Source of the DNA: an uncultured virus (IMG/VR IMGVR_UViG_3300002220_000736) | Lineage: Duplodnaviria; Heunggongvirae; Uroviricota; Caudoviricetes | IMG/VR virus record: IMGVR_UViG_3300002220_000736 | Reading direction: 5' to 3' (one strand) | DNA: 64,000 nt | Shown here: positions 1 through 64,000 of the stretch, in pieces | How the letters are laid out: each line of letters opens with the position of its first letter | How positions within the stretch are numbered: position 1 is the stretch's first letter | The notes under the pieces: model-generated | What the model was told of the DNA's origin: nothing | Seen by the model: only the letters and a program-made list of their open reading frames with translations | Databases searched by the model: none | Translations under genes and position numbers: made by a program

Positions 1-1528
1 TTTCAAATACAATTCCAGCCGGAGCCATTAAAGGAACATCATTCAGTGATGTGTTGTTGTGTAGGCTTGTACCTGCACCCATACCTGAATAGTTTACTTG
101 AACTTCTGCTTGTTTTACACCAGCAGTTTTTGCGATTTTTTCCAGTTTTTCAACTTCGTAAACCTGTAATTCTTCCCTTGTCCAAGTGTCTTTTTCAGTG
201 TTGGACATGATTGATTCAATCAAAGAAGTTTTACGTTCCTCGAATAAACGCAAAGCCGAACGGGTCTGTTCCTGCATATTGGTTGGCATCAGTTTGATAA
301 AATCGTTTTCATTTTTCAAACCTTCCCTCAGCGCATTCACCGCCATTTCTGGGGTAATCTTCACTGATTCTTTATTTACAGTTGGTTCAACCGATACAGG
401 AACCATTCTGTCGAGTTGGTCTTCTTCCAAAGTTTCCAACCATTCCCTGTCCGTTTCTGCAAAATTAGTTGAAGCGTTAGCGATCAACCCATCTACTTTT
501 TTAGCAACGCAGGGAGTGCATTTTTCATTTGCCATAGTTTCATCCTCCTTTTTTAAATTTGTTTGTAACCCTCTTTTTCTTTTTACTTCTGTATATGAAT
601 TCATTACAGTTTTGTATTCAACGTTTTTTTCAACTTCAATAGGCTCACTTGTGAATTCAGCTTCACCGGTTTTAATATTAAATTGATAACCACGTTTGTA
701 ATAATCAGTAGTTTGATTTGTATCTCTTTCGTAAATTAAGTAAGTGTCATACACTTCAATTAGATAATGGTATGGGTACGAATTATCTATTGGGATATCT
801 GGATTTAAACTCCTAACCAATTCACGTAAAACATCAAACATTTCAAGTAATCCTTTTTCAGAATTATTAGCAAGTTTAATAGTTTTATACCCATTCTTTT
901 GAAGAACACCAAGTGCCATTTTTACATCCATTATACTTTCTCCTTTCTTATTTTTAGAGTTTACACGAATTCCACATCCATCTTCAATACTGCAAGCACC
1001 AACCTGATTTGGAAGTATCGCCAAATGATCAGGCCGTAAATTACGGGCAACAGCATCATAGGTTTCATTGTGCCATGAACCTTCCACTTCTTCATCCTCA
1101 CTAAACACACCAACACTAACTTCAATAATTTCACCATTGGTGATTCTATCGTTTAGATTTTCATGATTGGATAGTTTAGTTTTTTCCAACCAAGCTTCTG
1201 ATTTCAGTTTGTCACCATTAATGATGGTGTTGAACACCACACCAATCTGCCAAGATTCCAAAACCGAAGGACTGTTTGCCGATACGTTATTTCCTTCTAC
1301 AACAGGATGTCCAACAGTAACAGGTATCCCATTCCAACTTTCAGGTATCTTTCCAAGTTCTTCAGCAGTATGTAGTAAAGCACCATGACTTCCTTGATGA
1401 ACCCCTTCAACCATCATAGTGACTGGGACAACAACATATTCACGGCCATTCAGTGTTTCCAATCTGGTTGAGTACTCCTGTACTTCTGATTGGTAAATTA
1501 TCATTTTGTTGTCAGTAACACTAGCCAT
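1..1528 (-). CDS. DUF2213-type prohead protease/scaffold protein (3' end outside window; absent from ORF track)
   Basis: Hand translation from ATG 1528: MASVTDNKMIIY...YVVVPVTMMVEGVHQGSHG...WNGIPVTVGHP...HLAILPNQVGACSIEDGCGIRVN. No stop in the segments checked, and the same frame reaches position 2. Preceded by AGGAGG. Follows the minor head gene. Confidence 0.85.
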   Translation of the reverse strand, partial: MASVTDNKMIIYQSEVQEYSTRLETLNGREYVVVPVTMMVEGVHQGSHGALLHTAEELGKIPESWNGIPVTVGHPVVEGNNVSANSPSVLESWQIGVVFNTIINGDKLKSEAWLEKTKLSNHENLNDRITNGEIIEVSVGVFSEDEEVEGSWHNETYDAVARNLRPDHLAILPNQVGACSIEDGCGIRVNSKNKKGESIMDVKMALGVLQKNGYKTIKLANNSEKGLLEMFDVLRELVRSLNPDIPIDNSYPYHYLIEVYDTYLIYERDTNQTTDYYKRGYQFNIKTGEAEFTSEPIEVEKNVEYKTVMNSYTEVKRKRGLQTNLKKEDETMANEKCTPCVAKKVDGLIANASTNFAETDREWLETLEEDQLDRMVPVSVEPTVNKESVKITPEMAVNALREGLKNENDFIKLMPTNMQEQTRSALRLFEERKTSLIESIMSNTEKDTWTREELQVYEVEKLEKIAKTAGVKQAEVQVNYSGMGAGTSLHNNTSLNDVPLMAPAGIVFE

Positions 1529-1529
1529 A

Positions 1530-2483
1530 TTAATTTCCTCCTACTTTTGTTCTTGTTAAATCAACAAATGGGATACTCACACATCTGCATTGCATGTGAA
1601 GTGGTATCATATCTTCTATTTCGTCCAAAGACCATACAGTTCCTTGTAATGATGCACACTTTACGCAAACCCTTGCATCCCCTGCCGTACTCCATTCAGC
1701 CAACACATAAACACCTTCAACAGCCCACGTCCTATATTCATCAATAGTTGCATGATGATGTGATCGTATAATTTCTGTTCTTGCCAATATTTCCGCCCTA
1801 CGTTTTCCGGACATAAAATATGTCACTGTTTTTCCAGCCTTGTTGACATAGGAAATATCTAAACCCAGACTTTCACCGCCACCTATAATTGCACTGTTTA
1901 TCATTCGTGCCAGACGTATTGGAGATTGCCCTTCAAATAACCCTTGTGCCAATATCCTACTGATCTGTGTGTCCATCGTTGTCGATATCCCTTTCAAATC
2001 AGAAAAAGCACGAGTAAACAACAGCATCAACTTTTCAACAGAAACAGGGTTAAAATAAATATTTCCAAAACTATCACCTAACGTAACGGTTAACCCTGCT
2101 TTTTTCAATTCCTGCTGCGCCCTTTTTGAACCTTGTTCATACGCCTTTGCCAAATAGGTACTATACCAAGGAATTTGACTTAAAATCCCGAAACGAGCAT
2201 CAATCCTCATTTCCAATAAAACAGCATCTTCAACCTGACGTAACCACTGCAAAAAACTTGTGATTTTTTCACTCTTATTTGGTAAAGCGAATGTTTTAAT
2301 TCCTGAAGTTTCCTTTAACCCGAAAATGTCATCATCAACAATGACTCTAGTCACTTCTTTTGCAACTTGCTTGAACCTGCGATTCATTTCTACAACAAAC
2401 GCATTTCGTAGCGTGAGTGTGTGTGTTGGATCGTAGTCTTTCACATTCACCTTTAAACTGACATTGTCACAAATTTCACACAT
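1530..2483 (-). CDS. Minor head/head morphogenesis protein (SPP1 gp7/Mu gpF-like)
   Basis: RAEILARTE, WSTAGDARVCVKC and IPLHMQCRC motifs; adjacent to portal. Confidence 0.9.
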   Translation of the reverse strand: MCEICDNVSLKVNVKDYDPTHTLTLRNAFVVEMNRRFKQVAKEVTRVIVDDDIFGLKETSGIKTFALPNKSEKITSFLQWLRQVEDAVLLEMRIDARFGILSQIPWYSTYLAKAYEQGSKRAQQELKKAGLTVTLGDSFGNIYFNPVSVEKLMLLFTRAFSDLKGISTTMDTQISRILAQGLFEGQSPIRLARMINSAIIGGGESLGLDISYVNKAGKTVTYFMSGKRRAEILARTEIIRSHHHATIDEYRTWAVEGVYVLAEWSTAGDARVCVKCASLQGTVWSLDEIEDMIPLHMQCRCVSIPFVDLTRTKVGGN

Positions 2484-2880
2484 GATCTTCTTTTTTTCTT
2501 CTTGTTGTCCTTCCTTCTGCTGATGGTTGTTGATCTGATTTTATGTTATAAAATGAAAAATGGTAACCAGAATCATGCACTGCGCAACCTTCTTGACCAT
2601 TTGGAATTGCAACACCTAGCAGTATGTCGGAGCATAACCAAGAACCGTGCATCCCAACACCTTTTGGGTAGGCTAATCCCGCTCCACAATTGCATCGTGC
2701 TGTTGCTGCAAATACAAGTTCATCCTCAGTAAAGTTATCTTTTAATTGGTAGCACCTAATGATCTTTTCTTCAACATTCGATTGTTCATAATTGTGAATA
2801 TCGTTTAATTCTTTTTCTAATGGTTTAATCTGATCCTTCAACTTAGCAATTTCCAATTGTATTTCTTCTTTTCTTTCCAT
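2476..2880 (-). CDS. Hypothetical protein with N-terminal coiled coil and Cys motifs
   Basis: ORF 2476..2907 with likely start MERKEE at 2880; ARCNCGAGLAY and WLCS. Confidence 0.6.
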   Translation of the reverse strand: MERKEEIQLEIAKLKDQIKPLEKELNDIHNYEQSNVEEKIIRCYQLKDNFTEDELVFAATARCNCGAGLAYPKGVGMHGSWLCSDILLGVAIPNGQEGCAVHDSGYHFSFYNIKSDQQPSAEGRTTRRKKEDHV

Positions 2881-2884
2881 GTCG

Positions 2885-4399
2885 TTATGCTTTTTGTTTT
2901 TTAGCAACTGTATCCACTCCTGTTCCTGCCATTGGATCTTTACGTTTCCGCTTAATGTCTGCCCCTACTTTCACCTGATCCTTTTTAGCATCAAACTCCG
3001 CTTGCATTTCCATTGCTTCACGTTCTGATAATGGGGGTTCTATTTCCGGTAAATCGTTTACTAACTCTTCCGCTTCTTCCAATTCTTCATCCGTAAATCC
3101 TATGAACTTTTTCAAGAACATTTTCTTTGGTACGATGTATTCCGCTGCCGGAGTTGCTGTATAATATCGAATAGCGTTTGAAAGTTTTTCCGCAATCTCA
3201 GATTTTTCCGTTGGTGACATTGCAAACATTTCATCCCAATGTATAACATACTTGTCAACTTTTGCAAGAACCCCGATTTCCATAAAGCGATCAACAACAG
3301 GTCGAACAATCATAGGTTCCATAAATTCTTCCCTGCGTGACTGCACCCATAAATTCCATTCTTCTCTATCTTGTGATGAACTCAACTCTCCACGTTCACT
3401 ACCCATCAAAACCCTTTTAGGTATGCCTTTTTCAGCACTTATCATGGCAATTTGGACATCCACGTTTTTTGAAGGGTCACCTATTTGCTGAGCAAACTCT
3501 TTTACATCAACACCTTCCATTAACAGGAAACGTCTTAGTTTATTTTCATATTCATCAAATTGATCTTGTAATCCTTTTTCGCTGTCTGGGGTCAATGTAA
3601 AATCTTTGTCCACCTTTCCTTGAAATCCCGGCCTTGCACCACGCCAATACATTTCAGCATCACCGCCAATAATCTTTTCCAAGTCAAGCAACCTGTTAAA
3701 CACGGCTTCAAGGCGTGGAGTTCCCATTACCTCATCTTCCAACAAATCTTCAGTAATATGAATAACCCTTGTGTAATGTACCTGAACAATTATAGAAGTC
3801 ATTTCCTGTGTTGCCATTGTAATATTGTAAAGCAAAGGCTTTCCATATCTAGGATTAGTAGGATTAGACTCATAAGTTAATATTTTTGCGCTTCCTTCAC
3901 TTAACGGCTTAATAAATATAAGTTTATTGGAACGTCCTGTAACTGGTTTTACTAAATCATCATTTGACGACACATCATTTAGGCCAAGAAATAAAACACC
4001 ATAACGTCCAATTCCTGTGAGCTTATCGACACGCATGAAAATTGTGTGCAATTTGAATTTAAGTTCCAATTCATCCCATGCTTTTTCTATTTCCGATATT
4101 TTCCCTTTTGCACCTTTTTCCTGTACAGTAAAATCACCACGCCATGCAGCCCTTACCGGACGATCAATAATAGCTTTGGCAATATCATGTCGTAAGTATT
4201 TTGGTAAATAGTAGTTTTCAAAATTTAATGTTGTTGGGTATCCTAAAGCCTGATAAATGTCCCTGTTACCATCATAGGTCATAGTTCCAAGACGGGAAGC
4301 TAAATTAGCCCGATTGACAAGTTCACTAAACACACTCATACGAGCCTGTATTTGTTCATTTGTATATACATTTTGCCTTGTTCGTCTATGTCTTTCCAT
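2885..4399 (-). CDS. Portal protein (DUF1073-like)
   Basis: 504 aa; IAKAIIDRP, VHYTRVIH and GIPKRVLMGSERGELSSSQD; lies between terL and minor head. Confidence 0.9.
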   Translation of the reverse strand: MERHRRTRQNVYTNEQIQARMSVFSELVNRANLASRLGTMTYDGNRDIYQALGYPTTLNFENYYLPKYLRHDIAKAIIDRPVRAAWRGDFTVQEKGAKGKISEIEKAWDELELKFKLHTIFMRVDKLTGIGRYGVLFLGLNDVSSNDDLVKPVTGRSNKLIFIKPLSEGSAKILTYESNPTNPRYGKPLLYNITMATQEMTSIIVQVHYTRVIHITEDLLEDEVMGTPRLEAVFNRLLDLEKIIGGDAEMYWRGARPGFQGKVDKDFTLTPDSEKGLQDQFDEYENKLRRFLLMEGVDVKEFAQQIGDPSKNVDVQIAMISAEKGIPKRVLMGSERGELSSSQDREEWNLWVQSRREEFMEPMIVRPVVDRFMEIGVLAKVDKYVIHWDEMFAMSPTEKSEIAEKLSNAIRYYTATPAAEYIVPKKMFLKKFIGFTDEELEEAEELVNDLPEIEPPLSEREAMEMQAEFDAKKDQVKVGADIKRKRKDPMAGTGVDTVAKKQKA

Positions 4400-4473
4400 G
4401 ATATTTCTATTAGTATCTTTTTATTTTGTAATTCAAAAAAGGTTCAAATTGTCCCTCAAGGTGAAACAAAAAA

Positions 4474-6216
4474 TTATGTCACGCATTCTGGAATATAAGT
4501 TTTGACATCAAATTGCTTATACCACAATTTTGATTGAGTGTAAGTCCCGCTATTCATGTCCTCATACCACATCATAGCATATACATCTTTTGAAATTTTA
4601 ATAAGTGAATTATACCCACCCCCATTACTAACTTGTGAAATTAAACGAACCTCTGTTGACCAAGTGACTCCATCATTTGTAGATATAATTGCAGGGTCAC
4701 GATTAGACCCTCCAATCCACGTTGATTCTGTTAAAATTAAAGATTCATTTGATGGAGTATATGTAGGCATAGCTGGTGCTTGTCCTACAATTACAGTACC
4801 CTTCTTATCTGTAATTGTAACAGGGGTACTCCAACCATTATCGCCTTCAAGATTTGAAGTTTCTGAATATAACATTAAGTCAGTTCCTGAATCCTGTCGT
4901 GTAATTGCGATAAGTTTATCTCCCCATCTTGAAATGGTGCATTCTGTTGGTTGATTATCAGATGATGCAAACAATGATGCAATATTAGACCATACTCCAA
5001 CATTATCTACAGTATTTCCCGTGGAACGAAATAAGTCAACTCCTGCCCCTGCGGTGAGACGGTAGGCCGTTTTTAAGAATTTACCACTTGGAGTCTGCAA
5101 ACAATTACCAAATCCAAAGAAATTTGGAATCGTATCTTTATAAGAATAAAGTATATCTAAATTTTCATTTAAAATATACATATCATTAGTATAGCCCGTA
5201 TCGCCAAATTCAGTTGCTTCAAGCGTTAGAATTAAATACAGACCATCATTTGTTATAGCTAAATTTGGATCTCTATAATCCTTGTTATACAAAATATCAA
5301 GAATCTTAGTGGTAAATGTTCCATCTGAATTTCGAGTATAAAAAATAATATTATTTTCAGATATTGCGGGAACTTGATGTTGTTTTGCACTTCTACATAC
5401 ATGGATTTCCTTGCCCTTAAACATACACCCACTTGAAAATGATGTATAGTCATACCCACTTGAATGAACACCAGCACCCGGCTCAACTGCCATAGGAATG
5501 AATGTTGGTAGAAAATTATTTGAATACAATCGCCTCAAATATGTGTATATCTTATTATTATTATCCTGAGAATCTAAAATTCCTTTTCTCACAATAAAAT
5601 CACGAATTTGTACATTACTTGTATAGTTATCAATTGCAGCTCGCCTCCCTAGTGTTACTCCAAGCATATTGCCAATTCCCACATTACCAGTAATGGGAGT
5701 TTCATCATTAAGTTGCAGTACACTATTCACCCCATTGTAAGTAATTCGCAATATTGACCAAGTATTTAGCGGCACAGAAACTTCAGCCAAACCAGCACCT
5801 GCATGAGCCGTTAAGTTCGGAGAAACGCCATTTTGATAAACCATTCCACTATCACCTTCGTAACCATCAAATACGTATCCATCTAATTTCCAACTTTTTT
5901 GTTGAAATACAAGATACACAGTAGATGGCTGCACCAAACTTGCAATTTCAGGAGTTTTAAGAAAATCAAGAACGCCATTAAACAAAATACCGTTTTCATA
6001 CCATTCCGGCTGTGTGGCTTCGGTGGCGTTAACTGCGGATACGTCACTGTAAATATCCTTAATTGCACTAAGGTTTATACCTGATTTTGTAAGTGTCGCA
6101 AGATTTGAAGCCTGAAACCTAAGTGTATTTCCATCAGTCATTATAGATGGGGGGTTCACCCTTGTCCCCTGTTGAACCAAACCCTTTCCTATACTTGTAA
6201 ATAAACTGTTAATCAT
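4474..6216 (-). CDS. ConA/LamG-like lectin domain fused to a sialidase-like (BNR/Asp-box) beta-propeller
   Basis: N-half FNGVLDFL...NTWSILRITYNG...TLG; C-half YRDPNL, TECTI and STNDGVTWS Asp-box. Confidence 0.65.
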   Translation of the reverse strand: MINSLFTSIGKGLVQQGTRVNPPSIMTDGNTLRFQASNLATLTKSGINLSAIKDIYSDVSAVNATEATQPEWYENGILFNGVLDFLKTPEIASLVQPSTVYLVFQQKSWKLDGYVFDGYEGDSGMVYQNGVSPNLTAHAGAGLAEVSVPLNTWSILRITYNGVNSVLQLNDETPITGNVGIGNMLGVTLGRRAAIDNYTSNVQIRDFIVRKGILDSQDNNNKIYTYLRRLYSNNFLPTFIPMAVEPGAGVHSSGYDYTSFSSGCMFKGKEIHVCRSAKQHQVPAISENNIIFYTRNSDGTFTTKILDILYNKDYRDPNLAITNDGLYLILTLEATEFGDTGYTNDMYILNENLDILYSYKDTIPNFFGFGNCLQTPSGKFLKTAYRLTAGAGVDLFRSTGNTVDNVGVWSNIASLFASSDNQPTECTISRWGDKLIAITRQDSGTDLMLYSETSNLEGDNGWSTPVTITDKKGTVIVGQAPAMPTYTPSNESLILTESTWIGGSNRDPAIISTNDGVTWSTEVRLISQVSNGGGYNSLIKISKDVYAMMWYEDMNSGTYTQSKLWYKQFDVKTYIPECVT

Positions 6217-6227
6217 AGCGTTTAAAT

Positions 6228-6605
6228 TTAAACAGTACCACCTACAACGGTGAATGTGAGTTCATCTACTTTTATTATCTGAATAACTGAAAATTGCCCC
6301 ATACTACTAAGACCATCATCTAAGGCATTTAAAGTAACACCGCTTGCAACAAGCGTGATAACCCCTGCCCCAGACTGCTCAAAAGTAACACAAGCCCCAA
6401 TTTCACATTCAAAATCACCAATAGTCACATTAACAGCTTCACTACTGTTAATCCGTAAATACATTCCTACATCAGAAGAAACAACAGTGTGTGCAGTTGT
6501 CTTTTCATCAATCTTTTGAACAACAGCGGAAAAAGATTGATTATAAGTGCTGTTATACGATAACAAACCATCAACTAATTTAACATATTTGACTACTGGT
6601 TCCAT
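6228..6605 (-). CDS. Small beta-rich virion-associated protein (tail-fibre-like domain)
   Basis: SDVGMYLRINSSEAVNVTI...FEQSGAGVITLVASGVTLN resembles phage fibre C-terminal modules. Confidence 0.5.
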   Translation of the reverse strand: MEPVVKYVKLVDGLLSYNSTYNQSFSAVVQKIDEKTTAHTVVSSDVGMYLRINSSEAVNVTIGDFECEIGACVTFEQSGAGVITLVASGVTLNALDDGLSSMGQFSVIQIIKVDELTFTVVGGTV

Positions 6606-6704
6606 AATGTCTTAATTTAACTGTTCCTACTATTATTATCTTTAAACTATACCAACGTACCACTTTACTACTTTTGATCGAAGGAATCAACGGGAAACCT
6701 TATA

Positions 6705-6794
6705 AAAAGGGTGGGTAATCTATACCCAACGAATAACTAAACCCAAAATTACCAATCAATCAACTATGAACACAAAAACAAACCCCACCCTTTT
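6705..6794 (-). terminator. 11-bp inverted repeat with long G/U-rich loop directly after terL (terminator or 3'-UTR RNA)
   Basis: AAAAGGGTGGG 6705-6715 / CCCACCCTTTT 6784-6794; U-run follows on the minus strand. Confidence 0.45.
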
Positions 6795-6796
6795 AA

Positions 6797-8332
6797 TCAC
6801 CTTCTATTTCCTATCGCCCTTGCAACTTTCTTTGTAGCCAGATAATTAAACGCACCACTTGAAGCATCCACCTGATCTTTATATGTTCCATTTGGAAACA
6901 ATGAAAATTCTTCCGTGTACTCAAAATTCCAAACAGCCACTCTCAATTTAATATTTCCTGAATTTACCTGAACACTTAACGGGTCAGCCCGAAAAGACTT
7001 GTCACCTGTTGGTCGTTCAGCCAGCACATAAAATCCTGCTAAATTCCTTATTGTTCCTTCAGCACTTTCCTTTCCACCAGATCCCGGTTCTTGCTCAACA
7101 ACTACATGAACAAGCCTTCCATCCGATTCAGCCGTTTGTTTTATTATTCTTTCACGTTCTTCACTTCCCCACTGACCACGTTTGACATCATCCACAATAA
7201 ACGTCCCGTCACGTAACAAACTCATTTTAACACCTACCGTGTACGCCCCTTTTCCAATTGAAGCAGCTTTATCCCAGTAACGAACTGTTTTCACATAATG
7301 GTTGGAAGGTGTTATTTCACTTACCATTTGGAAATGGTCGATCTTAAACATTCCACCACCTGCTGGTGCAGGATTTTGTCCAATCTGACCTGCAAATCCG
7401 TATTGGCCCAAATCCTTTTCCATTTCTATGAGAACGTTCCAATTCATTCTATTTGCATCGAACAAATCATCCTTGTAATAACGTTCACATTCCGCTGGCT
7501 TTAAATTTTGTCGGTAATTACGAATCTCACCGGGAAAACATAAATGACGTAAATTAGTTTTTTCCTTTTCCAACAAGTGTCCACTCGGATCGTTCTGCCT
7601 TAACCTTTGCATTATTCCAATAGTCACCGAAACGCCTTTGTCCGTTTTACGTGTTGGTAATGTTTGATCCAGCCAACGATTTGCAATATCAACCTCCTTC
7701 TCACTTGCTGCCTGTTGTGGGTTGAGGGGGTCATCCCAGATAATAATATCAGCATGAAACCCCGTTAATGTACCACCTACCGATGTAGAGTACCTATTTC
7801 CCCCGATACGTTCTTTATAATGAAAATCTGATATTTTTGAAACAGTTCGTTTTATTATTTTGTAATTCGATTTAGTATCCTTGTCAGTCTTAATTGACAA
7901 TTCAGGGTATAATTCCTGAAATCTTTGTGAACGAATTAAATCACGACTTTCTTCAGCACTTTCTAAAGCAAGTACGCTACTGTAACTCACAGTAATAAAC
8001 TTCATCCAGTACCACTTAGTCCAACACCAAACAGGAAACACAATGCTGCATAACTTTGTTTTAGTTGATCCAGGAGGTACGTTTATTAGTAAATCATGAA
8101 CTTTTAATCTTCTATTTCCTACATTGTTAGATACTTGTTCCAACTCCCTACACAGATACGCCAGATGCCAGTTTCCTACAAATGGCTGTCCACTTAATTC
8201 CGGCCACGCCCACAACAAAAATTCATACAAACTCCTATCATTTAACTCACGTTGAATAGATAAAGGATTATTCAGCAATTGCTGAATTTGATCATTTTGT
8301 ATAGGGGCTTCTATCATCATTACTTTTGCCAT
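6797..8332 (-). CDS. terL: Terminase large subunit
   Basis: LLINVPPGSTKT Walker A variant, IIIWDDP, RYWDKAAS nuclease motif, FPNGTYKDQVDA. Confidence 0.95.
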   Translation of the reverse strand: MAKVMMIEAPIQNDQIQQLLNNPLSIQRELNDRSLYEFLLWAWPELSGQPFVGNWHLAYLCRELEQVSNNVGNRRLKVHDLLINVPPGSTKTKLCSIVFPVWCWTKWYWMKFITVSYSSVLALESAEESRDLIRSQRFQELYPELSIKTDKDTKSNYKIIKRTVSKISDFHYKERIGGNRYSTSVGGTLTGFHADIIIWDDPLNPQQAASEKEVDIANRWLDQTLPTRKTDKGVSVTIGIMQRLRQNDPSGHLLEKEKTNLRHLCFPGEIRNYRQNLKPAECERYYKDDLFDANRMNWNVLIEMEKDLGQYGFAGQIGQNPAPAGGGMFKIDHFQMVSEITPSNHYVKTVRYWDKAASIGKGAYTVGVKMSLLRDGTFIVDDVKRGQWGSEERERIIKQTAESDGRLVHVVVEQEPGSGGKESAEGTIRNLAGFYVLAERPTGDKSFRADPLSVQVNSGNIKLRVAVWNFEYTEEFSLFPNGTYKDQVDASSGAFNYLATKKVARAIGNRR

Positions 8333-9453
8333 TTACGATTAGAACTCCTTTGCCAATTTCCATTATTACTTCTTTGATAATTTGGATAAAGTATTGGTGG
8401 GGCAGGATTAGCATCAACCATTAAGATAATTGAAGTGTAAGGTTGAAGGGTTACACTATTTAAATACTTGGTTCCATCCTTATCAATCATAGGAACACTT
8501 AATGAAACTTCTTTATTTGACGCAGTTGCATTGTGTTCTATTCTTAAATCTTCAACAGTTGTAGTATAATTACCAAATTTTAGTATAGCATCATTACCAG
8601 TGATTACATCATCGTTTGTCCCATTATAACCATTAAATGAAGGAACATTTATTTGAGCACCTCTATAATGTATCATATTAGTAACAGCTTTATATATATG
8701 ATTATCTATAAATGAATTTGCTGTTACATTTGGGTTATTAAAATAACTAATTTGGTAATTGTATGTATCATCATTATCCCATGTATTGTTATTTTGAAAT
8801 AAGTTACCACTTATAAGAGATGTATCACCTGTCTGACTAAAAACTCTTATTCCTGCATTTTTACAATTAGTTATTACATTATCGTAAATTTCCATGTTCG
8901 TTGTAGGAACAGGATAAGGTTCAAGGGCAATACCATTTCCTACACCAGCTTTTTCTGGATAAGGGCACCCTTTTACACTATCTATAATATTATTATAAAA
9001 CTTCAGGCCATTACCTGTTAATTGATTTTGAACAGTTATATTATAAACGACATTATTGTAGATGGAATTATCATACCCGTTTGTGTCAAAGTATGAAAAC
9101 AAACCTCTGGCATAATCAATCAATGGGGCAGTTATAAAATTGTTATATATCTCATTATCATGAAAAGGATATGAGTTATCTAACGATACAAATCCAGCAT
9201 TTCCCGCAACAATATTTCTATCCCCAACATTAAAGGCATTTCCATCGTTGTAGTAGTCAGTCCAATCGGCATCACCTTCACATTTGAATTGGAGCGTGAC
9301 AGTAGCTGTCCCAGTTCCACGCAAACTAAAGTACACAATGGAAAGTGATTTTCCACGCAAACCAATTGGGTTTGTCCAAAATCCACCTGATCCCGGAGCG
9401 GTGTCTACCGTTGCATATTCTTTGTAATCACCAGATGAAATTGTATTAGCCAT
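8320..9453 (-). CDS. Chimeric protein: small N-terminal beta domain fused to a parallel beta-helix
   Basis: Repeated N-x-IYNN beta-helix coils after residue ~87; C-terminal LRIEHNAT...VTLQPYTSIILM. Confidence 0.6.
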   Translation of the reverse strand: MANTISSGDYKEYATVDTAPGSGGFWTNPIGLRGKSLSIVYFSLRGTGTATVTLQFKCEGDADWTDYYNDGNAFNVGDRNIVAGNAGFVSLDNSYPFHDNEIYNNFITAPLIDYARGLFSYFDTNGYDNSIYNNVVYNITVQNQLTGNGLKFYNNIIDSVKGCPYPEKAGVGNGIALEPYPVPTTNMEIYDNVITNCKNAGIRVFSQTGDTSLISGNLFQNNNTWDNDDTYNYQISYFNNPNVTANSFIDNHIYKAVTNMIHYRGAQINVPSFNGYNGTNDDVITGNDAILKFGNYTTTVEDLRIEHNATASNKEVSLSVPMIDKDGTKYLNSVTLQPYTSIILMVDANPAPPILYPNYQRSNNGNWQRSSNRKWQK

Positions 9454-9464
9454 GATGTGTATTG

Positions 9465-10127
9465 TTAAAGATTAGTTTCCTGAAGTTCTTTCTGCAATGT
9501 AGTGGTAAAGCCTACATCCTCCACAGGTGCATGTTGCAATCCTATCTTCTGGAGCAACTTCAACTCTTCCATCGTCATCCCCTGCAAGTTGTAGTAGTTG
9601 TTTTGAACAGCACTTCCCAATTTCTTGTTTTGATCCACACGGGCAGACCACATAGCTGGCTGGCGAACTTCCAACCACCGGAGAGCAGCTTTCACATTTG
9701 GCGGATATTTCTTGATGAAAGGGGCACGGATGATCTTTGGTACTTCTTTTACCAGAACAGTCTTTCCATTTACCTGATCGTATATCTTTTCCTTACTGCA
9801 AAAAATCTGTTCGCTTTCATGTTCGTACCCAATCCCTGCCTGATATAAACTATACACCATATTAGCATCGGCTTGCTCTTTTCCTTTCTTAATAGCTTCC
9901 AAGAAGGTTGGAAATTTATTCTTCCATGCAGTGAACGTAGGAACTGAAATGTCAAACACCACAGCCATTTGTTCATCCGTCATGCCCAACAGCGCAAGGT
10001 AAAAAGCAGTACGCACATGAAATTCCTTGAACTTGGAAAGATACTCCCTATTCCTAATATCCTCTAAAACCTGACCGCTGTCAATTGTAGGGGTTGGAAA
10101 TTTGTCAAGTCTTCTTCTGCGTTTCAT
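9465..10127 (-). CDS. terS: Terminase small subunit
   Basis: LGMTDEQMAVVFDISVPTFTAWKNKFPTFLEAIKKGK HTH; YPPNVKAALRWL. Confidence 0.9.
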   Translation of the reverse strand: MKRRRRLDKFPTPTIDSGQVLEDIRNREYLSKFKEFHVRTAFYLALLGMTDEQMAVVFDISVPTFTAWKNKFPTFLEAIKKGKEQADANMVYSLYQAGIGYEHESEQIFCSKEKIYDQVNGKTVLVKEVPKIIRAPFIKKYPPNVKAALRWLEVRQPAMWSARVDQNKKLGSAVQNNYYNLQGMTMEELKLLQKIGLQHAPVEDVGFTTTLQKELQETNL

Positions 10128-10153
10128 GTGGCTTTCCTTCGATTATTACCCTA

Positions 10154-10185
10154 CAAATATACAAACACCCACCCACATAACCAAA
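10154..10185 (-). promoter_or_regulatory. Bacteroidota-type sigma promoter for the terS/packaging operon
   Basis: Minus strand TTTG (10185-10182), 20-nt spacer, TATATTTG (10161-10154). Confidence 0.75.
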
Positions 10186-10189
10186 TAGG

Positions 10190-11390
10190 CTTGGATCGAA
10201 TAGGAAACCACATTCCTACTAAGTCACACTAACATTCAACTATCTTACAATTTTTTAAATGACCATTTTAATAAATAAAAAAGTTGTATTGTATATGAAA
10301 GTCAAAGTTTTCAAAATGTGAATTTAAATTTTTACAAATTTTTTTGAGTTTCATAAATTATATGCAAAGGGTATTTACATGTATTCGTATAGTAGTACAA
10401 TCGTATAGTGTGTAGGTATAGTTTCATCATTATAGTGCTTGTATGGTTGTAGTGTATTAGTGTAGTATTAATGATGATAGTATGGTTGCCTAATATGTAT
10501 GTATTGAATGATGAAAGGTCTTAGTTTTCATATTTGGTTTAAAAATTAGTTAGTATATAGAGAGGTACGCCAGCCCTGATCACACAAACCACTCCCCCAC
10601 CCCATACGTAAACATAATATCATCCATGACTATAAACCCCCTCCCCTACTGTTCCAACATAATATCATCATATACTAAGCTATGAAATTAACCTAAAAAT
10701 AACCCTCCTATATAGCACCTCTCCTATACCCTCAAAATATCATCACAGTACATGCACTATCTAACCATGTATTTTTACCTTCGCCCTCGAATAGACTAGA
10801 CACATATAGACTATCTTACTATCATAGATCAATAGTAGCCACACGAACACAAACATCATAGTAATACAGTAACACCACTACCTGAAGTTGGCACACTTCT
10901 CTAGTATAGTGGCCGGTTGTATTGCTTGTGTAGATAGCACCCTACGCAAGCGATAAACTATCATAGTGCACGGTGGGCACAAATGCCGCACTTTTCTTAA
11001 TACTACCTACTATCTATATAATACCTTAATACTACTAACAACCTCTATACACTACTAACTTACCCATACAACCCTTACCATGTTACTATACCTCTATACT
11101 GGTCTATCTATGTGTTTAGTGGTGTATATACGCCGTTTTATGCCTTTTTTGTGCGCTTATATCGTTTATAGTGCTATACCTTTATATTAGTGCCTACTTT
11201 TATGATATTGCTTTTAATCGCTTAAATTCGCTTAATTTCCTAGATATATACAGGTAACAAAAACTTAACAATTAATTAACATACGAATGTGCAACAAATT
11301 GAAACAATAGTCCGTACTTAGTGGTGTTGATAGGGCAGGGGTAAAACCCACATAATACAAACTGTTAAATACAAACACTTAAAACTAAAA
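10190..11390. other. Non-coding divergence region; candidate packaging/terminus region
   Basis: No ORF in the track; switch from G/T-rich to C/A-rich near 10570; C-tracts; lies next to terS. Confidence 0.5.
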
Positions 11391-11393
11391 AAG

Positions 11394-11552
11394 ATGAAAA
11401 AGTTATCTACCGGACAAATTGAATTATTAAAAAAAGCTAAACAAGTGGGGTCACGTTACTTTATTGTTTCTGCCAGAAAAATAGCTATTGCAAATGATGA
11501 TACTTTTGAAGGTGTGCAGGACAAATTTAAAAGACTTACTGATGAGGTTTAA
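11394..11552 (+). CDS. Small first early protein (52 aa); 3' end overlaps hammerhead
   Basis: MKKLSTGQIELL...KRLTDEV*, AT-rich initiation region. Confidence 0.6.
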   Translation: MKKLSTGQIELLKKAKQVGSRYFIVSARKIAIANDDTFEGVQDKFKRLTDEV

Positions 11553-11593
11553 ATAACCGAAATGGGTGAACACCTTAAACACCCATCTAAGTC
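11533..11593 (+). ncRNA. Type I hammerhead ribozyme
   Basis: Stem I GACTTA/TAAGTC, core CTGATGA, stem II GGTT/AACC, GAAA, stem III TGGGTG/CACCCA, cleavage triplet ATC (after C11587). Confidence 0.92.
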
Positions 11594-11628
11594 AAATTTA
11601 ATTTTTAAACAATTTAAAACTTTTTATC

Positions 11629-12588
11629 ATGAATGCACAAAATTTAAACGTTACTAACGAAGTAACAAAAGTACAAATGACCGCTGAACAGGTTGTAATT
11701 GATGAACAGGCAGCTGCCGCTGAACACGCTTTAAATGAACTTAAAGCAAACGTACAAAAGTATGCTATGTTAGCACCAAACGATCCCGCCCGTGTTGCAA
11801 TTGACGAACAGTTAACACCTGAAAAAGTAGCAGGGTATGTCGCCGATATTGCCAACAACAATGTGGATGAATTCACCTTTGAACTTTTGAAAGTTATCTT
11901 TTTTCAAAACAGTATCAAAACAATGTGCGGTATTGCCATAACAAGCGATGAAAACCAGATTAATCTGTTTGTGGCTAAAGGGTATCAAAAAAGTTTGGGC
12001 AAAGCACAACTAAAGGCTAAGGCTGAGGCTGAGGCTAAACAGGCTGAAGCAAAGTACAAAGCAGACCTGCAAAAATTCGAGCTTGAAACATTCGGCATTT
12101 TTGCACAATGGCTAAAAGACCAAAGCACTGAAGTCAACCGTTTAAAATCTGACAAAAGTAATGTCAATACTTTGTCAATTGATACGCTTAAAGGTAAATT
12201 TGCTGACTTGTTGGCCGTTATCAATGCTTCGCCTTTAAAGCCAGCTAAAGTTAAGTCTACCAAAAGTTCAAACGGTACGGGTACTTACAATTCTGAAAGC
12301 TATGCCAACCCAAAAAAGGCAGATGTGACCAAATTGATTGAGGGCTCAATTAACAAATGTTTGTATGATACTTTGGTCGCTGGTAGCTATACCAAAAGCG
12401 AATTACTTAAAGCCATTCAAACAGCTTTGCCCGAAAAAACTGAAGGCGCTATCAGGGTTGCAATTGAAAAGGCACTTAACGGACGTTTTGACGTTATCGT
12501 AACAAACGACAAACTTTCTATTGTACCCGTTACTTTACCGGACGTACCTATGGAAATTGTTGACACAACAAACGAAGCTGAAAAGTAG
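11629..12588 (+). CDS. Early protein, coiled coil plus putative C-terminal winged helix
   Basis: 319 aa ORF; AKAEAEAK coiled coil; TKSELLKAIQTALPEK. Confidence 0.7.
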   Translation: MNAQNLNVTNEVTKVQMTAEQVVIDEQAAAAEHALNELKANVQKYAMLAPNDPARVAIDEQLTPEKVAGYVADIANNNVDEFTFELLKVIFFQNSIKTMCGIAITSDENQINLFVAKGYQKSLGKAQLKAKAEAEAKQAEAKYKADLQKFELETFGIFAQWLKDQSTEVNRLKSDKSNVNTLSIDTLKGKFADLLAVINASPLKPAKVKSTKSSNGTGTYNSESYANPKKADVTKLIEGSINKCLYDTLVAGSYTKSELLKAIQTALPEKTEGAIRVAIEKALNGRFDVIVTNDKLSIVPVTLPDVPMEIVDTTNEAEK

Positions 12589-12600
12589 TTTTTTTAGTTG

Positions 12601-12654
12601 TACTTATTTGTGAACCCTGTCGGACTATTCTGACAGGGTTTTTTAGGTAAAAGA
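12601..12654 (+). ncRNA. Conserved hairpin element, copy 1 (terminator-like with extended stem)
   Basis: AACCCTGTCGGA/TCTGACAGGGTT, outer TACTTA/TAGGTA, then AAAGA. Confidence 0.55.
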
Positions 12655-12677
12655 CAGTTATACTTTTACATGTTCCT

Positions 12678-12708
12678 ACATAGTACTTTTTAGGGTACTA
12701 TGTTTTTT
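12678..12708 (+). terminator. Rho-independent terminator
   Basis: ACATAGTAC/GTACTATGT followed by T-run. Confidence 0.6.
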
Positions 12709-12744
12709 GTTTTTATGCCCGTTAAACATTCAAAATAGTTCTTT

Positions 12745-12777
12745 TTAGGTTGTTTTATGTATCTGGGTATATCTTTG
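12745..12777 (+). promoter_or_regulatory. Bacteroidota-type early promoter
   Basis: TATCTTTG 12770-12777 with TTAG/GTTG upstream. Confidence 0.5.
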
Positions 12778-12788
12778 TATAACCCTGC

Positions 12789-12925
12789 TAAAATAGTGCC
12801 TAAAATCGCAAATTTTGACCTTGAAAGATTGTTAATTGTCAACATGTACAAAATATCGCTTTTAAGCTACTTTTTTGCTTTAGGTATATGGTAACATGTT
12901 TTTATTAAAATAGTGCCTAAAATCG
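12789..12925 (+). repeat. Exact 20-bp direct repeat TAAAATAGTGCCTAAAATCG (two copies, 117 bp apart)
   Basis: Copies at 12789-12808 and 12906-12925. Confidence 0.9.
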
Positions 12926-12966
12926 AATATTTTACCAATAGGATAAACAATTAAAACTTAACTACT

Positions 12967-13197
12967 ATGAAAAGATCCGCAGGTTATTTATTTGTTATGT
13001 ACTTTGTTACTTTGTTAGTTATTCACGAAGTAATGCAAAGTAAAGCTAACGAAGCTGAAAAGTTTGGGGAGTTGTACGCTGTGACTATTATTAACGAACA
13101 CGAAGTACAACTAACAAACAGTAATGACACTATAAAGCTATTTTTTGAAAATAGTTATGTGCTATGTGATGAAACTATTGTTTACATCAATAAATAA
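12967..13197 (+). CDS. Small membrane-anchored early protein
   Basis: N-terminal hydrophobic segment. Confidence 0.6.
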   Translation: MKRSAGYLFVMYFVTLLVIHEVMQSKANEAEKFGELYAVTIINEHEVQLTNSNDTIKLFFENSYVLCDETIVYINK

Positions 13198-13205
13198 TTA
13201 TTACC

Positions 13206-13500
13206 ATGAAAAATAGACTAGCATTATTAACCAGACGACTTATTATTAAGAGTCGTCATAAATCAGTAACACTATGAAAAATTTACACGTTATTAATTAC
13301 CCCACGTATATTCCGTGGTCAGATTGTTGTGATGAATTTATTGTTATTTGTCTTAACTAAAACTTATTATCATGAAAAAATTAACATTAACTCCAGTTAG
13401 ATTGACTCCCATTAAGTTATTTATTTTAATGGTAGTTATTCCATTTATCATTAGTGTTGTGCTTATTATTTTACGGCACAATGTTGATACGTTATTATAA
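13206..13500 (+). CDS. Three tiny ORFs (13206-13277, 13274-13360, 13372-13500)
   Basis: Hand-translated; all start MK; first two coupled by ATGA overlap; last is hydrophobic. Confidence 0.45.
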
Positions 13501-13502
13501 CC

Positions 13503-13784
13503 ATGAAAGTATCAAAAGCTGTTCAGGATTTTGCTATTGCAAATAACCTGCAAATTGTTCCAATTACTTATAGAACTTTTGGGAAATGTAGTAAAAGGAA
13601 AGGCTTTGATTTAATTGATAAGGATAGGAATATCTTTGCCAGTTTGGAACCTAGATTTTCCATGTATGTAAAGTGGTATTTACGGAATGGTAGTACCAAA
13701 AGTGGAAATAGAAACTTTTATCGAATTACGGAAACAGTATTAAATGATTTAATTTGGGGTCAATACCCATCAAAACTTAAATAA
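13503..13784 (+). CDS. Hypothetical early protein
   Basis: ORF in tightly packed operon. Confidence 0.65.
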   Translation: MKVSKAVQDFAIANNLQIVPITYRTFGKCSKRKGFDLIDKDRNIFASLEPRFSMYVKWYLRNGSTKSGNRNFYRITETVLNDLIWGQYPSKLK

Positions 13785-13786
13785 TT

Positions 13787-14122
13787 ATGGAACGTGAGCA
13801 AATTTTGGAAATGCTGGAAAAACAGTTTAAGGCTGATTATGCTGGCAATGGTTATAAGGATGATTTTACTCCAGATGGATGTATGACCGAATGTAATTTT
13901 GGAGGTAAACTTGTTATATTAGGAAATTCCGGTGAGTCTGTTTTGGTCTGGTCTGATTGGTCGGACAATGCTTTGAGTACGGAATTAACTGAATGTGAAA
14001 TTGTGTATGAATTTGATTCGAATAACGATATGCCTGATACCGATGACGGAAATACTGTTGCTGGTTTCTATTTTGAAGAAACTTTTTATTCATTAGGGGA
14101 CTTTATGAGAATTAATTATTAA
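13787..14122 (+). CDS. Acidic hypothetical early protein
   Basis: ORF in operon; D/E-rich. Confidence 0.7.
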   Translation: MEREQILEMLEKQFKADYAGNGYKDDFTPDGCMTECNFGGKLVILGNSGESVLVWSDWSDNALSTELTECEIVYEFDSNNDMPDTDDGNTVAGFYFEETFYSLGDFMRINY

Positions 14123-14134
14123 CACATTTTGGAT

Positions 14135-14185
14135 TACTATTAGTACCCTGTCGGATTCGTTCGGCAGGGTTTTGTAGGTATAAGA
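14135..14185 (+). ncRNA. Conserved hairpin element, copy 2
   Basis: ACCCTGTCGGA-TTCG-TTCGGCAGGGT then TTTGTAGGTATAAGA; matches copy at 12601. Confidence 0.55.
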
Positions 14186-14210
14186 TATTAATCATTAAAA
14201 CTTATTTAAT

Positions 14211-14417
14211 ATGAAAAAACTACAACTATTTAAGGAAAACAACGAAATTTTGGGTTCTGACGGAATAATGTACGTTGATGGCCGTTTGGCTATCCGCAAC
14301 ATTAAAAAAGAAGTTCAAGAACGCAACAAACGAATGGTTAACTTTCCTCACGTGATAGCAGATTCATTTGCTATTTATTTAACAAGGAGTTTTTATGGAA
14401 AACAATATGAAATTTAA
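14211..14417 (+). CDS. Hypothetical early protein
   Basis: ORF with AT-rich start. Confidence 0.65.
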   Translation: MKKLQLFKENNEILGSDGIMYVDGRLAIRNIKKEVQERNKRMVNFPHVIADSFAIYLTRSFYGKQYEI

Positions 14418-14628
14418 CAACATGGAAACAAAAACAATTAAAGATATTCAAGAAATGATTACATTTTTAAAAGAAGTGAAAACGGAACACGGAAATATTC
14501 CAATACAAAGGGAATATGATGCCACCTATTGGCTAGGTTGTGATGTGCGTATTTTAGAAAATGTAAAAAATCCAGAGAATATATTCTCAGGTAAAGAAGA
14601 AATCATCACAGTCCTGCACATTTCCTAA
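14395..14628 (+). CDS. Hypothetical early protein (start uncertain)
   Basis: ORF track. Confidence 0.6.
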   Translation: MENNMKFNNMETKTIKDIQEMITFLKEVKTEHGNIPIQREYDATYWLGCDVRILENVKNPENIFSGKEEIITVLHIS

Positions 14629-14639
14629 AATAGAATAAT

Positions 14640-14813
14640 ATGAAAACATTAACTACTTATGATGCACTGACTGAAATTTTGGATCGTAGAAAATCCAAGT
14701 ATAAACAATTGGAAAAGCAATTAGATTATTTAGTTGCGCAATATGGAAAGGAATCTATTGAAGTTTATAATTTTTTAAATTCCCCATTTTTGCCCGTTTC
14801 AAGTCGGGAATAA
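14640..14813 (+). CDS. Small early protein (57 aa); 3' end overlaps twister
   Basis: MKTLTTYDAL...LPVSSRE* hand-translated. Confidence 0.55.
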   Translation: MKTLTTYDALTEILDRRKSKYKQLEKQLDYLVAQYGKESIEVYNFLNSPFLPVSSRE

Positions 14814-14857
14814 ATACAGAGTGACCGGATTCATTTCCGGTTTAATGTAACCAAAAA
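14787..14857 (+). ncRNA. Twister ribozyme, P3-type permutation
   Basis: P3 TTTTTG/CAAAAA; P4 CCCG/CGGG with loop TTTCAAGT; P2 TACA/TGTA; GAGTGA; P1 ACCGGA/TCCGGT; TAA cleavage (U14843/A14844); T2 GT/AC covariation. Confidence 0.82.
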
Positions 14858-14867
14858 AATAAACAAT

Positions 14868-15467
14868 ATGAAAACAGTAGAAATTAAAATTTACAAGTTT
14901 GGTGAACTTTCCGAGGACATACAAAGCAAAGTACTAGAAAAACACCATGAAATCAATGTGGATTATGAATGGTATGAGTGTGTTTATGAAACGTTCAAAG
15001 AAGATTATAAAGATTCTGGATTCAACATTGAGAAAATCTATTTTTCCGGATTTTCTAATCAGGGGGACGGTGCTATGTTTGAATATAGCAGAATTGATGA
15101 ATCTTTGCTTACTGAGTTTGTGGATTCCTTGGAATTAACACCAATGAGGAAATTGTGGTTAAAATCGCAAACAATTGTGTCCGGACGTGGAAAACATTCT
15201 GGGCATTATTACCATGAAAAAAGCTGCAACCATTCAATCAATTGGGAGTCTAACTTTTCATACAGCTACGCAATTAACTTTCATAACTGGATCGAATCTT
15301 TTGCTGCAAAATTTGAGGATTTTGTTATTGAGAAATACATGAACATGTGCAAGGAATTGTACAAAGCGTTGGAGGAAAGTTACGATTGGTTAACAAGTGA
15401 TGAACAAATAAAAGAAACTATTCTTTCCAACGATTATGATTTTACAGGATGTGGAGAACTTTATTAA
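14868..15467 (+). CDS. Conserved-type phage early protein
   Basis: IYKFGELSE...IYFSGFSNQGDGA...NDYDFT pattern seen in many phage early regions. Confidence 0.75.
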   Translation: MKTVEIKIYKFGELSEDIQSKVLEKHHEINVDYEWYECVYETFKEDYKDSGFNIEKIYFSGFSNQGDGAMFEYSRIDESLLTEFVDSLELTPMRKLWLKSQTIVSGRGKHSGHYYHEKSCNHSINWESNFSYSYAINFHNWIESFAAKFEDFVIEKYMNMCKELYKALEESYDWLTSDEQIKETILSNDYDFTGCGELY

Positions 15468-15476
15468 ACACATAAT

Positions 15477-15797
15477 ATGAAAGAACTCAAAATTTTGATT
15501 AAGGCTGATGGAGGTTTTATCGGTAGATTTTCTATGAAAGTAGAACATGGGATGATCGTTTCCATTACGGAACTCACTGAGCAAACAATTACGGAAAACA
15601 AAGAATGGAATTACTTTATTTCCTATTTTAGGGAAACATGCCAAACGTTTGTTCGTTCTGCACTTGTTGAAATTTTGGATTGGTCTGATTGGTATGTTTG
15701 TACTTATAATGTAAAATATAAACCTTTTGTTCATCTTTACATTTATGAGGGTGAAATACCTGAATTTTATGGCAATTTTAACGCTTATTATAAGTAA
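15477..15797 (+). CDS. Hypothetical early protein
   Basis: ORF in operon. Confidence 0.6.
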   Translation: MKELKILIKADGGFIGRFSMKVEHGMIVSITELTEQTITENKEWNYFISYFRETCQTFVRSALVEILDWSDWYVCTYNVKYKPFVHLYIYEGEIPEFYGNFNAYYK

Positions 15798-15909
15798 TAC
15801 GTTACTTTGTGCCAGATAGCACTAATTAAGGCCGGAAATAGCGTGGAAATGGTCTAATTATACAGATAATACAGTTATTAGTTTATTAATATTTTAAAAA
15901 TTACAAAAA

Positions 15910-16251
15910 ATGGAAAAGTATAAAGGGTGTTTAAAAAGTTTTCCTGAGGAAATTGTCAACAGGATGTTGGATTATCAGGAAGAGCAAGGAAACAAAAGGG
16001 ATGTTTCCGTGTTTGAGCAATCAGTAACGGCTGATTATCAATCAGGAGGATTTGATTGGGAAAGAACACAAGAAAAAGGTGATTTCTGGTGGAATGTAAC
16101 TCATGCGCGATTTACTGAATATTTCGCAAAATACCAGAAAAAATCTGAATACCCTAAAGTTATGGAAGTAAGTCACGGCCAAAAAGTCCCTGAATACACA
16201 ATGGATGATTTATTTGCCAAATTAGGTGAAAAGTTTATTATTAAAAAATAA
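15910..16251 (+). CDS. Hypothetical early protein
   Basis: FPEEIVNRML...GGFDWERTQEKGDFW. Confidence 0.7.
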   Translation: MEKYKGCLKSFPEEIVNRMLDYQEEQGNKRDVSVFEQSVTADYQSGGFDWERTQEKGDFWWNVTHARFTEYFAKYQKKSEYPKVMEVSHGQKVPEYTMDDLFAKLGEKFIIKK

Positions 16252-16253
16252 AA

Positions 16254-16305
16254 GGCATACCGATGATGGATTTATTATCCGAAACTCCGTGACGGAGTCT
16301 ATGTC
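16254..16305 (+). ncRNA. Type I hammerhead ribozyme, variant core
   Basis: Stem I GGCATA/TATGTC, core CCGATGA plus extra T, stem II GGAT/ATCC, GAAA, stem III CTCCG/CGGAG, GTC cleavage (after C16299). Confidence 0.85.
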
Positions 16306-16320
16306 AAAAATTAACTAAAC

Positions 16321-16683
16321 ATGAGTACATACATTGAATTTCCCAACGGGGATAAAGTTCACATTTACGACAGATTTGTTGGTGGTGATATTCTGTGGAA
16401 AGTTATAGAAACAGGACACGTATATTTACGTGAAAGAACTGCCATAAAACGTTCAATTCTTTCATACAGAAAAAAAGTAAATGGAACAACTACACCAAAA
16501 AGAAAAAGAGGAAAAGTATTGCATTGTAGGGGACATTCCTTTGAGATTGTGCAGCCTACTATTTTGTCAGTGTATGAAAATGGTATCCTTTATCACATGG
16601 TAGTGGAAACAGGAAAGAAGTATAGGAAAATAGATAAAGCAATGAAAAAAGCAATAGAATATGTCCAGCGCAATTCCAAATAG
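16321..16683 (+). CDS. Basic hypothetical protein
   Basis: ORF directly downstream of hammerhead. Confidence 0.6.
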   Translation: MSTYIEFPNGDKVHIYDRFVGGDILWKVIETGHVYLRERTAIKRSILSYRKKVNGTTTPKRKRGKVLHCRGHSFEIVQPTILSVYENGILYHMVVETGKKYRKIDKAMKKAIEYVQRNSK

Positions 16684-19450
16684 AGCCATCCTCAAAGATG
16701 GGAAAGTATGGTTGTTAATTGATTCAAGGGATTTATTAACAACTAAAAGAGTATGTGAATTTGTCAACTGCAAATATCATATAAATTCTGGCATGTTTGA
16801 TCTTCCATTAACTTACATGAATGTAAAAACATTGATGGATCTAAAATTTGAGTTTGGAAAAACTCTTAGAGATTGGGAACGAACAACCAGACAGGAAAAA
16901 GAAAACAATTCGATCAAGTTAAAAAATATTAAAGGGTTAAATGGAACTCCCAGACCTTTCCAATATAGGGGAGTTGAGTTTATTGATGAAGTTGATGGGC
17001 GTGCTTTGATAGCAGACGATCCGGGATTAGGAAAAGCACAAACTTTAAATTCATTAATCTCTAGTCCATCAGGTTGGATTAGAATGGGTGACATTCGTGT
17101 TGGTGTTTCTATATTTACAAAAGATGGGACAATTCAAAATGTAGAAGCTGTATTTCCTCAGGGTGTAGTTCCTACTTATCGAGTAACATTTACTGATGAT
17201 TCTTTTGTCGATTGTAATCTTGATCATTTATGGAGTGTAACTAATAATAATAGGAAAAGAAAGGGGCTTGGTTGGGATACGAAAACAACCAAAGAAATTA
17301 TAGAATCTGGGATAACGTACAAAAGTAGTGAAAACAGAAAAGCTTCTGGAAGAAAACCACTATTAAAATGGGAAATTCCAACCTGTGAGCCTGTACAATA
17401 CCCGATGAAACAATTTACCATTCCAGCCTATACAATGGGGGCTTTGATAGGTGATGGGAGTCTTAATCAAGGAACTTTGCAATTATCACTCCCAGAAGAA
17501 AAAAATGAAATCATTAGAAAGATTACAAATGAGTTACCTAATAATTTGGAAGTATTTACAGCAAAGTACGGTAATGTGTTTCATCATTCTTTGGTCAAGT
17601 CTATTGATAAGAAAAACCATAATATAGAAAATGTGTACACTGGTGAAATCCGGAGGTTAAATCTTAATATTGTTGGTGGCGATAAGTTTATTCCTATTGA
17701 GTATATGCAAGGAAGCATTAGGCAAAGAAAAAGACTATTGGCAGGATTGATGGATTCAGATGGTAGTTGCATTAAGAACAGGACAGTATTTCATACAAGT
17801 TCAAAACAATTAACGATTGATATTAAAGAATTGGTTGAATCACTTGGAGGGATTGCATTAGTTCATTCTTATGATAGAACAAAGGAAAATAAAGGTATTG
17901 AGTACCAAGTAAACATCCGAACTTTGTTTAATCCCTTTTTTCTATCTTATAAAAAGAATAGCTGGTTTCCAAGAACTGTATTCCTACCAACACGACGTAT
18001 TAAAAGCATTGAATATGTTGGTGAAGAGGAACAGCAGTGCATTAGGGTATCATCCCCTGATCATTTGTACATCACTAATTCGTACATTGTGACACACAAT
18101 ACCATTCAGGCAATTACTTGGTGTCAACTTCATATAAAGGAACGTCCGGTATTAGTCATTTGTCCTAGTTCTGTTAAAATATCATGGCAGCGTATGGCTG
18201 ACGAATGGATGGACGTTGTTAACGTTCAGATTTTGGAAGGTAGAACACCTTATGAAATTACTGGCGATTTTGTCATTATTAATTATGACATTTTGAACTA
18301 CTGGGTAAATGATTTGAAAGTTTACGGATTTAAAGTTCTTATTGCTGATGAAGCGCATTATATTAGGAATAGCACATCCAAACGCACAAAAGCATTTAAA
18401 CAGATTGCCAGATACTTTGAAAAGATTATAGCAATGACCGGAACGCCTATTGAAAACTATCCGGTTGAAATATTTAATATTGTCAATATTTTGAACCCTA
18501 AAATATTTCCAAACTATTATGATTTTACAAAGCGTTTCTGCGATGCAAAAAATGATGGTTTTAGTAGAAATATTAAAGGTGTAAGTAATCCTGAAGAGTT
18601 GTATCGAATACTAACTAAAACGGTGATGATTAGGAGAAAGAAAAGTGAAGTGCTTACTGATCTGCCTCCTAAAAACATTTGTGTACTACCTTTGGAAATT
18701 ACTAATCGGAAAGAGTATAGAACGGCTGAATTAAAGTTCATTGAATATCTTTCCACTAAATTTCATACTGATTTGGGAAAAGATGGAATAGAAAAAGAAT
18801 TAAAAGCGTATGCAAAACTTCACGATATTGAAATAAGTGATGATTTGGATAGTGATGATTTGGCTGTCTTACACGATACTAAAATTGAAAAAGCAAAAGC
18901 TGCTCCAGTATTGGTTCAAATGGGGATCCTAAAACAACTGGCGGTCAAAGGTAAAATGAAAGCTATGATTGAATGGATTACGGACTTTTTAGAAAGTGGT
19001 GAAAAATTGGTTGTGTTTACATTAAACAGATTTGTAATTACGGAACTATTAAAAGAATTTCCTGATGCTGTAAGCTATGAAGGGAAAACAAGCAAAAAAA
19101 ATAGACAATTAGCAATTGATAGTTTCCAAACTGATGAAAGTTGTAAATTGTTTATTTCTAATATAGATGCAGGGGGAATTGGGATAACTTTGACGGCTGC
19201 ATCTAATGTACTTATGACACAATATCCTTGGACACCGGGAAAATTTGGACAAGCCCCAGACAGGCTTCACAGGATGACACAAATAAAACAGGTTACTGTT
19301 TGGAATGCTGTTGGTGCGAACACCATTGAGGAAAAGATAATTAAAGTTCTTGCTTTAAAGGAACAAATCATCACGGATGTATTGGATGGTGGCAAACATG
19401 ACACCAGTTCAATTGCTAGTGAAATTATAAAAATGTATAAAATTAAATAG
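16661..19450 (+). CDS. SNF2/SWI2-family helicase containing an intein
   Basis: ADDPGLGK|T Walker A, DEAH, MTGTPIEN, GIGITLTAA. Confidence 0.93.
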   Translation: MSSAIPNRAILKDGKVWLLIDSRDLLTTKRVCEFVNCKYHINSGMFDLPLTYMNVKTLMDLKFEFGKTLRDWERTTRQEKENNSIKLKNIKGLNGTPRPFQYRGVEFIDEVDGRALIADDPGLGKAQTLNSLISSPSGWIRMGDIRVGVSIFTKDGTIQNVEAVFPQGVVPTYRVTFTDDSFVDCNLDHLWSVTNNNRKRKGLGWDTKTTKEIIESGITYKSSENRKASGRKPLLKWEIPTCEPVQYPMKQFTIPAYTMGALIGDGSLNQGTLQLSLPEEKNEIIRKITNELPNNLEVFTAKYGNVFHHSLVKSIDKKNHNIENVYTGEIRRLNLNIVGGDKFIPIEYMQGSIRQRKRLLAGLMDSDGSCIKNRTVFHTSSKQLTIDIKELVESLGGIALVHSYDRTKENKGIEYQVNIRTLFNPFFLSYKKNSWFPRTVFLPTRRIKSIEYVGEEEQQCIRVSSPDHLYITNSYIVTHNTIQAITWCQLHIKERPVLVICPSSVKISWQRMADEWMDVVNVQILEGRTPYEITGDFVIINYDILNYWVNDLKVYGFKVLIADEAHYIRNSTSKRTKAFKQIARYFEKIIAMTGTPIENYPVEIFNIVNILNPKIFPNYYDFTKRFCDAKNDGFSRNIKGVSNPEELYRILTKTVMIRRKKSEVLTDLPPKNICVLPLEITNRKEYRTAELKFIEYLSTKFHTDLGKDGIEKELKAYAKLHDIEISDDLDSDDLAVLHDTKIEKAKAAPVLVQMGILKQLAVKGKMKAMIEWITDFLESGEKLVVFTLNRFVITELLKEFPDAVSYEGKTSKKNRQLAIDSFQTDESCKLFISNIDAGGIGITLTAASNVLMTQYPWTPGKFGQAPDRLHRMTQIKQVTVWNAVGANTIEEKIIKVLALKEQIITDVLDGGKHDTSSIASEIIKMYKIK
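17036..18100 (+). mobile_element. Class 3 intein with LAGLIDADG homing endonuclease (355 aa)
   Basis: Starts Ala (AQTL), ends VTHN with Thr+1; W in DHLWSV, C in QCIRV, T in VTHN; MGALIGDGS and LAGLMDSDG. Confidence 0.92.
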
Positions 19451-19452
19451 GT

Positions 19453-19749
19453 ATGAAAACAAAAGCAAAAGAAATAACATACCGTCCACAAAAGAACGGT
19501 TTCCCGTACAAACTGTTAAAGTATTTGTACGATCATGGAAAGAGTGCTGGGACTGATGCTCAGCGTGATATTGGATTGAATAAGTGGGCAGATGCAAAAG
19601 GTTCTATTTATTTTGATAGGGCCTCCACAAACTTTGATATGACTGCAAAAAATTTGCAGGATAAAGGACTTATCACTTGCTTACCTGACGATTTCTATGA
19701 AATTACGAATGGTGGCAAAGTTTTCATTGAATCTTACAATGTTAGGTGA
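19453..19749 (+). CDS. Putative winged-helix protein
   Basis: LQDKGLI...YEITNGG wing motif. Confidence 0.55.
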   Translation: MKTKAKEITYRPQKNGFPYKLLKYLYDHGKSAGTDAQRDIGLNKWADAKGSIYFDRASTNFDMTAKNLQDKGLITCLPDDFYEITNGGKVFIESYNVR

Positions 19750-20117
19750 TGGAAGAGAATTATGAAGATGTGATGCTCAAAGAGTTTGAAGAACTATTTA
19801 TCAAATTTCTTTGTAATGAAGGTGCTTACTTTCAATACATGCGCGAATCACAAAAACACGAATCACAAAAATACAAAAGTTACTCCGATTACGGAGAAGG
19901 TATTCAAGGTTTTATTAAATACCGTGTATTTCATGATAATAAACCAATTATGATTGCCTTCATAACTATTGTAGAAAGTTCTTTTCCGTGGTTCACAAGT
20001 GGGGATGGGAATATGTATTGGTTAAAAGTTAGTGATCGTTATAAAACATGGTTTAAAGAAACTGAATTTTATCATAAGTATAATAAACAGTATAGTCAAA
20101 CAAATATTAAACTTTAA
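19746..20117 (+). CDS. Hypothetical protein (paralogue family with 23702 and 24865)
   Basis: LFIKFLCNEGAYFQY. Confidence 0.65.
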   Translation: MMEENYEDVMLKEFEELFIKFLCNEGAYFQYMRESQKHESQKYKSYSDYGEGIQGFIKYRVFHDNKPIMIAFITIVESSFPWFTSGDGNMYWLKVSDRYKTWFKETEFYHKYNKQYSQTNIKL

Positions 20118-20128
20118 ATTTTAAAACT

Positions 20129-21124
20129 ATGTATGCAAAACAATTGGAAACCTTATTAGGTTTCATGTTCACACAAAATCTACCTGTTCTTGTTAAAGGT
20201 AGTCCGGGAATTGGTAAAAGTGATATTGTGGCTCAGGCTGCAAAGTCATTAGGTTGGGAACTTATCATATCCCATCCGGTAGTTGCTGACCCGACAGATT
20301 ATAAAGGTCTTCCCTTTGTAGTTGGTGGAAATGCTGAGTTCTTACCGTTCGGTGATTTGAGAAAATTGCTGGATACAAAAACCCCATTAATCTATTTCCT
20401 TGATGATTTGGGCCAAGCTACTCCGGCAGTTCAGTCTGCGGTGATGCAATTACTTTTGGCCAGACAGATCAATGGTCACAAAATTTCACCGGAGGTTAGG
20501 TTTGTAGCAGCAACCAACGGACGGGCGGACAAAGCGAACGTTTCAGGCATATTAGAGCCTGTTAAAAGCCGTTTTGCTTCTATTGTAGAACTGGAGGTAA
20601 AAACAAGTGATTGGATTGAATGGGCATGGAAAAACGGTATGCCGCACGAATTAACTTCTTTCATTGAGTTCAAACCTGATTTGTTGAACCAATTCAAAGC
20701 AACAAGGGATATCGAAAATTCACCGTCCCCACGTACTGTTGCATTTGTTGGAAAAATGGTAAACGCTGGAATGCCGTCAGGTATGGAGTATGAAATTATT
20801 AAAGGTGCTGCCGGAGAAGGATTTGCAACTGAATATTTGACGTTTGTTAAATGCTACATGGAACTTCCAACGGTTTCAGAAATTCTTAAAGATCCTAAAG
20901 GTGCAAGGCTTCCAGCTTCAATCGGTGCTAAGTATGCTATTACAGGAGCATTGACGGATGCTGCTGAACCTGCAAACATGGGATTCATCATTACCTATTT
21001 GCAAAGATTGGGAAATGAACTAACTGTGTCAGCATTGAGAAGCTGTGCATTAAGGAAACCGGCAGTGTCTTCAACACCTTCATTTATTAATTGGGCGATA
21101 AAAAACAGTTCATTATTCGTATAG
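20129..21124 (+). CDS. MoxR/dynein-related AAA+ ATPase
   Basis: GSPGIGKS, YFLDDLGQA, AATN, SPR. Confidence 0.9.
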   Translation: MYAKQLETLLGFMFTQNLPVLVKGSPGIGKSDIVAQAAKSLGWELIISHPVVADPTDYKGLPFVVGGNAEFLPFGDLRKLLDTKTPLIYFLDDLGQATPAVQSAVMQLLLARQINGHKISPEVRFVAATNGRADKANVSGILEPVKSRFASIVELEVKTSDWIEWAWKNGMPHELTSFIEFKPDLLNQFKATRDIENSPSPRTVAFVGKMVNAGMPSGMEYEIIKGAAGEGFATEYLTFVKCYMELPTVSEILKDPKGARLPASIGAKYAITGALTDAAEPANMGFIITYLQRLGNELTVSALRSCALRKPAVSSTPSFINWAIKNSSLFV

Positions 21125-21126
21125 TC

Positions 21127-21300
21127 ATGAAAAAGAAAGATAACGATATTTTCATACTTCAGGAAAGTATTGGGGAGTATAAAAAAGGAAAAAAGTTTTC
21201 TTCATTTGGGGGGTTAGTTTCAGGCGTTAACATTACTGGTGGGGAAAAACCTACATTGATTTATTTTAACAACCCTAAGTATTTTAAATTACAAAAGTAG
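21127..21300 (+). CDS. Small hypothetical protein
   Basis: ORF between AAA+ and vWA genes. Confidence 0.5.
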   Translation: MKKKDNDIFILQESIGEYKKGKKFSSFGGLVSGVNITGGEKPTLIYFNNPKYFKLQK

Positions 21301-22416
21301 ATGATGAAAACACAAAAGTTGCTGGAAAAGGCAAGGATAGGTATCATTTTAAATGAGCCTTTCTTTGCCGCAGCTTCCCTTCAAATGGAGTATGTTGAAA
21401 ATACTTCGATTGAAACCGGACGCACCAATGGAAAAACCATTGAGTACAACCCTGATTTTTTCATCGCTTTGCCACCTGAAGAAAGAAAAGGTTTCATTAT
21501 ACACGAACTGTTTCACATTTTATTACTTCATCCTTTGCGATGTGAAGGAAGAGATTTGAAAAAATGGAACGTGGCCTGCGATTACGTGGTAAATCAGTAC
21601 GTGAAAGAAGCTGGACTTACCATTCCTAAAGGTGGTTTGTATGATTACAGACTTTCAGGAAAGTCAGTAGAAGAAATTTATAATCTGCTACCTGATAACA
21701 ATGAAGAGAATGAAAAAGCCAGCGGTTTTGGTATGGTTGCTCCACCGCCAGAAGGTGAGGACGTAAAGCAAATGGAACAGGAAGCAAAACAAATGCTTGT
21801 AGAAGCTGTTAACGCTGCAAAGCAAGCAGGAAAAGATGCTAGGTCATTGAAAGAACTTATTAGTGATTTGCTTGAACCTAAGTATGATTGGAAAGAATTA
21901 TTGTATCGGTTTATTTCGGAAGTAGTCAAAAATGATTACGCATGGTATAGGCCAAATCCAAGATTTATTCCTTCTGGGTTGTACCTTCCAATACTTGAAT
22001 CATTAGAGGTTGGAAAAGTTGTGTTTGCAATAGACACATCCGGATCGGTTGATTGTGGTTTGCTTGCTGAAATTGTTGCTGAAATAAAAGAAGCAATGTC
22101 ATTGTTTTCTGTGCCTATTACGGTTATTCATTGTGATACTAAGGTTCAGAAAGTAGAAGAATTACATGAGGATGATACGATTGAACCTGTGGGCAGGGGC
22201 GGTACACGTTTCCAACCTGTATTTGATTACGTTAATGAACACTTAGATGATGCAAAAGCCATTATCTATTTTACTGACGGTGATGCATCCGACACGTACA
22301 CAGAACCTGATTGTCCTGTATTGTGGATGATATATGATAACAATCGTTTTACATGCGATTTTGGTGAAATTATTAAAGTTCAAAGAAACAGAAATCATGG
22401 AAACAACAGATATTAA
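21301..22416 (+). CDS. DUF2201-type metallopeptidase-vWA protein
   Basis: HELFHILLLH, WNVACDYVVN, DTSGS MIDAS, GGTRF, FTDG. Confidence 0.9.
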   Translation: MMKTQKLLEKARIGIILNEPFFAAASLQMEYVENTSIETGRTNGKTIEYNPDFFIALPPEERKGFIIHELFHILLLHPLRCEGRDLKKWNVACDYVVNQYVKEAGLTIPKGGLYDYRLSGKSVEEIYNLLPDNNEENEKASGFGMVAPPPEGEDVKQMEQEAKQMLVEAVNAAKQAGKDARSLKELISDLLEPKYDWKELLYRFISEVVKNDYAWYRPNPRFIPSGLYLPILESLEVGKVVFAIDTSGSVDCGLLAEIVAEIKEAMSLFSVPITVIHCDTKVQKVEELHEDDTIEPVGRGGTRFQPVFDYVNEHLDDAKAIIYFTDGDASDTYTEPDCPVLWMIYDNNRFTCDFGEIIKVQRNRNHGNNRY

Positions 22417-22672
22417 AATTAAATTCAAAGGGATTGATTCATGGAATCGATCTGTTTTTGTAGGACAAGAGCCAGAAAGGTACAAAAGTTCATATTTTGG
22501 GAGTGTTGATACTTTATTTCCTGATAAAACAATAGCCCCAAATAACACTGTTGAGGAAATCGTCAGCTATTTTAAGGAAAATGTCAAAGAACTCCAATAT
22601 TTCGGACAGAAATTTGATTGTGAGCCTATGGGCGGTTTAGCAAGTCATGTAAAATTAATTATCACGGATTAA
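22397..22672 (+). CDS. Hypothetical protein
   Basis: FKGIDSWNR...DCEP. Confidence 0.65.
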   Translation: METTDIKIKFKGIDSWNRSVFVGQEPERYKSSYFGSVDTLFPDKTIAPNNTVEEIVSYFKENVKELQYFGQKFDCEPMGGLASHVKLIITD

Positions 22673-22689
22673 AACTAAAAACAAATATC

Positions 22690-23514
22690 ATGGATAGTTT
22701 AAAAGAAAAAGTAATGATTGTCAACCTTACCATTTCACAATGGGGTGCAAGGAAATATGACAAGACGGCCACTAAAGAAGTGGAAGTAAATCACCAAGCC
22801 AAAGAAGCTGGAAGGTTCAACAAGATCCTGATTCAATCGGAAACACTCACAAAAGTTTCCAAAGTGGCTGGCAAACTACGCCAGTACCATTATGATTCAA
22901 CCCTTCCGTGGGGTGACAATGGTGACAGAATCCTTCCGGTTGAGAAATACTTTCAATATGTCATGGACGTAGGTGTTATCAAAATGGAATTCAGTGGCCT
23001 GATCGAAACGTTCATCCAAGAGTACGAAGCAGAAAAAGAATCGTCCAAAAAACGTCTAAATTCTTTGTACAAAGAAACGGATTACCCTGCATCGGAAAGC
23101 ATTGCAAAGAAATTTGATATTTCAGTTTCTTTCATGCCTATTGCTGACGGAAACGATCTTCGTGTAAATATGTCTGAAAACGTGATCAATTCTTTGAAAA
23201 GTCAAATTACAAAAGAATTGGAAAGCCGAGTAAGTAATGCCACGGAAGATTTGCTGCAACGCCTGAGGGATGCCGTGTCCAGAATGGTTGAAACTTTGTC
23301 TGACCCTTCTAAAATATTTCGTGACACTTTGGTGGGCAACATTCAATCATTAACTGAACATTTGCCGTTGATGAACTTCAACAATGATCAACGTGTTACC
23401 GATGCTGTATTATACGCAAAAGGTTTATGTGTCAATCCGGAAGACTTGCGGAGGAGCAAACGCTTCAAACGTGAAATATTAGCTAAGGCAAAACAAGTAC
23501 TATCCACAATTTAA
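22690..23514 (+). CDS. DUF3150-like helical protein of the AAA+/vWA module
   Basis: ISQWGARKYD, TLPWGDNGDRILP, KIFRDTLVGN; synteny with AAA+/vWA. Confidence 0.65.
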   Translation: MDSLKEKVMIVNLTISQWGARKYDKTATKEVEVNHQAKEAGRFNKILIQSETLTKVSKVAGKLRQYHYDSTLPWGDNGDRILPVEKYFQYVMDVGVIKMEFSGLIETFIQEYEAEKESSKKRLNSLYKETDYPASESIAKKFDISVSFMPIADGNDLRVNMSENVINSLKSQITKELESRVSNATEDLLQRLRDAVSRMVETLSDPSKIFRDTLVGNIQSLTEHLPLMNFNNDQRVTDAVLYAKGLCVNPEDLRRSKRFKREILAKAKQVLSTI

Positions 23515-23519
23515 AACAA

Positions 23520-23950
23520 ATGAATATGACAACAAGAGAAAGAATGATCAATCACATTCACAGTATGAACATCGCACTGACAGTAGAATGGCTGGAGCAG
23601 CAAGAAGATGAAATTTTGTTGGCTAACTGCCATCCAACTGATCGGGAAAAATATGCATCCGATTTAAAGTACGTCCAAGAAACAAAAAGAAAAAGGAAAT
23701 AGTGGAGTCAAATGACAAGGAAGAATTGTCAAGAATGTTTTATGAGTTGCTTGTGAATAACGGAGTTTTATTTCAGTATATGAAATACTGTGATTTAGTT
23801 TGGGTTATGCGAGCAACTCATGAAACTTCGTGGATCGCTAGAGTACATGGAATGGATACGAAAGAAGGCGAAAACTTCTGGAAAGCTATCAATTTATTAT
23901 GGCACAGGAAACTAGATTTGTACTACGAAAACAAACAACTAAGGAAATAG
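23520..23950 (+). CDS. Two small hypothetical proteins (23520-23702, 23702-23950)
   Basis: Coupled ORFs. Confidence 0.6.
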
Positions 23951-23953
23951 ATT

Positions 23954-24868
23954 ATGGACATTATAAGATTATATGATGATTTTAATGTTGATTACGCAAC
24001 TGAAGGCGAGCGCCATACTAGAATTGGCTGGGTAAATACGCCCTGTTGCCACTGTTCAGGAAATGAAGGTTATCATTTGGGTTACAATTTGTCGGATGAT
24101 TACTATAACTGTTTCCGGTGTGGATTTCATGGAACGGTGCAAACAGTAGCTAGTTTATTAAGCGTTTCCACGCATGAATCAGCCAATATTTTACAAAGGT
24201 ATGGTATTAACCTAACCTATGCCAAAAAAGCCCCAGAATCGAAAGGAAAGCCCCTAATTTTGCCCTCTGGCCTGTCTGGTTTAACCCCGCAGCACAAAAA
24301 GTACTTAAAAGGTCGGGGTTACGATCCTGAACTGCTGGAAAAGAAGTGGGGATTGAAATCTACCGGCCCAATGAGCAACGTAGCAGGTTCTCCATACAAA
24401 CACCGTATTTTCATCCCTTATATGTGGAATGGTCAATTGGTGACATTTGACACTAGGGATGTAACGGGCAAAGCTGAGGAAAAATATAAGGCTTGCCCGA
24501 AAGCTAGGGAAATACTTGAAAGAAAAAAGATATTGTACGGAAATCAGGATGCATGGGATGGCACAGGTATTTGTGTGGAAGGGGCTCCGGATGTATGGAG
24601 GTTTGGTGATGTTTCTTTTGCCACATCCGGAACTTCTTTCACACAAGATCAAGTCCGGTTAATTTCCAGAATGTTTAAAACTGTGTACATTGTGTATGAT
24701 AGCAAGTCCAATACGTCTAAGGAATTGTCTGCTCAAAAACATGCACGTGAACTTAGATCGGAGTTGCGTATTAGGAGAGTTAAGGCAGAAATTGTTTCCT
24801 TAGAAAAAGGAGATCCGGGGGAACTTTCGCAAGCAGAAGCAAACACGTTTGTAAAAATGCTAATGTGA
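23954..24868 (+). CDS. DNA primase (Zn finger + TOPRIM)
   Basis: CCHC...CFRC, RIFIP, CVEGAPD, YD, DPG. Confidence 0.85.
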   Translation: MDIIRLYDDFNVDYATEGERHTRIGWVNTPCCHCSGNEGYHLGYNLSDDYYNCFRCGFHGTVQTVASLLSVSTHESANILQRYGINLTYAKKAPESKGKPLILPSGLSGLTPQHKKYLKGRGYDPELLEKKWGLKSTGPMSNVAGSPYKHRIFIPYMWNGQLVTFDTRDVTGKAEEKYKACPKAREILERKKILYGNQDAWDGTGICVEGAPDVWRFGDVSFATSGTSFTQDQVRLISRMFKTVYIVYDSKSNTSKELSAQKHARELRSELRIRRVKAEIVSLEKGDPGELSQAEANTFVKMLM

Positions 24869-25336
24869 TGAAAAATAATAAAAAACACATCACGAAACTG
24901 TTCTATAAATTTCTTGTGGATAACGGTGTGATGTTTCAGGTTATTGCAGCCATAGATCAAACAAAACACAAGACTTTGGAAGAGCATTGTAAAAGATGTG
25001 AAGTGACAAACTACACCAGATATATTTATGCCTACACAAACAGTGATGCATTAAAAATATCTGAATGGAATGACTTGGATAAAAAATGGGTAAAATATAT
25101 CACAAACTATTTAAACAACAAAAATGAAAATGAAAGAAATTAGAAAGAAAGTAAAAAGAGCAAATGATTTGATGAAAGAACATTCTCTTTTAGACAGTAC
25201 ATTAAAAGCTATCATTCGTATTCAGGAAGAACACCCTGAACAACGTGATGAATTATCAATTGACGAAAAGTATTTCCAAAATGTTACAAGAACTATAAAA
25301 CGAGTAGAATCCGAGTTGTCAGATTTATTTAAGTAA
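24865..25336 (+). CDS. Two small hypothetical proteins (24865-25143, 25124-25336)
   Basis: Overlapping ORFs in operon. Confidence 0.6.
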
Positions 25337-25351
25337 ATGATTACGAGATGA

Positions 25352-25383
25352 TTAGGTTTTATAAAATACATTTTGTATCTTTG
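25352..25383 (+). promoter_or_regulatory. Bacteroidota-type promoter of the replication-initiation genes
   Basis: TTAG, 20-nt spacer, TATCTTTG (25376-25383). Confidence 0.7.
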
Positions 25384-25391
25384 TAATTGCA

Positions 25392-25505
25392 TAAAAGCCA
25401 TGCACTATTTAGCAGGAGATCATGGTTTTTAGTTTTGAAGTTAAGTTTGACTAAATGAGGTTGTGGATGTTCCTTTCTGCTAAGAGGACTCCACAACCTT
25501 TATTT
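25392..25505 (+). ncRNA. Two-hairpin leader RNA with complementary loops
   Basis: Stems 25392-25402/25421-25431 and 25457-25467/25490-25500; loops TTAGCAGGA and TTCTGCTAA pair. Confidence 0.65.
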
Positions 25506-25525
25506 TTACCTCAAAAAGTACAATT

Positions 25526-25834
25526 GTGGAAAAACAAAACGGTGGTGTATTAATGGAAACATCAGATTTCCCATTAACAGTATATGCAAAAACATGCCAT
25601 GAAATATACCAATCTGAAAATAGTTCAGACGTGATGGCGTTGTATATATCTTATTGTGCTATTTCATTTTGGAAAAAAGAAACAGTATCCGCAAAATCAA
25701 TGTGTTCCATGCTTAAAATGAGTAAAGTTCGTTTCATGAAAGCTAGAAAAGAACTTGAAAGATTAGGGTTAATTGACCTATCAATCAAAGGGGAGATATT
25801 TATCAACTTAATATCACCACAAAATGAAAAATGA
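25526..25834 (+). CDS. HTH protein paralogous to the initiator N-terminus
   Basis: ALYISYCAISFW...MKARKELERLGLI. Confidence 0.7.
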   Translation: MEKQNGGVLMETSDFPLTVYAKTCHEIYQSENSSDVMALYISYCAISFWKKETVSAKSMCSMLKMSKVRFMKARKELERLGLIDLSIKGEIFINLISPQNEK

Positions 25835-26813
25835 AACGCACCAATTAAGGCAAGATAATAAACTTATCACCATGCCCATATCTATAACGACATACGAACG
25901 TATTTTAAAATTAAAGAATAAAGAATCTGCTCTTTTGCTATATATGGAATATTGCAGCATTGCTTTGTGGCAGGAGGATATTCAGATTTGGGCAACTACT
26001 GGTTTTATGTGTAAACGGATTCCAATGACCGAACGTAAGCTAACTAAGGCCAAAAAATCATTAATTGAGTTGGGTTTAATTCAGGAAATTCGCAAAAGAA
26101 ATGCACAAAATACTGGCTTTGGAAAGACCTATATCAAGGTCAACTTTGTAGCAAATAAAGGGGAAGGACGTACTCCTGCATTTTGTACGGAGTACGAATG
26201 TACTGAGTACGAACCGCAGGACAAGTGCGTTATAACTAAAGACAATGCGAACACCAGAACTAAAAACAACTTAAAAAACTTTAAAAATATTTTTGCCCAA
26301 AATGATGAAATTTTAAATGAGAACGATATGAAAATAACACCCAAAACAACCAATGAAATTATTCTTTTGGAAGAAATTGAAAGATTAAAAAAACAAAACA
26401 CCCAATTACTTTCCAAATTGGAAGAGTTCCAACCAAAACAACTATCATTGTTTAAATCAGACGAATTAGTACAACCAAAGCATTTTGAAATATTCTACCG
26501 GCTATACCCACGCAAGGCTGCCAAAGGAAAGGCATTTTTAGCGTGGGGAAACCTATGTACTCAGAAAAGTAAGACAAACATACGTCCGACATGGAAAAGT
26601 GTTAGGAAAGCCCTTATCCTTCAAAAGAAAACTGAACTATGGATGAAACTACCAGATGTTATACCATACCCTGCATCATGGATCAATTCAAACGGTTGGT
26701 TAAACGAACCGGATGAAATGAAAGTATTTAAGCCAACAACAAAAGAAGTTCCAAAAAAAGCTTTTGGTTTTGTTGGCAAACCTTTGAAATATTCCGAATC
26801 AATTAAAATGTAA
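25824..26813 (+). CDS. Replication initiator/replisome organiser
   Basis: N-terminal wHTH, low-complexity linker, C-terminal FEIFYRLYPRK...IPYPASWINSNGW. Confidence 0.8.
   Translation: MKNETHQLRQDNKLITMPISITTYERILKLKNKESALLLYMEYCSIALWQEDIQIWATTGFMCKRIPMTERKLTKAKKSLIELGLIQEIRKRNAQNTGFGKTYIKVNFVANKGEGRTPAFCTEYECTEYEPQDKCVITKDNANTRTKNNLKNFKNIFAQNDEILNENDMKITPKTTNEIILLEEIERLKKQNTQLLSKLEEFQPKQLSLFKSDELVQPKHFEIFYRLYPRKAAKGKAFLAWGNLCTQKSKTNIRPTWKSVRKALILQKKTELWMKLPDVIPYPASWINSNGWLNEPDEMKVFKPTTKEVPKKAFGFVGKPLKYSESIKM
26169..26213 (+). repeat. Iteron-like repeats within initiator gene (candidate origin)
   Basis: TGTAC(G/T)GAGTACGAA x2 (26184-26213) plus inverted CGTACTCC (26169-26176); A-rich tract downstream. 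Confidence 0.6.
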
Positions 26814-26817
26814 AAAT

Positions 26818-28567
26818 ATGAAATGGTTTATCGTTTACCAAATGGCTGTTGCTAAAAAGGATTATATAATTAACACGCAGACAATAGCAATGATAGCAAT
26901 TGTTAGGAGAGTGCTTGCTAATTCTAAGGAAGAAGCAATAGGAAAGTTTGTCACTAACACCAAAGACATTGAAGCTGTTGAAAAATTAGAAATTCAATGT
27001 GATGAATTATATTCGTTACGTACCATAGAATAATATGAAACGAACACGTGGGGCAATACTTCGTACACGAGGAAAAACATATACAGAAGCAGAAGTAAAG
27101 CAAATGATTCTGGACTTCTACATTGATCGGTTCAACCCAGCAAAAGGCGGGTTCTATGAAATGATTTACAACAATACAATTCCAAGATTAGATGATTGGT
27201 TTATTCAAAATAAAAAATAACTTTAAAACTAAAACAAAATGAAAACAATTTTTAAGTATCAGTTGGTTGTGGAAGATTCACAAACAATCAAAATTCCAAA
27301 AGGCGGTGATATCTTATCGTTACAAGTTCAGCATGGTATTCCTTGTTTGTGGATACTGGTAGATACGGAACAAAAAGAAAAGGAATCAAGAGTTTTTGAA
27401 ATGTATGGGACAGGGCATATTATTCATGATTATAACAAAAAGTATATTGGAACTTTCATAATACGAAAAGGTTTGTTAGTGTTTCACGTATTTGAGCGAA
27501 TTGAGTCATGAAAACATCTGCTCAATGGGTTCAGGAAAAAGATGTCTTTAGACTGACCATAACCGAAATGATAAAACGTGTACAACAGGATGCCTATAAT
27601 TGTGCTTTGACTGACGTAAACAAAAATGTGAAACTGAACGTCAACGGAAAAGCAAAAGGGAAACATGAACAAGTATATTCTCCAAGCAAGGGGGTAACTA
27701 ACATCACAATTGACGAACAATCTATTTTAGGATTGTGGAAAGATGAATAGAATCTGGCTTCCAGAATACCATAGCTTTGACATTTGTTCATCCTGTGGAA
27801 ATAGAATGTTTGGACAGTCTTTTCGGGTATGGATATATCCATACCCTGAAGATACTTCTATTTTGGAAAAGACAGATAGGAAAATCTGTGGTGGGTGTAA
27901 ACAAGAATTGGATAAACCTAATAAAAGAAATTATGAAAAACGTTGTTACATATATTTTAAGGGAAGAAGAAGGCGAAACTTTTCATTTAGTTTTGGCAAT
28001 CAGCAAGAAACAAGATCCCGAAATAGTAATCAAGAAATTGCTGGCATTAAAAAATAACACACTGCTACAAGGTGAAAAGCCTATTTCTTTAAAATTGATT
28101 CGTCCACGGATGCAGAAGTGTATGCAGCATGATTGGGCAGTGATGGGCAATGTGTACAAGTGCTTAGATTGTGGTGTGATAGGGAAGCGAGAAAGTCCAA
28201 TGCTCAAAATCAAACCTATTGACAAGGACAAAAAGTATAGGGATTGTAGCTGGAAATGTAAATTTTAAAATTAAATAATATGGAAAAAGGACAAGCAACA
28301 ACTAAATTTAAACTATATCTTAATTCGATTATACACAAAATCCCAGAAGATATTCATGATGAACTTTGGAATAACTTACTTCTTGTTATTGCAGAAAATG
28401 AAATATGCAAAGAAGAATTGAAGGTAACTGATTTATTATTAGAGGAACGACAACGTGTACTTGATGCAATTCCGGAATGCCCTTCTCATGGAAGTTGTGT
28501 TCCTCATGCGATTGAATGGATTGAAGAAATGAAAAATAAAAATGAGAACAGAAAAGAATTGGAATAG
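26818..28567 (+). CDS. Run of small hypothetical genes (26818-27033, 27035-27220, 27239-27511, 27508-27750, 27743-28057 uncertain, 27933-28268, 28280-28567)
   Basis: Tightly packed co-oriented ORFs; two carry CxxC motifs. Confidence 0.55.
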
Positions 28568-29096
28568 CATCAAGTGGAAATACCTTCCAAAGTTTCCACT
28601 ACGGGTACAGAAAGACCTTCAGCAGTTTGAAAGTCCAAAAACTACAATGGTTGAGGATAGTCTTTTCATATTTGGTGAAGTTAGAACTGGTAAAACTATT
28701 CTGGCTGCACAATATATGATGAACGAACTGAAAGACATTTATCTAAATGCTTATCCGGACAAGCACAACAAGACTATTTTTGTAAGCTTTCCGGATATGC
28801 TTGCAAATATCAAAAAAACATTCAATTCACCTAATCGAACTGAGGATGTGATGAACGTGTATATGAACGCTCACATGCTTGTACTTGATGATTTTATTAC
28901 TACAAGGCCAACTGATTGGGTGATTGAAATCATTTACCATTTGATTAACTATCGTTACGAGAATATGAAAAAAACTATCATTACCAGTAATTTTAGTTTA
29001 GATCAACTGGAAAATATTTTGCAGGATCAGCGGATTACAAGTCGTATCGAAAGAAGTTATATCAAAATAGAAAAACAGCCTTATGAAACCAAATAA
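28542..29096 (+). CDS. DnaC/IstB-like ATPase (helicase loader)
   Basis: GEVRTGKT, LVLDD, LINYRYE, TIITSN, RITSRI. Confidence 0.88.
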   Translation: MRTEKNWNSIKWKYLPKFPLRVQKDLQQFESPKTTMVEDSLFIFGEVRTGKTILAAQYMMNELKDIYLNAYPDKHNKTIFVSFPDMLANIKKTFNSPNRTEDVMNVYMNAHMLVLDDFITTRPTDWVIEIIYHLINYRYENMKKTIITSNFSLDQLENILQDQRITSRIERSYIKIEKQPYETK

Positions 29097-29644
29097 TGAA
29101 AAAGAAGTAAAAGAAGCTATTTTAAAAGAAGTCAATAAAATAGGAGAAGCTGAATACAAAAAAGCTAAAATTAGTCTTGGTTTTAGTTTTTGGTGGGTTG
29201 GTGGATTTGTTGCAGGGTATTTGTATCGTGTCACAGAAGTAATGAAACAACAAAATGGCAAATAGTAAACCAAAAGACGTTCCGTTCACAAAAATAGAAA
29301 AGGCTCATGTTTATCGCACCCTTACTGATGCTTTGATTTTTAATGCGTTTAATGTTGATGTGACGCAAGAATATGAAGAGCAACAATTTAGAGCTACATG
29401 CGATGTTTCTTTGTCATTACAAGGGGTGGTGACTTATGTCGAGGCTAAGCAGTTGCATGAAATAATGATTGATAATGAACGTGTTAGTTTTGATATAGTC
29501 ATAAAAAGAACGGATGTTATTGCGATTTTGAAATACGGTCAGTTCATTAAAATGAAAGGGAGTGGCCTTATTTCTGATATTAGTGTTAATATTGATTTTT
29601 GGACAATAGTAATTCGAGTGAACGGAAATATAAACATAGGATGA
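29083..29644 (+). CDS. Two hypothetical proteins (29083-29265, 29255-29644)
   Basis: Coupled ORFs. Confidence 0.55.
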
Positions 29645-31164
29645 TTGAAAGAAAAATATTGATAGGGTGTATAACATCCACAGAATTTTTAACTGAGGTT
29701 GAAAGTGAGTGGAACCCTATGTACATGGAAAACCGTGTGGGTAGGGTAGTGAGTGACTGGTGCTGGGAATACTTCAAGAAGTATGGAAAAGCACCAATGC
29801 AGGAAATAGAAACTATTTACCTGACTAAGCTAAAGAAAGGAATAGACAAAGAGTTAGCCAACGAAATAGCTGATGAATTTCTACCTACATTAAGCGAGGA
29901 GTATGAAAAGGAAAGAAACTCAACACACCTGATCGAAAAGGCAAGAGATTTTTTCATAGAACGACAACTCCAGATACATGTAGAATCTTTGGAGGTTTTA
30001 CTAGACAAAGGTAAAATAGACGAAGCTAAAAAACTTCATCAGGATTTTACCCTAATCGAAAAAATACCTGTCAAGGGTTTAGACCTTAGTTCTCCTGAAG
30101 CATTGATAAAAGTTCGTGAAGCATTTAATGAAAACTTTCAAAATGTTGTCAAATTTCCCGGTGCATTAGGTGATTTTATAAATGATGATCTTGTTCGTGG
30201 TGGCCTGTTGGGTATTCAAGCCCCAGAAAAACGTGGAAAAACTTTTTTACTTTTAGAGTTTATGATGCAAGCCTACATACAAAAAAGAAAGGTTGCATTT
30301 TTCCAAGCAGGGGATATGACCGAACTTCAGCAAATCATGCGAATTGCCATATATTTAACAAGCACATCTAACAAGGAAAAATATTGTGGTGTCCAATACA
30401 TACCTGTTCAAGACTGCATCAAGAACCAAAAAGATGTATGCAATAGAAAAATAAGAGAATGTGATTTTGGTTTATTTGGTGAAGAAATTGATACAAGAGA
30501 AGATATCACCAAAGATGAATTGATCGAAGCGTATGAAAGTAACCCCGATTACAAAGCTTGTCATAATTGCAAAGACTGGCTAAAAAACAAGTGGGGCACT
30601 CCGTGGCTTAAAAAGATTGAAGCTAAAAAACCATTGACCGAAAAGAAAGCATTGGTAGCGTGGCAAAAATTCTTCTCAGGAAATGAATCAATCAAACTTA
30701 TATCATTTCCAACGGGTACGCTGTCAACCAAAATCATAGACGATACTTTGGCTGGTTGGAAAAAAGAAGGTTTTGAACCTGACTTAAATTTAGTTGATTA
30801 TGGTGATATTGTGGAGTCTGACATCAAAGGTGAATTTAGACACATGGAAAATGATAAATGGAAAAAGTTTCGTGGTATGTCACAAAAAACTAATTCATTA
30901 TTTATTGTACCTACACAAACCAAAAGTTCAGCCTACAAAAAGAAAACAATTGATCTTGATGATTACAACGAAGATAAACGAAAGTACGCCCATGTCACGG
31001 CTATGTACGGTTTGAATCAAGACCCAGATGGAAGAGAAAAGAAATTAGGTATTTTGCGTATCAATAAAATACTTGTTCGTGAAGGTGATTTTATTCAAGG
31101 TGAGTGTGTCCACGTTTTGCAACATCTTTCAATGGGTAAACCATTTCTAGGAAGTTATTATTAA
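29641..31164 (+). CDS. Replicative DnaB-like helicase with Cys-rich insertion
   Basis: APEKRGKT, LVDYGD, VPTQ; likely start MIERKILIG. Confidence 0.85.
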   Translation: MIERKILIGCITSTEFLTEVESEWNPMYMENRVGRVVSDWCWEYFKKYGKAPMQEIETIYLTKLKKGIDKELANEIADEFLPTLSEEYEKERNSTHLIEKARDFFIERQLQIHVESLEVLLDKGKIDEAKKLHQDFTLIEKIPVKGLDLSSPEALIKVREAFNENFQNVVKFPGALGDFINDDLVRGGLLGIQAPEKRGKTFLLLEFMMQAYIQKRKVAFFQAGDMTELQQIMRIAIYLTSTSNKEKYCGVQYIPVQDCIKNQKDVCNRKIRECDFGLFGEEIDTREDITKDELIEAYESNPDYKACHNCKDWLKNKWGTPWLKKIEAKKPLTEKKALVAWQKFFSGNESIKLISFPTGTLSTKIIDDTLAGWKKEGFEPDLNLVDYGDIVESDIKGEFRHMENDKWKKFRGMSQKTNSLFIVPTQTKSSAYKKKTIDLDDYNEDKRKYAHVTAMYGLNQDPDGREKKLGILRINKILVREGDFIQGECVHVLQHLSMGKPFLGSYY

Positions 31165-31175
31165 AAAATATAAAT

Positions 31176-31403
31176 ATGAAAACATTTAAATTATTCAAAG
31201 AAGATAATCTTTTTGGAATTCAGGATGAAAATGGTATGGCTGTAGTTTATAATTTGCACCCAATTAAGGATGGGGCTATTGAGGAGTTAATTTATTTCCT
31301 TAGACTGAACAACACTGAGCGATTCCCATTTCTGTCATACAAACTAACAGAGGGTGAAATAATAAACATAGAAAATCAACTAAAAAACCAACAGATTGCT
31401 TAA
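31176..31403 (+). CDS. Hypothetical protein
   Basis: ORF track. Confidence 0.55.
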   Translation: MKTFKLFKEDNLFGIQDENGMAVVYNLHPIKDGAIEELIYFLRLNNTERFPFLSYKLTEGEIINIENQLKNQQIA

Positions 31404-31447
31404 AGCCATTTATTTTTACTTTAGGTTTAAAAAAGTGCCTTAAAATA

Positions 31448-31478
31448 GTTGTATTTATAAAAATAGGTGTTATATTTG
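31448..31478 (+). promoter_or_regulatory. Bacteroidota-type promoter
   Basis: GTTG, 19-nt spacer, TATATTTG (31471-31478). Confidence 0.7.
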
Positions 31479-31521
31479 CCCTTACAAATTAAATGCCCCC
31501 ACAAACAACCATAATATTACT

Positions 31522-31698
31522 ATGTTACAAAAACTAGGAATGAAGGATGGGCAGGGAAAAGACTTGTATCAACAAGTAACAATGATCAAGGATTCCAGCG
31601 GTTTTAAGAGAGTATTCGGTGAGGTGGGTACATTGGCCTACCTGAACACAGTACGTGCCGGAAAACCAAAGGAAACGACCGAAAAAGAAAAGCATTAA
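31522..31698 (+). CDS. Small hypothetical protein (58 aa)
   Basis: MLQKLGMKDG...EKEKH* hand-translated. Confidence 0.45.
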   Translation: MLQKLGMKDGQGKDLYQQVTMIKDSSGFKRVFGEVGTLAYLNTVRAGKPKETTEKEKH

Positions 31699-31765
31699 AA
31701 CGGGGGTATTCCCCAAATAGTAATAATCAATTATTTTTAATTTTAATCAGTAAATTTTATCGAAA

Positions 31766-32971
31766 ATGGCAAAAGAATTGAAGTTGACCAAAAAAATGCT
31801 GGTAGCAGCACACAATGAAATTGACGAAGCTATCAGTATCGAACCGCCTGTAAACGAAAAACTCGGACAGGATCAGTACGAAAAAGAATTGTATCATACC
31901 TGTATGGACAAGGATCAATTGGATTTGTCGCCTACTGAAATTTCAGGTTTTTCACAGGAAACTCAGGACGTGCTTGCTGCCTTGACCGCAAAATTCAAAA
32001 AAGGTAAGAAATCCGCTCCAGTCGTTGAAGACGATGAAGACGAAGATGAAGAGGAAGAAGAAATCGAAGAAGTTGACGAGGATGATGAAGACGAAGACGA
32101 AGACGAAGAAGAGGAAGAGGAAGAGGAAGAGGAAATTCCTGAACCTGTGAAAAAAGGTAAGAAAGCCGCTCCTGCTCCTGCTGCCAAAGCAAAAAAGGAA
32201 ACCAAAAAACCTGTTGTCGAAGAAGATGATGACGAAGACGAAGAAGACGAGGAAGAAAACGAAGTTTCGTTGTTCGACCAAATCAAAGCTGCACGGAAGC
32301 TTACCGATTTTCAGGCCATCGTAGCAACCGACAAAAAATTGTTCAAAGGTTTGGACAAGGAGAAAAATGTAATGGTTTTGAAAAAGAAAATGCTTGCGCT
32401 TGTCGCACCTGTTGAAGATGATGACGAGGAAGAAGAAGACGAACCTGTTGTAGTAGTTCCTCTAAAAAAGGAAAAGAAAGAAGCAAAAAAACCTGCTCCA
32501 GTTGTTGTGGATGAAGACGATGATGATGACGAGGAAGAGGAAGAAGAAGACGATGATGAAGAATCATTGGAAGATCAGATCAACGCTGCTGCAAAAGTTT
32601 CTGAATTGATCGGCATTGCTGCAACAAACGATGAATTCAAAAGGAAAATGAAAGACCTGAAGTTGATCAAAAAATCCTCAGAATTGAAAGCTGCCATGCT
32701 CACATTGATCGCTCCCAAAAAAGCAAAGAAAGCAAAGAAAGAAAAAGGTGAAAGCAAGCTGGGTGTGATCGCTTTTATTGCAAAGACCATTGAGGATTCA
32801 GGAAGCAAAGGAGTTACCCGTGACGAAATCTACGAAAAACTTTGCGCTTATTACCCTGAACGTCCGGCTGCTGGTATGTTGATTACTGTAAACGCACAAA
32901 TTTCCAACCGTATTTCCGGTTTGTACTGGCCGATTGAAAAGAACAAAAACGGAAAGTACGTTAAATCATAA
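31766..32971 (+). CDS. Highly acidic, largely disordered protein with two helical repeats and a C-terminal wHTH-like domain
   Basis: Long D/E tracts alternating with K/A/P tracts. Confidence 0.85.
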   Translation: MAKELKLTKKMLVAAHNEIDEAISIEPPVNEKLGQDQYEKELYHTCMDKDQLDLSPTEISGFSQETQDVLAALTAKFKKGKKSAPVVEDDEDEDEEEEEIEEVDEDDEDEDEDEEEEEEEEEEIPEPVKKGKKAAPAPAAKAKKETKKPVVEEDDDEDEEDEEENEVSLFDQIKAARKLTDFQAIVATDKKLFKGLDKEKNVMVLKKKMLALVAPVEDDDEEEEDEPVVVVPLKKEKKEAKKPAPVVVDEDDDDDEEEEEEDDDEESLEDQINAAAKVSELIGIAATNDEFKRKMKDLKLIKKSSELKAAMLTLIAPKKAKKAKKEKGESKLGVIAFIAKTIEDSGSKGVTRDEIYEKLCAYYPERPAAGMLITVNAQISNRISGLYWPIEKNKNGKYVKS

Positions 32972-33026
32972 GGTTAGTTGGTTTTTAGTTTAGTTAGGTT
33001 TAGTTAGGTTTATTTATTGTGTTCAT

Positions 33027-33059
33027 GGGAAAGGCTGTTCCACCAGTCTTTCCCTTTTT
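33027..33059 (+). terminator. Rho-independent terminator
   Basis: GGGAAAGGCTG/CAGTCTTTCCC + TTTTT. Confidence 0.8.
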
Positions 33060-33070
33060 ATACTATTTTT

Positions 33071-33433
33071 ATGAAAATTGCATACATAGCACACCCAATC
33101 GGAGGAAACGTCAAATTAAACCTGTTACGTATTAGACGAATAGTGCGACTAATCAATTTAGAAGAACCAGAAACTGTTCCATTTGCCCCATACTATGCTG
33201 ACTTAGTTTCTTTAGATGATTCTGATCCAGCAGAACGTGCTAGGGGTATAAAAAATGATGTGGCGTTATTCAAAAAATATTTCATTGATGAAGTTCGTCT
33301 GTATGGTGATCGAATCAGTAATGGGATGGATGATGAAATAAGGTTAGCGATATCAATTGGGATTACAGTAGTCCCTATGACAGATGAAACTAAAGCAGAT
33401 TTTTCTAAATATTGGCCAGAAATGGTAAAGTAA
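33071..33433 (+). CDS. DUF4406/nucleoside deoxyribosyltransferase-like protein
   Basis: AYIAHPIGG...DEVRLYGDRISNGMDDEI. Confidence 0.65.
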   Translation: MKIAYIAHPIGGNVKLNLLRIRRIVRLINLEEPETVPFAPYYADLVSLDDSDPAERARGIKNDVALFKKYFIDEVRLYGDRISNGMDDEIRLAISIGITVVPMTDETKADFSKYWPEMVK

Positions 33434-33434
33434 T

Positions 33435-34199
33435 ATGCTACTACGAAGAACAGGAAGTAAGAAGCGAATAGCTAAGCAAATAGAAACATATTTTCCAGAT
33501 CACACACTTTACGTGGAATTATTTTTTGGCTGTGGAGGAATGTTTTTCTCCAAAAGAAAAGCACAGTACAACATTGTGAATGATTTGAATGATGATGTAT
33601 TCAATTTGTTTCAGGTTGTTACCAGCCACAAAGACGAATTGATTGAAATTATGCAAATGATTCCAACACATGAAAGTTTACTTGATTATTGGAAACACAA
33701 CGAAGAAACGGAACCTGTAAAAAGGGCTGCACGTTTTTTATTTCTAAGTAATTACACATTATTTGGAAGTAGCAACTCACTAAGGTTTGGAAAGAAAGTT
33801 GTAGGAACTAACCTAGAGCCTAAGATTAAAAAAACTTACCACGCTTTATCCGGTGTTCAATTTACCCATTGCGATTTTAGGGATGTGTTGAAGAAAGTGG
33901 AAATTCTAAAAAGGGATAGGCGAAAAACATTAGTGTATGCTGACCCACCATATTTGTCCACGGTAAACAATTACAAGACAGGAAGTTTTACAGAAAAAGA
34001 TAGCTTAGACTTGTTTAACGTTTTGGAAGAAAATGGAACTAGGTGGGCTATGTCTGAGTTCGATCACCCATTTATTTTAGATCAGGCTAAACAAAGAGGT
34101 TTGAACGTGATTCAACTAGGAGAACGAACAAACATCAAGAACAAAAGAAATGAAATTTTAGTGACAAATTATAGTAATAAAACTAGATTATTTTACTAA
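33435..34199 (+). CDS. D12-class N6-adenine DNA methyltransferase (Dam-like)
   Basis: GSKK, YVELFFGCGG, VNDLN, YADPPY, EILVTNY. Confidence 0.9.
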   Translation: MLLRRTGSKKRIAKQIETYFPDHTLYVELFFGCGGMFFSKRKAQYNIVNDLNDDVFNLFQVVTSHKDELIEIMQMIPTHESLLDYWKHNEETEPVKRAARFLFLSNYTLFGSSNSLRFGKKVVGTNLEPKIKKTYHALSGVQFTHCDFRDVLKKVEILKRDRRKTLVYADPPYLSTVNNYKTGSFTEKDSLDLFNVLEENGTRWAMSEFDHPFILDQAKQRGLNVIQLGERTNIKNKRNEILVTNYSNKTRLFY

Positions 34200-34210
34200 C
34201 ACTTTTTATT

Positions 34211-34471
34211 ATGAAACAAATTGTTTTAATTATTCACAAAAATATTGCAGTGATTACTTGGCAAGACAATAACGAAGCCGTTGTTTTTTATTACATCATG
34301 TCGGATGACAACAGAAAAATTGAACCAGTTGATGCCCTAGATACCCCATGTGGTATCATGGATTACGCCAATGCTTATTGCAAAGCAAAAAGTCTGAATC
34401 AACAGAAAACAATGGAAATTATTTTAGCAAATATAAAAGAAGAAAATGAAAATAAAAACAGCAGAATTTAA
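34211..34471 (+). CDS. Hypothetical protein
   Basis: ORF track. Confidence 0.55.
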   Translation: MKQIVLIIHKNIAVITWQDNNEAVVFYYIMSDDNRKIEPVDALDTPCGIMDYANAYCKAKSLNQQKTMEIILANIKEENENKNSRI

Positions 34472-35459
34472 AAAAGCACTGGATATTGTAAAGCCGGGAT
34501 TAGGAAACTCAAACAAAGAAATTGTTGAGCAATCCGCTTCTTTTGCCTTTGTGGATGGGAAGGTTATTTCGTACAACGATGAAATCTGTATCTCAACCAA
34601 ACTATCTGATGCATCCATTGACGGGGTAGTAAAGGCTGAAGAACTTTTCAAGTTTATTGGAAAAGTAAAAGCAGCAGAATTTGAAATGCTCACAGAAGAA
34701 AATGAAATTGTATTGAAATCCGGTCATGCCCGTGTGGGGTTTGCACTGAACAAAGAAGTACTCCTCCCATTGGATGAAGAAGTTGCTAAAGTAGGTAAAT
34801 GGAGGAAGATTCCTGAAAACTTCTTAGAAGCTTGCAAGTTTGCATCGGCCATCGCCTCCACGAATATGACTGATCCAAAACTAACATGTGTCCACATCCG
34901 AAACGAAGGCATCATAGAAGCATCAAATAACTACCGATTGGTACAGTATGATTTGAAAGTTACTTTGCCAATACCAACAACACTTATTCCTGCAACTTCC
35001 ATAAGAGAAGTTTGCAAAGTAAAACCTACACATGTAGCTGAAGGTGAAGGGTGGATTCACTTCAAAGATGGAAACGGAACAGTTATTAGCTGTCGTACAT
35101 TTGAGGAAAAATATGTTGAAACAGATCGAATTGTTAAGTCTATTGGAAAAACAAAAAAGATTGAATTTCCGGATGGTTTGCTAAGTGTCATTGAAAAGGC
35201 TGAAATATTCGCCAAAGAACAACAAACCGATGGGGCTATCACTTTGGAATTTGGAAGTGGTAAGATTCTTGTAAAAAGTGAAAGCCTTACTGCATGGTTT
35301 AAAGAATCAATCAAGTACTCCGGTGAAGATGAATTCACGTTCAGAATCACGCCATACCTTTTGAAAGATATTTTGAAGCAAACAAATAAATGTGGAGTAA
35401 CCAAAAACATGCTGAAATTTGTTGGTGCTTCATGGATTTATATTACCTCAATCTCCTAA
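34446..35459 (+). CDS. Sliding clamp (beta-clamp-like processivity factor)
   Basis: 337 aa; YNDEICI, LTCVHI, ASNNYRL; context with Pol and clamp loader. Confidence 0.75.
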   Translation: MKIKTAEFKKALDIVKPGLGNSNKEIVEQSASFAFVDGKVISYNDEICISTKLSDASIDGVVKAEELFKFIGKVKAAEFEMLTEENEIVLKSGHARVGFALNKEVLLPLDEEVAKVGKWRKIPENFLEACKFASAIASTNMTDPKLTCVHIRNEGIIEASNNYRLVQYDLKVTLPIPTTLIPATSIREVCKVKPTHVAEGEGWIHFKDGNGTVISCRTFEEKYVETDRIVKSIGKTKKIEFPDGLLSVIEKAEIFAKEQQTDGAITLEFGSGKILVKSESLTAWFKESIKYSGEDEFTFRITPYLLKDILKQTNKCGVTKNMLKFVGASWIYITSIS

Positions 35460-35619
35460 TTAAAAAACCCCATGCCAGACAATTGTGAAAAATTAGTACA
35501 GGACTTTGCAGATTGGTGCAGAAGATACCCTAGTGATGAACTAAGTGACAATGATGAAGCTTGTCTTGATCAGTTTCTTGATTTAGAAAAAAGAGCCAAA
35601 CTATTAAAACCTAAAAAAG

Positions 35620-35850
35620 ATGAATAAGCAAAACAGAAAAGAGTTAGAACATGCTTTACTATTAATAGATGAAGCAAAAGGGATCGTTGAGCAAATCCGT
35701 GATGAAGAACAGGAAAAATATGATAATCTTTCTGAAGGTTTACAGCAATCAGAAAAAGGACAAAAATTTGAAGCGAACGCAAGTGATTTGGATGAGGCTC
35801 TTAATAACCTAGAAGAAGCTATTGGAAATGTGAACAATTCATTAGAGTAA
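35620..35850 (+). CDS. Small helical hypothetical protein
   Basis: EEQEKYDNLSEGLQQSEKG. Confidence 0.7.
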   Translation: MNKQNRKELEHALLLIDEAKGIVEQIRDEEQEKYDNLSEGLQQSEKGQKFEANASDLDEALNNLEEAIGNVNNSLE

Positions 35851-37103
35851 TGCAAGGATTCTTTTCCAAATTACAGACAGCTTCCATTGTTCGGCCAGAC
35901 GGTCGTAAAGTTTCATGTAATTCCTGTGGGTTGTACAAAAATCCACACTCACCAAAGATGACACCTTATGGTAACTTTGAAAAAGGAATTATGTGTATTG
36001 GGGAGTACCCTAGTGAAACTGACGATGTTAGGGGAAAGCCTTTTCAAGGAAAAGGTGGTCGATTGTTGAAAGAAACATTTGCTGAACTAGGATTTGACTT
36101 GTTCAATGATTGTGTTAGCCTTAATGCAATAAATTGCAGACCACTTGGAAAGGATGGAAAACTAGCAAAAGTAAAACCATTTGAAATTGAATGCTGCCGA
36201 AGGATTGTGCTTGCTGCCATTAACAAATATAAACCAAAGGTTATAATCCTATTAGGTGGTGATGCTGTACGTTCTGTAATTGGCAATAGATGGAAGAAGG
36301 ATTTAGGAAAGATTGACAAGTGGCGTGGATGGACAATACCAGATCAAGATTTAAAAACATGGATTTGCCCTGTATTTAGTGCTGATTTTGTAGAACTTTC
36401 ACAAAGTGGGAAAACAGCAAAACCGGAAGTACTGAATGTTTGGAAACAAGACTTAGGAAAGGCTTTAGGTTGTGTAAACGAATTAGACTTTCCATTATAC
36501 AAAGAACCAAACATTCATTACATTGATGAAACACGCTTAGATGTACTTGATTCAATTAAATCAGGAAAGATTGCATTTGACTACGAAGCAACCGGATTAA
36601 AGCCACATCAAAAAGGTCACAAAATTGTCTGTGCCAGTATCGCTACAAGCTTCGATGATGTTTACACTTTCATGATGCCAGCAAAAAGAAGTTTGAAGCA
36701 ACCATTTATCCGGTTGATGGAAGATGAAAATGTAAAGAAAATAAGCCACAACATGAAATACGAAAGAGGGTGGACGTTAAACATATTAGGAACCAATGTT
36801 AAAAATTGGTTTATGGATACTATGTTGGCTGCACACCTTCTGGATAATCGAACAGGAGTAACGGGCTTGAAATTCCAGACATACGTTCAGTTCGGTGTGG
36901 CAAGTTATGATGATTCTATTGTTTCATATTTAAAAGGAAAAGACCCTAAAAATGCAAATTCATTTAATACTATTTTAGAATTAAGCAAAACAAAAGAAGG
37001 GAAAAAAGAATTGTTACATTATTGTGCGTTGGATAGTATTTTTACAATGCGTTTACACCTACTACAAAAAAAGCAGTTAGATGAAATGTCTATACCTTTT
37101 TAA
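35850..37103 (+). CDS. DNA polymerase N-terminal part: family-4 uracil-DNA-glycosylase-like domain + 3'-5' exonuclease
   Basis: CNSCGL, IGEYP...PFQGKGG, NCRP; FDYEATG, HNMKYE, DTMLA, YCALD. Confidence 0.88.
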   Translation: MQGFFSKLQTASIVRPDGRKVSCNSCGLYKNPHSPKMTPYGNFEKGIMCIGEYPSETDDVRGKPFQGKGGRLLKETFAELGFDLFNDCVSLNAINCRPLGKDGKLAKVKPFEIECCRRIVLAAINKYKPKVIILLGGDAVRSVIGNRWKKDLGKIDKWRGWTIPDQDLKTWICPVFSADFVELSQSGKTAKPEVLNVWKQDLGKALGCVNELDFPLYKEPNIHYIDETRLDVLDSIKSGKIAFDYEATGLKPHQKGHKIVCASIATSFDDVYTFMMPAKRSLKQPFIRLMEDENVKKISHNMKYERGWTLNILGTNVKNWFMDTMLAAHLLDNRTGVTGLKFQTYVQFGVASYDDSIVSYLKGKDPKNANSFNTILELSKTKEGKKELLHYCALDSIFTMRLHLLQKKQLDEMSIPF

Positions 37104-37105
37104 TT

Positions 37106-37735
37106 ATGAAAATATTAAACTTATATGCAGGTATTGGGGGTAATAGAAAACTTTGGGGAACAGAACACGAAATAACTGCTGTTGAATTTGATGCAAGAAT
37201 AGCAGAAATCTACAAAGACTTTTACCCAAATGATACTGTTATAGTGGAAGATGCTCACCAATATCTTTTAGAACACTATAAAGAATTTGATTTCATCTGG
37301 AGTAGCCCCCCATGCCCTAGTCATTCTGGATGTAATTATTTTTTAAATGGTTCAGGGATTATACGATATCCTGATATGGGGTTGTACCAAGAAATAATAT
37401 TCTTAAAAACATTTTTCAAAGGCCGATACTGTGTTGAAAATGTTTCACCTTATTATGAACCTTTAATAAAACCACAAAAATTAGGAAGACATTGTTTTTG
37501 GACTAATTTTAGATTAAATAGAACAATACTTATCAGGGATAGTACAATAGGAAGAATGGGGCCCGTTAAAAGTTTAGGAGGAAAAAGTAGTCAAGGGTTA
37601 AATCACGAAAAGTTAGGGTTTGATCTTAGTAATAAAAAATACCCAAATAAAAAGAAACTTCTTAATAATTGTGTTGATCCTGAAATAGGTAAACTCATTT
37701 TAGAACAAGCTTTCCCAAAAACATTATTTTCATAA
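37106..37735 (+). CDS. Short C5-cytosine DNA methyltransferase
   Basis: LNLYAGIGG, SPPCPSHS, VENV. Confidence 0.85.
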   Translation: MKILNLYAGIGGNRKLWGTEHEITAVEFDARIAEIYKDFYPNDTVIVEDAHQYLLEHYKEFDFIWSSPPCPSHSGCNYFLNGSGIIRYPDMGLYQEIIFLKTFFKGRYCVENVSPYYEPLIKPQKLGRHCFWTNFRLNRTILIRDSTIGRMGPVKSLGGKSSQGLNHEKLGFDLSNKKYPNKKKLLNNCVDPEIGKLILEQAFPKTLFS

Positions 37736-37754
37736 TACAATTACCTTTCTGATC

Positions 37755-37967
37755 ATGAAAACAATTAACCTATCTAAAATTGACAAGTTAACCACGGACG
37801 ATATTCCGGTAATGTTCTGGTACAACGAACTGCTAAAATGTAGAAACGTCATAAAAGAAATGCCGTCAGAGTATTTGTTTCGCAGAATCCTTATGGGGCA
37901 GACTTTAATGGCTTGTTTGGATACGTTACAGATTGAGTTGATGCAAAATCCAATTTATCTGAATTAG
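37755..37967 (+). CDS. Hypothetical protein
   Basis: ORF track. Confidence 0.55.
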   Translation: MKTINLSKIDKLTTDDIPVMFWYNELLKCRNVIKEMPSEYLFRRILMGQTLMACLDTLQIELMQNPIYLN

Positions 37968-37969
37968 TT

Positions 37970-38491
37970 ATGGTTGAACAAGGCTTTTGGAAACCTGAAC
38001 CAAATAAATCAGATATTGTTTACACCCAAAGGAATGTAGGAAAACAAATAATACAATTTTTGCAACCTTCAGGACTTTGCCTTGACCCGTGCAAAGGTGA
38101 CGGGGCTTTTTACAAATATCTGCCTAAAGGTTCTGAGTACTGCGAAATACAAGAAGGATTGGATTTCTTTGATTATAATAAATCTGTTGAATGGGTAATT
38201 GGAAACCCACCGTACAGTATTTTTGAAAAGTTTCTAAAACATTCTTTTGATATTTCTAATAATGTCAGTTATTTAGTTCCTACAAATAAGATATTTCAAC
38301 GTTTGAAGATCATGGGAATGGTAAACGAATACGGAGGAATTAAAAGCATTATTGTTTATGGTTCTGGGCAGAACATAGGTTTTCCATTTGGGTTCAGTGT
38401 TGGTAATTTCCATTTTAAAAAAGGTTTTACCGGAAGAACACAAATTATAATGGGAAATAAAGAATTGCAAAAAGTATTAAAAAATAAGTAA
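37970..38491 (+). CDS. Small amino (N6A/N4C) DNA methyltransferase
   Basis: LDPCKGDGAF, DFF, IGNPPYS. Confidence 0.85.
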   Translation: MVEQGFWKPEPNKSDIVYTQRNVGKQIIQFLQPSGLCLDPCKGDGAFYKYLPKGSEYCEIQEGLDFFDYNKSVEWVIGNPPYSIFEKFLKHSFDISNNVSYLVPTNKIFQRLKIMGMVNEYGGIKSIIVYGSGQNIGFPFGFSVGNFHFKKGFTGRTQIIMGNKELQKVLKNK

Positions 38492-38805
38492 TGGAAATTT
38501 ACGAATTAACCGAAAATCAATTAAAAGCATTCAAGGCTCTAAAAAGTGCTGCAAATAAATGCACAAAGCTAAAAATTGGATTTTTCAATATTTTAGACAC
38601 TACTCATGCTTATAATAAAGATATGATTGAGATTATAGATGTAGATGCAAATTTTGAATTGCCATGCTCCGAATTTGGTTATCCGTATGAAACAATGCCA
38701 ACAATAGGGGGATGTTCTTTTGCTGACGACCAAAATCTACATTCAATTAAACTTACTGCAAAAGGTAGAAAGGTATTCAATTTTGAAAATAATGAAAATG
38801 AGTAA
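38491..38805 (+). CDS. Hypothetical protein
   Basis: ORF track. Confidence 0.6.
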   Translation: MEIYELTENQLKAFKALKSAANKCTKLKIGFFNILDTTHAYNKDMIEIIDVDANFELPCSEFGYPYETMPTIGGCSFADDQNLHSIKLTAKGRKVFNFENNENE

Positions 38806-40189
38806 CGGAGGACACATACACGCAGAAAACATCTGGGACGCTTATACTTTGCTGCACGAAGGAACGCTGGCTTTGGCCGAAGTTGAGCAGCAAGGTATGA
38901 GGGTTGATGTTGATTACATCCTGAAAAAGAATATTTGGATTGACAAGAAAATTGCAAAGCTTGAATCAATCATTTATGAATCAGAGTTTTTTGAAAACTG
39001 GAAGAAGTTTCATAAAGGCAAGGTAAACATTTACAGCCCTGCTCAAATGTCATCTTATTTGTACGATGGTCTTGGAATAAAAATAGCTAAGTCAACTGCA
39101 TCCGGTGGGGGTTCTACTGATGAAGAAGCTTTGGGGGCATTAGGTATTTCCGAACTTGATACGTTTCTGGAAATTAAGAAATTAAAGAAAGTCAAAACAA
39201 CCTATCTGGGTGGGTTCTTGCGTGAACAGGTTGACGGTTTTATTCATCCATTTTACAATTTGCAGTTAGCTGTGAGTTTCCGTTCCAGTTGTTCCGCACC
39301 AAACCTTCAAAACGTGCCAATCAGGGATGAAGAAACGATGAAACTTTGCCGTCAGGCTTTGTATCCAAGAAAGGGGTTTCAGTTGTTAGAACTTGATTAT
39401 TCCCAATTGGAAGTCAGAATTTCAGCTTGCGTAAATAAAGACCCTACATTATTACATTATTTGGAAACAGGTCACGACATGCACAAGGATATTGCAATAC
39501 AAATATTTAATTTAAAAAAGTATGACCCTGAAATACACAGCACACTAAGAAAGTCTGCTAAAAATGGATTTGTGTTTCCTCAATTTTATGGGGATTATTA
39601 TAAAAAGAACGCAAAGCTAATTGCTGAAGGGTGGTGCAAACTTCCTGAAACAGTTTGGAAACGTGGTCAGGGCATTGGTGTAGGGAATCAAAAAGTTTCT
39701 GATATTCTTATTGATGGGGGAATTAATTCTTACACTAAATTTACTAATCACTTGCAGGAAATAGAAGCTGATTTTTGGGGGAACAGGTTTCCTGTGTACG
39801 ATAAATGGAAAGATACTTGGTGGAAAGAATATCAGAAGAATGGTTATTTCCTGTCCAAAACAGGGTTTTTGTTTAAAGGGGTGATGTCAAAAAATGAAGC
39901 ATGTAATTACCCAATCCAATCAAGTGCTTTCCATGTTATGCTTTGGTCACTTATTAAGGCCACGGAAGCATTTAAGAAATACAAAATGAAAACTAGGATT
40001 GTTGGTCAAATCCATGATTCTATTTTGCCAGACACACACCCAAAAGAACGTGAAAACGTTATCGAAATTATGAAACAGATAATGGAAAAAGATGTAAAAA
40101 AGGCTTGGCCGTGGATCATAACTCCATTAAAAGTTGACGTTTCCGTATGTCCTGTTGATGGTAGCTGGGCGGAAAAGAAAGAAATATAA
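38792..40189 (+). CDS. Family A DNA polymerase, polymerase domain
   Basis: PNLQNVP, LDYSQLEVR (motif A), RKSAKNGFVFPQFYG (B), QIHDS (C). Confidence 0.93.
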   Translation: MKMSNGGHIHAENIWDAYTLLHEGTLALAEVEQQGMRVDVDYILKKNIWIDKKIAKLESIIYESEFFENWKKFHKGKVNIYSPAQMSSYLYDGLGIKIAKSTASGGGSTDEEALGALGISELDTFLEIKKLKKVKTTYLGGFLREQVDGFIHPFYNLQLAVSFRSSCSAPNLQNVPIRDEETMKLCRQALYPRKGFQLLELDYSQLEVRISACVNKDPTLLHYLETGHDMHKDIAIQIFNLKKYDPEIHSTLRKSAKNGFVFPQFYGDYYKKNAKLIAEGWCKLPETVWKRGQGIGVGNQKVSDILIDGGINSYTKFTNHLQEIEADFWGNRFPVYDKWKDTWWKEYQKNGYFLSKTGFLFKGVMSKNEACNYPIQSSAFHVMLWSLIKATEAFKKYKMKTRIVGQIHDSILPDTHPKERENVIEIMKQIMEKDVKKAWPWIITPLKVDVSVCPVDGSWAEKKEI

Positions 40190-40190
40190 A

Positions 40191-40914
40191 ATGAAACCAC
40201 ATGAACTCCATAAAATTGTAACAAGCAAAGGGGGTAAGGTGCTTGAACATCGAACAACAATGAAAGGTTTTAACATCGGTGACAAGTTCTCTTTTCAATC
40301 CTTGAAAGGGCCATATACAATAATGTTCTTTTTCAAAGACAAAATATTTGACCACTGCCCTATGATCTTTGGATTAGATGAACGTACAGGTGAATCGTTA
40401 ATGGTTTCTTCAAAGCTTATGGAGATAATAAGAAGTAATAATGAATTAATTAAACGTAAAAGGGGAATTTAATCATGTTAACAGAGGAAAATATTAAGGA
40501 ATTGCAAGAACAGTGTAGGAAAATTACGATGGATTCTTTTTCAAAAAAGAAAAATAAAGGGTATTATCTTATTGGGGAAAAATTGGAATTAAAGCAAGTT
40601 TTTTCTGAATTTGCTTCAGGCATTTTGCAAATTGTTTTAGGCGATCAATCATTAGAAATTACTGGATTTATAGATGGGAATGCTGAACTTTTATCAAACC
40701 GATTTAAAAAGATTTAATCATGGAAAAAACAGTAAATGAAGTTATCGAACTTAAAAAAGATATGGAAAGAAGAATAGAAGGGGAAATAAGATCCTTTGAG
40801 TACACAACAGGAATTAAAGTAAATTCAATTCATTTGGATAATATTGACATTACACTAGTTCATGATTTGGAAAAGAAATTTGCAACAGTAGTCACAACAA
40901 CGGTAATATTATAA
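40191..40914 (+). CDS. Three small hypothetical proteins (40191-40472, 40475-40717, 40720-40914)
   Basis: Coupled ORFs. Confidence 0.6.
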
Positions 40915-40918
40915 GACA

Positions 40919-41830
40919 ATGCTATATCAGAAACATCGACCTAAAACATTTGAGCAGGTTATTGGAAATAAGAGCCTGATCACGACTTTAAAAAACACTT
41001 GCAAAGATACAAGTAAAATCCCACATGCTATTTTACTTGTAGGGGGAACAGGTTGTGGAAAAACCACGTTAGCTAGGATTATAGCTAGTATGCTGGAATG
41101 TAACGCCAACAATCTTATTGAGATCGACACTGCCGTATTCAATGGAATTGACACTGTTCGTGATATTAATAAGAGTTCACAATTTACCCCTTTAGGTGGG
41201 GGTAATCGGGTTTTTATTATTGATGAAGTCCATCGTATGACAGCGGATGCTCAAAACGCTTTCCTAAAAATACTGGAAGATACGCCACCCCACATTTATT
41301 TTATTCTTTGCACCACGAATGAAAACAGTCTTATTCCTACTGTTAGGGGGAGGTGTAGTCGTTATCAGGTTAGTTTGTTGTCAGACAATGAAATGTCTGT
41401 TTTACTTACTTCAGTTTGCAAAAAGGAAAAACAAACAATTGAAACAGAAGTTTTAGACAGTATTATTAAATCAGCACAAGGACATCCACGCAACGCATTG
41501 ACCATACTTGAACAGGTTTTAGCTACTCCGGAAGACAAAAGGTTGAAGGTGGCTGAACGGGCGCAAGAATTGGAGGTTGAAGCGATTGAACTTTGTCGGG
41601 CTTTGCTTGCAAGAAAGCAATGGGGGACTATTTCCAAAATACTCAAAAGCTTAAAAGGTCAGGATGATGCTGAGAGTATTCGTAGAATGGTTCTGGGGTA
41701 TATGTCTTCGGTTCTTTTGAACAAAGAGGATGATCAATGTGCTTTGGTGTTAGAATGTTTTCGGGAACCATTCTACAATACAAATTTTCCAGGATTAGTT
41801 TTGGCTTGTTATCAAGTTTGTAAAGGGTGA
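40919..41830 (+). CDS. Clamp loader ATPase (DnaX/RFC-like)
   Basis: LYQKHRPKTFEQVIG, GGTGCGKTT, IIDEVH, RGRC. Confidence 0.92.
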   Translation: MLYQKHRPKTFEQVIGNKSLITTLKNTCKDTSKIPHAILLVGGTGCGKTTLARIIASMLECNANNLIEIDTAVFNGIDTVRDINKSSQFTPLGGGNRVFIIDEVHRMTADAQNAFLKILEDTPPHIYFILCTTNENSLIPTVRGRCSRYQVSLLSDNEMSVLLTSVCKKEKQTIETEVLDSIIKSAQGHPRNALTILEQVLATPEDKRLKVAERAQELEVEAIELCRALLARKQWGTISKILKSLKGQDDAESIRRMVLGYMSSVLLNKEDDQCALVLECFREPFYNTNFPGLVLACYQVCKG

Positions 41831-41834
41831 AATT

Positions 41835-42089
41835 ATGGACAAAAAGAAATTGGAAGTTGATGAAAACAAGGTGTGGTGTACTATATCACACACTGTTAAT
41901 TTAGGAAATTTTGAAAGCTACAAGTTTGAAGCTGGTTACAGCCAAACACTTGAAGGGGACGATCCAATAGAAATGTTGGAAGAAATGCAAGAATCTCTAA
42001 GACTATTTGTTGTGGAAAAAGCACAAAGAGTTAAGCAGGGTATTGATGCAATTGATGAATTGAAAATAAAAAAGAAACGTAAATTTTAA
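41835..42089 (+). CDS. Hypothetical protein
   Basis: TVNLGNFES motif. Confidence 0.65.
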   Translation: MDKKKLEVDENKVWCTISHTVNLGNFESYKFEAGYSQTLEGDDPIEMLEEMQESLRLFVVEKAQRVKQGIDAIDELKIKKKRKF

Positions 42090-42107
42090 TAACTTAAATC
42101 ATTTATT

Positions 42108-42608
42108 ATGTCATACGAAAGAGATATGGCCATAGACGTCACGGCACTTGACGTGGAATGGGTGGAACAAGCCGAACTTGCTATGAAATATGGCAGGTTG
42201 TGGGCGGATGCACAGGATGCTTTGGAAAGGGCTAACGAAACAGTAAAGCTTACTAAAGCAGAACTTACAGTAAAGATCAATGAAAAACCTGAGAAGTATC
42301 TAGGTGAAGGAACAAAGGTTACAGTAGCCAATGTTGAAGCTTGTATTATGAATCACGATGATTATAAAAATGCACGTGAAGAGTGGCTATCAGCTATGAA
42401 AGAGGCTAACCTGTTAGCTGTTGCTAAAAACGAGATTTCCTTTACACGTAAATCGGCTTTAGAAAATCTGGTAACACTTCACGGACAGAATTACTTTGCA
42501 GGGCCTAGTGTTCCACGAAACCTGAAAGAGAAAATGGAGCAAAGGAAAGAAACAAGAAATTCCGCAAAGGAAAGTGCAAATAAAAGAATAAGAAAAATTG
42601 AACGTTAA
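42108..42608 (+). CDS. UvsY-like recombination mediator
   Basis: Helical; KVTVANVEA...RKSALENLV; upstream of SSB and RecA. Confidence 0.55.
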   Translation: MSYERDMAIDVTALDVEWVEQAELAMKYGRLWADAQDALERANETVKLTKAELTVKINEKPEKYLGEGTKVTVANVEACIMNHDDYKNAREEWLSAMKEANLLAVAKNEISFTRKSALENLVTLHGQNYFAGPSVPRNLKEKMEQRKETRNSAKESANKRIRKIER

Positions 42609-42628
42609 TTTTTAAATTTTATTAAATT

Positions 42629-44104
42629 ATGGCAAAAGTAAAAAGTCGTGTGGGTAGTTTTCGTGGAAAAGTATCCGCTAACACAGCAAAAAGAAAACAA
42701 GGCGGAAGCTTCAGCTACCTTGCACCGCCTAAAGGGGTTGAGGTATTTGTACCGGAAGCAGACAATCAGTATGTAGTTGACTTTATGGTTTATCAGGTTT
42801 CTATCAAAAATCACCCTGATAGGGATGATAAAAATGGAGTCGCTATCAAAGGTGAATACTGGTACAAACTACCATTCAAAGTTCACCGCAATGTTGGTGT
42901 AAGAAATGAGAAAGTTGTTTGTCCCCAATCGTTCGGTAAGCCTTGTCCAATTTGTGATTACAAAGCTGATTTGAAAAAGAACGATGGTGACGAAGATGAA
43001 ATTAAAGGTCTGAACACAAGCGAAAGAAACCTGTACGCTTTGCGTTTGCCATTGGACAAAAAGAACAAAGGCAAAAATTTTATATACGATGCTTCTGATT
43101 ACATGTTTCAGGAAGACTTTGAATCACAGTTAAAACGTGACGATCGCTGGGAAACATTTATTCACCCATCTGAAGGTTGTTCAGTTAAACTGACGTTTGA
43201 TGAAGACAGTTTCGCAGGTCACAAATTTGCAAAAATCACACGATTTGATTTTGAAGCACGTGTGAAACAGTACGAGGATGATGTTCTTGATGAAATTCCA
43301 ATTTTGGAAGAATGTCTTACTGTTCTTTCCTACGACCAGTTAAAAGCTAAGTTCTTTGAAGCAGGGGAAGAAGATGACGAGGAAGAGGATGAAAAACCAG
43401 CAAAGAAAGCAGCCAAACCAACAGCTAAAAAACCTGCTCCGGTAGAAGACGAGGAAGAGGATGAAGATGAAGAGGATGAAGAGGATGAAGAAGAGGAAGA
43501 AGAGGAAGAAGAAGAGGAAATTGATCTTTCTGAGGACATTGAATCTTGTAAAAAAGTTTCAGAGTTACTTACAATTGCAACCGAAAATCCTGATGTTTTC
43601 AAAAAACACATGAAAACATTGAAAACTTTCGACAAAGCTTCCAAATTGAAAGCAGCGATGCTTGAAATCATTGCACCGGAAGAGGAGGAAGAAGACGAGG
43701 AGGAAGAAGACGAGGATGATGGAAGAGAAGACATTATTTTGGAAATAAATGAAGCTTCAAATATTTCTGAATTACTTGCCATTGTAAAAGCAAATCCACA
43801 ATACTACAAAGCACATCTGAAAGAACTTCGTGAGTTCGTGAAAGTCAAAACAATGAAAGCACGGATGATCGAACTGCTTAACGATGATCTCCCTTTTGAT
43901 ACGAAGGAAGCTGAAAAGACACCTTCTAAAAAACAAGAAGTCGTATCACGCAAAAGACGAACAGAAGAAGAACCTAAAAGTTCTAAAGTAGAAACGGGCA
44001 AATGCCCACACGGTCACAAGTTCGGAGTAGACAACGATGAATATGATGAATGCGATGCTTGTGAATTATGGAAAGAGTGCTATAAAAAATCAAAGGAAAA
44101 ATAG
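42629..44104 (+). CDS. gp32-like single-stranded DNA-binding protein with long acidic tail
   Basis: VHRNVG...VVCPQSFGKPCPIC Zn site; acidic tracts; terminal CPHGH...CDAC...C. Confidence 0.8.
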   Translation: MAKVKSRVGSFRGKVSANTAKRKQGGSFSYLAPPKGVEVFVPEADNQYVVDFMVYQVSIKNHPDRDDKNGVAIKGEYWYKLPFKVHRNVGVRNEKVVCPQSFGKPCPICDYKADLKKNDGDEDEIKGLNTSERNLYALRLPLDKKNKGKNFIYDASDYMFQEDFESQLKRDDRWETFIHPSEGCSVKLTFDEDSFAGHKFAKITRFDFEARVKQYEDDVLDEIPILEECLTVLSYDQLKAKFFEAGEEDDEEEDEKPAKKAAKPTAKKPAPVEDEEEDEDEEDEEDEEEEEEEEEEEIDLSEDIESCKKVSELLTIATENPDVFKKHMKTLKTFDKASKLKAAMLEIIAPEEEEEDEEEEDEDDGREDIILEINEASNISELLAIVKANPQYYKAHLKELREFVKVKTMKARMIELLNDDLPFDTKEAEKTPSKKQEVVSRKRRTEEEPKSSKVETGKCPHGHKFGVDNDEYDECDACELWKECYKKSKEK

Positions 44105-44105
44105 T

Positions 44106-44477
44106 ATGTCAAACATATTATCATCTTTTCCACAGAAAAGAAAAAGAAAAATAGTTGTCGGATTTATGGGGACTTTTGTCCCCAAAAGTCTGGCAGACTA
44201 TGTCACCCTTTTTAGTAATGCTTTAGGGGTGACAAAAATAAGCATTATGCAAGAACTTCTGGGCGGTTGGGTTAAGGAACACTCTGTTGAATTTCCAACC
44301 AGCCTATTAGAACAAATGGTTGCTGGTAATGCGTGGGAAGCTTGGAATCGAATGGAGGGGACAAGTTTTGAAACTTTCTTAAAACTACTTCAATTTGAAC
44401 TGAAAAAGAAAAAACTGGAGCCAGCAGTAGTCGGGCGAATCATTCAACTTGTACAAGATGAAAAGAACAAGGGTTAA
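44106..44477 (+). CDS. Hypothetical (possible ribbon-helix-helix) protein
   Basis: FMGTFVPKSLADYV...KISIMQELL. Confidence 0.55.
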   Translation: MSNILSSFPQKRKRKIVVGFMGTFVPKSLADYVTLFSNALGVTKISIMQELLGGWVKEHSVEFPTSLLEQMVAGNAWEAWNRMEGTSFETFLKLLQFELKKKKLEPAVVGRIIQLVQDEKNKG

Positions 44478-45513
44478 ACAACCTGATTTGGGAAAACAAA
44501 TAAAAAATCATACAAAAAAGAAGGCAGAAGAATTGACATTCACAGCGTATGATGGAAATTTTGAACATGTCACATCCACAGGTTCAACTCTTTTAAATCT
44601 AGCCATTAGCGGAAACCGTGTTAGGGGTGGGGGTATTCCATCTGGAATAATGCTTGTTGCTTATGGCCCTAGTCAAAGTGGAAAAACAGCATTGTTAAGT
44701 CAGATAGCTGGAAGTATCTTAAATGATGGGGGTGAGGATTTCTTTAACGATCCGGAAGCACGATTAGATCAAGAATTTTCATCTATGTTTGGGATGCACT
44801 TGTCTGAAGAAAATTATGCAACGCCGGACACAGTAACTGAAGTTTTCAAAAATCTAAGAGAATGGAAACCTAAAGATGCTGACGCTGTTAATGGGTTTTT
44901 TACTGATTCTTTGGCTGCACTTTCTACTGACATGGAAATGAATAGCGAAGATGGTGATAAAATGGGTGGAAGAAGGGGTAAAGAGTTTTCTGAATCTTTG
45001 AGAAAACATGCAAGACTTATTAAAAATAAAAACTATATTTTTGCATGTTCTAACCAAATAAGGGATAAAATGAACGCCATGCAATTTGAATCCAAAGTTG
45101 AATTTCCCGGTGGAAAGGCTTTGTGGTTCTACTCTTCAGTTGTTATACGGTTTAACAATCCGCAAAAAATAAAAACCAAAGTAAAAATAAATGGAAAGGA
45201 AGAGTTTCGCATAACTGGTATTGAGGTTGAAGTTATTGTAGAAAAGACAGTGGACACCCCTTATCGCAAAGCCCCTTTAATCATTACCTTTGGCTATGGT
45301 ATTGATGATATTCGTGCCAATCTTGAATTTGTAAAAAAATACAAGAAACAAACAACCTACTGCGTAAAAGGTGAAAGTGTTGGCGTAGGACTTGAAAAAG
45401 CGATTGTTCATGTAGAGCAAAACAATCTTGAAACTGCACTACAAAATGAAACAATTGATTTATGGGAAAAAATTGAAAAAATGTTTACCGTTAATCGTAA
45501 AAAGAAGCAGTAA
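44458..45513 (+). CDS. recA: RecA/UvsX-like recombinase
   Basis: STGSTLLNLA, YGPSQSGKT, DSLAAL, NQIR, PGGKALWFYSS. Confidence 0.92.
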   Translation: MKRTRVKQPDLGKQIKNHTKKKAEELTFTAYDGNFEHVTSTGSTLLNLAISGNRVRGGGIPSGIMLVAYGPSQSGKTALLSQIAGSILNDGGEDFFNDPEARLDQEFSSMFGMHLSEENYATPDTVTEVFKNLREWKPKDADAVNGFFTDSLAALSTDMEMNSEDGDKMGGRRGKEFSESLRKHARLIKNKNYIFACSNQIRDKMNAMQFESKVEFPGGKALWFYSSVVIRFNNPQKIKTKVKINGKEEFRITGIEVEVIVEKTVDTPYRKAPLIITFGYGIDDIRANLEFVKKYKKQTTYCVKGESVGVGLEKAIVHVEQNNLETALQNETIDLWEKIEKMFTVNRKKKQ

Positions 45514-45770
45514 TGTTAATCAAATACTACGTTGCACAGGAAAATGAAAAAGGGGAAAAACGAAACAAGTTCCTATTTCAAGAAGACAGGACTTTACTTT
45601 TTGCAGGAATGGTTGTAAAGTTCAAAAGACTTTCCTATCAAATCATGTATTTTCAACTATTCCATGCCTATGTTGATGTTGTTTGTCACGAATTAAAAAT
45701 AAAAAATGAAAAGAACGAGAAAATTACAACCTCCGGAGATTCTGAAGACATCGGAAGTTTTGAACAATGA
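45513..45770 (+). CDS. Hypothetical protein
   Basis: ORF track. Confidence 0.5.
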   Translation: MLIKYYVAQENEKGEKRNKFLFQEDRTLLFAGMVVKFKRLSYQIMYFQLFHAYVDVVCHELKIKNEKNEKITTSGDSEDIGSFEQ

Positions 45771-46257
45771 AGAGACAGAACAAAGTTGGGGAGGTATCGA
45801 CAACGGCGTCACTGGAGGTATCACCATTTTATCACGAAATGGCACAGTGATTGTTCATGAAAAAACACCTGTAAAAAAGTGCCTGAACTACACCAAAAAG
45901 AAAGCATTTATAAACCGGATTGATTTTGATAAGTTTAAAGAGTTAATCCTTCAGGCAGGGTCAAATACACACTTTCTGATTGAACGCCCGATGGTGAACC
46001 CTAAAAGGTGGGTTGCTTCTGTTTCAGCACTTCGTTGCATGGAAGCTACTGAAATTATATTTGAACAACTCCAAATCCCTTACGAGTGGGTTGATAGTGG
46101 TGAATGGCAAAAGAAACTACTCCCATCTGGGTTAAAAGGTGAAGCTGAATTAAAGTTGGCTGCGTCCGAGGTCACAAAACGCCTGTATCCACGATTGAAA
46201 ATACACAACGCTGATTGTTTGTTAATCGCTTTACATTGTAAGAATAAAAAATCGTAA
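45706..46257 (+). CDS. RuvC-like Holliday junction resolvase
   Basis: GIDNGVTGG, LIERP, WQK, ADCLLIA. Confidence 0.8.
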   Translation: MKRTRKLQPPEILKTSEVLNNEETEQSWGGIDNGVTGGITILSRNGTVIVHEKTPVKKCLNYTKKKAFINRIDFDKFKELILQAGSNTHFLIERPMVNPKRWVASVSALRCMEATEIIFEQLQIPYEWVDSGEWQKKLLPSGLKGEAELKLAASEVTKRLYPRLKIHNADCLLIALHCKNKKS

Positions 46258-47369
46258 TGAGAATACTTCTAGTTTCCTTAATGTTATTAGTTTGTACAAT
46301 GGTGTTTCCTAATCCACGAAACAAATACCATTATCGTCCTGCCCCAAAAACAGGGGAAATTGTATGTGTTGCAGGATTATTAACAGTAGCAACAGGGGCT
46401 GCACTGACAAAAGATTGTAGTGATGATTTTAAGCAATCTATGGTTTTTGTTGGATTGGGAATGTGTGTTACCGGAATTATTATTGACCTTGATGGTCATA
46501 AGAAAGGTAAACGGAAAAATAACAAGCGTTTGTTTGCAACAGGCAGCAGAATTGGAGTAACATTACGTTTTTAATTGTTCAAAATGAATAAATATTTCAG
46601 AGTTCAAGTGATTGGTGAAACCTTAAATGGGGTTCACGTAGGTGGTGTCCATATTATTCGTGGAATTTCTGAAGAAGATGTCATACGAATACAAGCTAAG
46701 TTTAAAATAAGTGCATCAATGGGGGCAGAAGGTTCTTTTAGAATAATATGCAAAAGCATGAATCCTGATTGGGGTATGAACTCACACCCAATACACCATG
46801 ATGACTTTATGCGAAAGTTAGATATGCAAACTTTGATAAAAAGAAGAAAAGGCATAGGAGGTTTCGTTTGGTTTGAAGATGAAAAAGGTAACCTACAAAA
46901 AGAAACATAATGGATTCTGAGTATATTGTTCCTAAATTACTTGAACTGAGCAAATTGATGTACAGCCCTACGGGTGAACCGTTTGCTAAGTACAGTAAAC
47001 AAAGAGATTTGTATATCTTCGGGTGTATTCGACCATTTGGTGAAGTTGTTAAAAATGTAGTTCATAAAAGTGTTGCAATTTATCTAGTAGGTATCACAGA
47101 AACAAAGAAACAAAATGACAATAGAAAAAAGTAAATCAGTAGGTATTCAACTTTGTGAAATATTTGGTTTTGACCCTACAAAAGTATCCTGTCTTTCACT
47201 ACACGTACCAGCAGATAGTATCGTTTATTTAGACGTGACGCATATTGTGTATCAAAAAGAAATGAAAAAAGTTGTTGAACTTTTGAAGGGATACCGATTA
47301 GAGAGAACTGACACAACTTCTGAAATTAAAGGAACAGACAGTAATGACTTTAGAACTTTTGAAATATGA
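46257..47369 (+). CDS. Four small hypothetical proteins (46257-46574 membrane/secreted, 46575-46910, 46910-47134, 47115-47369)
   Basis: Coupled ORFs. Confidence 0.55.
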
Positions 47370-47390
47370 TAATCAAGGTAGAAATTAAGT

Positions 47391-48023
47391 ATGAAAATAA
47401 TAAAAAGGAAAAGAGGGGTTATTCATTACTGTAAATGCGGTTGTGGTGGGGTTGTTTCCTTTTATAGGGGGAAGCCAAGAGATTTTATACAGTATCACCA
47501 TATTCAAACAGAAAGTAATAAAAAAATCCACGCTGAACGAATGCAAGGGAATTTATTGTTCAAAGGGAAGAAACACACTAAGGAAGCAAGACAAAAAATA
47601 TCAATAAGTCAAACTGGTAAAAATAACTCCATGTGGTGTGGGGGTATTGGAATAGCCAGTGGGGGGTATAGAATGGTGTACATGCCAGAACATCCCTTTT
47701 CAGATATCAACGGTAAAGTACATGAAGAAAGAATGGTAATGGAAAAAGTTCTGGGTAGATTCTTACTCCCTTATGAAACAGTTCACCACATAAATCACAT
47801 AAAAACGGATAATGAGATTTGTAATTTACAAGTAATGTCAAGAAAAGAACACAGACAATTACATAATCGTTTAATGTGGGAAACAAGAAGTCATTTATTG
47901 TCAGAAAAAATTAAAAAAAGAATGAGTGATAGTCATAAAGGAATTAAACCATCTGATGAAACTAAGCTAAAAATGAAACATTCTGCAAAACTTATTTGGG
48001 AGAAAAGGAGGTCATCATGTTAG
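47391..48023 (+). mobile_element. Free-standing HNH homing endonuclease with NUMOD3 repeats
   Basis: VHHINHIKTDNEICNL; KHTKEARQKIS and SDETKLKM. Confidence 0.88.
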
Positions 48024-49060
48024 TTAGTGTGGAAATTTTCAACTTCCAAAGTCACAAACACACTATTATTAATTTATCCAAAGGGGTTAATATTTTTAAT
48101 GGTTTAAGTGACAAAGGAAAGACAGCAATCAAAAGAGCAATCGGATGGGTTATTGACAACAAGCCATCCGGTGATGCTTTTCGTAGTCATTGGGGTGGAA
48201 ATACAGTAGTTGAATTATCCTTTTCTGATGGGAATGTTATCCGGAGAACAAAGTCAAATACAGAAAATTCGTACACAATAAACAACGAAGTTCCATTAAA
48301 AGCTTTTGGTCAGGGTATGCCAGACGAAGTTAAGAAAATACTAAATTTGGAAAGTGTTAATATTCAATCCCAAATGGATGCTCCGTTCTTGCTTAGCGAA
48401 ACTGCCGGAGAAGTAGCTTCTCACTTTAATCGAATTGCTGGAATTTCTATCATTGATAAAAGTATTTCTAAGGCTAAAAGTGCTGTATCCAAAACAAAGC
48501 TGGGGATTGAACAAAGAGAAAATGACCTGCAAGAAAAAATGGAGCAGCTAAAGAACTATGAAACTTTGCCAGATCTTCAAAAAAGAATAAGCACGTTAGA
48601 AAGGAAAGACACAACAAAGAAAAATGAATACGCTGAATTGATTGCACTGAAAAACAAAGTTTCCAGATTGGTTGAGATTGAAAACGATTTGGATGAAGTT
48701 GAAGACTTTTTGCAGATAGAAAAGCCAGTCGCCTTGTTGGTGGTAAAGAAAAAAGAAATAGTTGAGAAGAAAGTAGAAATTCAAAAGATGAAACGCCAAA
48801 TAGATAAAATAGACCTTATCTATGGAACACTCGAAGCAACTGAGAAATTAATAGGTCTTGAACCCAAAGTAAACGACCTGTTACGAAAGCAAAAAGACAT
48901 CAAGCAATTCCAAGCCGAAATTAAGCCTTTAAATGGTCTAGTGGTGCGATATACCAATCTGACTAAAATACTTGAAGGAAACGAAAGGAAACTAACTGAA
49001 TTACTTAGTTTGATTCCAAATGTATGTCCGATTTGTAAAGGTACAGGTAAATTAAAATAA
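48017..49060 (+). CDS. SbcC/Rad50 N-terminal half (Walker A, coiled coil, Zn hook)
   Basis: NFQSH, GLSDKGKT, ends CPICKG. Confidence 0.88.
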   Translation: MLVSVEIFNFQSHKHTIINLSKGVNIFNGLSDKGKTAIKRAIGWVIDNKPSGDAFRSHWGGNTVVELSFSDGNVIRRTKSNTENSYTINNEVPLKAFGQGMPDEVKKILNLESVNIQSQMDAPFLLSETAGEVASHFNRIAGISIIDKSISKAKSAVSKTKLGIEQRENDLQEKMEQLKNYETLPDLQKRISTLERKDTTKKNEYAELIALKNKVSRLVEIENDLDEVEDFLQIEKPVALLVVKKKEIVEKKVEIQKMKRQIDKIDLIYGTLEATEKLIGLEPKVNDLLRKQKDIKQFQAEIKPLNGLVVRYTNLTKILEGNERKLTELLSLIPNVCPICKGTGKLK

Positions 49061-49388
49061 AAAATATGGAAAGTTATAAATTACAAATAGAAAAGACTGC
49101 GGAAGGTTTAACGGTGGATGAGCAATCCGATATGTCCGATTTTGAAATAATGGGAATACTTACTCATTTAGTACAAGTTCACAGTATTAAACTATCTAAA
49201 CAATTACAAGATTATGAAAACGAAAAACTTAAAATTAAGGGGTGATGTTTCATTACCTAAACAGACTAACCAAATATCCGATTGGGTTATTCTTTTGATT
49301 TTTGTTGCACTCATGTTAGGCTTTGTGACTGCTGTGGCTGGGTTTATAGTTTTAGTGGAATTTTTAGTTTCATTATTATACTAGCAAT

Positions 49389-49577
49389 ATGCTCACAGAT
49401 GAAAGCCTCATGCCTTTTGGTATGCACAAGGGTACAAAAATGGCAAACGTTCCTGCAAAGTATTTATTGTTTCTTTATGATAACAATAAATGCACAAGTC
49501 AGGTGAAAGACTACATTGTAGAAAACGAAGATGTTCTCAGATTGGAAGTGTTTAACGAAAAAGACAAGCTGCGATGA
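49389..49577 (+). CDS. DUF3820-like small protein
   Basis: MPFGMHKG...VPAKYL. Confidence 0.7.
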   Translation: MLTDESLMPFGMHKGTKMANVPAKYLLFLYDNNKCTSQVKDYIVENEDVLRLEVFNEKDKLR

Positions 49578-49765
49578 AAACTTACAAAATTTGGATAGAC
49601 AGCACACATATTGTAAAAGTGGAAGGGTCTTGTATTATCTTTAATTCTGAATCAAAATCTTTTGAAATTTATGATGGTGATTCGAAATTATCTGATTTAC
49701 GTGCGATAATTTCAAATGCACTAATGATCGGCATAGAAGATTTAGAAAGAGAGGATTTACTATGA
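49574..49765 (+). CDS. Hypothetical protein
   Basis: Coupled ORF. Confidence 0.5.
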   Translation: MKTYKIWIDSTHIVKVEGSCIIFNSESKSFEIYDGDSKLSDLRAIISNALMIGIEDLEREDLL

Positions 49766-50628
49766 GCAAGCAAAAGAAAGCTGATGCAATCCTATGTGGT
49801 GATATTCACTTGCGAGAAGACACCCCTGTTTGTAGAACGGATGATTTCTTAGCTGCACAATGGAAAAAACTCACATTCATTTCTGAACTTCAAATACAAC
49901 ACAACTGTCCTATTCTTTGTTCAGGCGATCTATTCGACAATGCCAAACCTTCCTTGTGGTTAGTTAGCATGGTTTCTAAGATGATTCCTTCAAATTTCCA
50001 TACGGTTTATGGAAACCATGATCTTCCAAACCATTCTATGAAAGAGCAAGAAAAATGTGGTGTGTTCAATTTGTGGATTAATGGTAAAATAAAAGTACTT
50101 GACGGTGTCCATTTTAATCAAACACCTGAAGAACCCAGCATAACCATTAAAGGACGTAAAATACTTGTATGGCACGTAATGACCTACAAATCAGAACTAC
50201 CATATCCCGGATGTACTGATTTAAAAGCACGTTCAATCCTTCATAAATATCCTGAGTATTCTATGATTTTGACAGGTGATAATCATCAACCTTTCACACA
50301 AGAGTATAGGGGGAGATTGTTGGTAAATCCCGGAAGTATGATGCGACAAACAGCAGACCAAATAAATTATAAACCTGCCGTGTGGTTGTACTATGCTGAC
50401 ACAAATACAGTTGAACCAGTTTATCTTCCAATTGAAAAAGGAGTTGTTACCCGTGAACATCTTGATGTGTTAGTAGAAAAAGAAAATCGAATAATGGCCT
50501 TTATTGAAACACTAAATAGGGAAGGTTTGGATTTTGTAAACTTTAAGCAGAATCTTAAAGTATTCTTTCAACGCAATGATGTTGATCAAAAAGTTAAAGA
50601 TATTGTCCACGAAATGATTGAAGAATAA
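49762..50628 (+). CDS. SbcD/Mre11 metallophosphoesterase nuclease
   Basis: GDIH, GDLFD, GNHD, GDNH, NPGS. Confidence 0.92.
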   Translation: MSKQKKADAILCGDIHLREDTPVCRTDDFLAAQWKKLTFISELQIQHNCPILCSGDLFDNAKPSLWLVSMVSKMIPSNFHTVYGNHDLPNHSMKEQEKCGVFNLWINGKIKVLDGVHFNQTPEEPSITIKGRKILVWHVMTYKSELPYPGCTDLKARSILHKYPEYSMILTGDNHQPFTQEYRGRLLVNPGSMMRQTADQINYKPAVWLYYADTNTVEPVYLPIEKGVVTREHLDVLVEKENRIMAFIETLNREGLDFVNFKQNLKVFFQRNDVDQKVKDIVHEMIEE

Positions 50629-50807
50629 CATGAGCCCGATTGAACTACTACAAAAACACGTGATAGAACTAAGAAGGGATTTTGGTAAATCTATGGAAAT
50701 GTATAAAAATGGACAAATATCATTTGAGATACATGAAACTCACCGAAGAAATTTAATCCCTTTAATCAAAGAGTATGAACAAGCAATTCAAAAACTTTTA
50801 GAATAAT

Positions 50808-51038
50808 ATGAAAACAGAAAAACTTATCGAACTTCAAGAGGAAATTGAAGAACGCAAAACCCAGAAAGCACAACTGGAAGGTGAGAAAAATGCAATCGTA
50901 AAACAGTTAAAGGAAGACTATGGCTGCAAGAGCATAAAACAGGCCGAAGCACTTATAAAGGAAAAAGAAGTGGCTGTTGCTCAATTGGAAGAGGAATTGG
51001 AAGAAGGTTTGGAAGAACTTGAAAAACTTCTAAAATAG
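50808..51038 (+). CDS. Coiled-coil protein, probable middle segment of split SbcC
   Basis: Heptad pattern; lies between Mre11 and the SbcC C-half. Confidence 0.55.
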   Translation: MKTEKLIELQEEIEERKTQKAQLEGEKNAIVKQLKEDYGCKSIKQAEALIKEKEVAVAQLEEELEEGLEELEKLLK

Positions 51039-51052
51039 TTATACATTTTGCT

Positions 51053-51514
51053 ATGATAACAACAATTCAAGCAGCAATATTTTTATCGTACATCGTATTT
51101 TTGTTGATACGATTTAAAAAACCACTACCATCTATTTCAGATTCATGGTATGCGTTGGTTGGGAAAGAAAAAGTCTTATTTACGATTTTTTGTGTATCAA
51201 TCGGTTTTTTAATGTTCTTTCAAATGGATGGGACAAATCCATTTTTCTTTTTCTCAGGCGCAGGGCTTATATTTACCGGAACAGCAGCAGCGTTCAAGGA
51301 AAAACAAGTCAAGACTGTTCATTTAATTGGGGCGACAACTTGTATTGTTTCTGGGTTAGTTGCACTAATTTACGAACGAAATATAATTACACCAAGTTTG
51401 ATATTTGTATTTATAGGACTTTTTATGTATGTGCTTACAATAAAAAATCGTGTTTGGTGGATTGAAATTTTGGCATTTGCTTGTATTTGCGGAGGGTTAT
51501 ACGCAACACAATAA
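51053..51514 (+). CDS. Multi-pass membrane protein
   Basis: Several hydrophobic helices; PSISDSWY. Confidence 0.75.
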   Translation: MITTIQAAIFLSYIVFLLIRFKKPLPSISDSWYALVGKEKVLFTIFCVSIGFLMFFQMDGTNPFFFFSGAGLIFTGTAAAFKEKQVKTVHLIGATTCIVSGLVALIYERNIITPSLIFVFIGLFMYVLTIKNRVWWIEILAFACICGGLYATQ

Positions 51515-51553
51515 TGACACACTTTAAACCGAAGTTAAACTAAAATACCTATA

Positions 51554-52162
51554 ATGAACATATTTGAAGCAAAGAAGCTAATACAACAAAGAGAAGGGCG
51601 CAAAATTGAATTAGAGGATTCAATAGAACAAACAATAGTCCGTATCCGGAAAGATAAGAAGTATCAAAAGAATCTGGAAAAAGCACACGAAATTTTAAAA
51701 CAGGTCGGCCTACAAACCCAACAACAGCTAATCTATCATATTTCCGATGTTACTTCTGTTGCATTGGAAAGTGTGTTTGACGAACCTTATAGATTGGTTC
51801 TGGATTTTGTTGAGAGAAGAAACAAAAACGAATGTGATATTTTGTTTGAAAAGAATGGTGAAAAGATTGATCCTATGTTAGCCAGTGGTGGGGGTGTAGT
51901 TGATTTGGCCGCATTCGCTTTGAGGATCGCAAGTTGGTCAATGCAAATTCCACCAACACGAAGTATCATTATTCTAGATGAACCATTTAAACACCTCAGC
52001 AAAAACCTGCACACTAGGGCAAGTGAAATGGTAAAACTGCTAGCTGACAAATTAGGGATTCAGTTTATCATTATTACACATGAATCTGCATTAAGCACAT
52101 ACGCAGATCGCACATTTGAAGTAACCCAAAGGAAAGGCATTTCACGAGTTAAAACCACTTAA
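51554..52162 (+). CDS. SbcC/Rad50 C-terminal half
   Basis: ASGGG signature, IILDEP Walker B, IITH. Confidence 0.9.
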   Translation: MNIFEAKKLIQQREGRKIELEDSIEQTIVRIRKDKKYQKNLEKAHEILKQVGLQTQQQLIYHISDVTSVALESVFDEPYRLVLDFVERRNKNECDILFEKNGEKIDPMLASGGGVVDLAAFALRIASWSMQIPPTRSIIILDEPFKHLSKNLHTRASEMVKLLADKLGIQFIIITHESALSTYADRTFEVTQRKGISRVKTT

Positions 52163-52340
52163 GCCATGCTAACTATTACCTTGACCATTATAATCGTTCT
52201 AGGCAGCGGGAAACAACCTGAAATGAAGGAAAACTGGTACGAAAAGTATATGTACTATATTTTTGGTGCTTGTTTACTTTCTGGATTGATTGACATTACT
52301 ATGTATTTGAAATTCTTTCAAATTATATCAAGGCTTTAAA

Positions 52341-53003
52341 TCACTTAACAAGTAAAACACCTCCAGCCACACCGACCGCCCCATACACATACCATTTGTC
52401 CCACCATCTTTTTTTAGGCACAATAGTTATAGAGTTTCCTGTCATAATGGATGCGTTAGGGTCACTTAGTTTTGCCGTGATAACGTAACTTTTACCTTTT
52501 TGTTCCTGAAGTAGATTGATATTTGTCTGGTATGTGTACTTAAAATTCAATTTGTTTCCTACTAAGTAAGGCCACAAAAATAAGTAATCATTATTCCATT
52601 TTCCTACTTTAGCTTGTATCGTGTCGCCCTTAATATAAACAGGTATAGTATCATGTAAAGTGATTGTACCACTTCCGGCTGCATCAAGTTTCATTTTTAA
52701 TGCCAAGTTAACATCACGCCACTTTACATTGTCCTGTTTTAGCTTGTCTATTTCAAACCCAGCTTCCTCCAACGCCTTTTTCCGATTGTTTGCAGTAACT
52801 GTTGTGGAAAGCACTTTTGTAACAAGTTCTTCATTTTTGTTTCGAAACGATTCAACCGTATCTTTAATAGAGGCCAATTCCACGGCCTGTAATTGATTTT
52901 TATTCTTTAGCTGTTGCTTTGAACAGTTTTGTATTAATATTACGGCTAATAGCAAGGAAACGGCTAAAATCAGCTTGTAGTTCTTTAGAAAGAATGTTTT
53001 CAT
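52341..53003 (-). CDS. Membrane-anchored lysis/spanin-like protein
   Basis: N-terminal TM then IQNC, coiled coil, C-terminal KKRWW + GVAGG; follows endolysin. Confidence 0.55.
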   Translation of the reverse strand: MKTFFLKNYKLILAVSLLLAVILIQNCSKQQLKNKNQLQAVELASIKDTVESFRNKNEELVTKVLSTTVTANNRKKALEEAGFEIDKLKQDNVKWRDVNLALKMKLDAAGSGTITLHDTIPVYIKGDTIQAKVGKWNNDYLFLWPYLVGNKLNFKYTYQTNINLLQEQKGKSYVITAKLSDPNASIMTGNSITIVPKKRWWDKWYVYGAVGVAGGVLLVK

Positions 53004-53422
53004 GGGGCAAATATTAAAAGTGAATCCATTTGGGTAAAACCAACATCGGAATGAACCCAAGACACATTGTCCTCAATTCTTGTTATTCCTAGTTGCTTCC
53101 AATTTTGTTTAATGTATTCCCGAACTTCTTGTGATGATACTTTGAACAATTTGTCCGAAGCACGACCATATGAATGCTGAGATGTCATAGAGTAGTATGG
53201 GCTGTCTGTTGTACGTAAACCTGACCAGTTTCTATCACCACCAACCCACCAGTTATTTATTGTTATTGGGCCAAATTTGTCCCTTAACATTTGATCAGAT
53301 TTAATCAGCCTATCATCTAATAGGCTGATTAAGATGTGAGGCTTGTTTTGGTACTTCAAATATGCATCCTTTGGAATGTATTCGTCCAAAAATAGATTGG
53401 GTGTTAGTTGAACTCTTTTCAT
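53000..53422 (-). CDS. Endolysin, M15-type Zn peptidase
   Basis: SGLR, SQHSYGRASD, WVHSD. Confidence 0.85.
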   Translation of the reverse strand: MKRVQLTPNLFLDEYIPKDAYLKYQNKPHILISLLDDRLIKSDQMLRDKFGPITINNWWVGGDRNWSGLRTTDSPYYSMTSQHSYGRASDKLFKVSSQEVREYIKQNWKQLGITRIEDNVSWVHSDVGFTQMDSLLIFAP

Positions 53423-53679
53423 TGTTTATTGGCTTCTTTAATTGCTGCTTTGTTTGTTTCTGACATCATCAAATTCTTATCAGCACTACCCTTAGAAGAA
53501 CCAAAGAAATATGATATTGTCATAACAAAACAAGTTCCAAGTACACCAAGCAATACGTTTAATAAAGCTTCATTACGTTCCGGTATTCCTACAAAAATAA
53601 GTACACCAAGAATAATGAAAAATCCTATAAATAGTAATGCAGCTAAGGCATACATGAAAATCTCTTTATACTTTTCCAT
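53419..53679 (-). CDS. Holin
   Basis: Two TM helices, YFFGSS. Confidence 0.75.
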   Translation of the reverse strand: MEKYKEIFMYALAALLFIGFFIILGVLIFVGIPERNEALLNVLLGVLGTCFVMTISYFFGSSKGSADKNLMMSETNKAAIKEANKQ

Positions 53680-53685
53680 GATTTT

Positions 53686-54255
53686 TTATTTATTTAGATT
53701 ATTTTTTTGTAAATGTCCACCACGATTTAACTTTTCGAATATAGTTTCCATGTGCCACTGATATGTGTATTTGTCGATTGTTTCCCCAGACTTTAACACG
53801 TATCGCTGATCGTAGTAAGCATCCCCTGCCATTCGCAAAGTCTTAGCATCTTTCAAGGAAAATACCTCATTTGCATTTGCTTTTCCTGCTAACCCCACCG
53901 TATTTCCTATTGTCAACCCCACAACACCCATCACGATAATAAGAACAACTCCTAAAAACCATTTAATTGTACTTGTCATTTCTTTGATAGCTTCTTTTAT
54001 GACACTCTTTATTTTCTCTTCCTGATCATCATAAAAAATGTTAGCCTTTTCTTGTTGGTTGGCTAGGGCTGTGTCAAACTTGAACGCTCGAAGCTTGTAG
54101 AACTCTTTGTCCCTTTGTTCTCTTATTGTTATAGACTTCACATGCTCCTCCTCCATTTTCACAATAGATTTGTAAGCCGTTTCTACAATTGAAGCAACTT
54201 TGCTATCAAACTTTTCAGTGCAGATTTTGCAATCTTCTTCTTTTTCTTTTTCCAT
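53686..54255 (-). CDS. Single-TM coiled-coil protein of the lysis cluster
   Basis: One TM at residues ~98-122. Confidence 0.6.
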   Translation of the reverse strand: MEKEKEEDCKICTEKFDSKVASIVETAYKSIVKMEEEHVKSITIREQRDKEFYKLRAFKFDTALANQQEKANIFYDDQEEKIKSVIKEAIKEMTSTIKWFLGVVLIIVMGVVGLTIGNTVGLAGKANANEVFSLKDAKTLRMAGDAYYDQRYVLKSGETIDKYTYQWHMETIFEKLNRGGHLQKNNLNK

Positions 54256-54315
54256 AACTTATAGAATTTTAGTTGTTTGTCCTTCTATTTTAGTCCGGTT
54301 GTGCCGGATAGGTTG

Positions 54316-55536
54316 TTAAGTGATCGTTACGGTAAATGATTTTCCTTGTAATGATGTTCTTGCTGCAACACCATCATAACCTCCGCTGGTGGTGTCTGGG
54401 TCGGCATTTGTGCCACCAATGTTGATAACGCGGCTGGCAAATCCTCCGGCTGACATTGTATCAAGGTTAACAAGCATTTCATTGACTACTGCTGCGCTCC
54501 AACCATTACCCTCAAAGTGCCATGCCAATGATGCAAGTCCTGTTTTTAATTTTGAAACATCAACTACTCCTGTTATTCCTGTGGATTGTAAATTTAAATT
54601 TCTTACAAAACCTGTAATTGTTGAAGCAGGAAAAGTAACTCCTGTTAATGATGGATTTGAGTTTAAGGTAACGACGCCTGTGTCATTGTAGGTTGTAAAC
54701 ATCGACAAATCCAATACACCTGAAATACCTGTTGAATTTATTGCGATTTGTGCCATTGTTCCTGTAATCGAACTTGCAAATGTTACCCCCGTCATTGATG
54801 CGTTAGAGTTTATTAAAATATTTCCTGATGTACTGAACTTGTTTAGTCTGGTTAAATCTAACACGCCAGTAATGCCAGATGAATAAAGCGATACGAAAGC
54901 CAATGCCCCTGTATATGAACTTGCAAATGTCACACCTGTAACCGATGGAGTTAAATGAAGTTGTATATCTGCGGTGGATGTGAATTTTGTAAACATTTGT
55001 ATGTCAACCACGCCTGAAAGACCTGTCGATTGAAGTTGAAGCGTAGAAACAGTCCCAGTAATAGTTGCAGGAAACACAACATTTGTCATACTTGTATTCG
55101 TATGTAATATCCACGAAGTCATTGTTGAAAATACAGAGTTTGACAAATCTAACGTACCAACTATATTATCATCACTGATATTAATAGACGTAATTATACA
55201 AGTTCCTTTTCCATATAACTTGACCGTTCTGGTTGCTGTCGTTAAATATGTATGTGAAACTGCCTTATCGCCAACGGCAACAGATCCGTCCCCAAAATCC
55301 CACGCATATTGCCCTGAAGTTGCCGTAATTACAGGGTCAAAAGTTGTACTGTTTGGTGAGTTGTTTTGAAATTCAGCAATAAGAAACCATCCATCAGCCG
55401 GATTGATTGGTTTCCAAATCACCGGAGAATCTGGATCGTCAGGATCAAAATAGTTATTGATTGGGCAATACGTTGCAGGGTCAGGATCTCCACCTGATCC
55501 ACCGTACGGTAATATACATCTTCCTATTCTGCTCAT
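54316..55536 (-). CDS. Putative receptor-binding protein: PKD domain + LRR-like ~49-aa repeats
   Basis: WDFGDG; repeated ITGVLDL...NxSxTGVTF. Confidence 0.7.
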   Translation of the reverse strand: MSRIGRCILPYGGSGGDPDPATYCPINNYFDPDDPDSPVIWKPINPADGWFLIAEFQNNSPNSTTFDPVITATSGQYAWDFGDGSVAVGDKAVSHTYLTTATRTVKLYGKGTCIITSINISDDNIVGTLDLSNSVFSTMTSWILHTNTSMTNVVFPATITGTVSTLQLQSTGLSGVVDIQMFTKFTSTADIQLHLTPSVTGVTFASSYTGALAFVSLYSSGITGVLDLTRLNKFSTSGNILINSNASMTGVTFASSITGTMAQIAINSTGISGVLDLSMFTTYNDTGVVTLNSNPSLTGVTFPASTITGFVRNLNLQSTGITGVVDVSKLKTGLASLAWHFEGNGWSAAVVNEMLVNLDTMSAGGFASRVINIGGTNADPDTTSGGYDGVAARTSLQGKSFTVTIT

Positions 55537-56180
55537 ACAATTACCTCCGTAATAATTATTGAAACTGAAATATCACCTGTTGGCTCATTGGTAGCGTAAA
55601 TCTTAACTGTTCCTGTGTCACTCAAATTGTCAGGCATGATATCTGCTGCCTTTGTTATAGTGATTGTTTCTTTCATGTATATAACTTCGACTTCAGCCGT
55701 TGCTGTGATATTTGCATTTGCTAGATCGTATTCATAAAAACCAGAAACCAAAGTCCATCCGGTGGATAATAATGTCAACCCTGTTATTTGAAGTGGAGTT
55801 TCACCACCACCCATAGGCAAAACAAAAGATCCTACTGTTTCAGCAACACTGCCGTCCTTTTCCCAAATGTTTATAGTTACGTGTATATCATCAGTTGGTT
55901 CAAGTAAAGAATAAATTTTCACATACCCAGCTTCTTCCACCAAAGTTTTAGGAAGTACCCCAGCTACTTTTATGATATCAGTGTCTTCATTATCAGGAAT
56001 TACCTGTACAACTGACGTTGCCGTGATATTAGGATCGTATAAATCATATTCGTAATACAGGCCAAAGGATGTTGTGTACCAACCAATAGAATCAGCAACT
56101 TCTAAAACCAAGTCTTTTACTTGAATTAGGCTAGTGCTTTTCTTTACCTCTATGTATTGGAAAAAGATTGGTAATTCCAT
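55533..56180 (-). CDS. Tail-associated protein with internal domain duplication
   Basis: YEYDL..NITAT...VKIY..EPT.DI.V occurs twice. Confidence 0.65.
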   Translation of the reverse strand: MELPIFFQYIEVKKSTSLIQVKDLVLEVADSIGWYTTSFGLYYEYDLYDPNITATSVVQVIPDNEDTDIIKVAGVLPKTLVEEAGYVKIYSLLEPTDDIHVTINIWEKDGSVAETVGSFVLPMGGGETPLQITGLTLLSTGWTLVSGFYEYDLANANITATAEVEVIYMKETITITKAADIMPDNLSDTGTVKIYATNEPTGDISVSIIITEVIV

Positions 56181-56183
56181 TGT

Positions 56184-56552
56184 TTACTTTTTATAAAATC
56201 CTAGTAATAAAACCATTCCTGTATTTGTAGGATTTATTGTAAGCACTTCAAACTGTGCTAGAAAAACACCAAAATCATAAGGTATCGCCCCTTGCATCAG
56301 TTCAGCATCCGTTGACTCACACAATTGTTCTGTAATTATCATATCTTCAGGGCATTTGTACTCGAACGGAATTGTATCTATGAAATTTAAAGCTATGACA
56401 AACGTGTAATCAGTCAATTCCGTTGTAGCTGATTTCAGGATAGTTTCTATAACTTTTTCCTTATGTACAAAGGTAGAACTATTGAAATTTTGAGATCCCT
56501 GCTTTTTTGCTGGGAGCTCCCCTTTAAACTTTCTTGTAACGACTACATCCAT
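56184..56552 (-). CDS. Hypothetical tail-region protein
   Basis: Coupled ORF. Confidence 0.6.
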   Translation of the reverse strand: MDVVVTRKFKGELPAKKQGSQNFNSSTFVHKEKVIETILKSATTELTDYTFVIALNFIDTIPFEYKCPEDMIITEQLCESTDAELMQGAIPYDFGVFLAQFEVLTINPTNTGMVLLLGFYKK

Positions 56553-56881
56553 TATGTCAGATTTATCACATCAGAATTGTTATACTCTTCTAAGTCAATA
56601 TCATATTCATCTTCTGTCAAAAGCATCCGAAACGATGTCAACAGAAAGGGCTTATCACTTTGTTTACCATCAGAAAACATTTGGAATGGTTTCAAAATCC
56701 TTGCATCATGTATCGTACTTGATATTTTTTGCCTTGATTTGTTTAGTACTTGAAATTTGTTTATCATCAGTAAATCAACCAACGGCAAAAATCCACTTGA
56801 AGCCCCCGTAATTTCACCACCAGATAAGGCTGAATTAATCGTAATTTCATCAGGTTCAAATGTTTCTATTGTAACTGCCAT
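56552..56881 (-). CDS. Chimeric ORF: N-terminal FN3 strands + probable tail protein C-terminus
   Basis: MAVTIETFEPDEITINSALSGGEITG then FLPLVDLL...DIDLEEY. Confidence 0.65.
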   Translation of the reverse strand: MAVTIETFEPDEITINSALSGGEITGASSGFLPLVDLLMINKFQVLNKSRQKISSTIHDARILKPFQMFSDGKQSDKPFLLTSFRMLLTEDEYDIDLEEYNNSDVINLT

Positions 56882-56892
56882 AATATACGAAT

Positions 56893-59445
56893 TTAAAATT
56901 TTCTAACAAAACGAAAATAAATAGTTGTGTGTGTTTTTTGCCAATAAGTAGAATACCCATTATTGTACCCGCCATAAATTACAATAGGGGTGACTAAGGA
57001 ACTAAAATCAATAGCGTAACAATATTTGTAAGCTCGCCCCCACCCATAAGGTTCAGTAGATGTCCAATAATGAAATTTTTCAAAACCTCCTATAACATCA
57101 CGATTAGCCCAAATTGCTTTCAATTCATTGTAACTAGGTAAAAACCAATCATTATAAAAGTTATTTACCCTATAAGGAACTAATTTAGACAATCCTTGTT
57201 GCCCTTGTCTTGGGTTCGCCAAAATTGCTTCGGTATTGGCAAAACCACCACCAATTATGATTCTGTTTGCATCACTTGTGTAAGGTCCACCTCCTGAAGT
57301 TACACCAATCCTATCACGGTATTGATAATCAGAAACAATAAGACCATGAATTTGTCCTGCAATATAACCATCATCCCCAGGTTGAAAAATGTAGCCAATA
57401 GTGCCTCCACCATATTTACTCCCCACAACTAAATTTAGAGTAGTAAATGAATAAGTTCCACTTAGGATAGACGGCAAAGTAGCGTACACAACATTGCCTT
57501 CCCCATCAATGGCGTACGCACGAACATAGTAAAGCGTGTTAGGGTTCAACCCTGTCATTCGACTATTAAATGTTCCAAAACCAGTACCATTGATTGTATG
57601 AGGATCAGCTATTGTAGGAGGATTATTTGTTGAACTATAACAAACCCCTCTTTGATTCACAACAGTTCCATCAGCTAAAATACCCCAACGTTCTGTTCTT
57701 TTGTCAAGGTCAGTTCCACGAAGAATGGAATTTTTATATGAATAACTTTTTGAATCGTATAAATCTAAAGAAATAGATTCTTTATTCACAAAGTTCGGTT
57801 CAAAAGTTCCTTCAATAACATTGGCTTGAATATTTCCTGTTTCGGAAACAATAAAATCACCAAAGTATGCCCACTGTACTTGAAACATCATTGGGTTTTC
57901 AGCATCATAATCATCAGGAAAATTAGCCTGTTCCCATTGTTTTTGTTCTTCCGATTGTTCGGTAAGATACATTGTTACAGCCCCAAAACCAATAGTTATT
58001 AATTGATCCCCACTTAGATTTCCTAAAAGATAATCTGGATTAAAGACATCATATTTTTCAACTAAGCCTAATGGAATTGATATGTTTACATTGACACTTT
58101 GTGTTGTTGATTCAAAAGAAGAACCACTGATTTCCACATATTGAACAAAGCTTTCAGATGTTTCAGAGTATTCTGTCCTATAAGTTTTTTCATCCTCTTC
58201 CGATTCATTCGCTACAATATATAAATGCTCCGGATTGATCCGTACATAATAATGAAAACGAAATGTGTAATCTTTGAAACGCCATGTATTTTCAGGAAAA
58301 GGTTTTCCAGTTATCACATACCCAAATTGAATTTCTATGGAAGTATCCTCAGATAAAACTGTGGTTTTTATTGTCGTGGATAAGCCTTCAGATATTGGGT
58401 AAGGTACAAAAGAAGAAGCTGGACGCCTGTAAATAGCATTATTAAGTACAGAATAAGGCTGACCAGCATTATCCCAAAGAATATCCGATTGTACCCATGT
58501 TCTAACTTCAGGTGTATTTTCCGGATCTCCATCAAAAACAACGCCTGATAAATCACCATTTACTAGATTTTCAAATCTTTTATCTTGTAAGTCAATTCGT
58601 AGTTTCTTTATTCCAGGATTTACAGCTAACGTTTGTGCCGTTTCAGTAAACACAAGATCATGAACTTCTAAAACAGTATTTGTTATAGGAACAACATCAC
58701 CAGATGCCGGAACTAAAGAAATTATAGAGTACTCCACATAATCAACCGAAGTATTCCAAATATCTGAATAACGTTCAATGTACCAAAAATCATCAAACCA
58801 ATATAAAACACAATTAAAGGATATTAATATTGTTTTTAGTATTTCTAAACTGGTTGTTCTTTCTACATTATCCTCCCAAAACAATTCTGTGAAAACTCCA
58901 TTTTTATCAAAAAGAGTATACCCAGCTTCTAAGGTGTCCCCTTCTGCACGTAAAATAGAATTAATGCGTATAGGAAAATCTGCTCCAGTTGATCTTAGAA
59001 TTTCATCAATAATTTCAATAAATGTGATGTTCTTTAACGTGTCGATACTTACAGGATGTTCATCTTGCAACTTGGACAGGAAACCACTGGCAACAAAATT
59101 AATAGATTGTCTTTTTAGATATTTTTGGTAAACTTGATCACAATTTAAAAAGCCTGTGAATAAAGAAATAGTTTCTGGTTCGATTGTAACTACTCTAACC
59201 TTGTATTCCCTTTCTTTAGCATACATTAAAGGAAGAAGGGTGAAAAAGTCTGTTTCTAAATTCATTAAAGAAAATTCCAATGTCATCCCTAACAATGGTT
59301 GTTGTGTATTTGTAGTTATGGAAAACCCATCTCTTTTTAAAACTAATTCGGAAGAAGTTCCTGCATAATCAATTTTATCTATATACAAATACCCTTTCTT
59401 AGTATCTGAATGCCATCCTGAATAATATATATTTCCGTATGCCAT
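56893..59445 (-). CDS. Tail (distal/hub) protein fused to partial FN3 + DUF1566-like C-type lectin domain
   Basis: Follows TMP; RGVCYS...TGLNPNTLYYVRAYA; DWFLPSYNEL, YWTSTE, RFVRKF. Confidence 0.8.
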   Translation of the reverse strand: MAYGNIYYSGWHSDTKKGYLYIDKIDYAGTSSELVLKRDGFSITTNTQQPLLGMTLEFSLMNLETDFFTLLPLMYAKEREYKVRVVTIEPETISLFTGFLNCDQVYQKYLKRQSINFVASGFLSKLQDEHPVSIDTLKNITFIEIIDEILRSTGADFPIRINSILRAEGDTLEAGYTLFDKNGVFTELFWEDNVERTTSLEILKTILISFNCVLYWFDDFWYIERYSDIWNTSVDYVEYSIISLVPASGDVVPITNTVLEVHDLVFTETAQTLAVNPGIKKLRIDLQDKRFENLVNGDLSGVVFDGDPENTPEVRTWVQSDILWDNAGQPYSVLNNAIYRRPASSFVPYPISEGLSTTIKTTVLSEDTSIEIQFGYVITGKPFPENTWRFKDYTFRFHYYVRINPEHLYIVANESEEDEKTYRTEYSETSESFVQYVEISGSSFESTTQSVNVNISIPLGLVEKYDVFNPDYLLGNLSGDQLITIGFGAVTMYLTEQSEEQKQWEQANFPDDYDAENPMMFQVQWAYFGDFIVSETGNIQANVIEGTFEPNFVNKESISLDLYDSKSYSYKNSILRGTDLDKRTERWGILADGTVVNQRGVCYSSTNNPPTIADPHTINGTGFGTFNSRMTGLNPNTLYYVRAYAIDGEGNVVYATLPSILSGTYSFTTLNLVVGSKYGGGTIGYIFQPGDDGYIAGQIHGLIVSDYQYRDRIGVTSGGGPYTSDANRIIIGGGFANTEAILANPRQGQQGLSKLVPYRVNNFYNDWFLPSYNELKAIWANRDVIGGFEKFHYWTSTEPYGWGRAYKYCYAIDFSSLVTPIVIYGGYNNGYSTYWQKTHTTIYFRFVRKF

Positions 59446-59447
59446 TT

Positions 59448-62400
59448 TTAGAATGATTTTTGAAATTTACCCATTTCATTTAAAATACCAACAAGTTCCC
59501 GTCCTTCTATTACAAACCTAACTTCTTGTTTATTATTTCCACTATCTTTCCCGAAGATTTCAGACACTTTGTTCAAAGGTATTACCGTTTCGCCACTTGT
59601 AAGCATAGCTGGGAAGGAATCGTTAGGAAACCCACTAGGAACCATTCCGCCAGTTGCCATACCAGTAGCTTTAGATTTTTTAGAAGAGTTTGAAGATAAA
59701 GCAATGGCAATAGCAGCAATTCCAGCAAGTGCCAACCCAATTCCAACAATAGGTATCCACGCAACCGAACTAGCAGCCCCAGCAACAGCAGCACTTGTAG
59801 AAGCAGCAGCTTTTGTTGTTTCCGCACCGGCAGCAGCTAATGTGATAGGTATACCGCTTGCAGTTGCTATGTTCTTTGCTTTTTCAGCAGCAGCCGATAA
59901 CTTTGTGACTTTTGTAATAGCTTCTATAACACGAAGTACCCCAGATATGATTTGAGCACCTTCTTGAAAAATACCAAAAAGTTCCTGAAAACTATCTCCC
60001 ATGTATTTAGCAACAGTATTTGCCAAAGACCCTAAAGAAGAAAACAAACTTTTCCAAGCTGATAAAAGTTGTGTGCTTTGATTTACTGTTTCATTTAACT
60101 CATTGAATTTTTTTATCATTTGCTGAACAAGGTCTATTTGTTCAGGCGACATCAAATCCATTTTTTCCTTACTTGTTAAAGTATCTAACGCCCCTTGAAG
60201 GATACTGACATCTTGTGCAGCCTTGTTGTACCCATCCCCTAATATATTGGCAATGTCCGCATTATCCTGCAATGCTTTATTTGTGTTGGAAAAAACTGCA
60301 TTAAGTTCTTCCGATTCTGCTATTGTTTTTGCAAACAGATTTCCTTTAGCTATCCTTTTGTCTAAATTAGATAAATCAAAAAATTGTGGGGATGTTTCCT
60401 TTATTTGTTTCATAGCTGGGCTATCTTCTACTTTTTTCTTGGTCGGATAAAATGTTTCTACTGATACCCCTAATGGTTTTATAGGGGCGTTGTCAAATTG
60501 TGCCTTAGCTTGGTTGATCAATTCATCCTGTTTCTTTTGGATTTTGTCCAAAGCAAACCATTCACGGGATAGTTGTTTCAATCTTTTTCCTGATGCTGTA
60601 TCCATCAAGGTCGTTAAAGCACTTATTTGTTCTGCTAATGTTTTTACTTCTTTTCCTGAATCAGTAGCACCAACAACAATTGGTTTTCCTGTTGCTTTAT
60701 CAATAGCAACAGTTATTTCATCAATCACTTTAATTTGATCTTTTCCTCCTTCAACTACTTTTTGTGTTTCATCATACATTTTGTTTAAGTAGGCCGTTTG
60801 AAGCACATAATTTTTCCTACTTTTTTCTGCTTGTTTATCCTCAGCCTGTTCTACTAATTCAACACCAGTTCTTACAAAAGATAAAGCCCCAACTACTTGT
60901 AATAAAACACCTTTCACTTTATTGATTTTCCTATCATCACCACTCATGGTACTTGACAGGTAATCCTTTTCCACGGATACTTGTTTTTGCTGGATAGCTT
61001 CTAACTTAGCTTTATTCCTAAGACTTTCTACATAAGTGTTTATTGCAGTAGTTGCAGCAACCGTTTTTAAAGTTTCAGAATCAATAAAACCCAAGTATTC
61101 AGGAGATATAGAATTTATTTGTCTTATGGCAGATTCCCTTGCTTGCTTGCTTGCATTTTCACTATTAGCCAAACGCAACAAGTTAGTTAATGCGACCTTT
61201 TCTTGTATAATGTTTTTGTTTGCCTGTTCCATTACATCTGACAAAATTTGTTGTGTTGCCGATGCTTTTTTAGCAGATGATGTGAATAACATGAAAGCAG
61301 CCGAAGCAAATAAAATTGCTTGTAAAAGAAACATTAAAGGGTGTGCAGAAAAAGCAGCCCACAAACGCAAGACAACTCCAGTTAAGAAAGTCAAAGCCCC
61401 AATCAACGCTGTGACAGCCCCTTGAAGTAATCCTAAAATAAGCAAAACAGGGCCAAGAGCAGCAAGAATTCCTGCCCAAAGTATGATAGTTTTTTGTTGT
61501 GATGATGTTAGATTTGAAAAACTATTTGCAAGCCTTTCAATAAACCTAGCAACTGATTGTATCAATCCTATTAATGGCTCTCTAATAGCTTCCCCTATTT
61601 TAACCAAAGATGCTTGCATACTTGAAACCGACCTATTCCAACGATCCATAACAGTACCAGTGATAGACTGTATCCCATCAGCTAAAGATCCTGCCGAATT
61701 TTTGGTTGCATCTAGCACCTTTACCAAATTTGAAAAGTTTGGCCCCATCATATCCAATACAGGAAGTAAGGCTCTAATATTGGTGAAAACATCTCCTAAA
61801 ACAGTAATATTGTCTTCATACGCTTTTGTGTTTTGTAGGACGTCTAAAGTGTTGCCCCCTACCATCTTTTTCAAAGCTTCGACAAAAGCAAGCATACCAT
61901 CATCACGTAAAACTTTACGTAAATGAGCAAAAGAAATGCCCACCTTTTCCAAAGCAGCTTCCGCTCTAGGAGGCTGTTGTACTAATGTTGTGAACAAACG
62001 TGCCATTTGGGTGGAAGCTTCAGCAGCACTTTTTCCTGATAATGTCAAAGTAGCTAAAGACCCTGCAACTTCATCAAATTCAACACCTAACTGAACAGCT
62101 AAAGGCATCACCTTTCCTATTACTCTTCCTAAAGCATCTGCCTCCCCTTTACCTTCACGTACCGCAGCAACTAAAATATCAGTTGCTTGCCCTGCCGTGA
62201 TAGCAGTATGCCCATAAGCATTTAAAACACTGGTTACAGCATCAGCAACAGCTTTAGTATCACCAAGACCAATTCTAGCAGCATCAGCAGATTTCTTTAA
62301 AATGTCCATTGCTAATGCAGTTTCCCTTATACCAGAAGACCCTATGAAATATAAACCTTCCGCTAGTTCTTTAGGGGCTTTTCCTACTTTGCCAGCAAGA

Positions 62401-62714
62401 TTTAAAAGTTCATTGGACATGTCGTGTATTTGGCTTCCTGTAAAATTCGTCAAAGCTGCCATTTTTCCTAAAACTTGCTCGAATTTTGCAAACGACGTCA
62501 CAGCAGCCCCACCAAGTAATGACATAGGAACGGTAACAAATTGTGTCAACATTGTTCCTGTCAACATCATTTGAGAACCCAAAGATTTAAAGGAAGCATT
62601 CATTGCTGCATTAGATCCGATCACCTGTGATTCAAACCGCCTCATGTTCACAGCAGCGCGTGAAAGCCCTGCGGTATTTACTCCTAACATTACCTCAAAA
62701 GATCCTAGATTCAT
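59448..62714 (-). CDS. Tail tape measure protein
   Basis: 1088 aa, Ala-rich helical, TM segments, MATGGMV...AMLTSGETVIP. Confidence 0.93.
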   Translation of the reverse strand: MNLGSFEVMLGVNTAGLSRAAVNMRRFESQVIGSNAAMNASFKSLGSQMMLTGTMLTQFVTVPMSLLGGAAVTSFAKFEQVLGKMAALTNFTGSQIHDMSNELLNLAGKVGKAPKELAEGLYFIGSSGIRETALAMDILKKSADAARIGLGDTKAVADAVTSVLNAYGHTAITAGQATDILVAAVREGKGEADALGRVIGKVMPLAVQLGVEFDEVAGSLATLTLSGKSAAEASTQMARLFTTLVQQPPRAEAALEKVGISFAHLRKVLRDDGMLAFVEALKKMVGGNTLDVLQNTKAYEDNITVLGDVFTNIRALLPVLDMMGPNFSNLVKVLDATKNSAGSLADGIQSITGTVMDRWNRSVSSMQASLVKIGEAIREPLIGLIQSVARFIERLANSFSNLTSSQQKTIILWAGILAALGPVLLILGLLQGAVTALIGALTFLTGVVLRLWAAFSAHPLMFLLQAILFASAAFMLFTSSAKKASATQQILSDVMEQANKNIIQEKVALTNLLRLANSENASKQARESAIRQINSISPEYLGFIDSETLKTVAATTAINTYVESLRNKAKLEAIQQKQVSVEKDYLSSTMSGDDRKINKVKGVLLQVVGALSFVRTGVELVEQAEDKQAEKSRKNYVLQTAYLNKMYDETQKVVEGGKDQIKVIDEITVAIDKATGKPIVVGATDSGKEVKTLAEQISALTTLMDTASGKRLKQLSREWFALDKIQKKQDELINQAKAQFDNAPIKPLGVSVETFYPTKKKVEDSPAMKQIKETSPQFFDLSNLDKRIAKGNLFAKTIAESEELNAVFSNTNKALQDNADIANILGDGYNKAAQDVSILQGALDTLTSKEKMDLMSPEQIDLVQQMIKKFNELNETVNQSTQLLSAWKSLFSSLGSLANTVAKYMGDSFQELFGIFQEGAQIISGVLRVIEAITKVTKLSAAAEKAKNIATASGIPITLAAAGAETTKAAASTSAAVAGAASSVAWIPIVGIGLALAGIAAIAIALSSNSSKKSKATGMATGGMVPSGFPNDSFPAMLTSGETVIPLNKVSEIFGKDSGNNKQEVRFVIEGRELVGILNEMGKFQKSF

Positions 62715-63100
62715 TTCTTGATTTTTATAGTGCTTTGTCTTTCCTTGTCTTCTTGTACTTTCTTATTGAAAGCTGCAAAAAATTGCTTGATCTGTTCAGC
62801 CGACATAACATCAGGCTCTTCCTCTATTCCCGTCCAGTTAGGTACAAAGTCCTCCACTTTGAACTGTTTAGCATTTTTAGTACCCGAAAAACCAAGGGCT
62901 ATATTGTGTAAAGATGTCATGAAATGGGAGAAGTACACATCTAAACGCCTATGTCCTATTGGTTGTATCCTGTTGAAAGCTTCCCATTCTGTTATTTGAG
63001 AAGCTGTTAAGTTGTTCAACAATTCATCAGGATGTGAGTACCCCAAAGCTAAGCACAGTTCAAATTGGAAAACCCTAGCAGGACGGGCTAGGAGTTTTTT
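62711..63100 (-). CDS. Tail assembly chaperone, -1 frameshift extension (gpT-like)
   Basis: -1 frame from the slippery site reads KLLARPARVFQFELCLALGYSHPDELL...ITEWEAF. Confidence 0.8.
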   Translation of the reverse strand, partial: KKLLARPARVFQFELCLALGYSHPDELLNNLTASQITEWEAFNRIQPIGHRRLDVYFSHFMTSLHNIALGFSGTKNAKQFKVEDFVPNWTGIEEEPDVMSAEQIKQFFAAFNKKVQEDKERQSTIKIKK

Positions 63101-63528
63101 ACAATTTCTTCCCTATCTTCTTCCGTGATAGCATTTAGACGTTGTGCCACGTCAACAATTTTTTCCAATTTGGCTGCGCTGATGTTCATTGCAAACTGCT
63201 TGTAATCATTTGGCCGGAACAACAGTTCGCCTTTTTCATCACAAACGCACACAACGGCCAGCTTTGCCCGATAATCATCAAGGGTAACATCGTACTGAAC
63301 TTTTTTGCCCTGACCTGATTTTTCAACCTGCGACAATTCCCAAATACTTTTTTCATGTCCTGTCATTTGACGAACGAACACATAATCTTCCTCAACAACA
63401 GCTTCTTTCACAACTGTGCCATTTTCCTGTGATAATACTTCTGGTTCTACAACCCTTGTATCCAATACAACTTTTTCACTTTTCAATGTGTCCTTAGACA
63501 TCAACTCTGCTTTTCCTAATAGTGCCAT
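63088..63528 (-). CDS. Tail assembly chaperone (gpG-like)
   Basis: Between tube and TMP; ends IVKNS. Confidence 0.85.
   Translation of the reverse strand: MALLGKAELMSKDTLKSEKVVLDTRVVEPEVLSQENGTVVKEAVVEEDYVFVRQMTGHEKSIWELSQVEKSGQGKKVQYDVTLDDYRAKLAVVCVCDEKGELLFRPNDYKQFAMNISAAKLEKIVDVAQRLNAITEEDREEIVKNS
63094..63100 (-). promoter_or_regulatory. Programmed -1 frameshift slippery heptamer A AAA AAC
   Basis: GTA AAA AAC TCC TAG at end of chaperone. Confidence 0.85.
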
Positions 63529-63583
63529 TTTGATTATTTTTTAATAATTTGTAAAACAATTCATGATTAGAATTTTTCAATAA

Positions 63584-64000
63584 TTAGCTACCTGAACCAG
63601 AACCCTGATCCTGAGTAACTTCACCGGATACTTTAATTGTTACTTCAGAAGTCACAGCATCATCAAACGTTACGTTGATTGGAAGATCCTGTACATAACC
63701 GCTGAACTCAATAGAAGAACCATCCGACAACAAAATTTCATAATTGATAAGCACATCACTTTGAAAATCCTGTTTCAAAAGCAAGTACCCAGCAAATGTG
63801 TAGTTCATTGACAGGGTAACAGTTCCACCATCCCTGAAAGATGGAATAAATTCACGATAACCGCCAGTAGAATCAAGATTTGTTACATCTATCATCTCCC
63901 TTGACATAGTTGGTCCTGAAATGGTTTTTACTTCTGCAACGGCTTCCCAGATGCCTGAAGTAACATTCCATCTTCTAAATTTTGATCCAACCCCACTAAA
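63584..64000 (-). CDS. Major tail tube protein (5' end outside window)
   Basis: Frame open to window edge; REMIDVTNLDSTGGYREFI, TIKVSG. Confidence 0.9.
   Translation of the reverse strand, partial: FSGVGSKFRRWNVTSGIWEAVAEVKTISGPTMSREMIDVTNLDSTGGYREFIPSFRDGGTVTLSMNYTFAGYLLLKQDFQSDVLINYEILLSDGSSIEFSGYVQDLPINVTFDDAVTSEVTIKVSGEVTQDQGSGSGS

Follow-up and report, generated by a model that had tools for sequence, protein, structure and literature searches.

A rotated FN3-lectin cassette that seems to divide a phage tail-tip gene into two mutually dependent chains

The gene that directly follows the tape-measure gene of this phage is probably the product of an old, single insertion in which a rotated FN3-lectin cassette entered a surface loop of a tail-tip protein and has since become fixed, turning one chain into an obligate two-chain protein; we put the probability of this reading at about 0.75. 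Phage tail tips often gain sugar-binding modules, and the ways that have been described are in-frame loop insertion and fusion to an end. The present layout suggests a third way of gaining a module: the host gene is interrupted by a rotated cassette, and parts of two domains end up in each of the two resulting chains. If true, this would be an undescribed route for inserting a module with distant ends, kept by selection across a whole phage radiation. The features are listed below in coordinates of the window, i.e. the whole 64-kb stretch of DNA that was analysed; A and B denote the body and the C-terminal segment of the tail protein, and C and D the first and the remaining part of the FN3-lectin.

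59448..62714, minus strand: tape-measure protein gene (1088 aa); PF10145, 89.5 bits against a cut-off of 33.2
56893..59445, minus strand: large ORF A-D (850 aa); tail-tip body, last ~70% of an FN3-like domain and putative lectin
57682..59445, minus strand: part A (residues 1-588, end ...TERWG), post-tape-measure tail protein body; full-length alignment to single-chain relatives
57439..57681, minus strand: part D1 (~residues 589-669), FN3-like domain without its first ~25 positions; FN3 model, NF049889, hhalign
56896..57438, minus strand: part D2 (~residues 670-850), putative DUF1566/Lcl_C-like lectin domain; Lcl_C, hhalign, PDB 8q4e
56893-56895, minus strand: stop codon of A-D
56882..56892, minus strand: 11-nt spacer from the A-D stop to the C-B start
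56552..56881, minus strand: small ORF C-B (109 aa), 11 nt after A-D
56804..56881, minus strand: part C (small-ORF residues 1-26), first ~25 FN3-like positions; FN3 model, hhalign
56555..56803, minus strand: part B (residues 27-109 of the 109-aa ORF), C-terminal segment of the tail protein; match to P0026
56552-56554, minus strand: stop codon of C-B
56804..57681, minus strand: inserted cassette of 878 nt (D, stop, spacer, C); sequence arithmetic

The tape-measure gene also matched 20 PHROG families, with tape measure as the commonest annotation, and a relative of it lies upstream in 35 related loci that include both long and short forms of the tail protein. A preliminary description of this DNA had pointed to the two ORFs and proposed that tail-protein sequence in the 850-aa protein gives way after residue 588 to an incomplete FN3-like domain and a DUF1566/Lcl_C-like lectin, and that the small ORF supplies the rest of the FN3 domain at its start and the C-terminus of the tail protein at its end. 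Both ORFs are present at the coordinates given, and model coverage and the match to P0026, reported below, confirm this partition. The three outcomes that the description had named as refuting (no homologue with B next to A, no completion of FN3 by residues 1-26, a misassembly) were each checked, and each check favoured its interpretation. Its arithmetic was correct on recount: the 878 nt between the codons of Gly588 (57684-57682) and Gly26 (56806-56804) consist of 786 (D), 3 (stop), 11 (gap) and 78 (C). The cassette junctions carry an uncertainty of ~5 residues per side, and the two halves overlap by 4-5 positions when placed on intact domains.

Most relatives of the post-tape-measure tail-tip protein are one chain of ~640-720 aa in which A is followed by B. 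Single-chain relatives of 637-720 aa can be aligned to the entire part A, and the single-chain protein P0026 ends in a segment (residues 580-657) that shares 41% identity with residues 31-108 of the small protein (BLASTP, E 7e-21). Many homologues were found in which B is contiguous with A; among the database representatives listed, 85 of 150 have A-B in one chain with the same B segment at their ends. Complete viral loci of this short form number 15, and four short forms (P0026-P0029) were found beside the long-form clusters. The A/B boundary of the relatives is a short variable loop after an almost invariant Trp. This loop has 5-18 aa (mode 9) in 90 of the 91 measured rows, and one protein (P0185) carries in the same place an in-frame insert of 254 aa, for which an atlas search gave no name. 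Judged by these alignments, the insertion site is a permissive loop. The tail protein defines a large family, still without a name, whose members follow the tape measure and have gained adhesins at three or more hot spots. Part A, or A-B, had no Pfam or PHROG match in any of the 24 members and no NCBIfam match, and part A matched no solved structure by sequence; a search of the cultured-phage collection gave no relative of part A and one weak match to the FN3 part. The atlas leads Prophage_tail and Sipho_Gp37 for the tail protein scored 0.87, below the trusted 0.9, and were discarded.

The end of the large protein, D2, is predicted to be a lectin with a sugar-binding function. Pfam Lcl_C (PF07603) matches residues 764-848 of the 850-aa protein (P0001) with 17.4 bits, below the gathering cut-off of 34.9; homology of D2 to DUF1566/Lcl_C carriers was nevertheless found. 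PF07603 is precomputed on many close relatives, D aligns with intact FN3-lectins at an hhalign probability of 100% (E 1e-52), and the family profile matches PDB 8q4e, “HbP1” (E 1.9e-9), a name that we could not trace in the literature. The intact relative P0067 is matched by NF046116 adhesin_Lcl (E 4e-16). Stand-alone FN3 + DUF1566 lipoproteins (P0067, P0065, P0050) have this FN3-like domain and this lectin in the order seen in the large protein. Each of them, however, is one chain in which the FN3 domain is intact and which has a signal peptide and a lipobox, while part C has no signal peptide. To judge from named records and large contigs, these stand-alone FN3-lectins probably come from Bacteroidota.

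The FN3-like domain is where the two ORFs complement each other. We built our own FN3-like model (94 positions) from 119 intact domains of unrelated proteins, and in all six loci tested A-D covers positions 24/29-94 and C-B positions 2/3-24/27, with no single chain matching the model end to end. At this locus, D1 takes up model positions 27-86 of 94 at residues 593-654, and C takes up positions 2-25 at residues 4-27 of the small ORF. Joining C and D in silico gave one match over 2/3-94 and raised the score by 12 to 17 bits over D alone (6/6 loci), compared with at most 1.1 bits for the native end of A and -1.3 to +4.8 bits for shuffled C; residues 1-26 of the small ORF, which the preliminary description had taken for the missing strands, behave as the first ~25 positions of the domain. 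Other profiles draw the same line. Pfam fn3 covers only 42-74 of its 84 positions on the large protein (11.3 bits against a cut-off of 25), and NCBIfam NF049889, whose N-terminal domain is FN3-like, matches with profile positions 59-124 at residues 592-657 of the 850-aa protein and with 1-128 in intact P0067. On the same intact protein, hhalign places C at residues 38-64 (probability 75%, E 2.6e-5) and D at residues 60-281, so that the two ranges abut. Moreover, the C-B profile matches the first ~25 residues of every repeat in six multi-FN3 proteins. By these profile matches, C and D are one FN3-like domain divided over two chains, with C, from its position in the domain model, probably supplying the first strands. 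Such complementary coverage, together with the repeated gene pair, is far beyond chance.

The products of A-D and C-B would then co-fold. B might pack back on A and complete the tail protein, while C would give D its missing first strands and complete the FN3 domain, and the adhesin would be anchored to the tail protein at a turn inside that domain. The chain break would coincide with the natural N- and C-termini of the adhesin. A two-domain module with distant ends could be accommodated in the loop in this manner, with the lectin pointing outward and probably binding host surface glycans. A more specific version, to which we give slightly better than even odds, is a reciprocal split: one crossover in a shared four-residue turn would have carried a rotated adhesin gene into the tail gene and yielded an obligate heterodimer in which both domains are rebuilt from both chains. 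In its boldest form, the strands would be donated to a neighbouring subunit and lock the tail-tip ring. Tail-tip proteins form oligomeric rings, and the linker between B and C has only ~8 residues, a geometry that may favour either partner. On the other hand, the FN3 turn where the chains meet keeps C and D of one pair close. Completion by C of the FN3 domain in an adjacent A-D subunit, with cross-linking of the ring, seems unlikely to us, although it is a variant of the preferred reading and does not exclude it.

One could also suppose that C is a leftover and B alone matters, so that the truncated FN3 domain of D would serve as a linker or be completed by other parts of the tail protein. Individual matches of C to the FN3 model are indeed modest (E 5e-5 to 3e-3 in an 18-sequence database), and only 12 of 22 small-ORF representatives match that model at E ~0.01-0.02 or better. 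However, mean pairwise identity among 29 distinct small ORFs is as high in C (0.39) as in B (0.40), and the conserved positions of C are exactly those conserved in intact FN3 domains. The start codon of C-B lies 1-3 residues before the start of the domain, in the nine distinct locus ORFs as in the listed representatives, and the native end of A, as noted above, adds almost nothing to the FN3 score. We consider a leftover C quite improbable.

The split form is widespread among relatives. The long-form architecture was found in 24 clusters including this protein, and the small ORF has 22 representatives (a word-indexed search with the 109-aa protein matched only itself, and a full HMM search was used instead). 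The small ORF lies 3-92 nt downstream of the large one in all nine distinct long-form loci, with spacers of 11, 12, 11, 12, 11, 3, 15, 92 and 85 nt. The frame relation across the spacer varies, and a fused single chain is absent from all 24 long-form clusters, which together argue for two polypeptides. At this locus, the spacer contains no terminator-like site, and the RNA fold of its region is no more stable than that of shuffled sequences (z = 1.04). Promoter-like sites occur at chance level (39 vs 39.2).

In the tree of the tail protein (A; FastTree, 118 rows, unrooted), the long forms need one change, with a support of 77. IQ-TREE gave the long-form branch of the equally unrooted A tree an SH-aLRT of 58, within a clade supported at 99 that includes four short forms. 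In the adhesin tree, the D modules of the 24 phage proteins make up one branch (support 100), and the clades within it follow those of the A tree. Relatives with as little as ~40% identity retain the same junctions, and A has diverged in step with D. On these trees, the split forms are one branch nested among single-chain forms and reflect one old event, with weak support in the A tree (58-77). The choice of gain of the cassette over its loss rests on parsimony; the trees are unrooted, and change counts by themselves cannot separate the two. The opposite course, in which the split form is ancestral and the single-chain A-B derives from it by precise loss of D, stop and C, would need several independent exact deletions, given that the long forms are a small nested branch (24 rows) among far more diverse short forms (87 rows). 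Further, the two halves of the cassette make up a domain that is intact in many unrelated proteins, which points to import. An ancestral split form is thus very improbable.

We infer that, in the ancestor of one clade, a single insertion placed a rotated cassette into the loop of the tail protein. The cassette would have carried the last 70% of the FN3-like domain and the DUF1566-type lectin up to a stop codon, then a short spacer, and after it a start codon with the first ~25 FN3 residues, and the outcome would have been two co-transcribed genes, A-D and C-B. The likeliest origins seem to be one crossover between the tail gene and a transient circle, or a mid-gene-to-mid-gene patch copied from two tandem FN3-lectin genes. 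The preliminary description had considered the integration of a one-gene circle and had noted GGG microhomology at the junctions. Of this, the circle is retained as a passing recombination intermediate at most and is dropped as a standing element, since 3-92 nt of non-coding DNA leave no room for a promoter or an origin. The microhomology is better placed at the protein level, where a T-x-D-G-like turn common to the FN3 domain and the tail loop may have guided the insertion. A point that weighs against this account is the signal peptide of the stand-alone FN3-lectins, which has no counterpart in C.

In formal terms an integrated circle would have this layout, and the cassette might be imagined as a mobile or switching element that is still active, with excision bringing back A-B and C-D in the manner of phase variation. 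Nevertheless, no integrase, invertase, transposase or reverse transcriptase was detected among the 53 ORFs scanned in the 64-kb window, nor were flanking repeats found around the cassette there. Contigs of four runs contained no alternative A-B or C-D junctions, though rare variants could escape contigs. The junctions are unchanged over the divergence described above, through which A and D evolved together, and a circle with 3-15 nt of non-coding sequence would lack space for control elements. We regard active switching as extremely improbable and rejected a site-specific switching cassette of the shufflon or phase-variation kind on the same grounds (no recombinase, no flanking repeats, no alternative junctions in contigs). 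The best reading is a fixed insertion and not a switch, which sustains the earlier expectation that the event is probably fixed: the split form is a single branch on both tail and adhesin trees. A diversity-generating retroelement was likewise discarded, with no repeat involving 56893-57100 and no reverse transcriptase among the 53 ORFs in 64 kb of the 74.9-kb contig (~11 kb lie outside). An assembly artefact or a chance resemblance counts as refuted by nine distinct loci with the same layout on different contigs (this one and eight independent others), by the 22 small-ORF representatives and 24 large-ORF clusters in the database, and by contigs of a second sample that bridge both junctions (56631-56927 and 56972-57726), the former passing the stop by 32 nt and barely exceeding our bridging rule of 31 letters. 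Some single-contig loose ends were seen in X2 at 57186, 57729 and 59536; the first two lie in conserved motifs and probably stem from different genes or different phages. The end of one X3 contig at 56806 is taken as chance at a depth of ~3, and uncovered parts in X3 and X4 carry no meaning.

Several known systems resemble parts of this arrangement. As far as the account in PMC7291167 goes, the evolved Dit proteins of siphophages hold a carbohydrate-binding module in a loop, which adds binding to host glycans. They share with the present case a binding module grafted into a loop of a tail-tip protein whose gene is beside the tape-measure gene, but the module described there is in frame and in one chain, while here it is rotated, brings its own stop and start, and results in two chains (PMC7291167). 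The present gene A-D likewise follows the tape-measure gene directly, and a stop and a new start stand inside the insert in 9/9 loci. Among the papers listed by full-text literature searches, none describes a tail gene split by a rotated adhesin cassette.

In split inteins (DnaE-n / DnaE-c), a host protein is spread over two genes, and the intein halves meet, splice themselves out and ligate the host halves. There as here, each of two genes bears one half of an insert, and the halves bring the host halves together. However, intein halves are in normal order with the break in mid-insert, whereas here the order is rotated and the break falls at the natural ends of the insert; further, the intein is removed, while the insert here is predicted to stay as a working adhesin. 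No Hint/intein family occurs among the Pfam matches listed for either ORF (E up to 1), and the pieces at the break are FN3 halves.

Subunits of chaperone-usher pili are Ig-like beta-sandwiches lacking one C-terminal strand, which is donated by the neighbouring subunit as the fibre is built. Donor-strand complementation, like engineered split FN3 or split GFP, has in common with the proposed assembly that a beta-sandwich is completed by strands of another polypeptide. In contrast to the pili, the part missing here is the first ~25 residues, and it would come from a dedicated small protein that also bears a piece of the tail protein. No natural case of such complementation was among the papers listed in our literature search. 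Confirmation of the two-chain assembly would give engineered split-domain tags a counterpart in nature. It would also be an annotation warning, as a “truncated” FN3 domain and a small downstream “hypothetical” ORF may be one machine.

Circular permutants arise when a gene is duplicated and then truncated, or through fission and fusion, and the known ones are single proteins with new termini. The order of the cassette is what one would expect from a mid-gene-to-mid-gene piece of two tandem copies or from a gene closed into a circle, but the permuted unit lies inside another gene and two domains are reciprocally split over two chains. A confirmed assembly would show cleanly how insertion can give rise to circular permutation. 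Finally, phage genes can be split by inserted genes, for example homing endonuclease genes, which are self-contained and selfish. They too leave an essential gene cut into two ORFs whose products must work together, but the inserted gene shares no domain with the products of the host gene. The same 64-kb window contains an example of a phage gene split by an inserted gene.

The window represents most of the genome of a siphovirus-like phage and encodes a portal protein, a terminase, a lambda-like tail tube protein, a gpT-like chaperone and a tape-measure protein, with no tRNA found in it. A preliminary description proposed that a circularly permuted FN3-lectin gene lies inside a tail gene here, with one FN3 domain and one tail protein each spread over two ORFs. 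We could confirm this observation, and the interpretation is supported. The genes concerned are:

59448-62714, minus strand: tape-measure gene
56893-59445, minus strand: 850-aa ORF, directly after the tape-measure gene; residues 1-588 (A) are the tail-protein body, the remainder (D) a partial FN3-like domain and a lectin
56552-56881, minus strand: 109-aa ORF, 11 nt after the 850-aa ORF; residues 1-26 (C) are the FN3 start, residues 27-109 (B) the tail-protein C-terminus

The 878 nt calculated between the two Gly codons are correct (Gly588 at 57684-57682, Gly26 at 56806-56804; 786 + 3 + 11 + 78 nt between). Neither a terminator-like site nor a stable RNA fold was found between the ORFs, and promoter-like sites do not exceed chance there.

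A single FN3-like domain is shared out over both ORFs, and the start of the small ORF matches the part absent from the 850-aa ORF. In a 94-position FN3-like model that we built from 119 intact domains of 72 unrelated FN3-lectin and multi-FN3 proteins, the large proteins cover positions 24/29-94 (6/6 loci, E 1e-20 to 1e-23) and the small proteins, at their residues 3-27, positions 2/3-24/27 (6/6 loci, E 5e-5 to 3e-3 in an 18-sequence database), while nothing significant was obtained with five short forms, i.e. tail proteins with A and B in one chain. When C was joined in silico ahead of D, one match over positions 2/3-94 resulted, with a gain of 12-17 bits at all six loci; the native end of A added at most 1.1 bits and shuffled C sequences between -1.3 and +4.8. 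Profile-profile alignments to an intact lipoprotein (P0067) placed C-B at residues 38-64 (probability 75%, E 2.6e-5) and A-D at residues 60-281 (probability 100%, E 1e-52). Moreover, a curated NCBIfam model beginning with the FN3-like domain matches over profile positions 1-128 in P0067 but only over 59-124 in the large ORF, and in six multi-FN3 proteins the C-B profile falls on the first ~25 residues of every repeat.

In most relatives, the tail protein consists of a single chain. Residues 1-588 as query yielded 28 protein clusters, the query included: 24 with the long architecture (20 of 812-863 aa, one of 773 aa, three of 1031-1072 aa with an extra N-terminal insert) and four short ones (642-694 aa), in which A continues directly into a segment matching small-ORF residues 31-108. 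This segment is the very C-terminus of the database protein P0026 (41% identity, E 7e-21), bearing out the suggestion that the small ORF ends with the tail protein's own C-terminus. A profile from six small ORFs, searched against 1.84 billion representatives, gave 210 matches at E <= 0.001.

Classes of profile matches, sorted from 150 listed of the 210
Single-chain A-B forms, B at the C-terminus: at least 85
Small C-B proteins: at least 22, one a 75-aa fragment
A-B with a further C-terminal extension: at least 7
Multi-FN3 proteins matched by profile positions 2-27 only: at least 6
Fragments: at least 28
Other: at least 2

The split layout is conserved and selected. In all nine distinct long-form loci (the window and the related loci L003, L004/L005, L006/L043, L007, L026, L027, L028 and L029) the small ORF is next downstream, and a fused A-D-C-B chain was absent from the 24 long clusters. 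The spacers between the ORFs differ in length (11, 12, 11, 12, 11, 3, 15, 92 and 85 nt), so that the reading-frame relation varies and the arrangement does not serve read-through or frameshifting. Among 29 distinct small ORFs, mean pairwise identity is 0.39 for C and 0.40 for B, and the conserved positions of C (T, I, A, GG, I/V, T) are those of the intact FN3-like domain. L026 was found on a contig of 33 kb assigned to a Candidatus Paceibacterota MAG, possibly a phage contig that was binned with it, and one short-form locus occurs twice (L036 and L037), ~69.6 kb apart, on a 165-kb metagenome contig that may be a concatemer assembly.

In trees of part A, one change suffices for the 24 long forms, which are nested within short-form diversity. 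Support for the long forms was 77 in FastTree (118 rows) and SH-aLRT 58 in IQ-TREE (66 rows), the latter grouping them with four short forms at a support of 99. Against 22 stand-alone FN3-lectins, all 24 long-form D modules are one branch (SH-aLRT 100), with inner clades that mirror the part-A tree. As support for the long-form branch on the A tree is low and the trees carry no root, a single old insertion is favoured by parsimony, though not proven.

The motif W-T-x-D-G is frequent in the short-form loop (exact in 17/94), and intact FN3 domains carry T-s-D-G-G at positions 23-27 (exact T-x-D-G-G in 25/119). A similar motif is kept at both split-form junctions, and the halves share 4-5 positions when aligned to intact domains, which fits a crossover within a short motif common to the FN3 domain and the tail loop. 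The partner might have been a passing circular copy of an FN3-lectin gene or a mid-gene-to-mid-gene patch of two tandem genes. As a free replicon, the one-gene circle proposed previously is unlikely, given only 3-92 nt of non-coding DNA. Stand-alone FN3-lectin relatives carry a signal peptide that C lacks.

A switching cassette was rejected: no alternative joints were seen in contigs of four runs from one study (contigs cannot reveal rare variants), no repeat was found at the cassette junctions, and the 53 window ORFs scanned included no integrase, invertase, transposase or reverse transcriptase, in line with the preliminary view that no recombinase is visible and the event is probably fixed. 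The window may derive from one of these four runs. An assembly artefact was dismissed because second-sample contigs bridge both junctions (56631-56927, reaching just 32 nt past the stop, and 56972-57726). Separately, run X2 showed three single-contig loose ends at 57186, 57729 and 59536, the first two probably from related genes sharing conserved motifs, and one contig of run X3 ends at the C/B junction coordinate 56806, probably by low-depth fragmentation.

The stretch from an almost invariant Trp to the start of B has 5-18 residues (mode 9) of variable sequence in 90 of 91 measured single-chain forms. Exactly in this loop, which holds the window's cassette, the 965-aa protein P0185 has a 254-residue in-frame insert (residues 614-866), for which neither a Pfam match nor a trusted Atlas lead was obtained. 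The family acquired C-terminal extensions at least five times. One of these gives a third architecture, the 768-aa protein of L008:5001-7307 / L031:2501-4807, in which single-chain A-B has a complete FN3-like domain (model positions 8-94) behind it, without lectin. Adhesin gain has a second hot spot near the N-terminus of A, where some long forms (P0019, P0024, L028:1775-4936) carry inserts of ~200-270 residues, that of P0019 including a Fib_succ_major domain (PF09603).

If B completes the tail protein and C the FN3 sandwich, the chains A-D and C-B should be an obligate pair, joined by complementation at two places; both this co-folding and the strands ascribed to C, assigned from its place in the domain model, are predictions. 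The adhesin would be attached via an internal turn of its FN3 domain, with the chain break at its natural ends, an arrangement in which the distal end of the lectin need not return to the loop. Systems comparable to the split form are split inteins, donor-strand complementation, permutation by duplication and genes interrupted by homing endonucleases. Full-text literature searches found no described case of a rotated adhesin cassette splitting a tail gene, nor of the present combination of domain grafting onto tail-tip proteins, gene fission, circular permutation and fragment complementation. The predicted lectin, of the DUF1566/Lcl_C kind by sequence, would bind host surface glycans like the modules inserted in evolved Dits, which are described as doing so (PMC7291167).

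Several other features were observed in the window. Two genes downstream of the C-B ORF, a 406-aa ORF (54316-55536, minus) with a PKD-like piece and internal repeats at ~147-150 nt spacing (families D4, D5) may be a fibre or receptor-binding protein. The DNA polymerase gene (35850-40189, plus) is likewise split, though in the ordinary way and without permutation: the break falls exactly at a single position of its family profile (phrog_17, 479-830 in ORF 35850-37103 and 831-1235 in ORF 38720-40189), with two DNA methyltransferase pieces (37106-37735 and 37970-38491) between the halves. An HNH endonuclease ORF (47391-48023, plus; NUMOD3 + HNH_3) extends into the start of an SbcC-like ORF (47996-49060). 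Past an SbcD-like phosphoesterase (49762-50628) there is a separate ATPase piece (51554-52162, plus) that has an SMC_N C-terminal match. ORFs 31766-32971 and 42629-44104 (plus), both without a Pfam match, have long Asp/Glu-rich repeat tracts in common (31990-32577, 43420-43732), flanked by a similar stretch of 40 nt (families D1-D3). A 48-nt element in two copies 77% identical (12614-12661 and 14145-14192, plus; family D6) consists of a GC-rich hairpin and a subsequent T run and looks like a terminator. Just ahead of ORF 14868-15467 lies a type-P3 twister ribozyme (Rfam RF03154; 14786-14858, plus), matching the full model 1-73 with 51.9 bits against a gathering score of 39.9.
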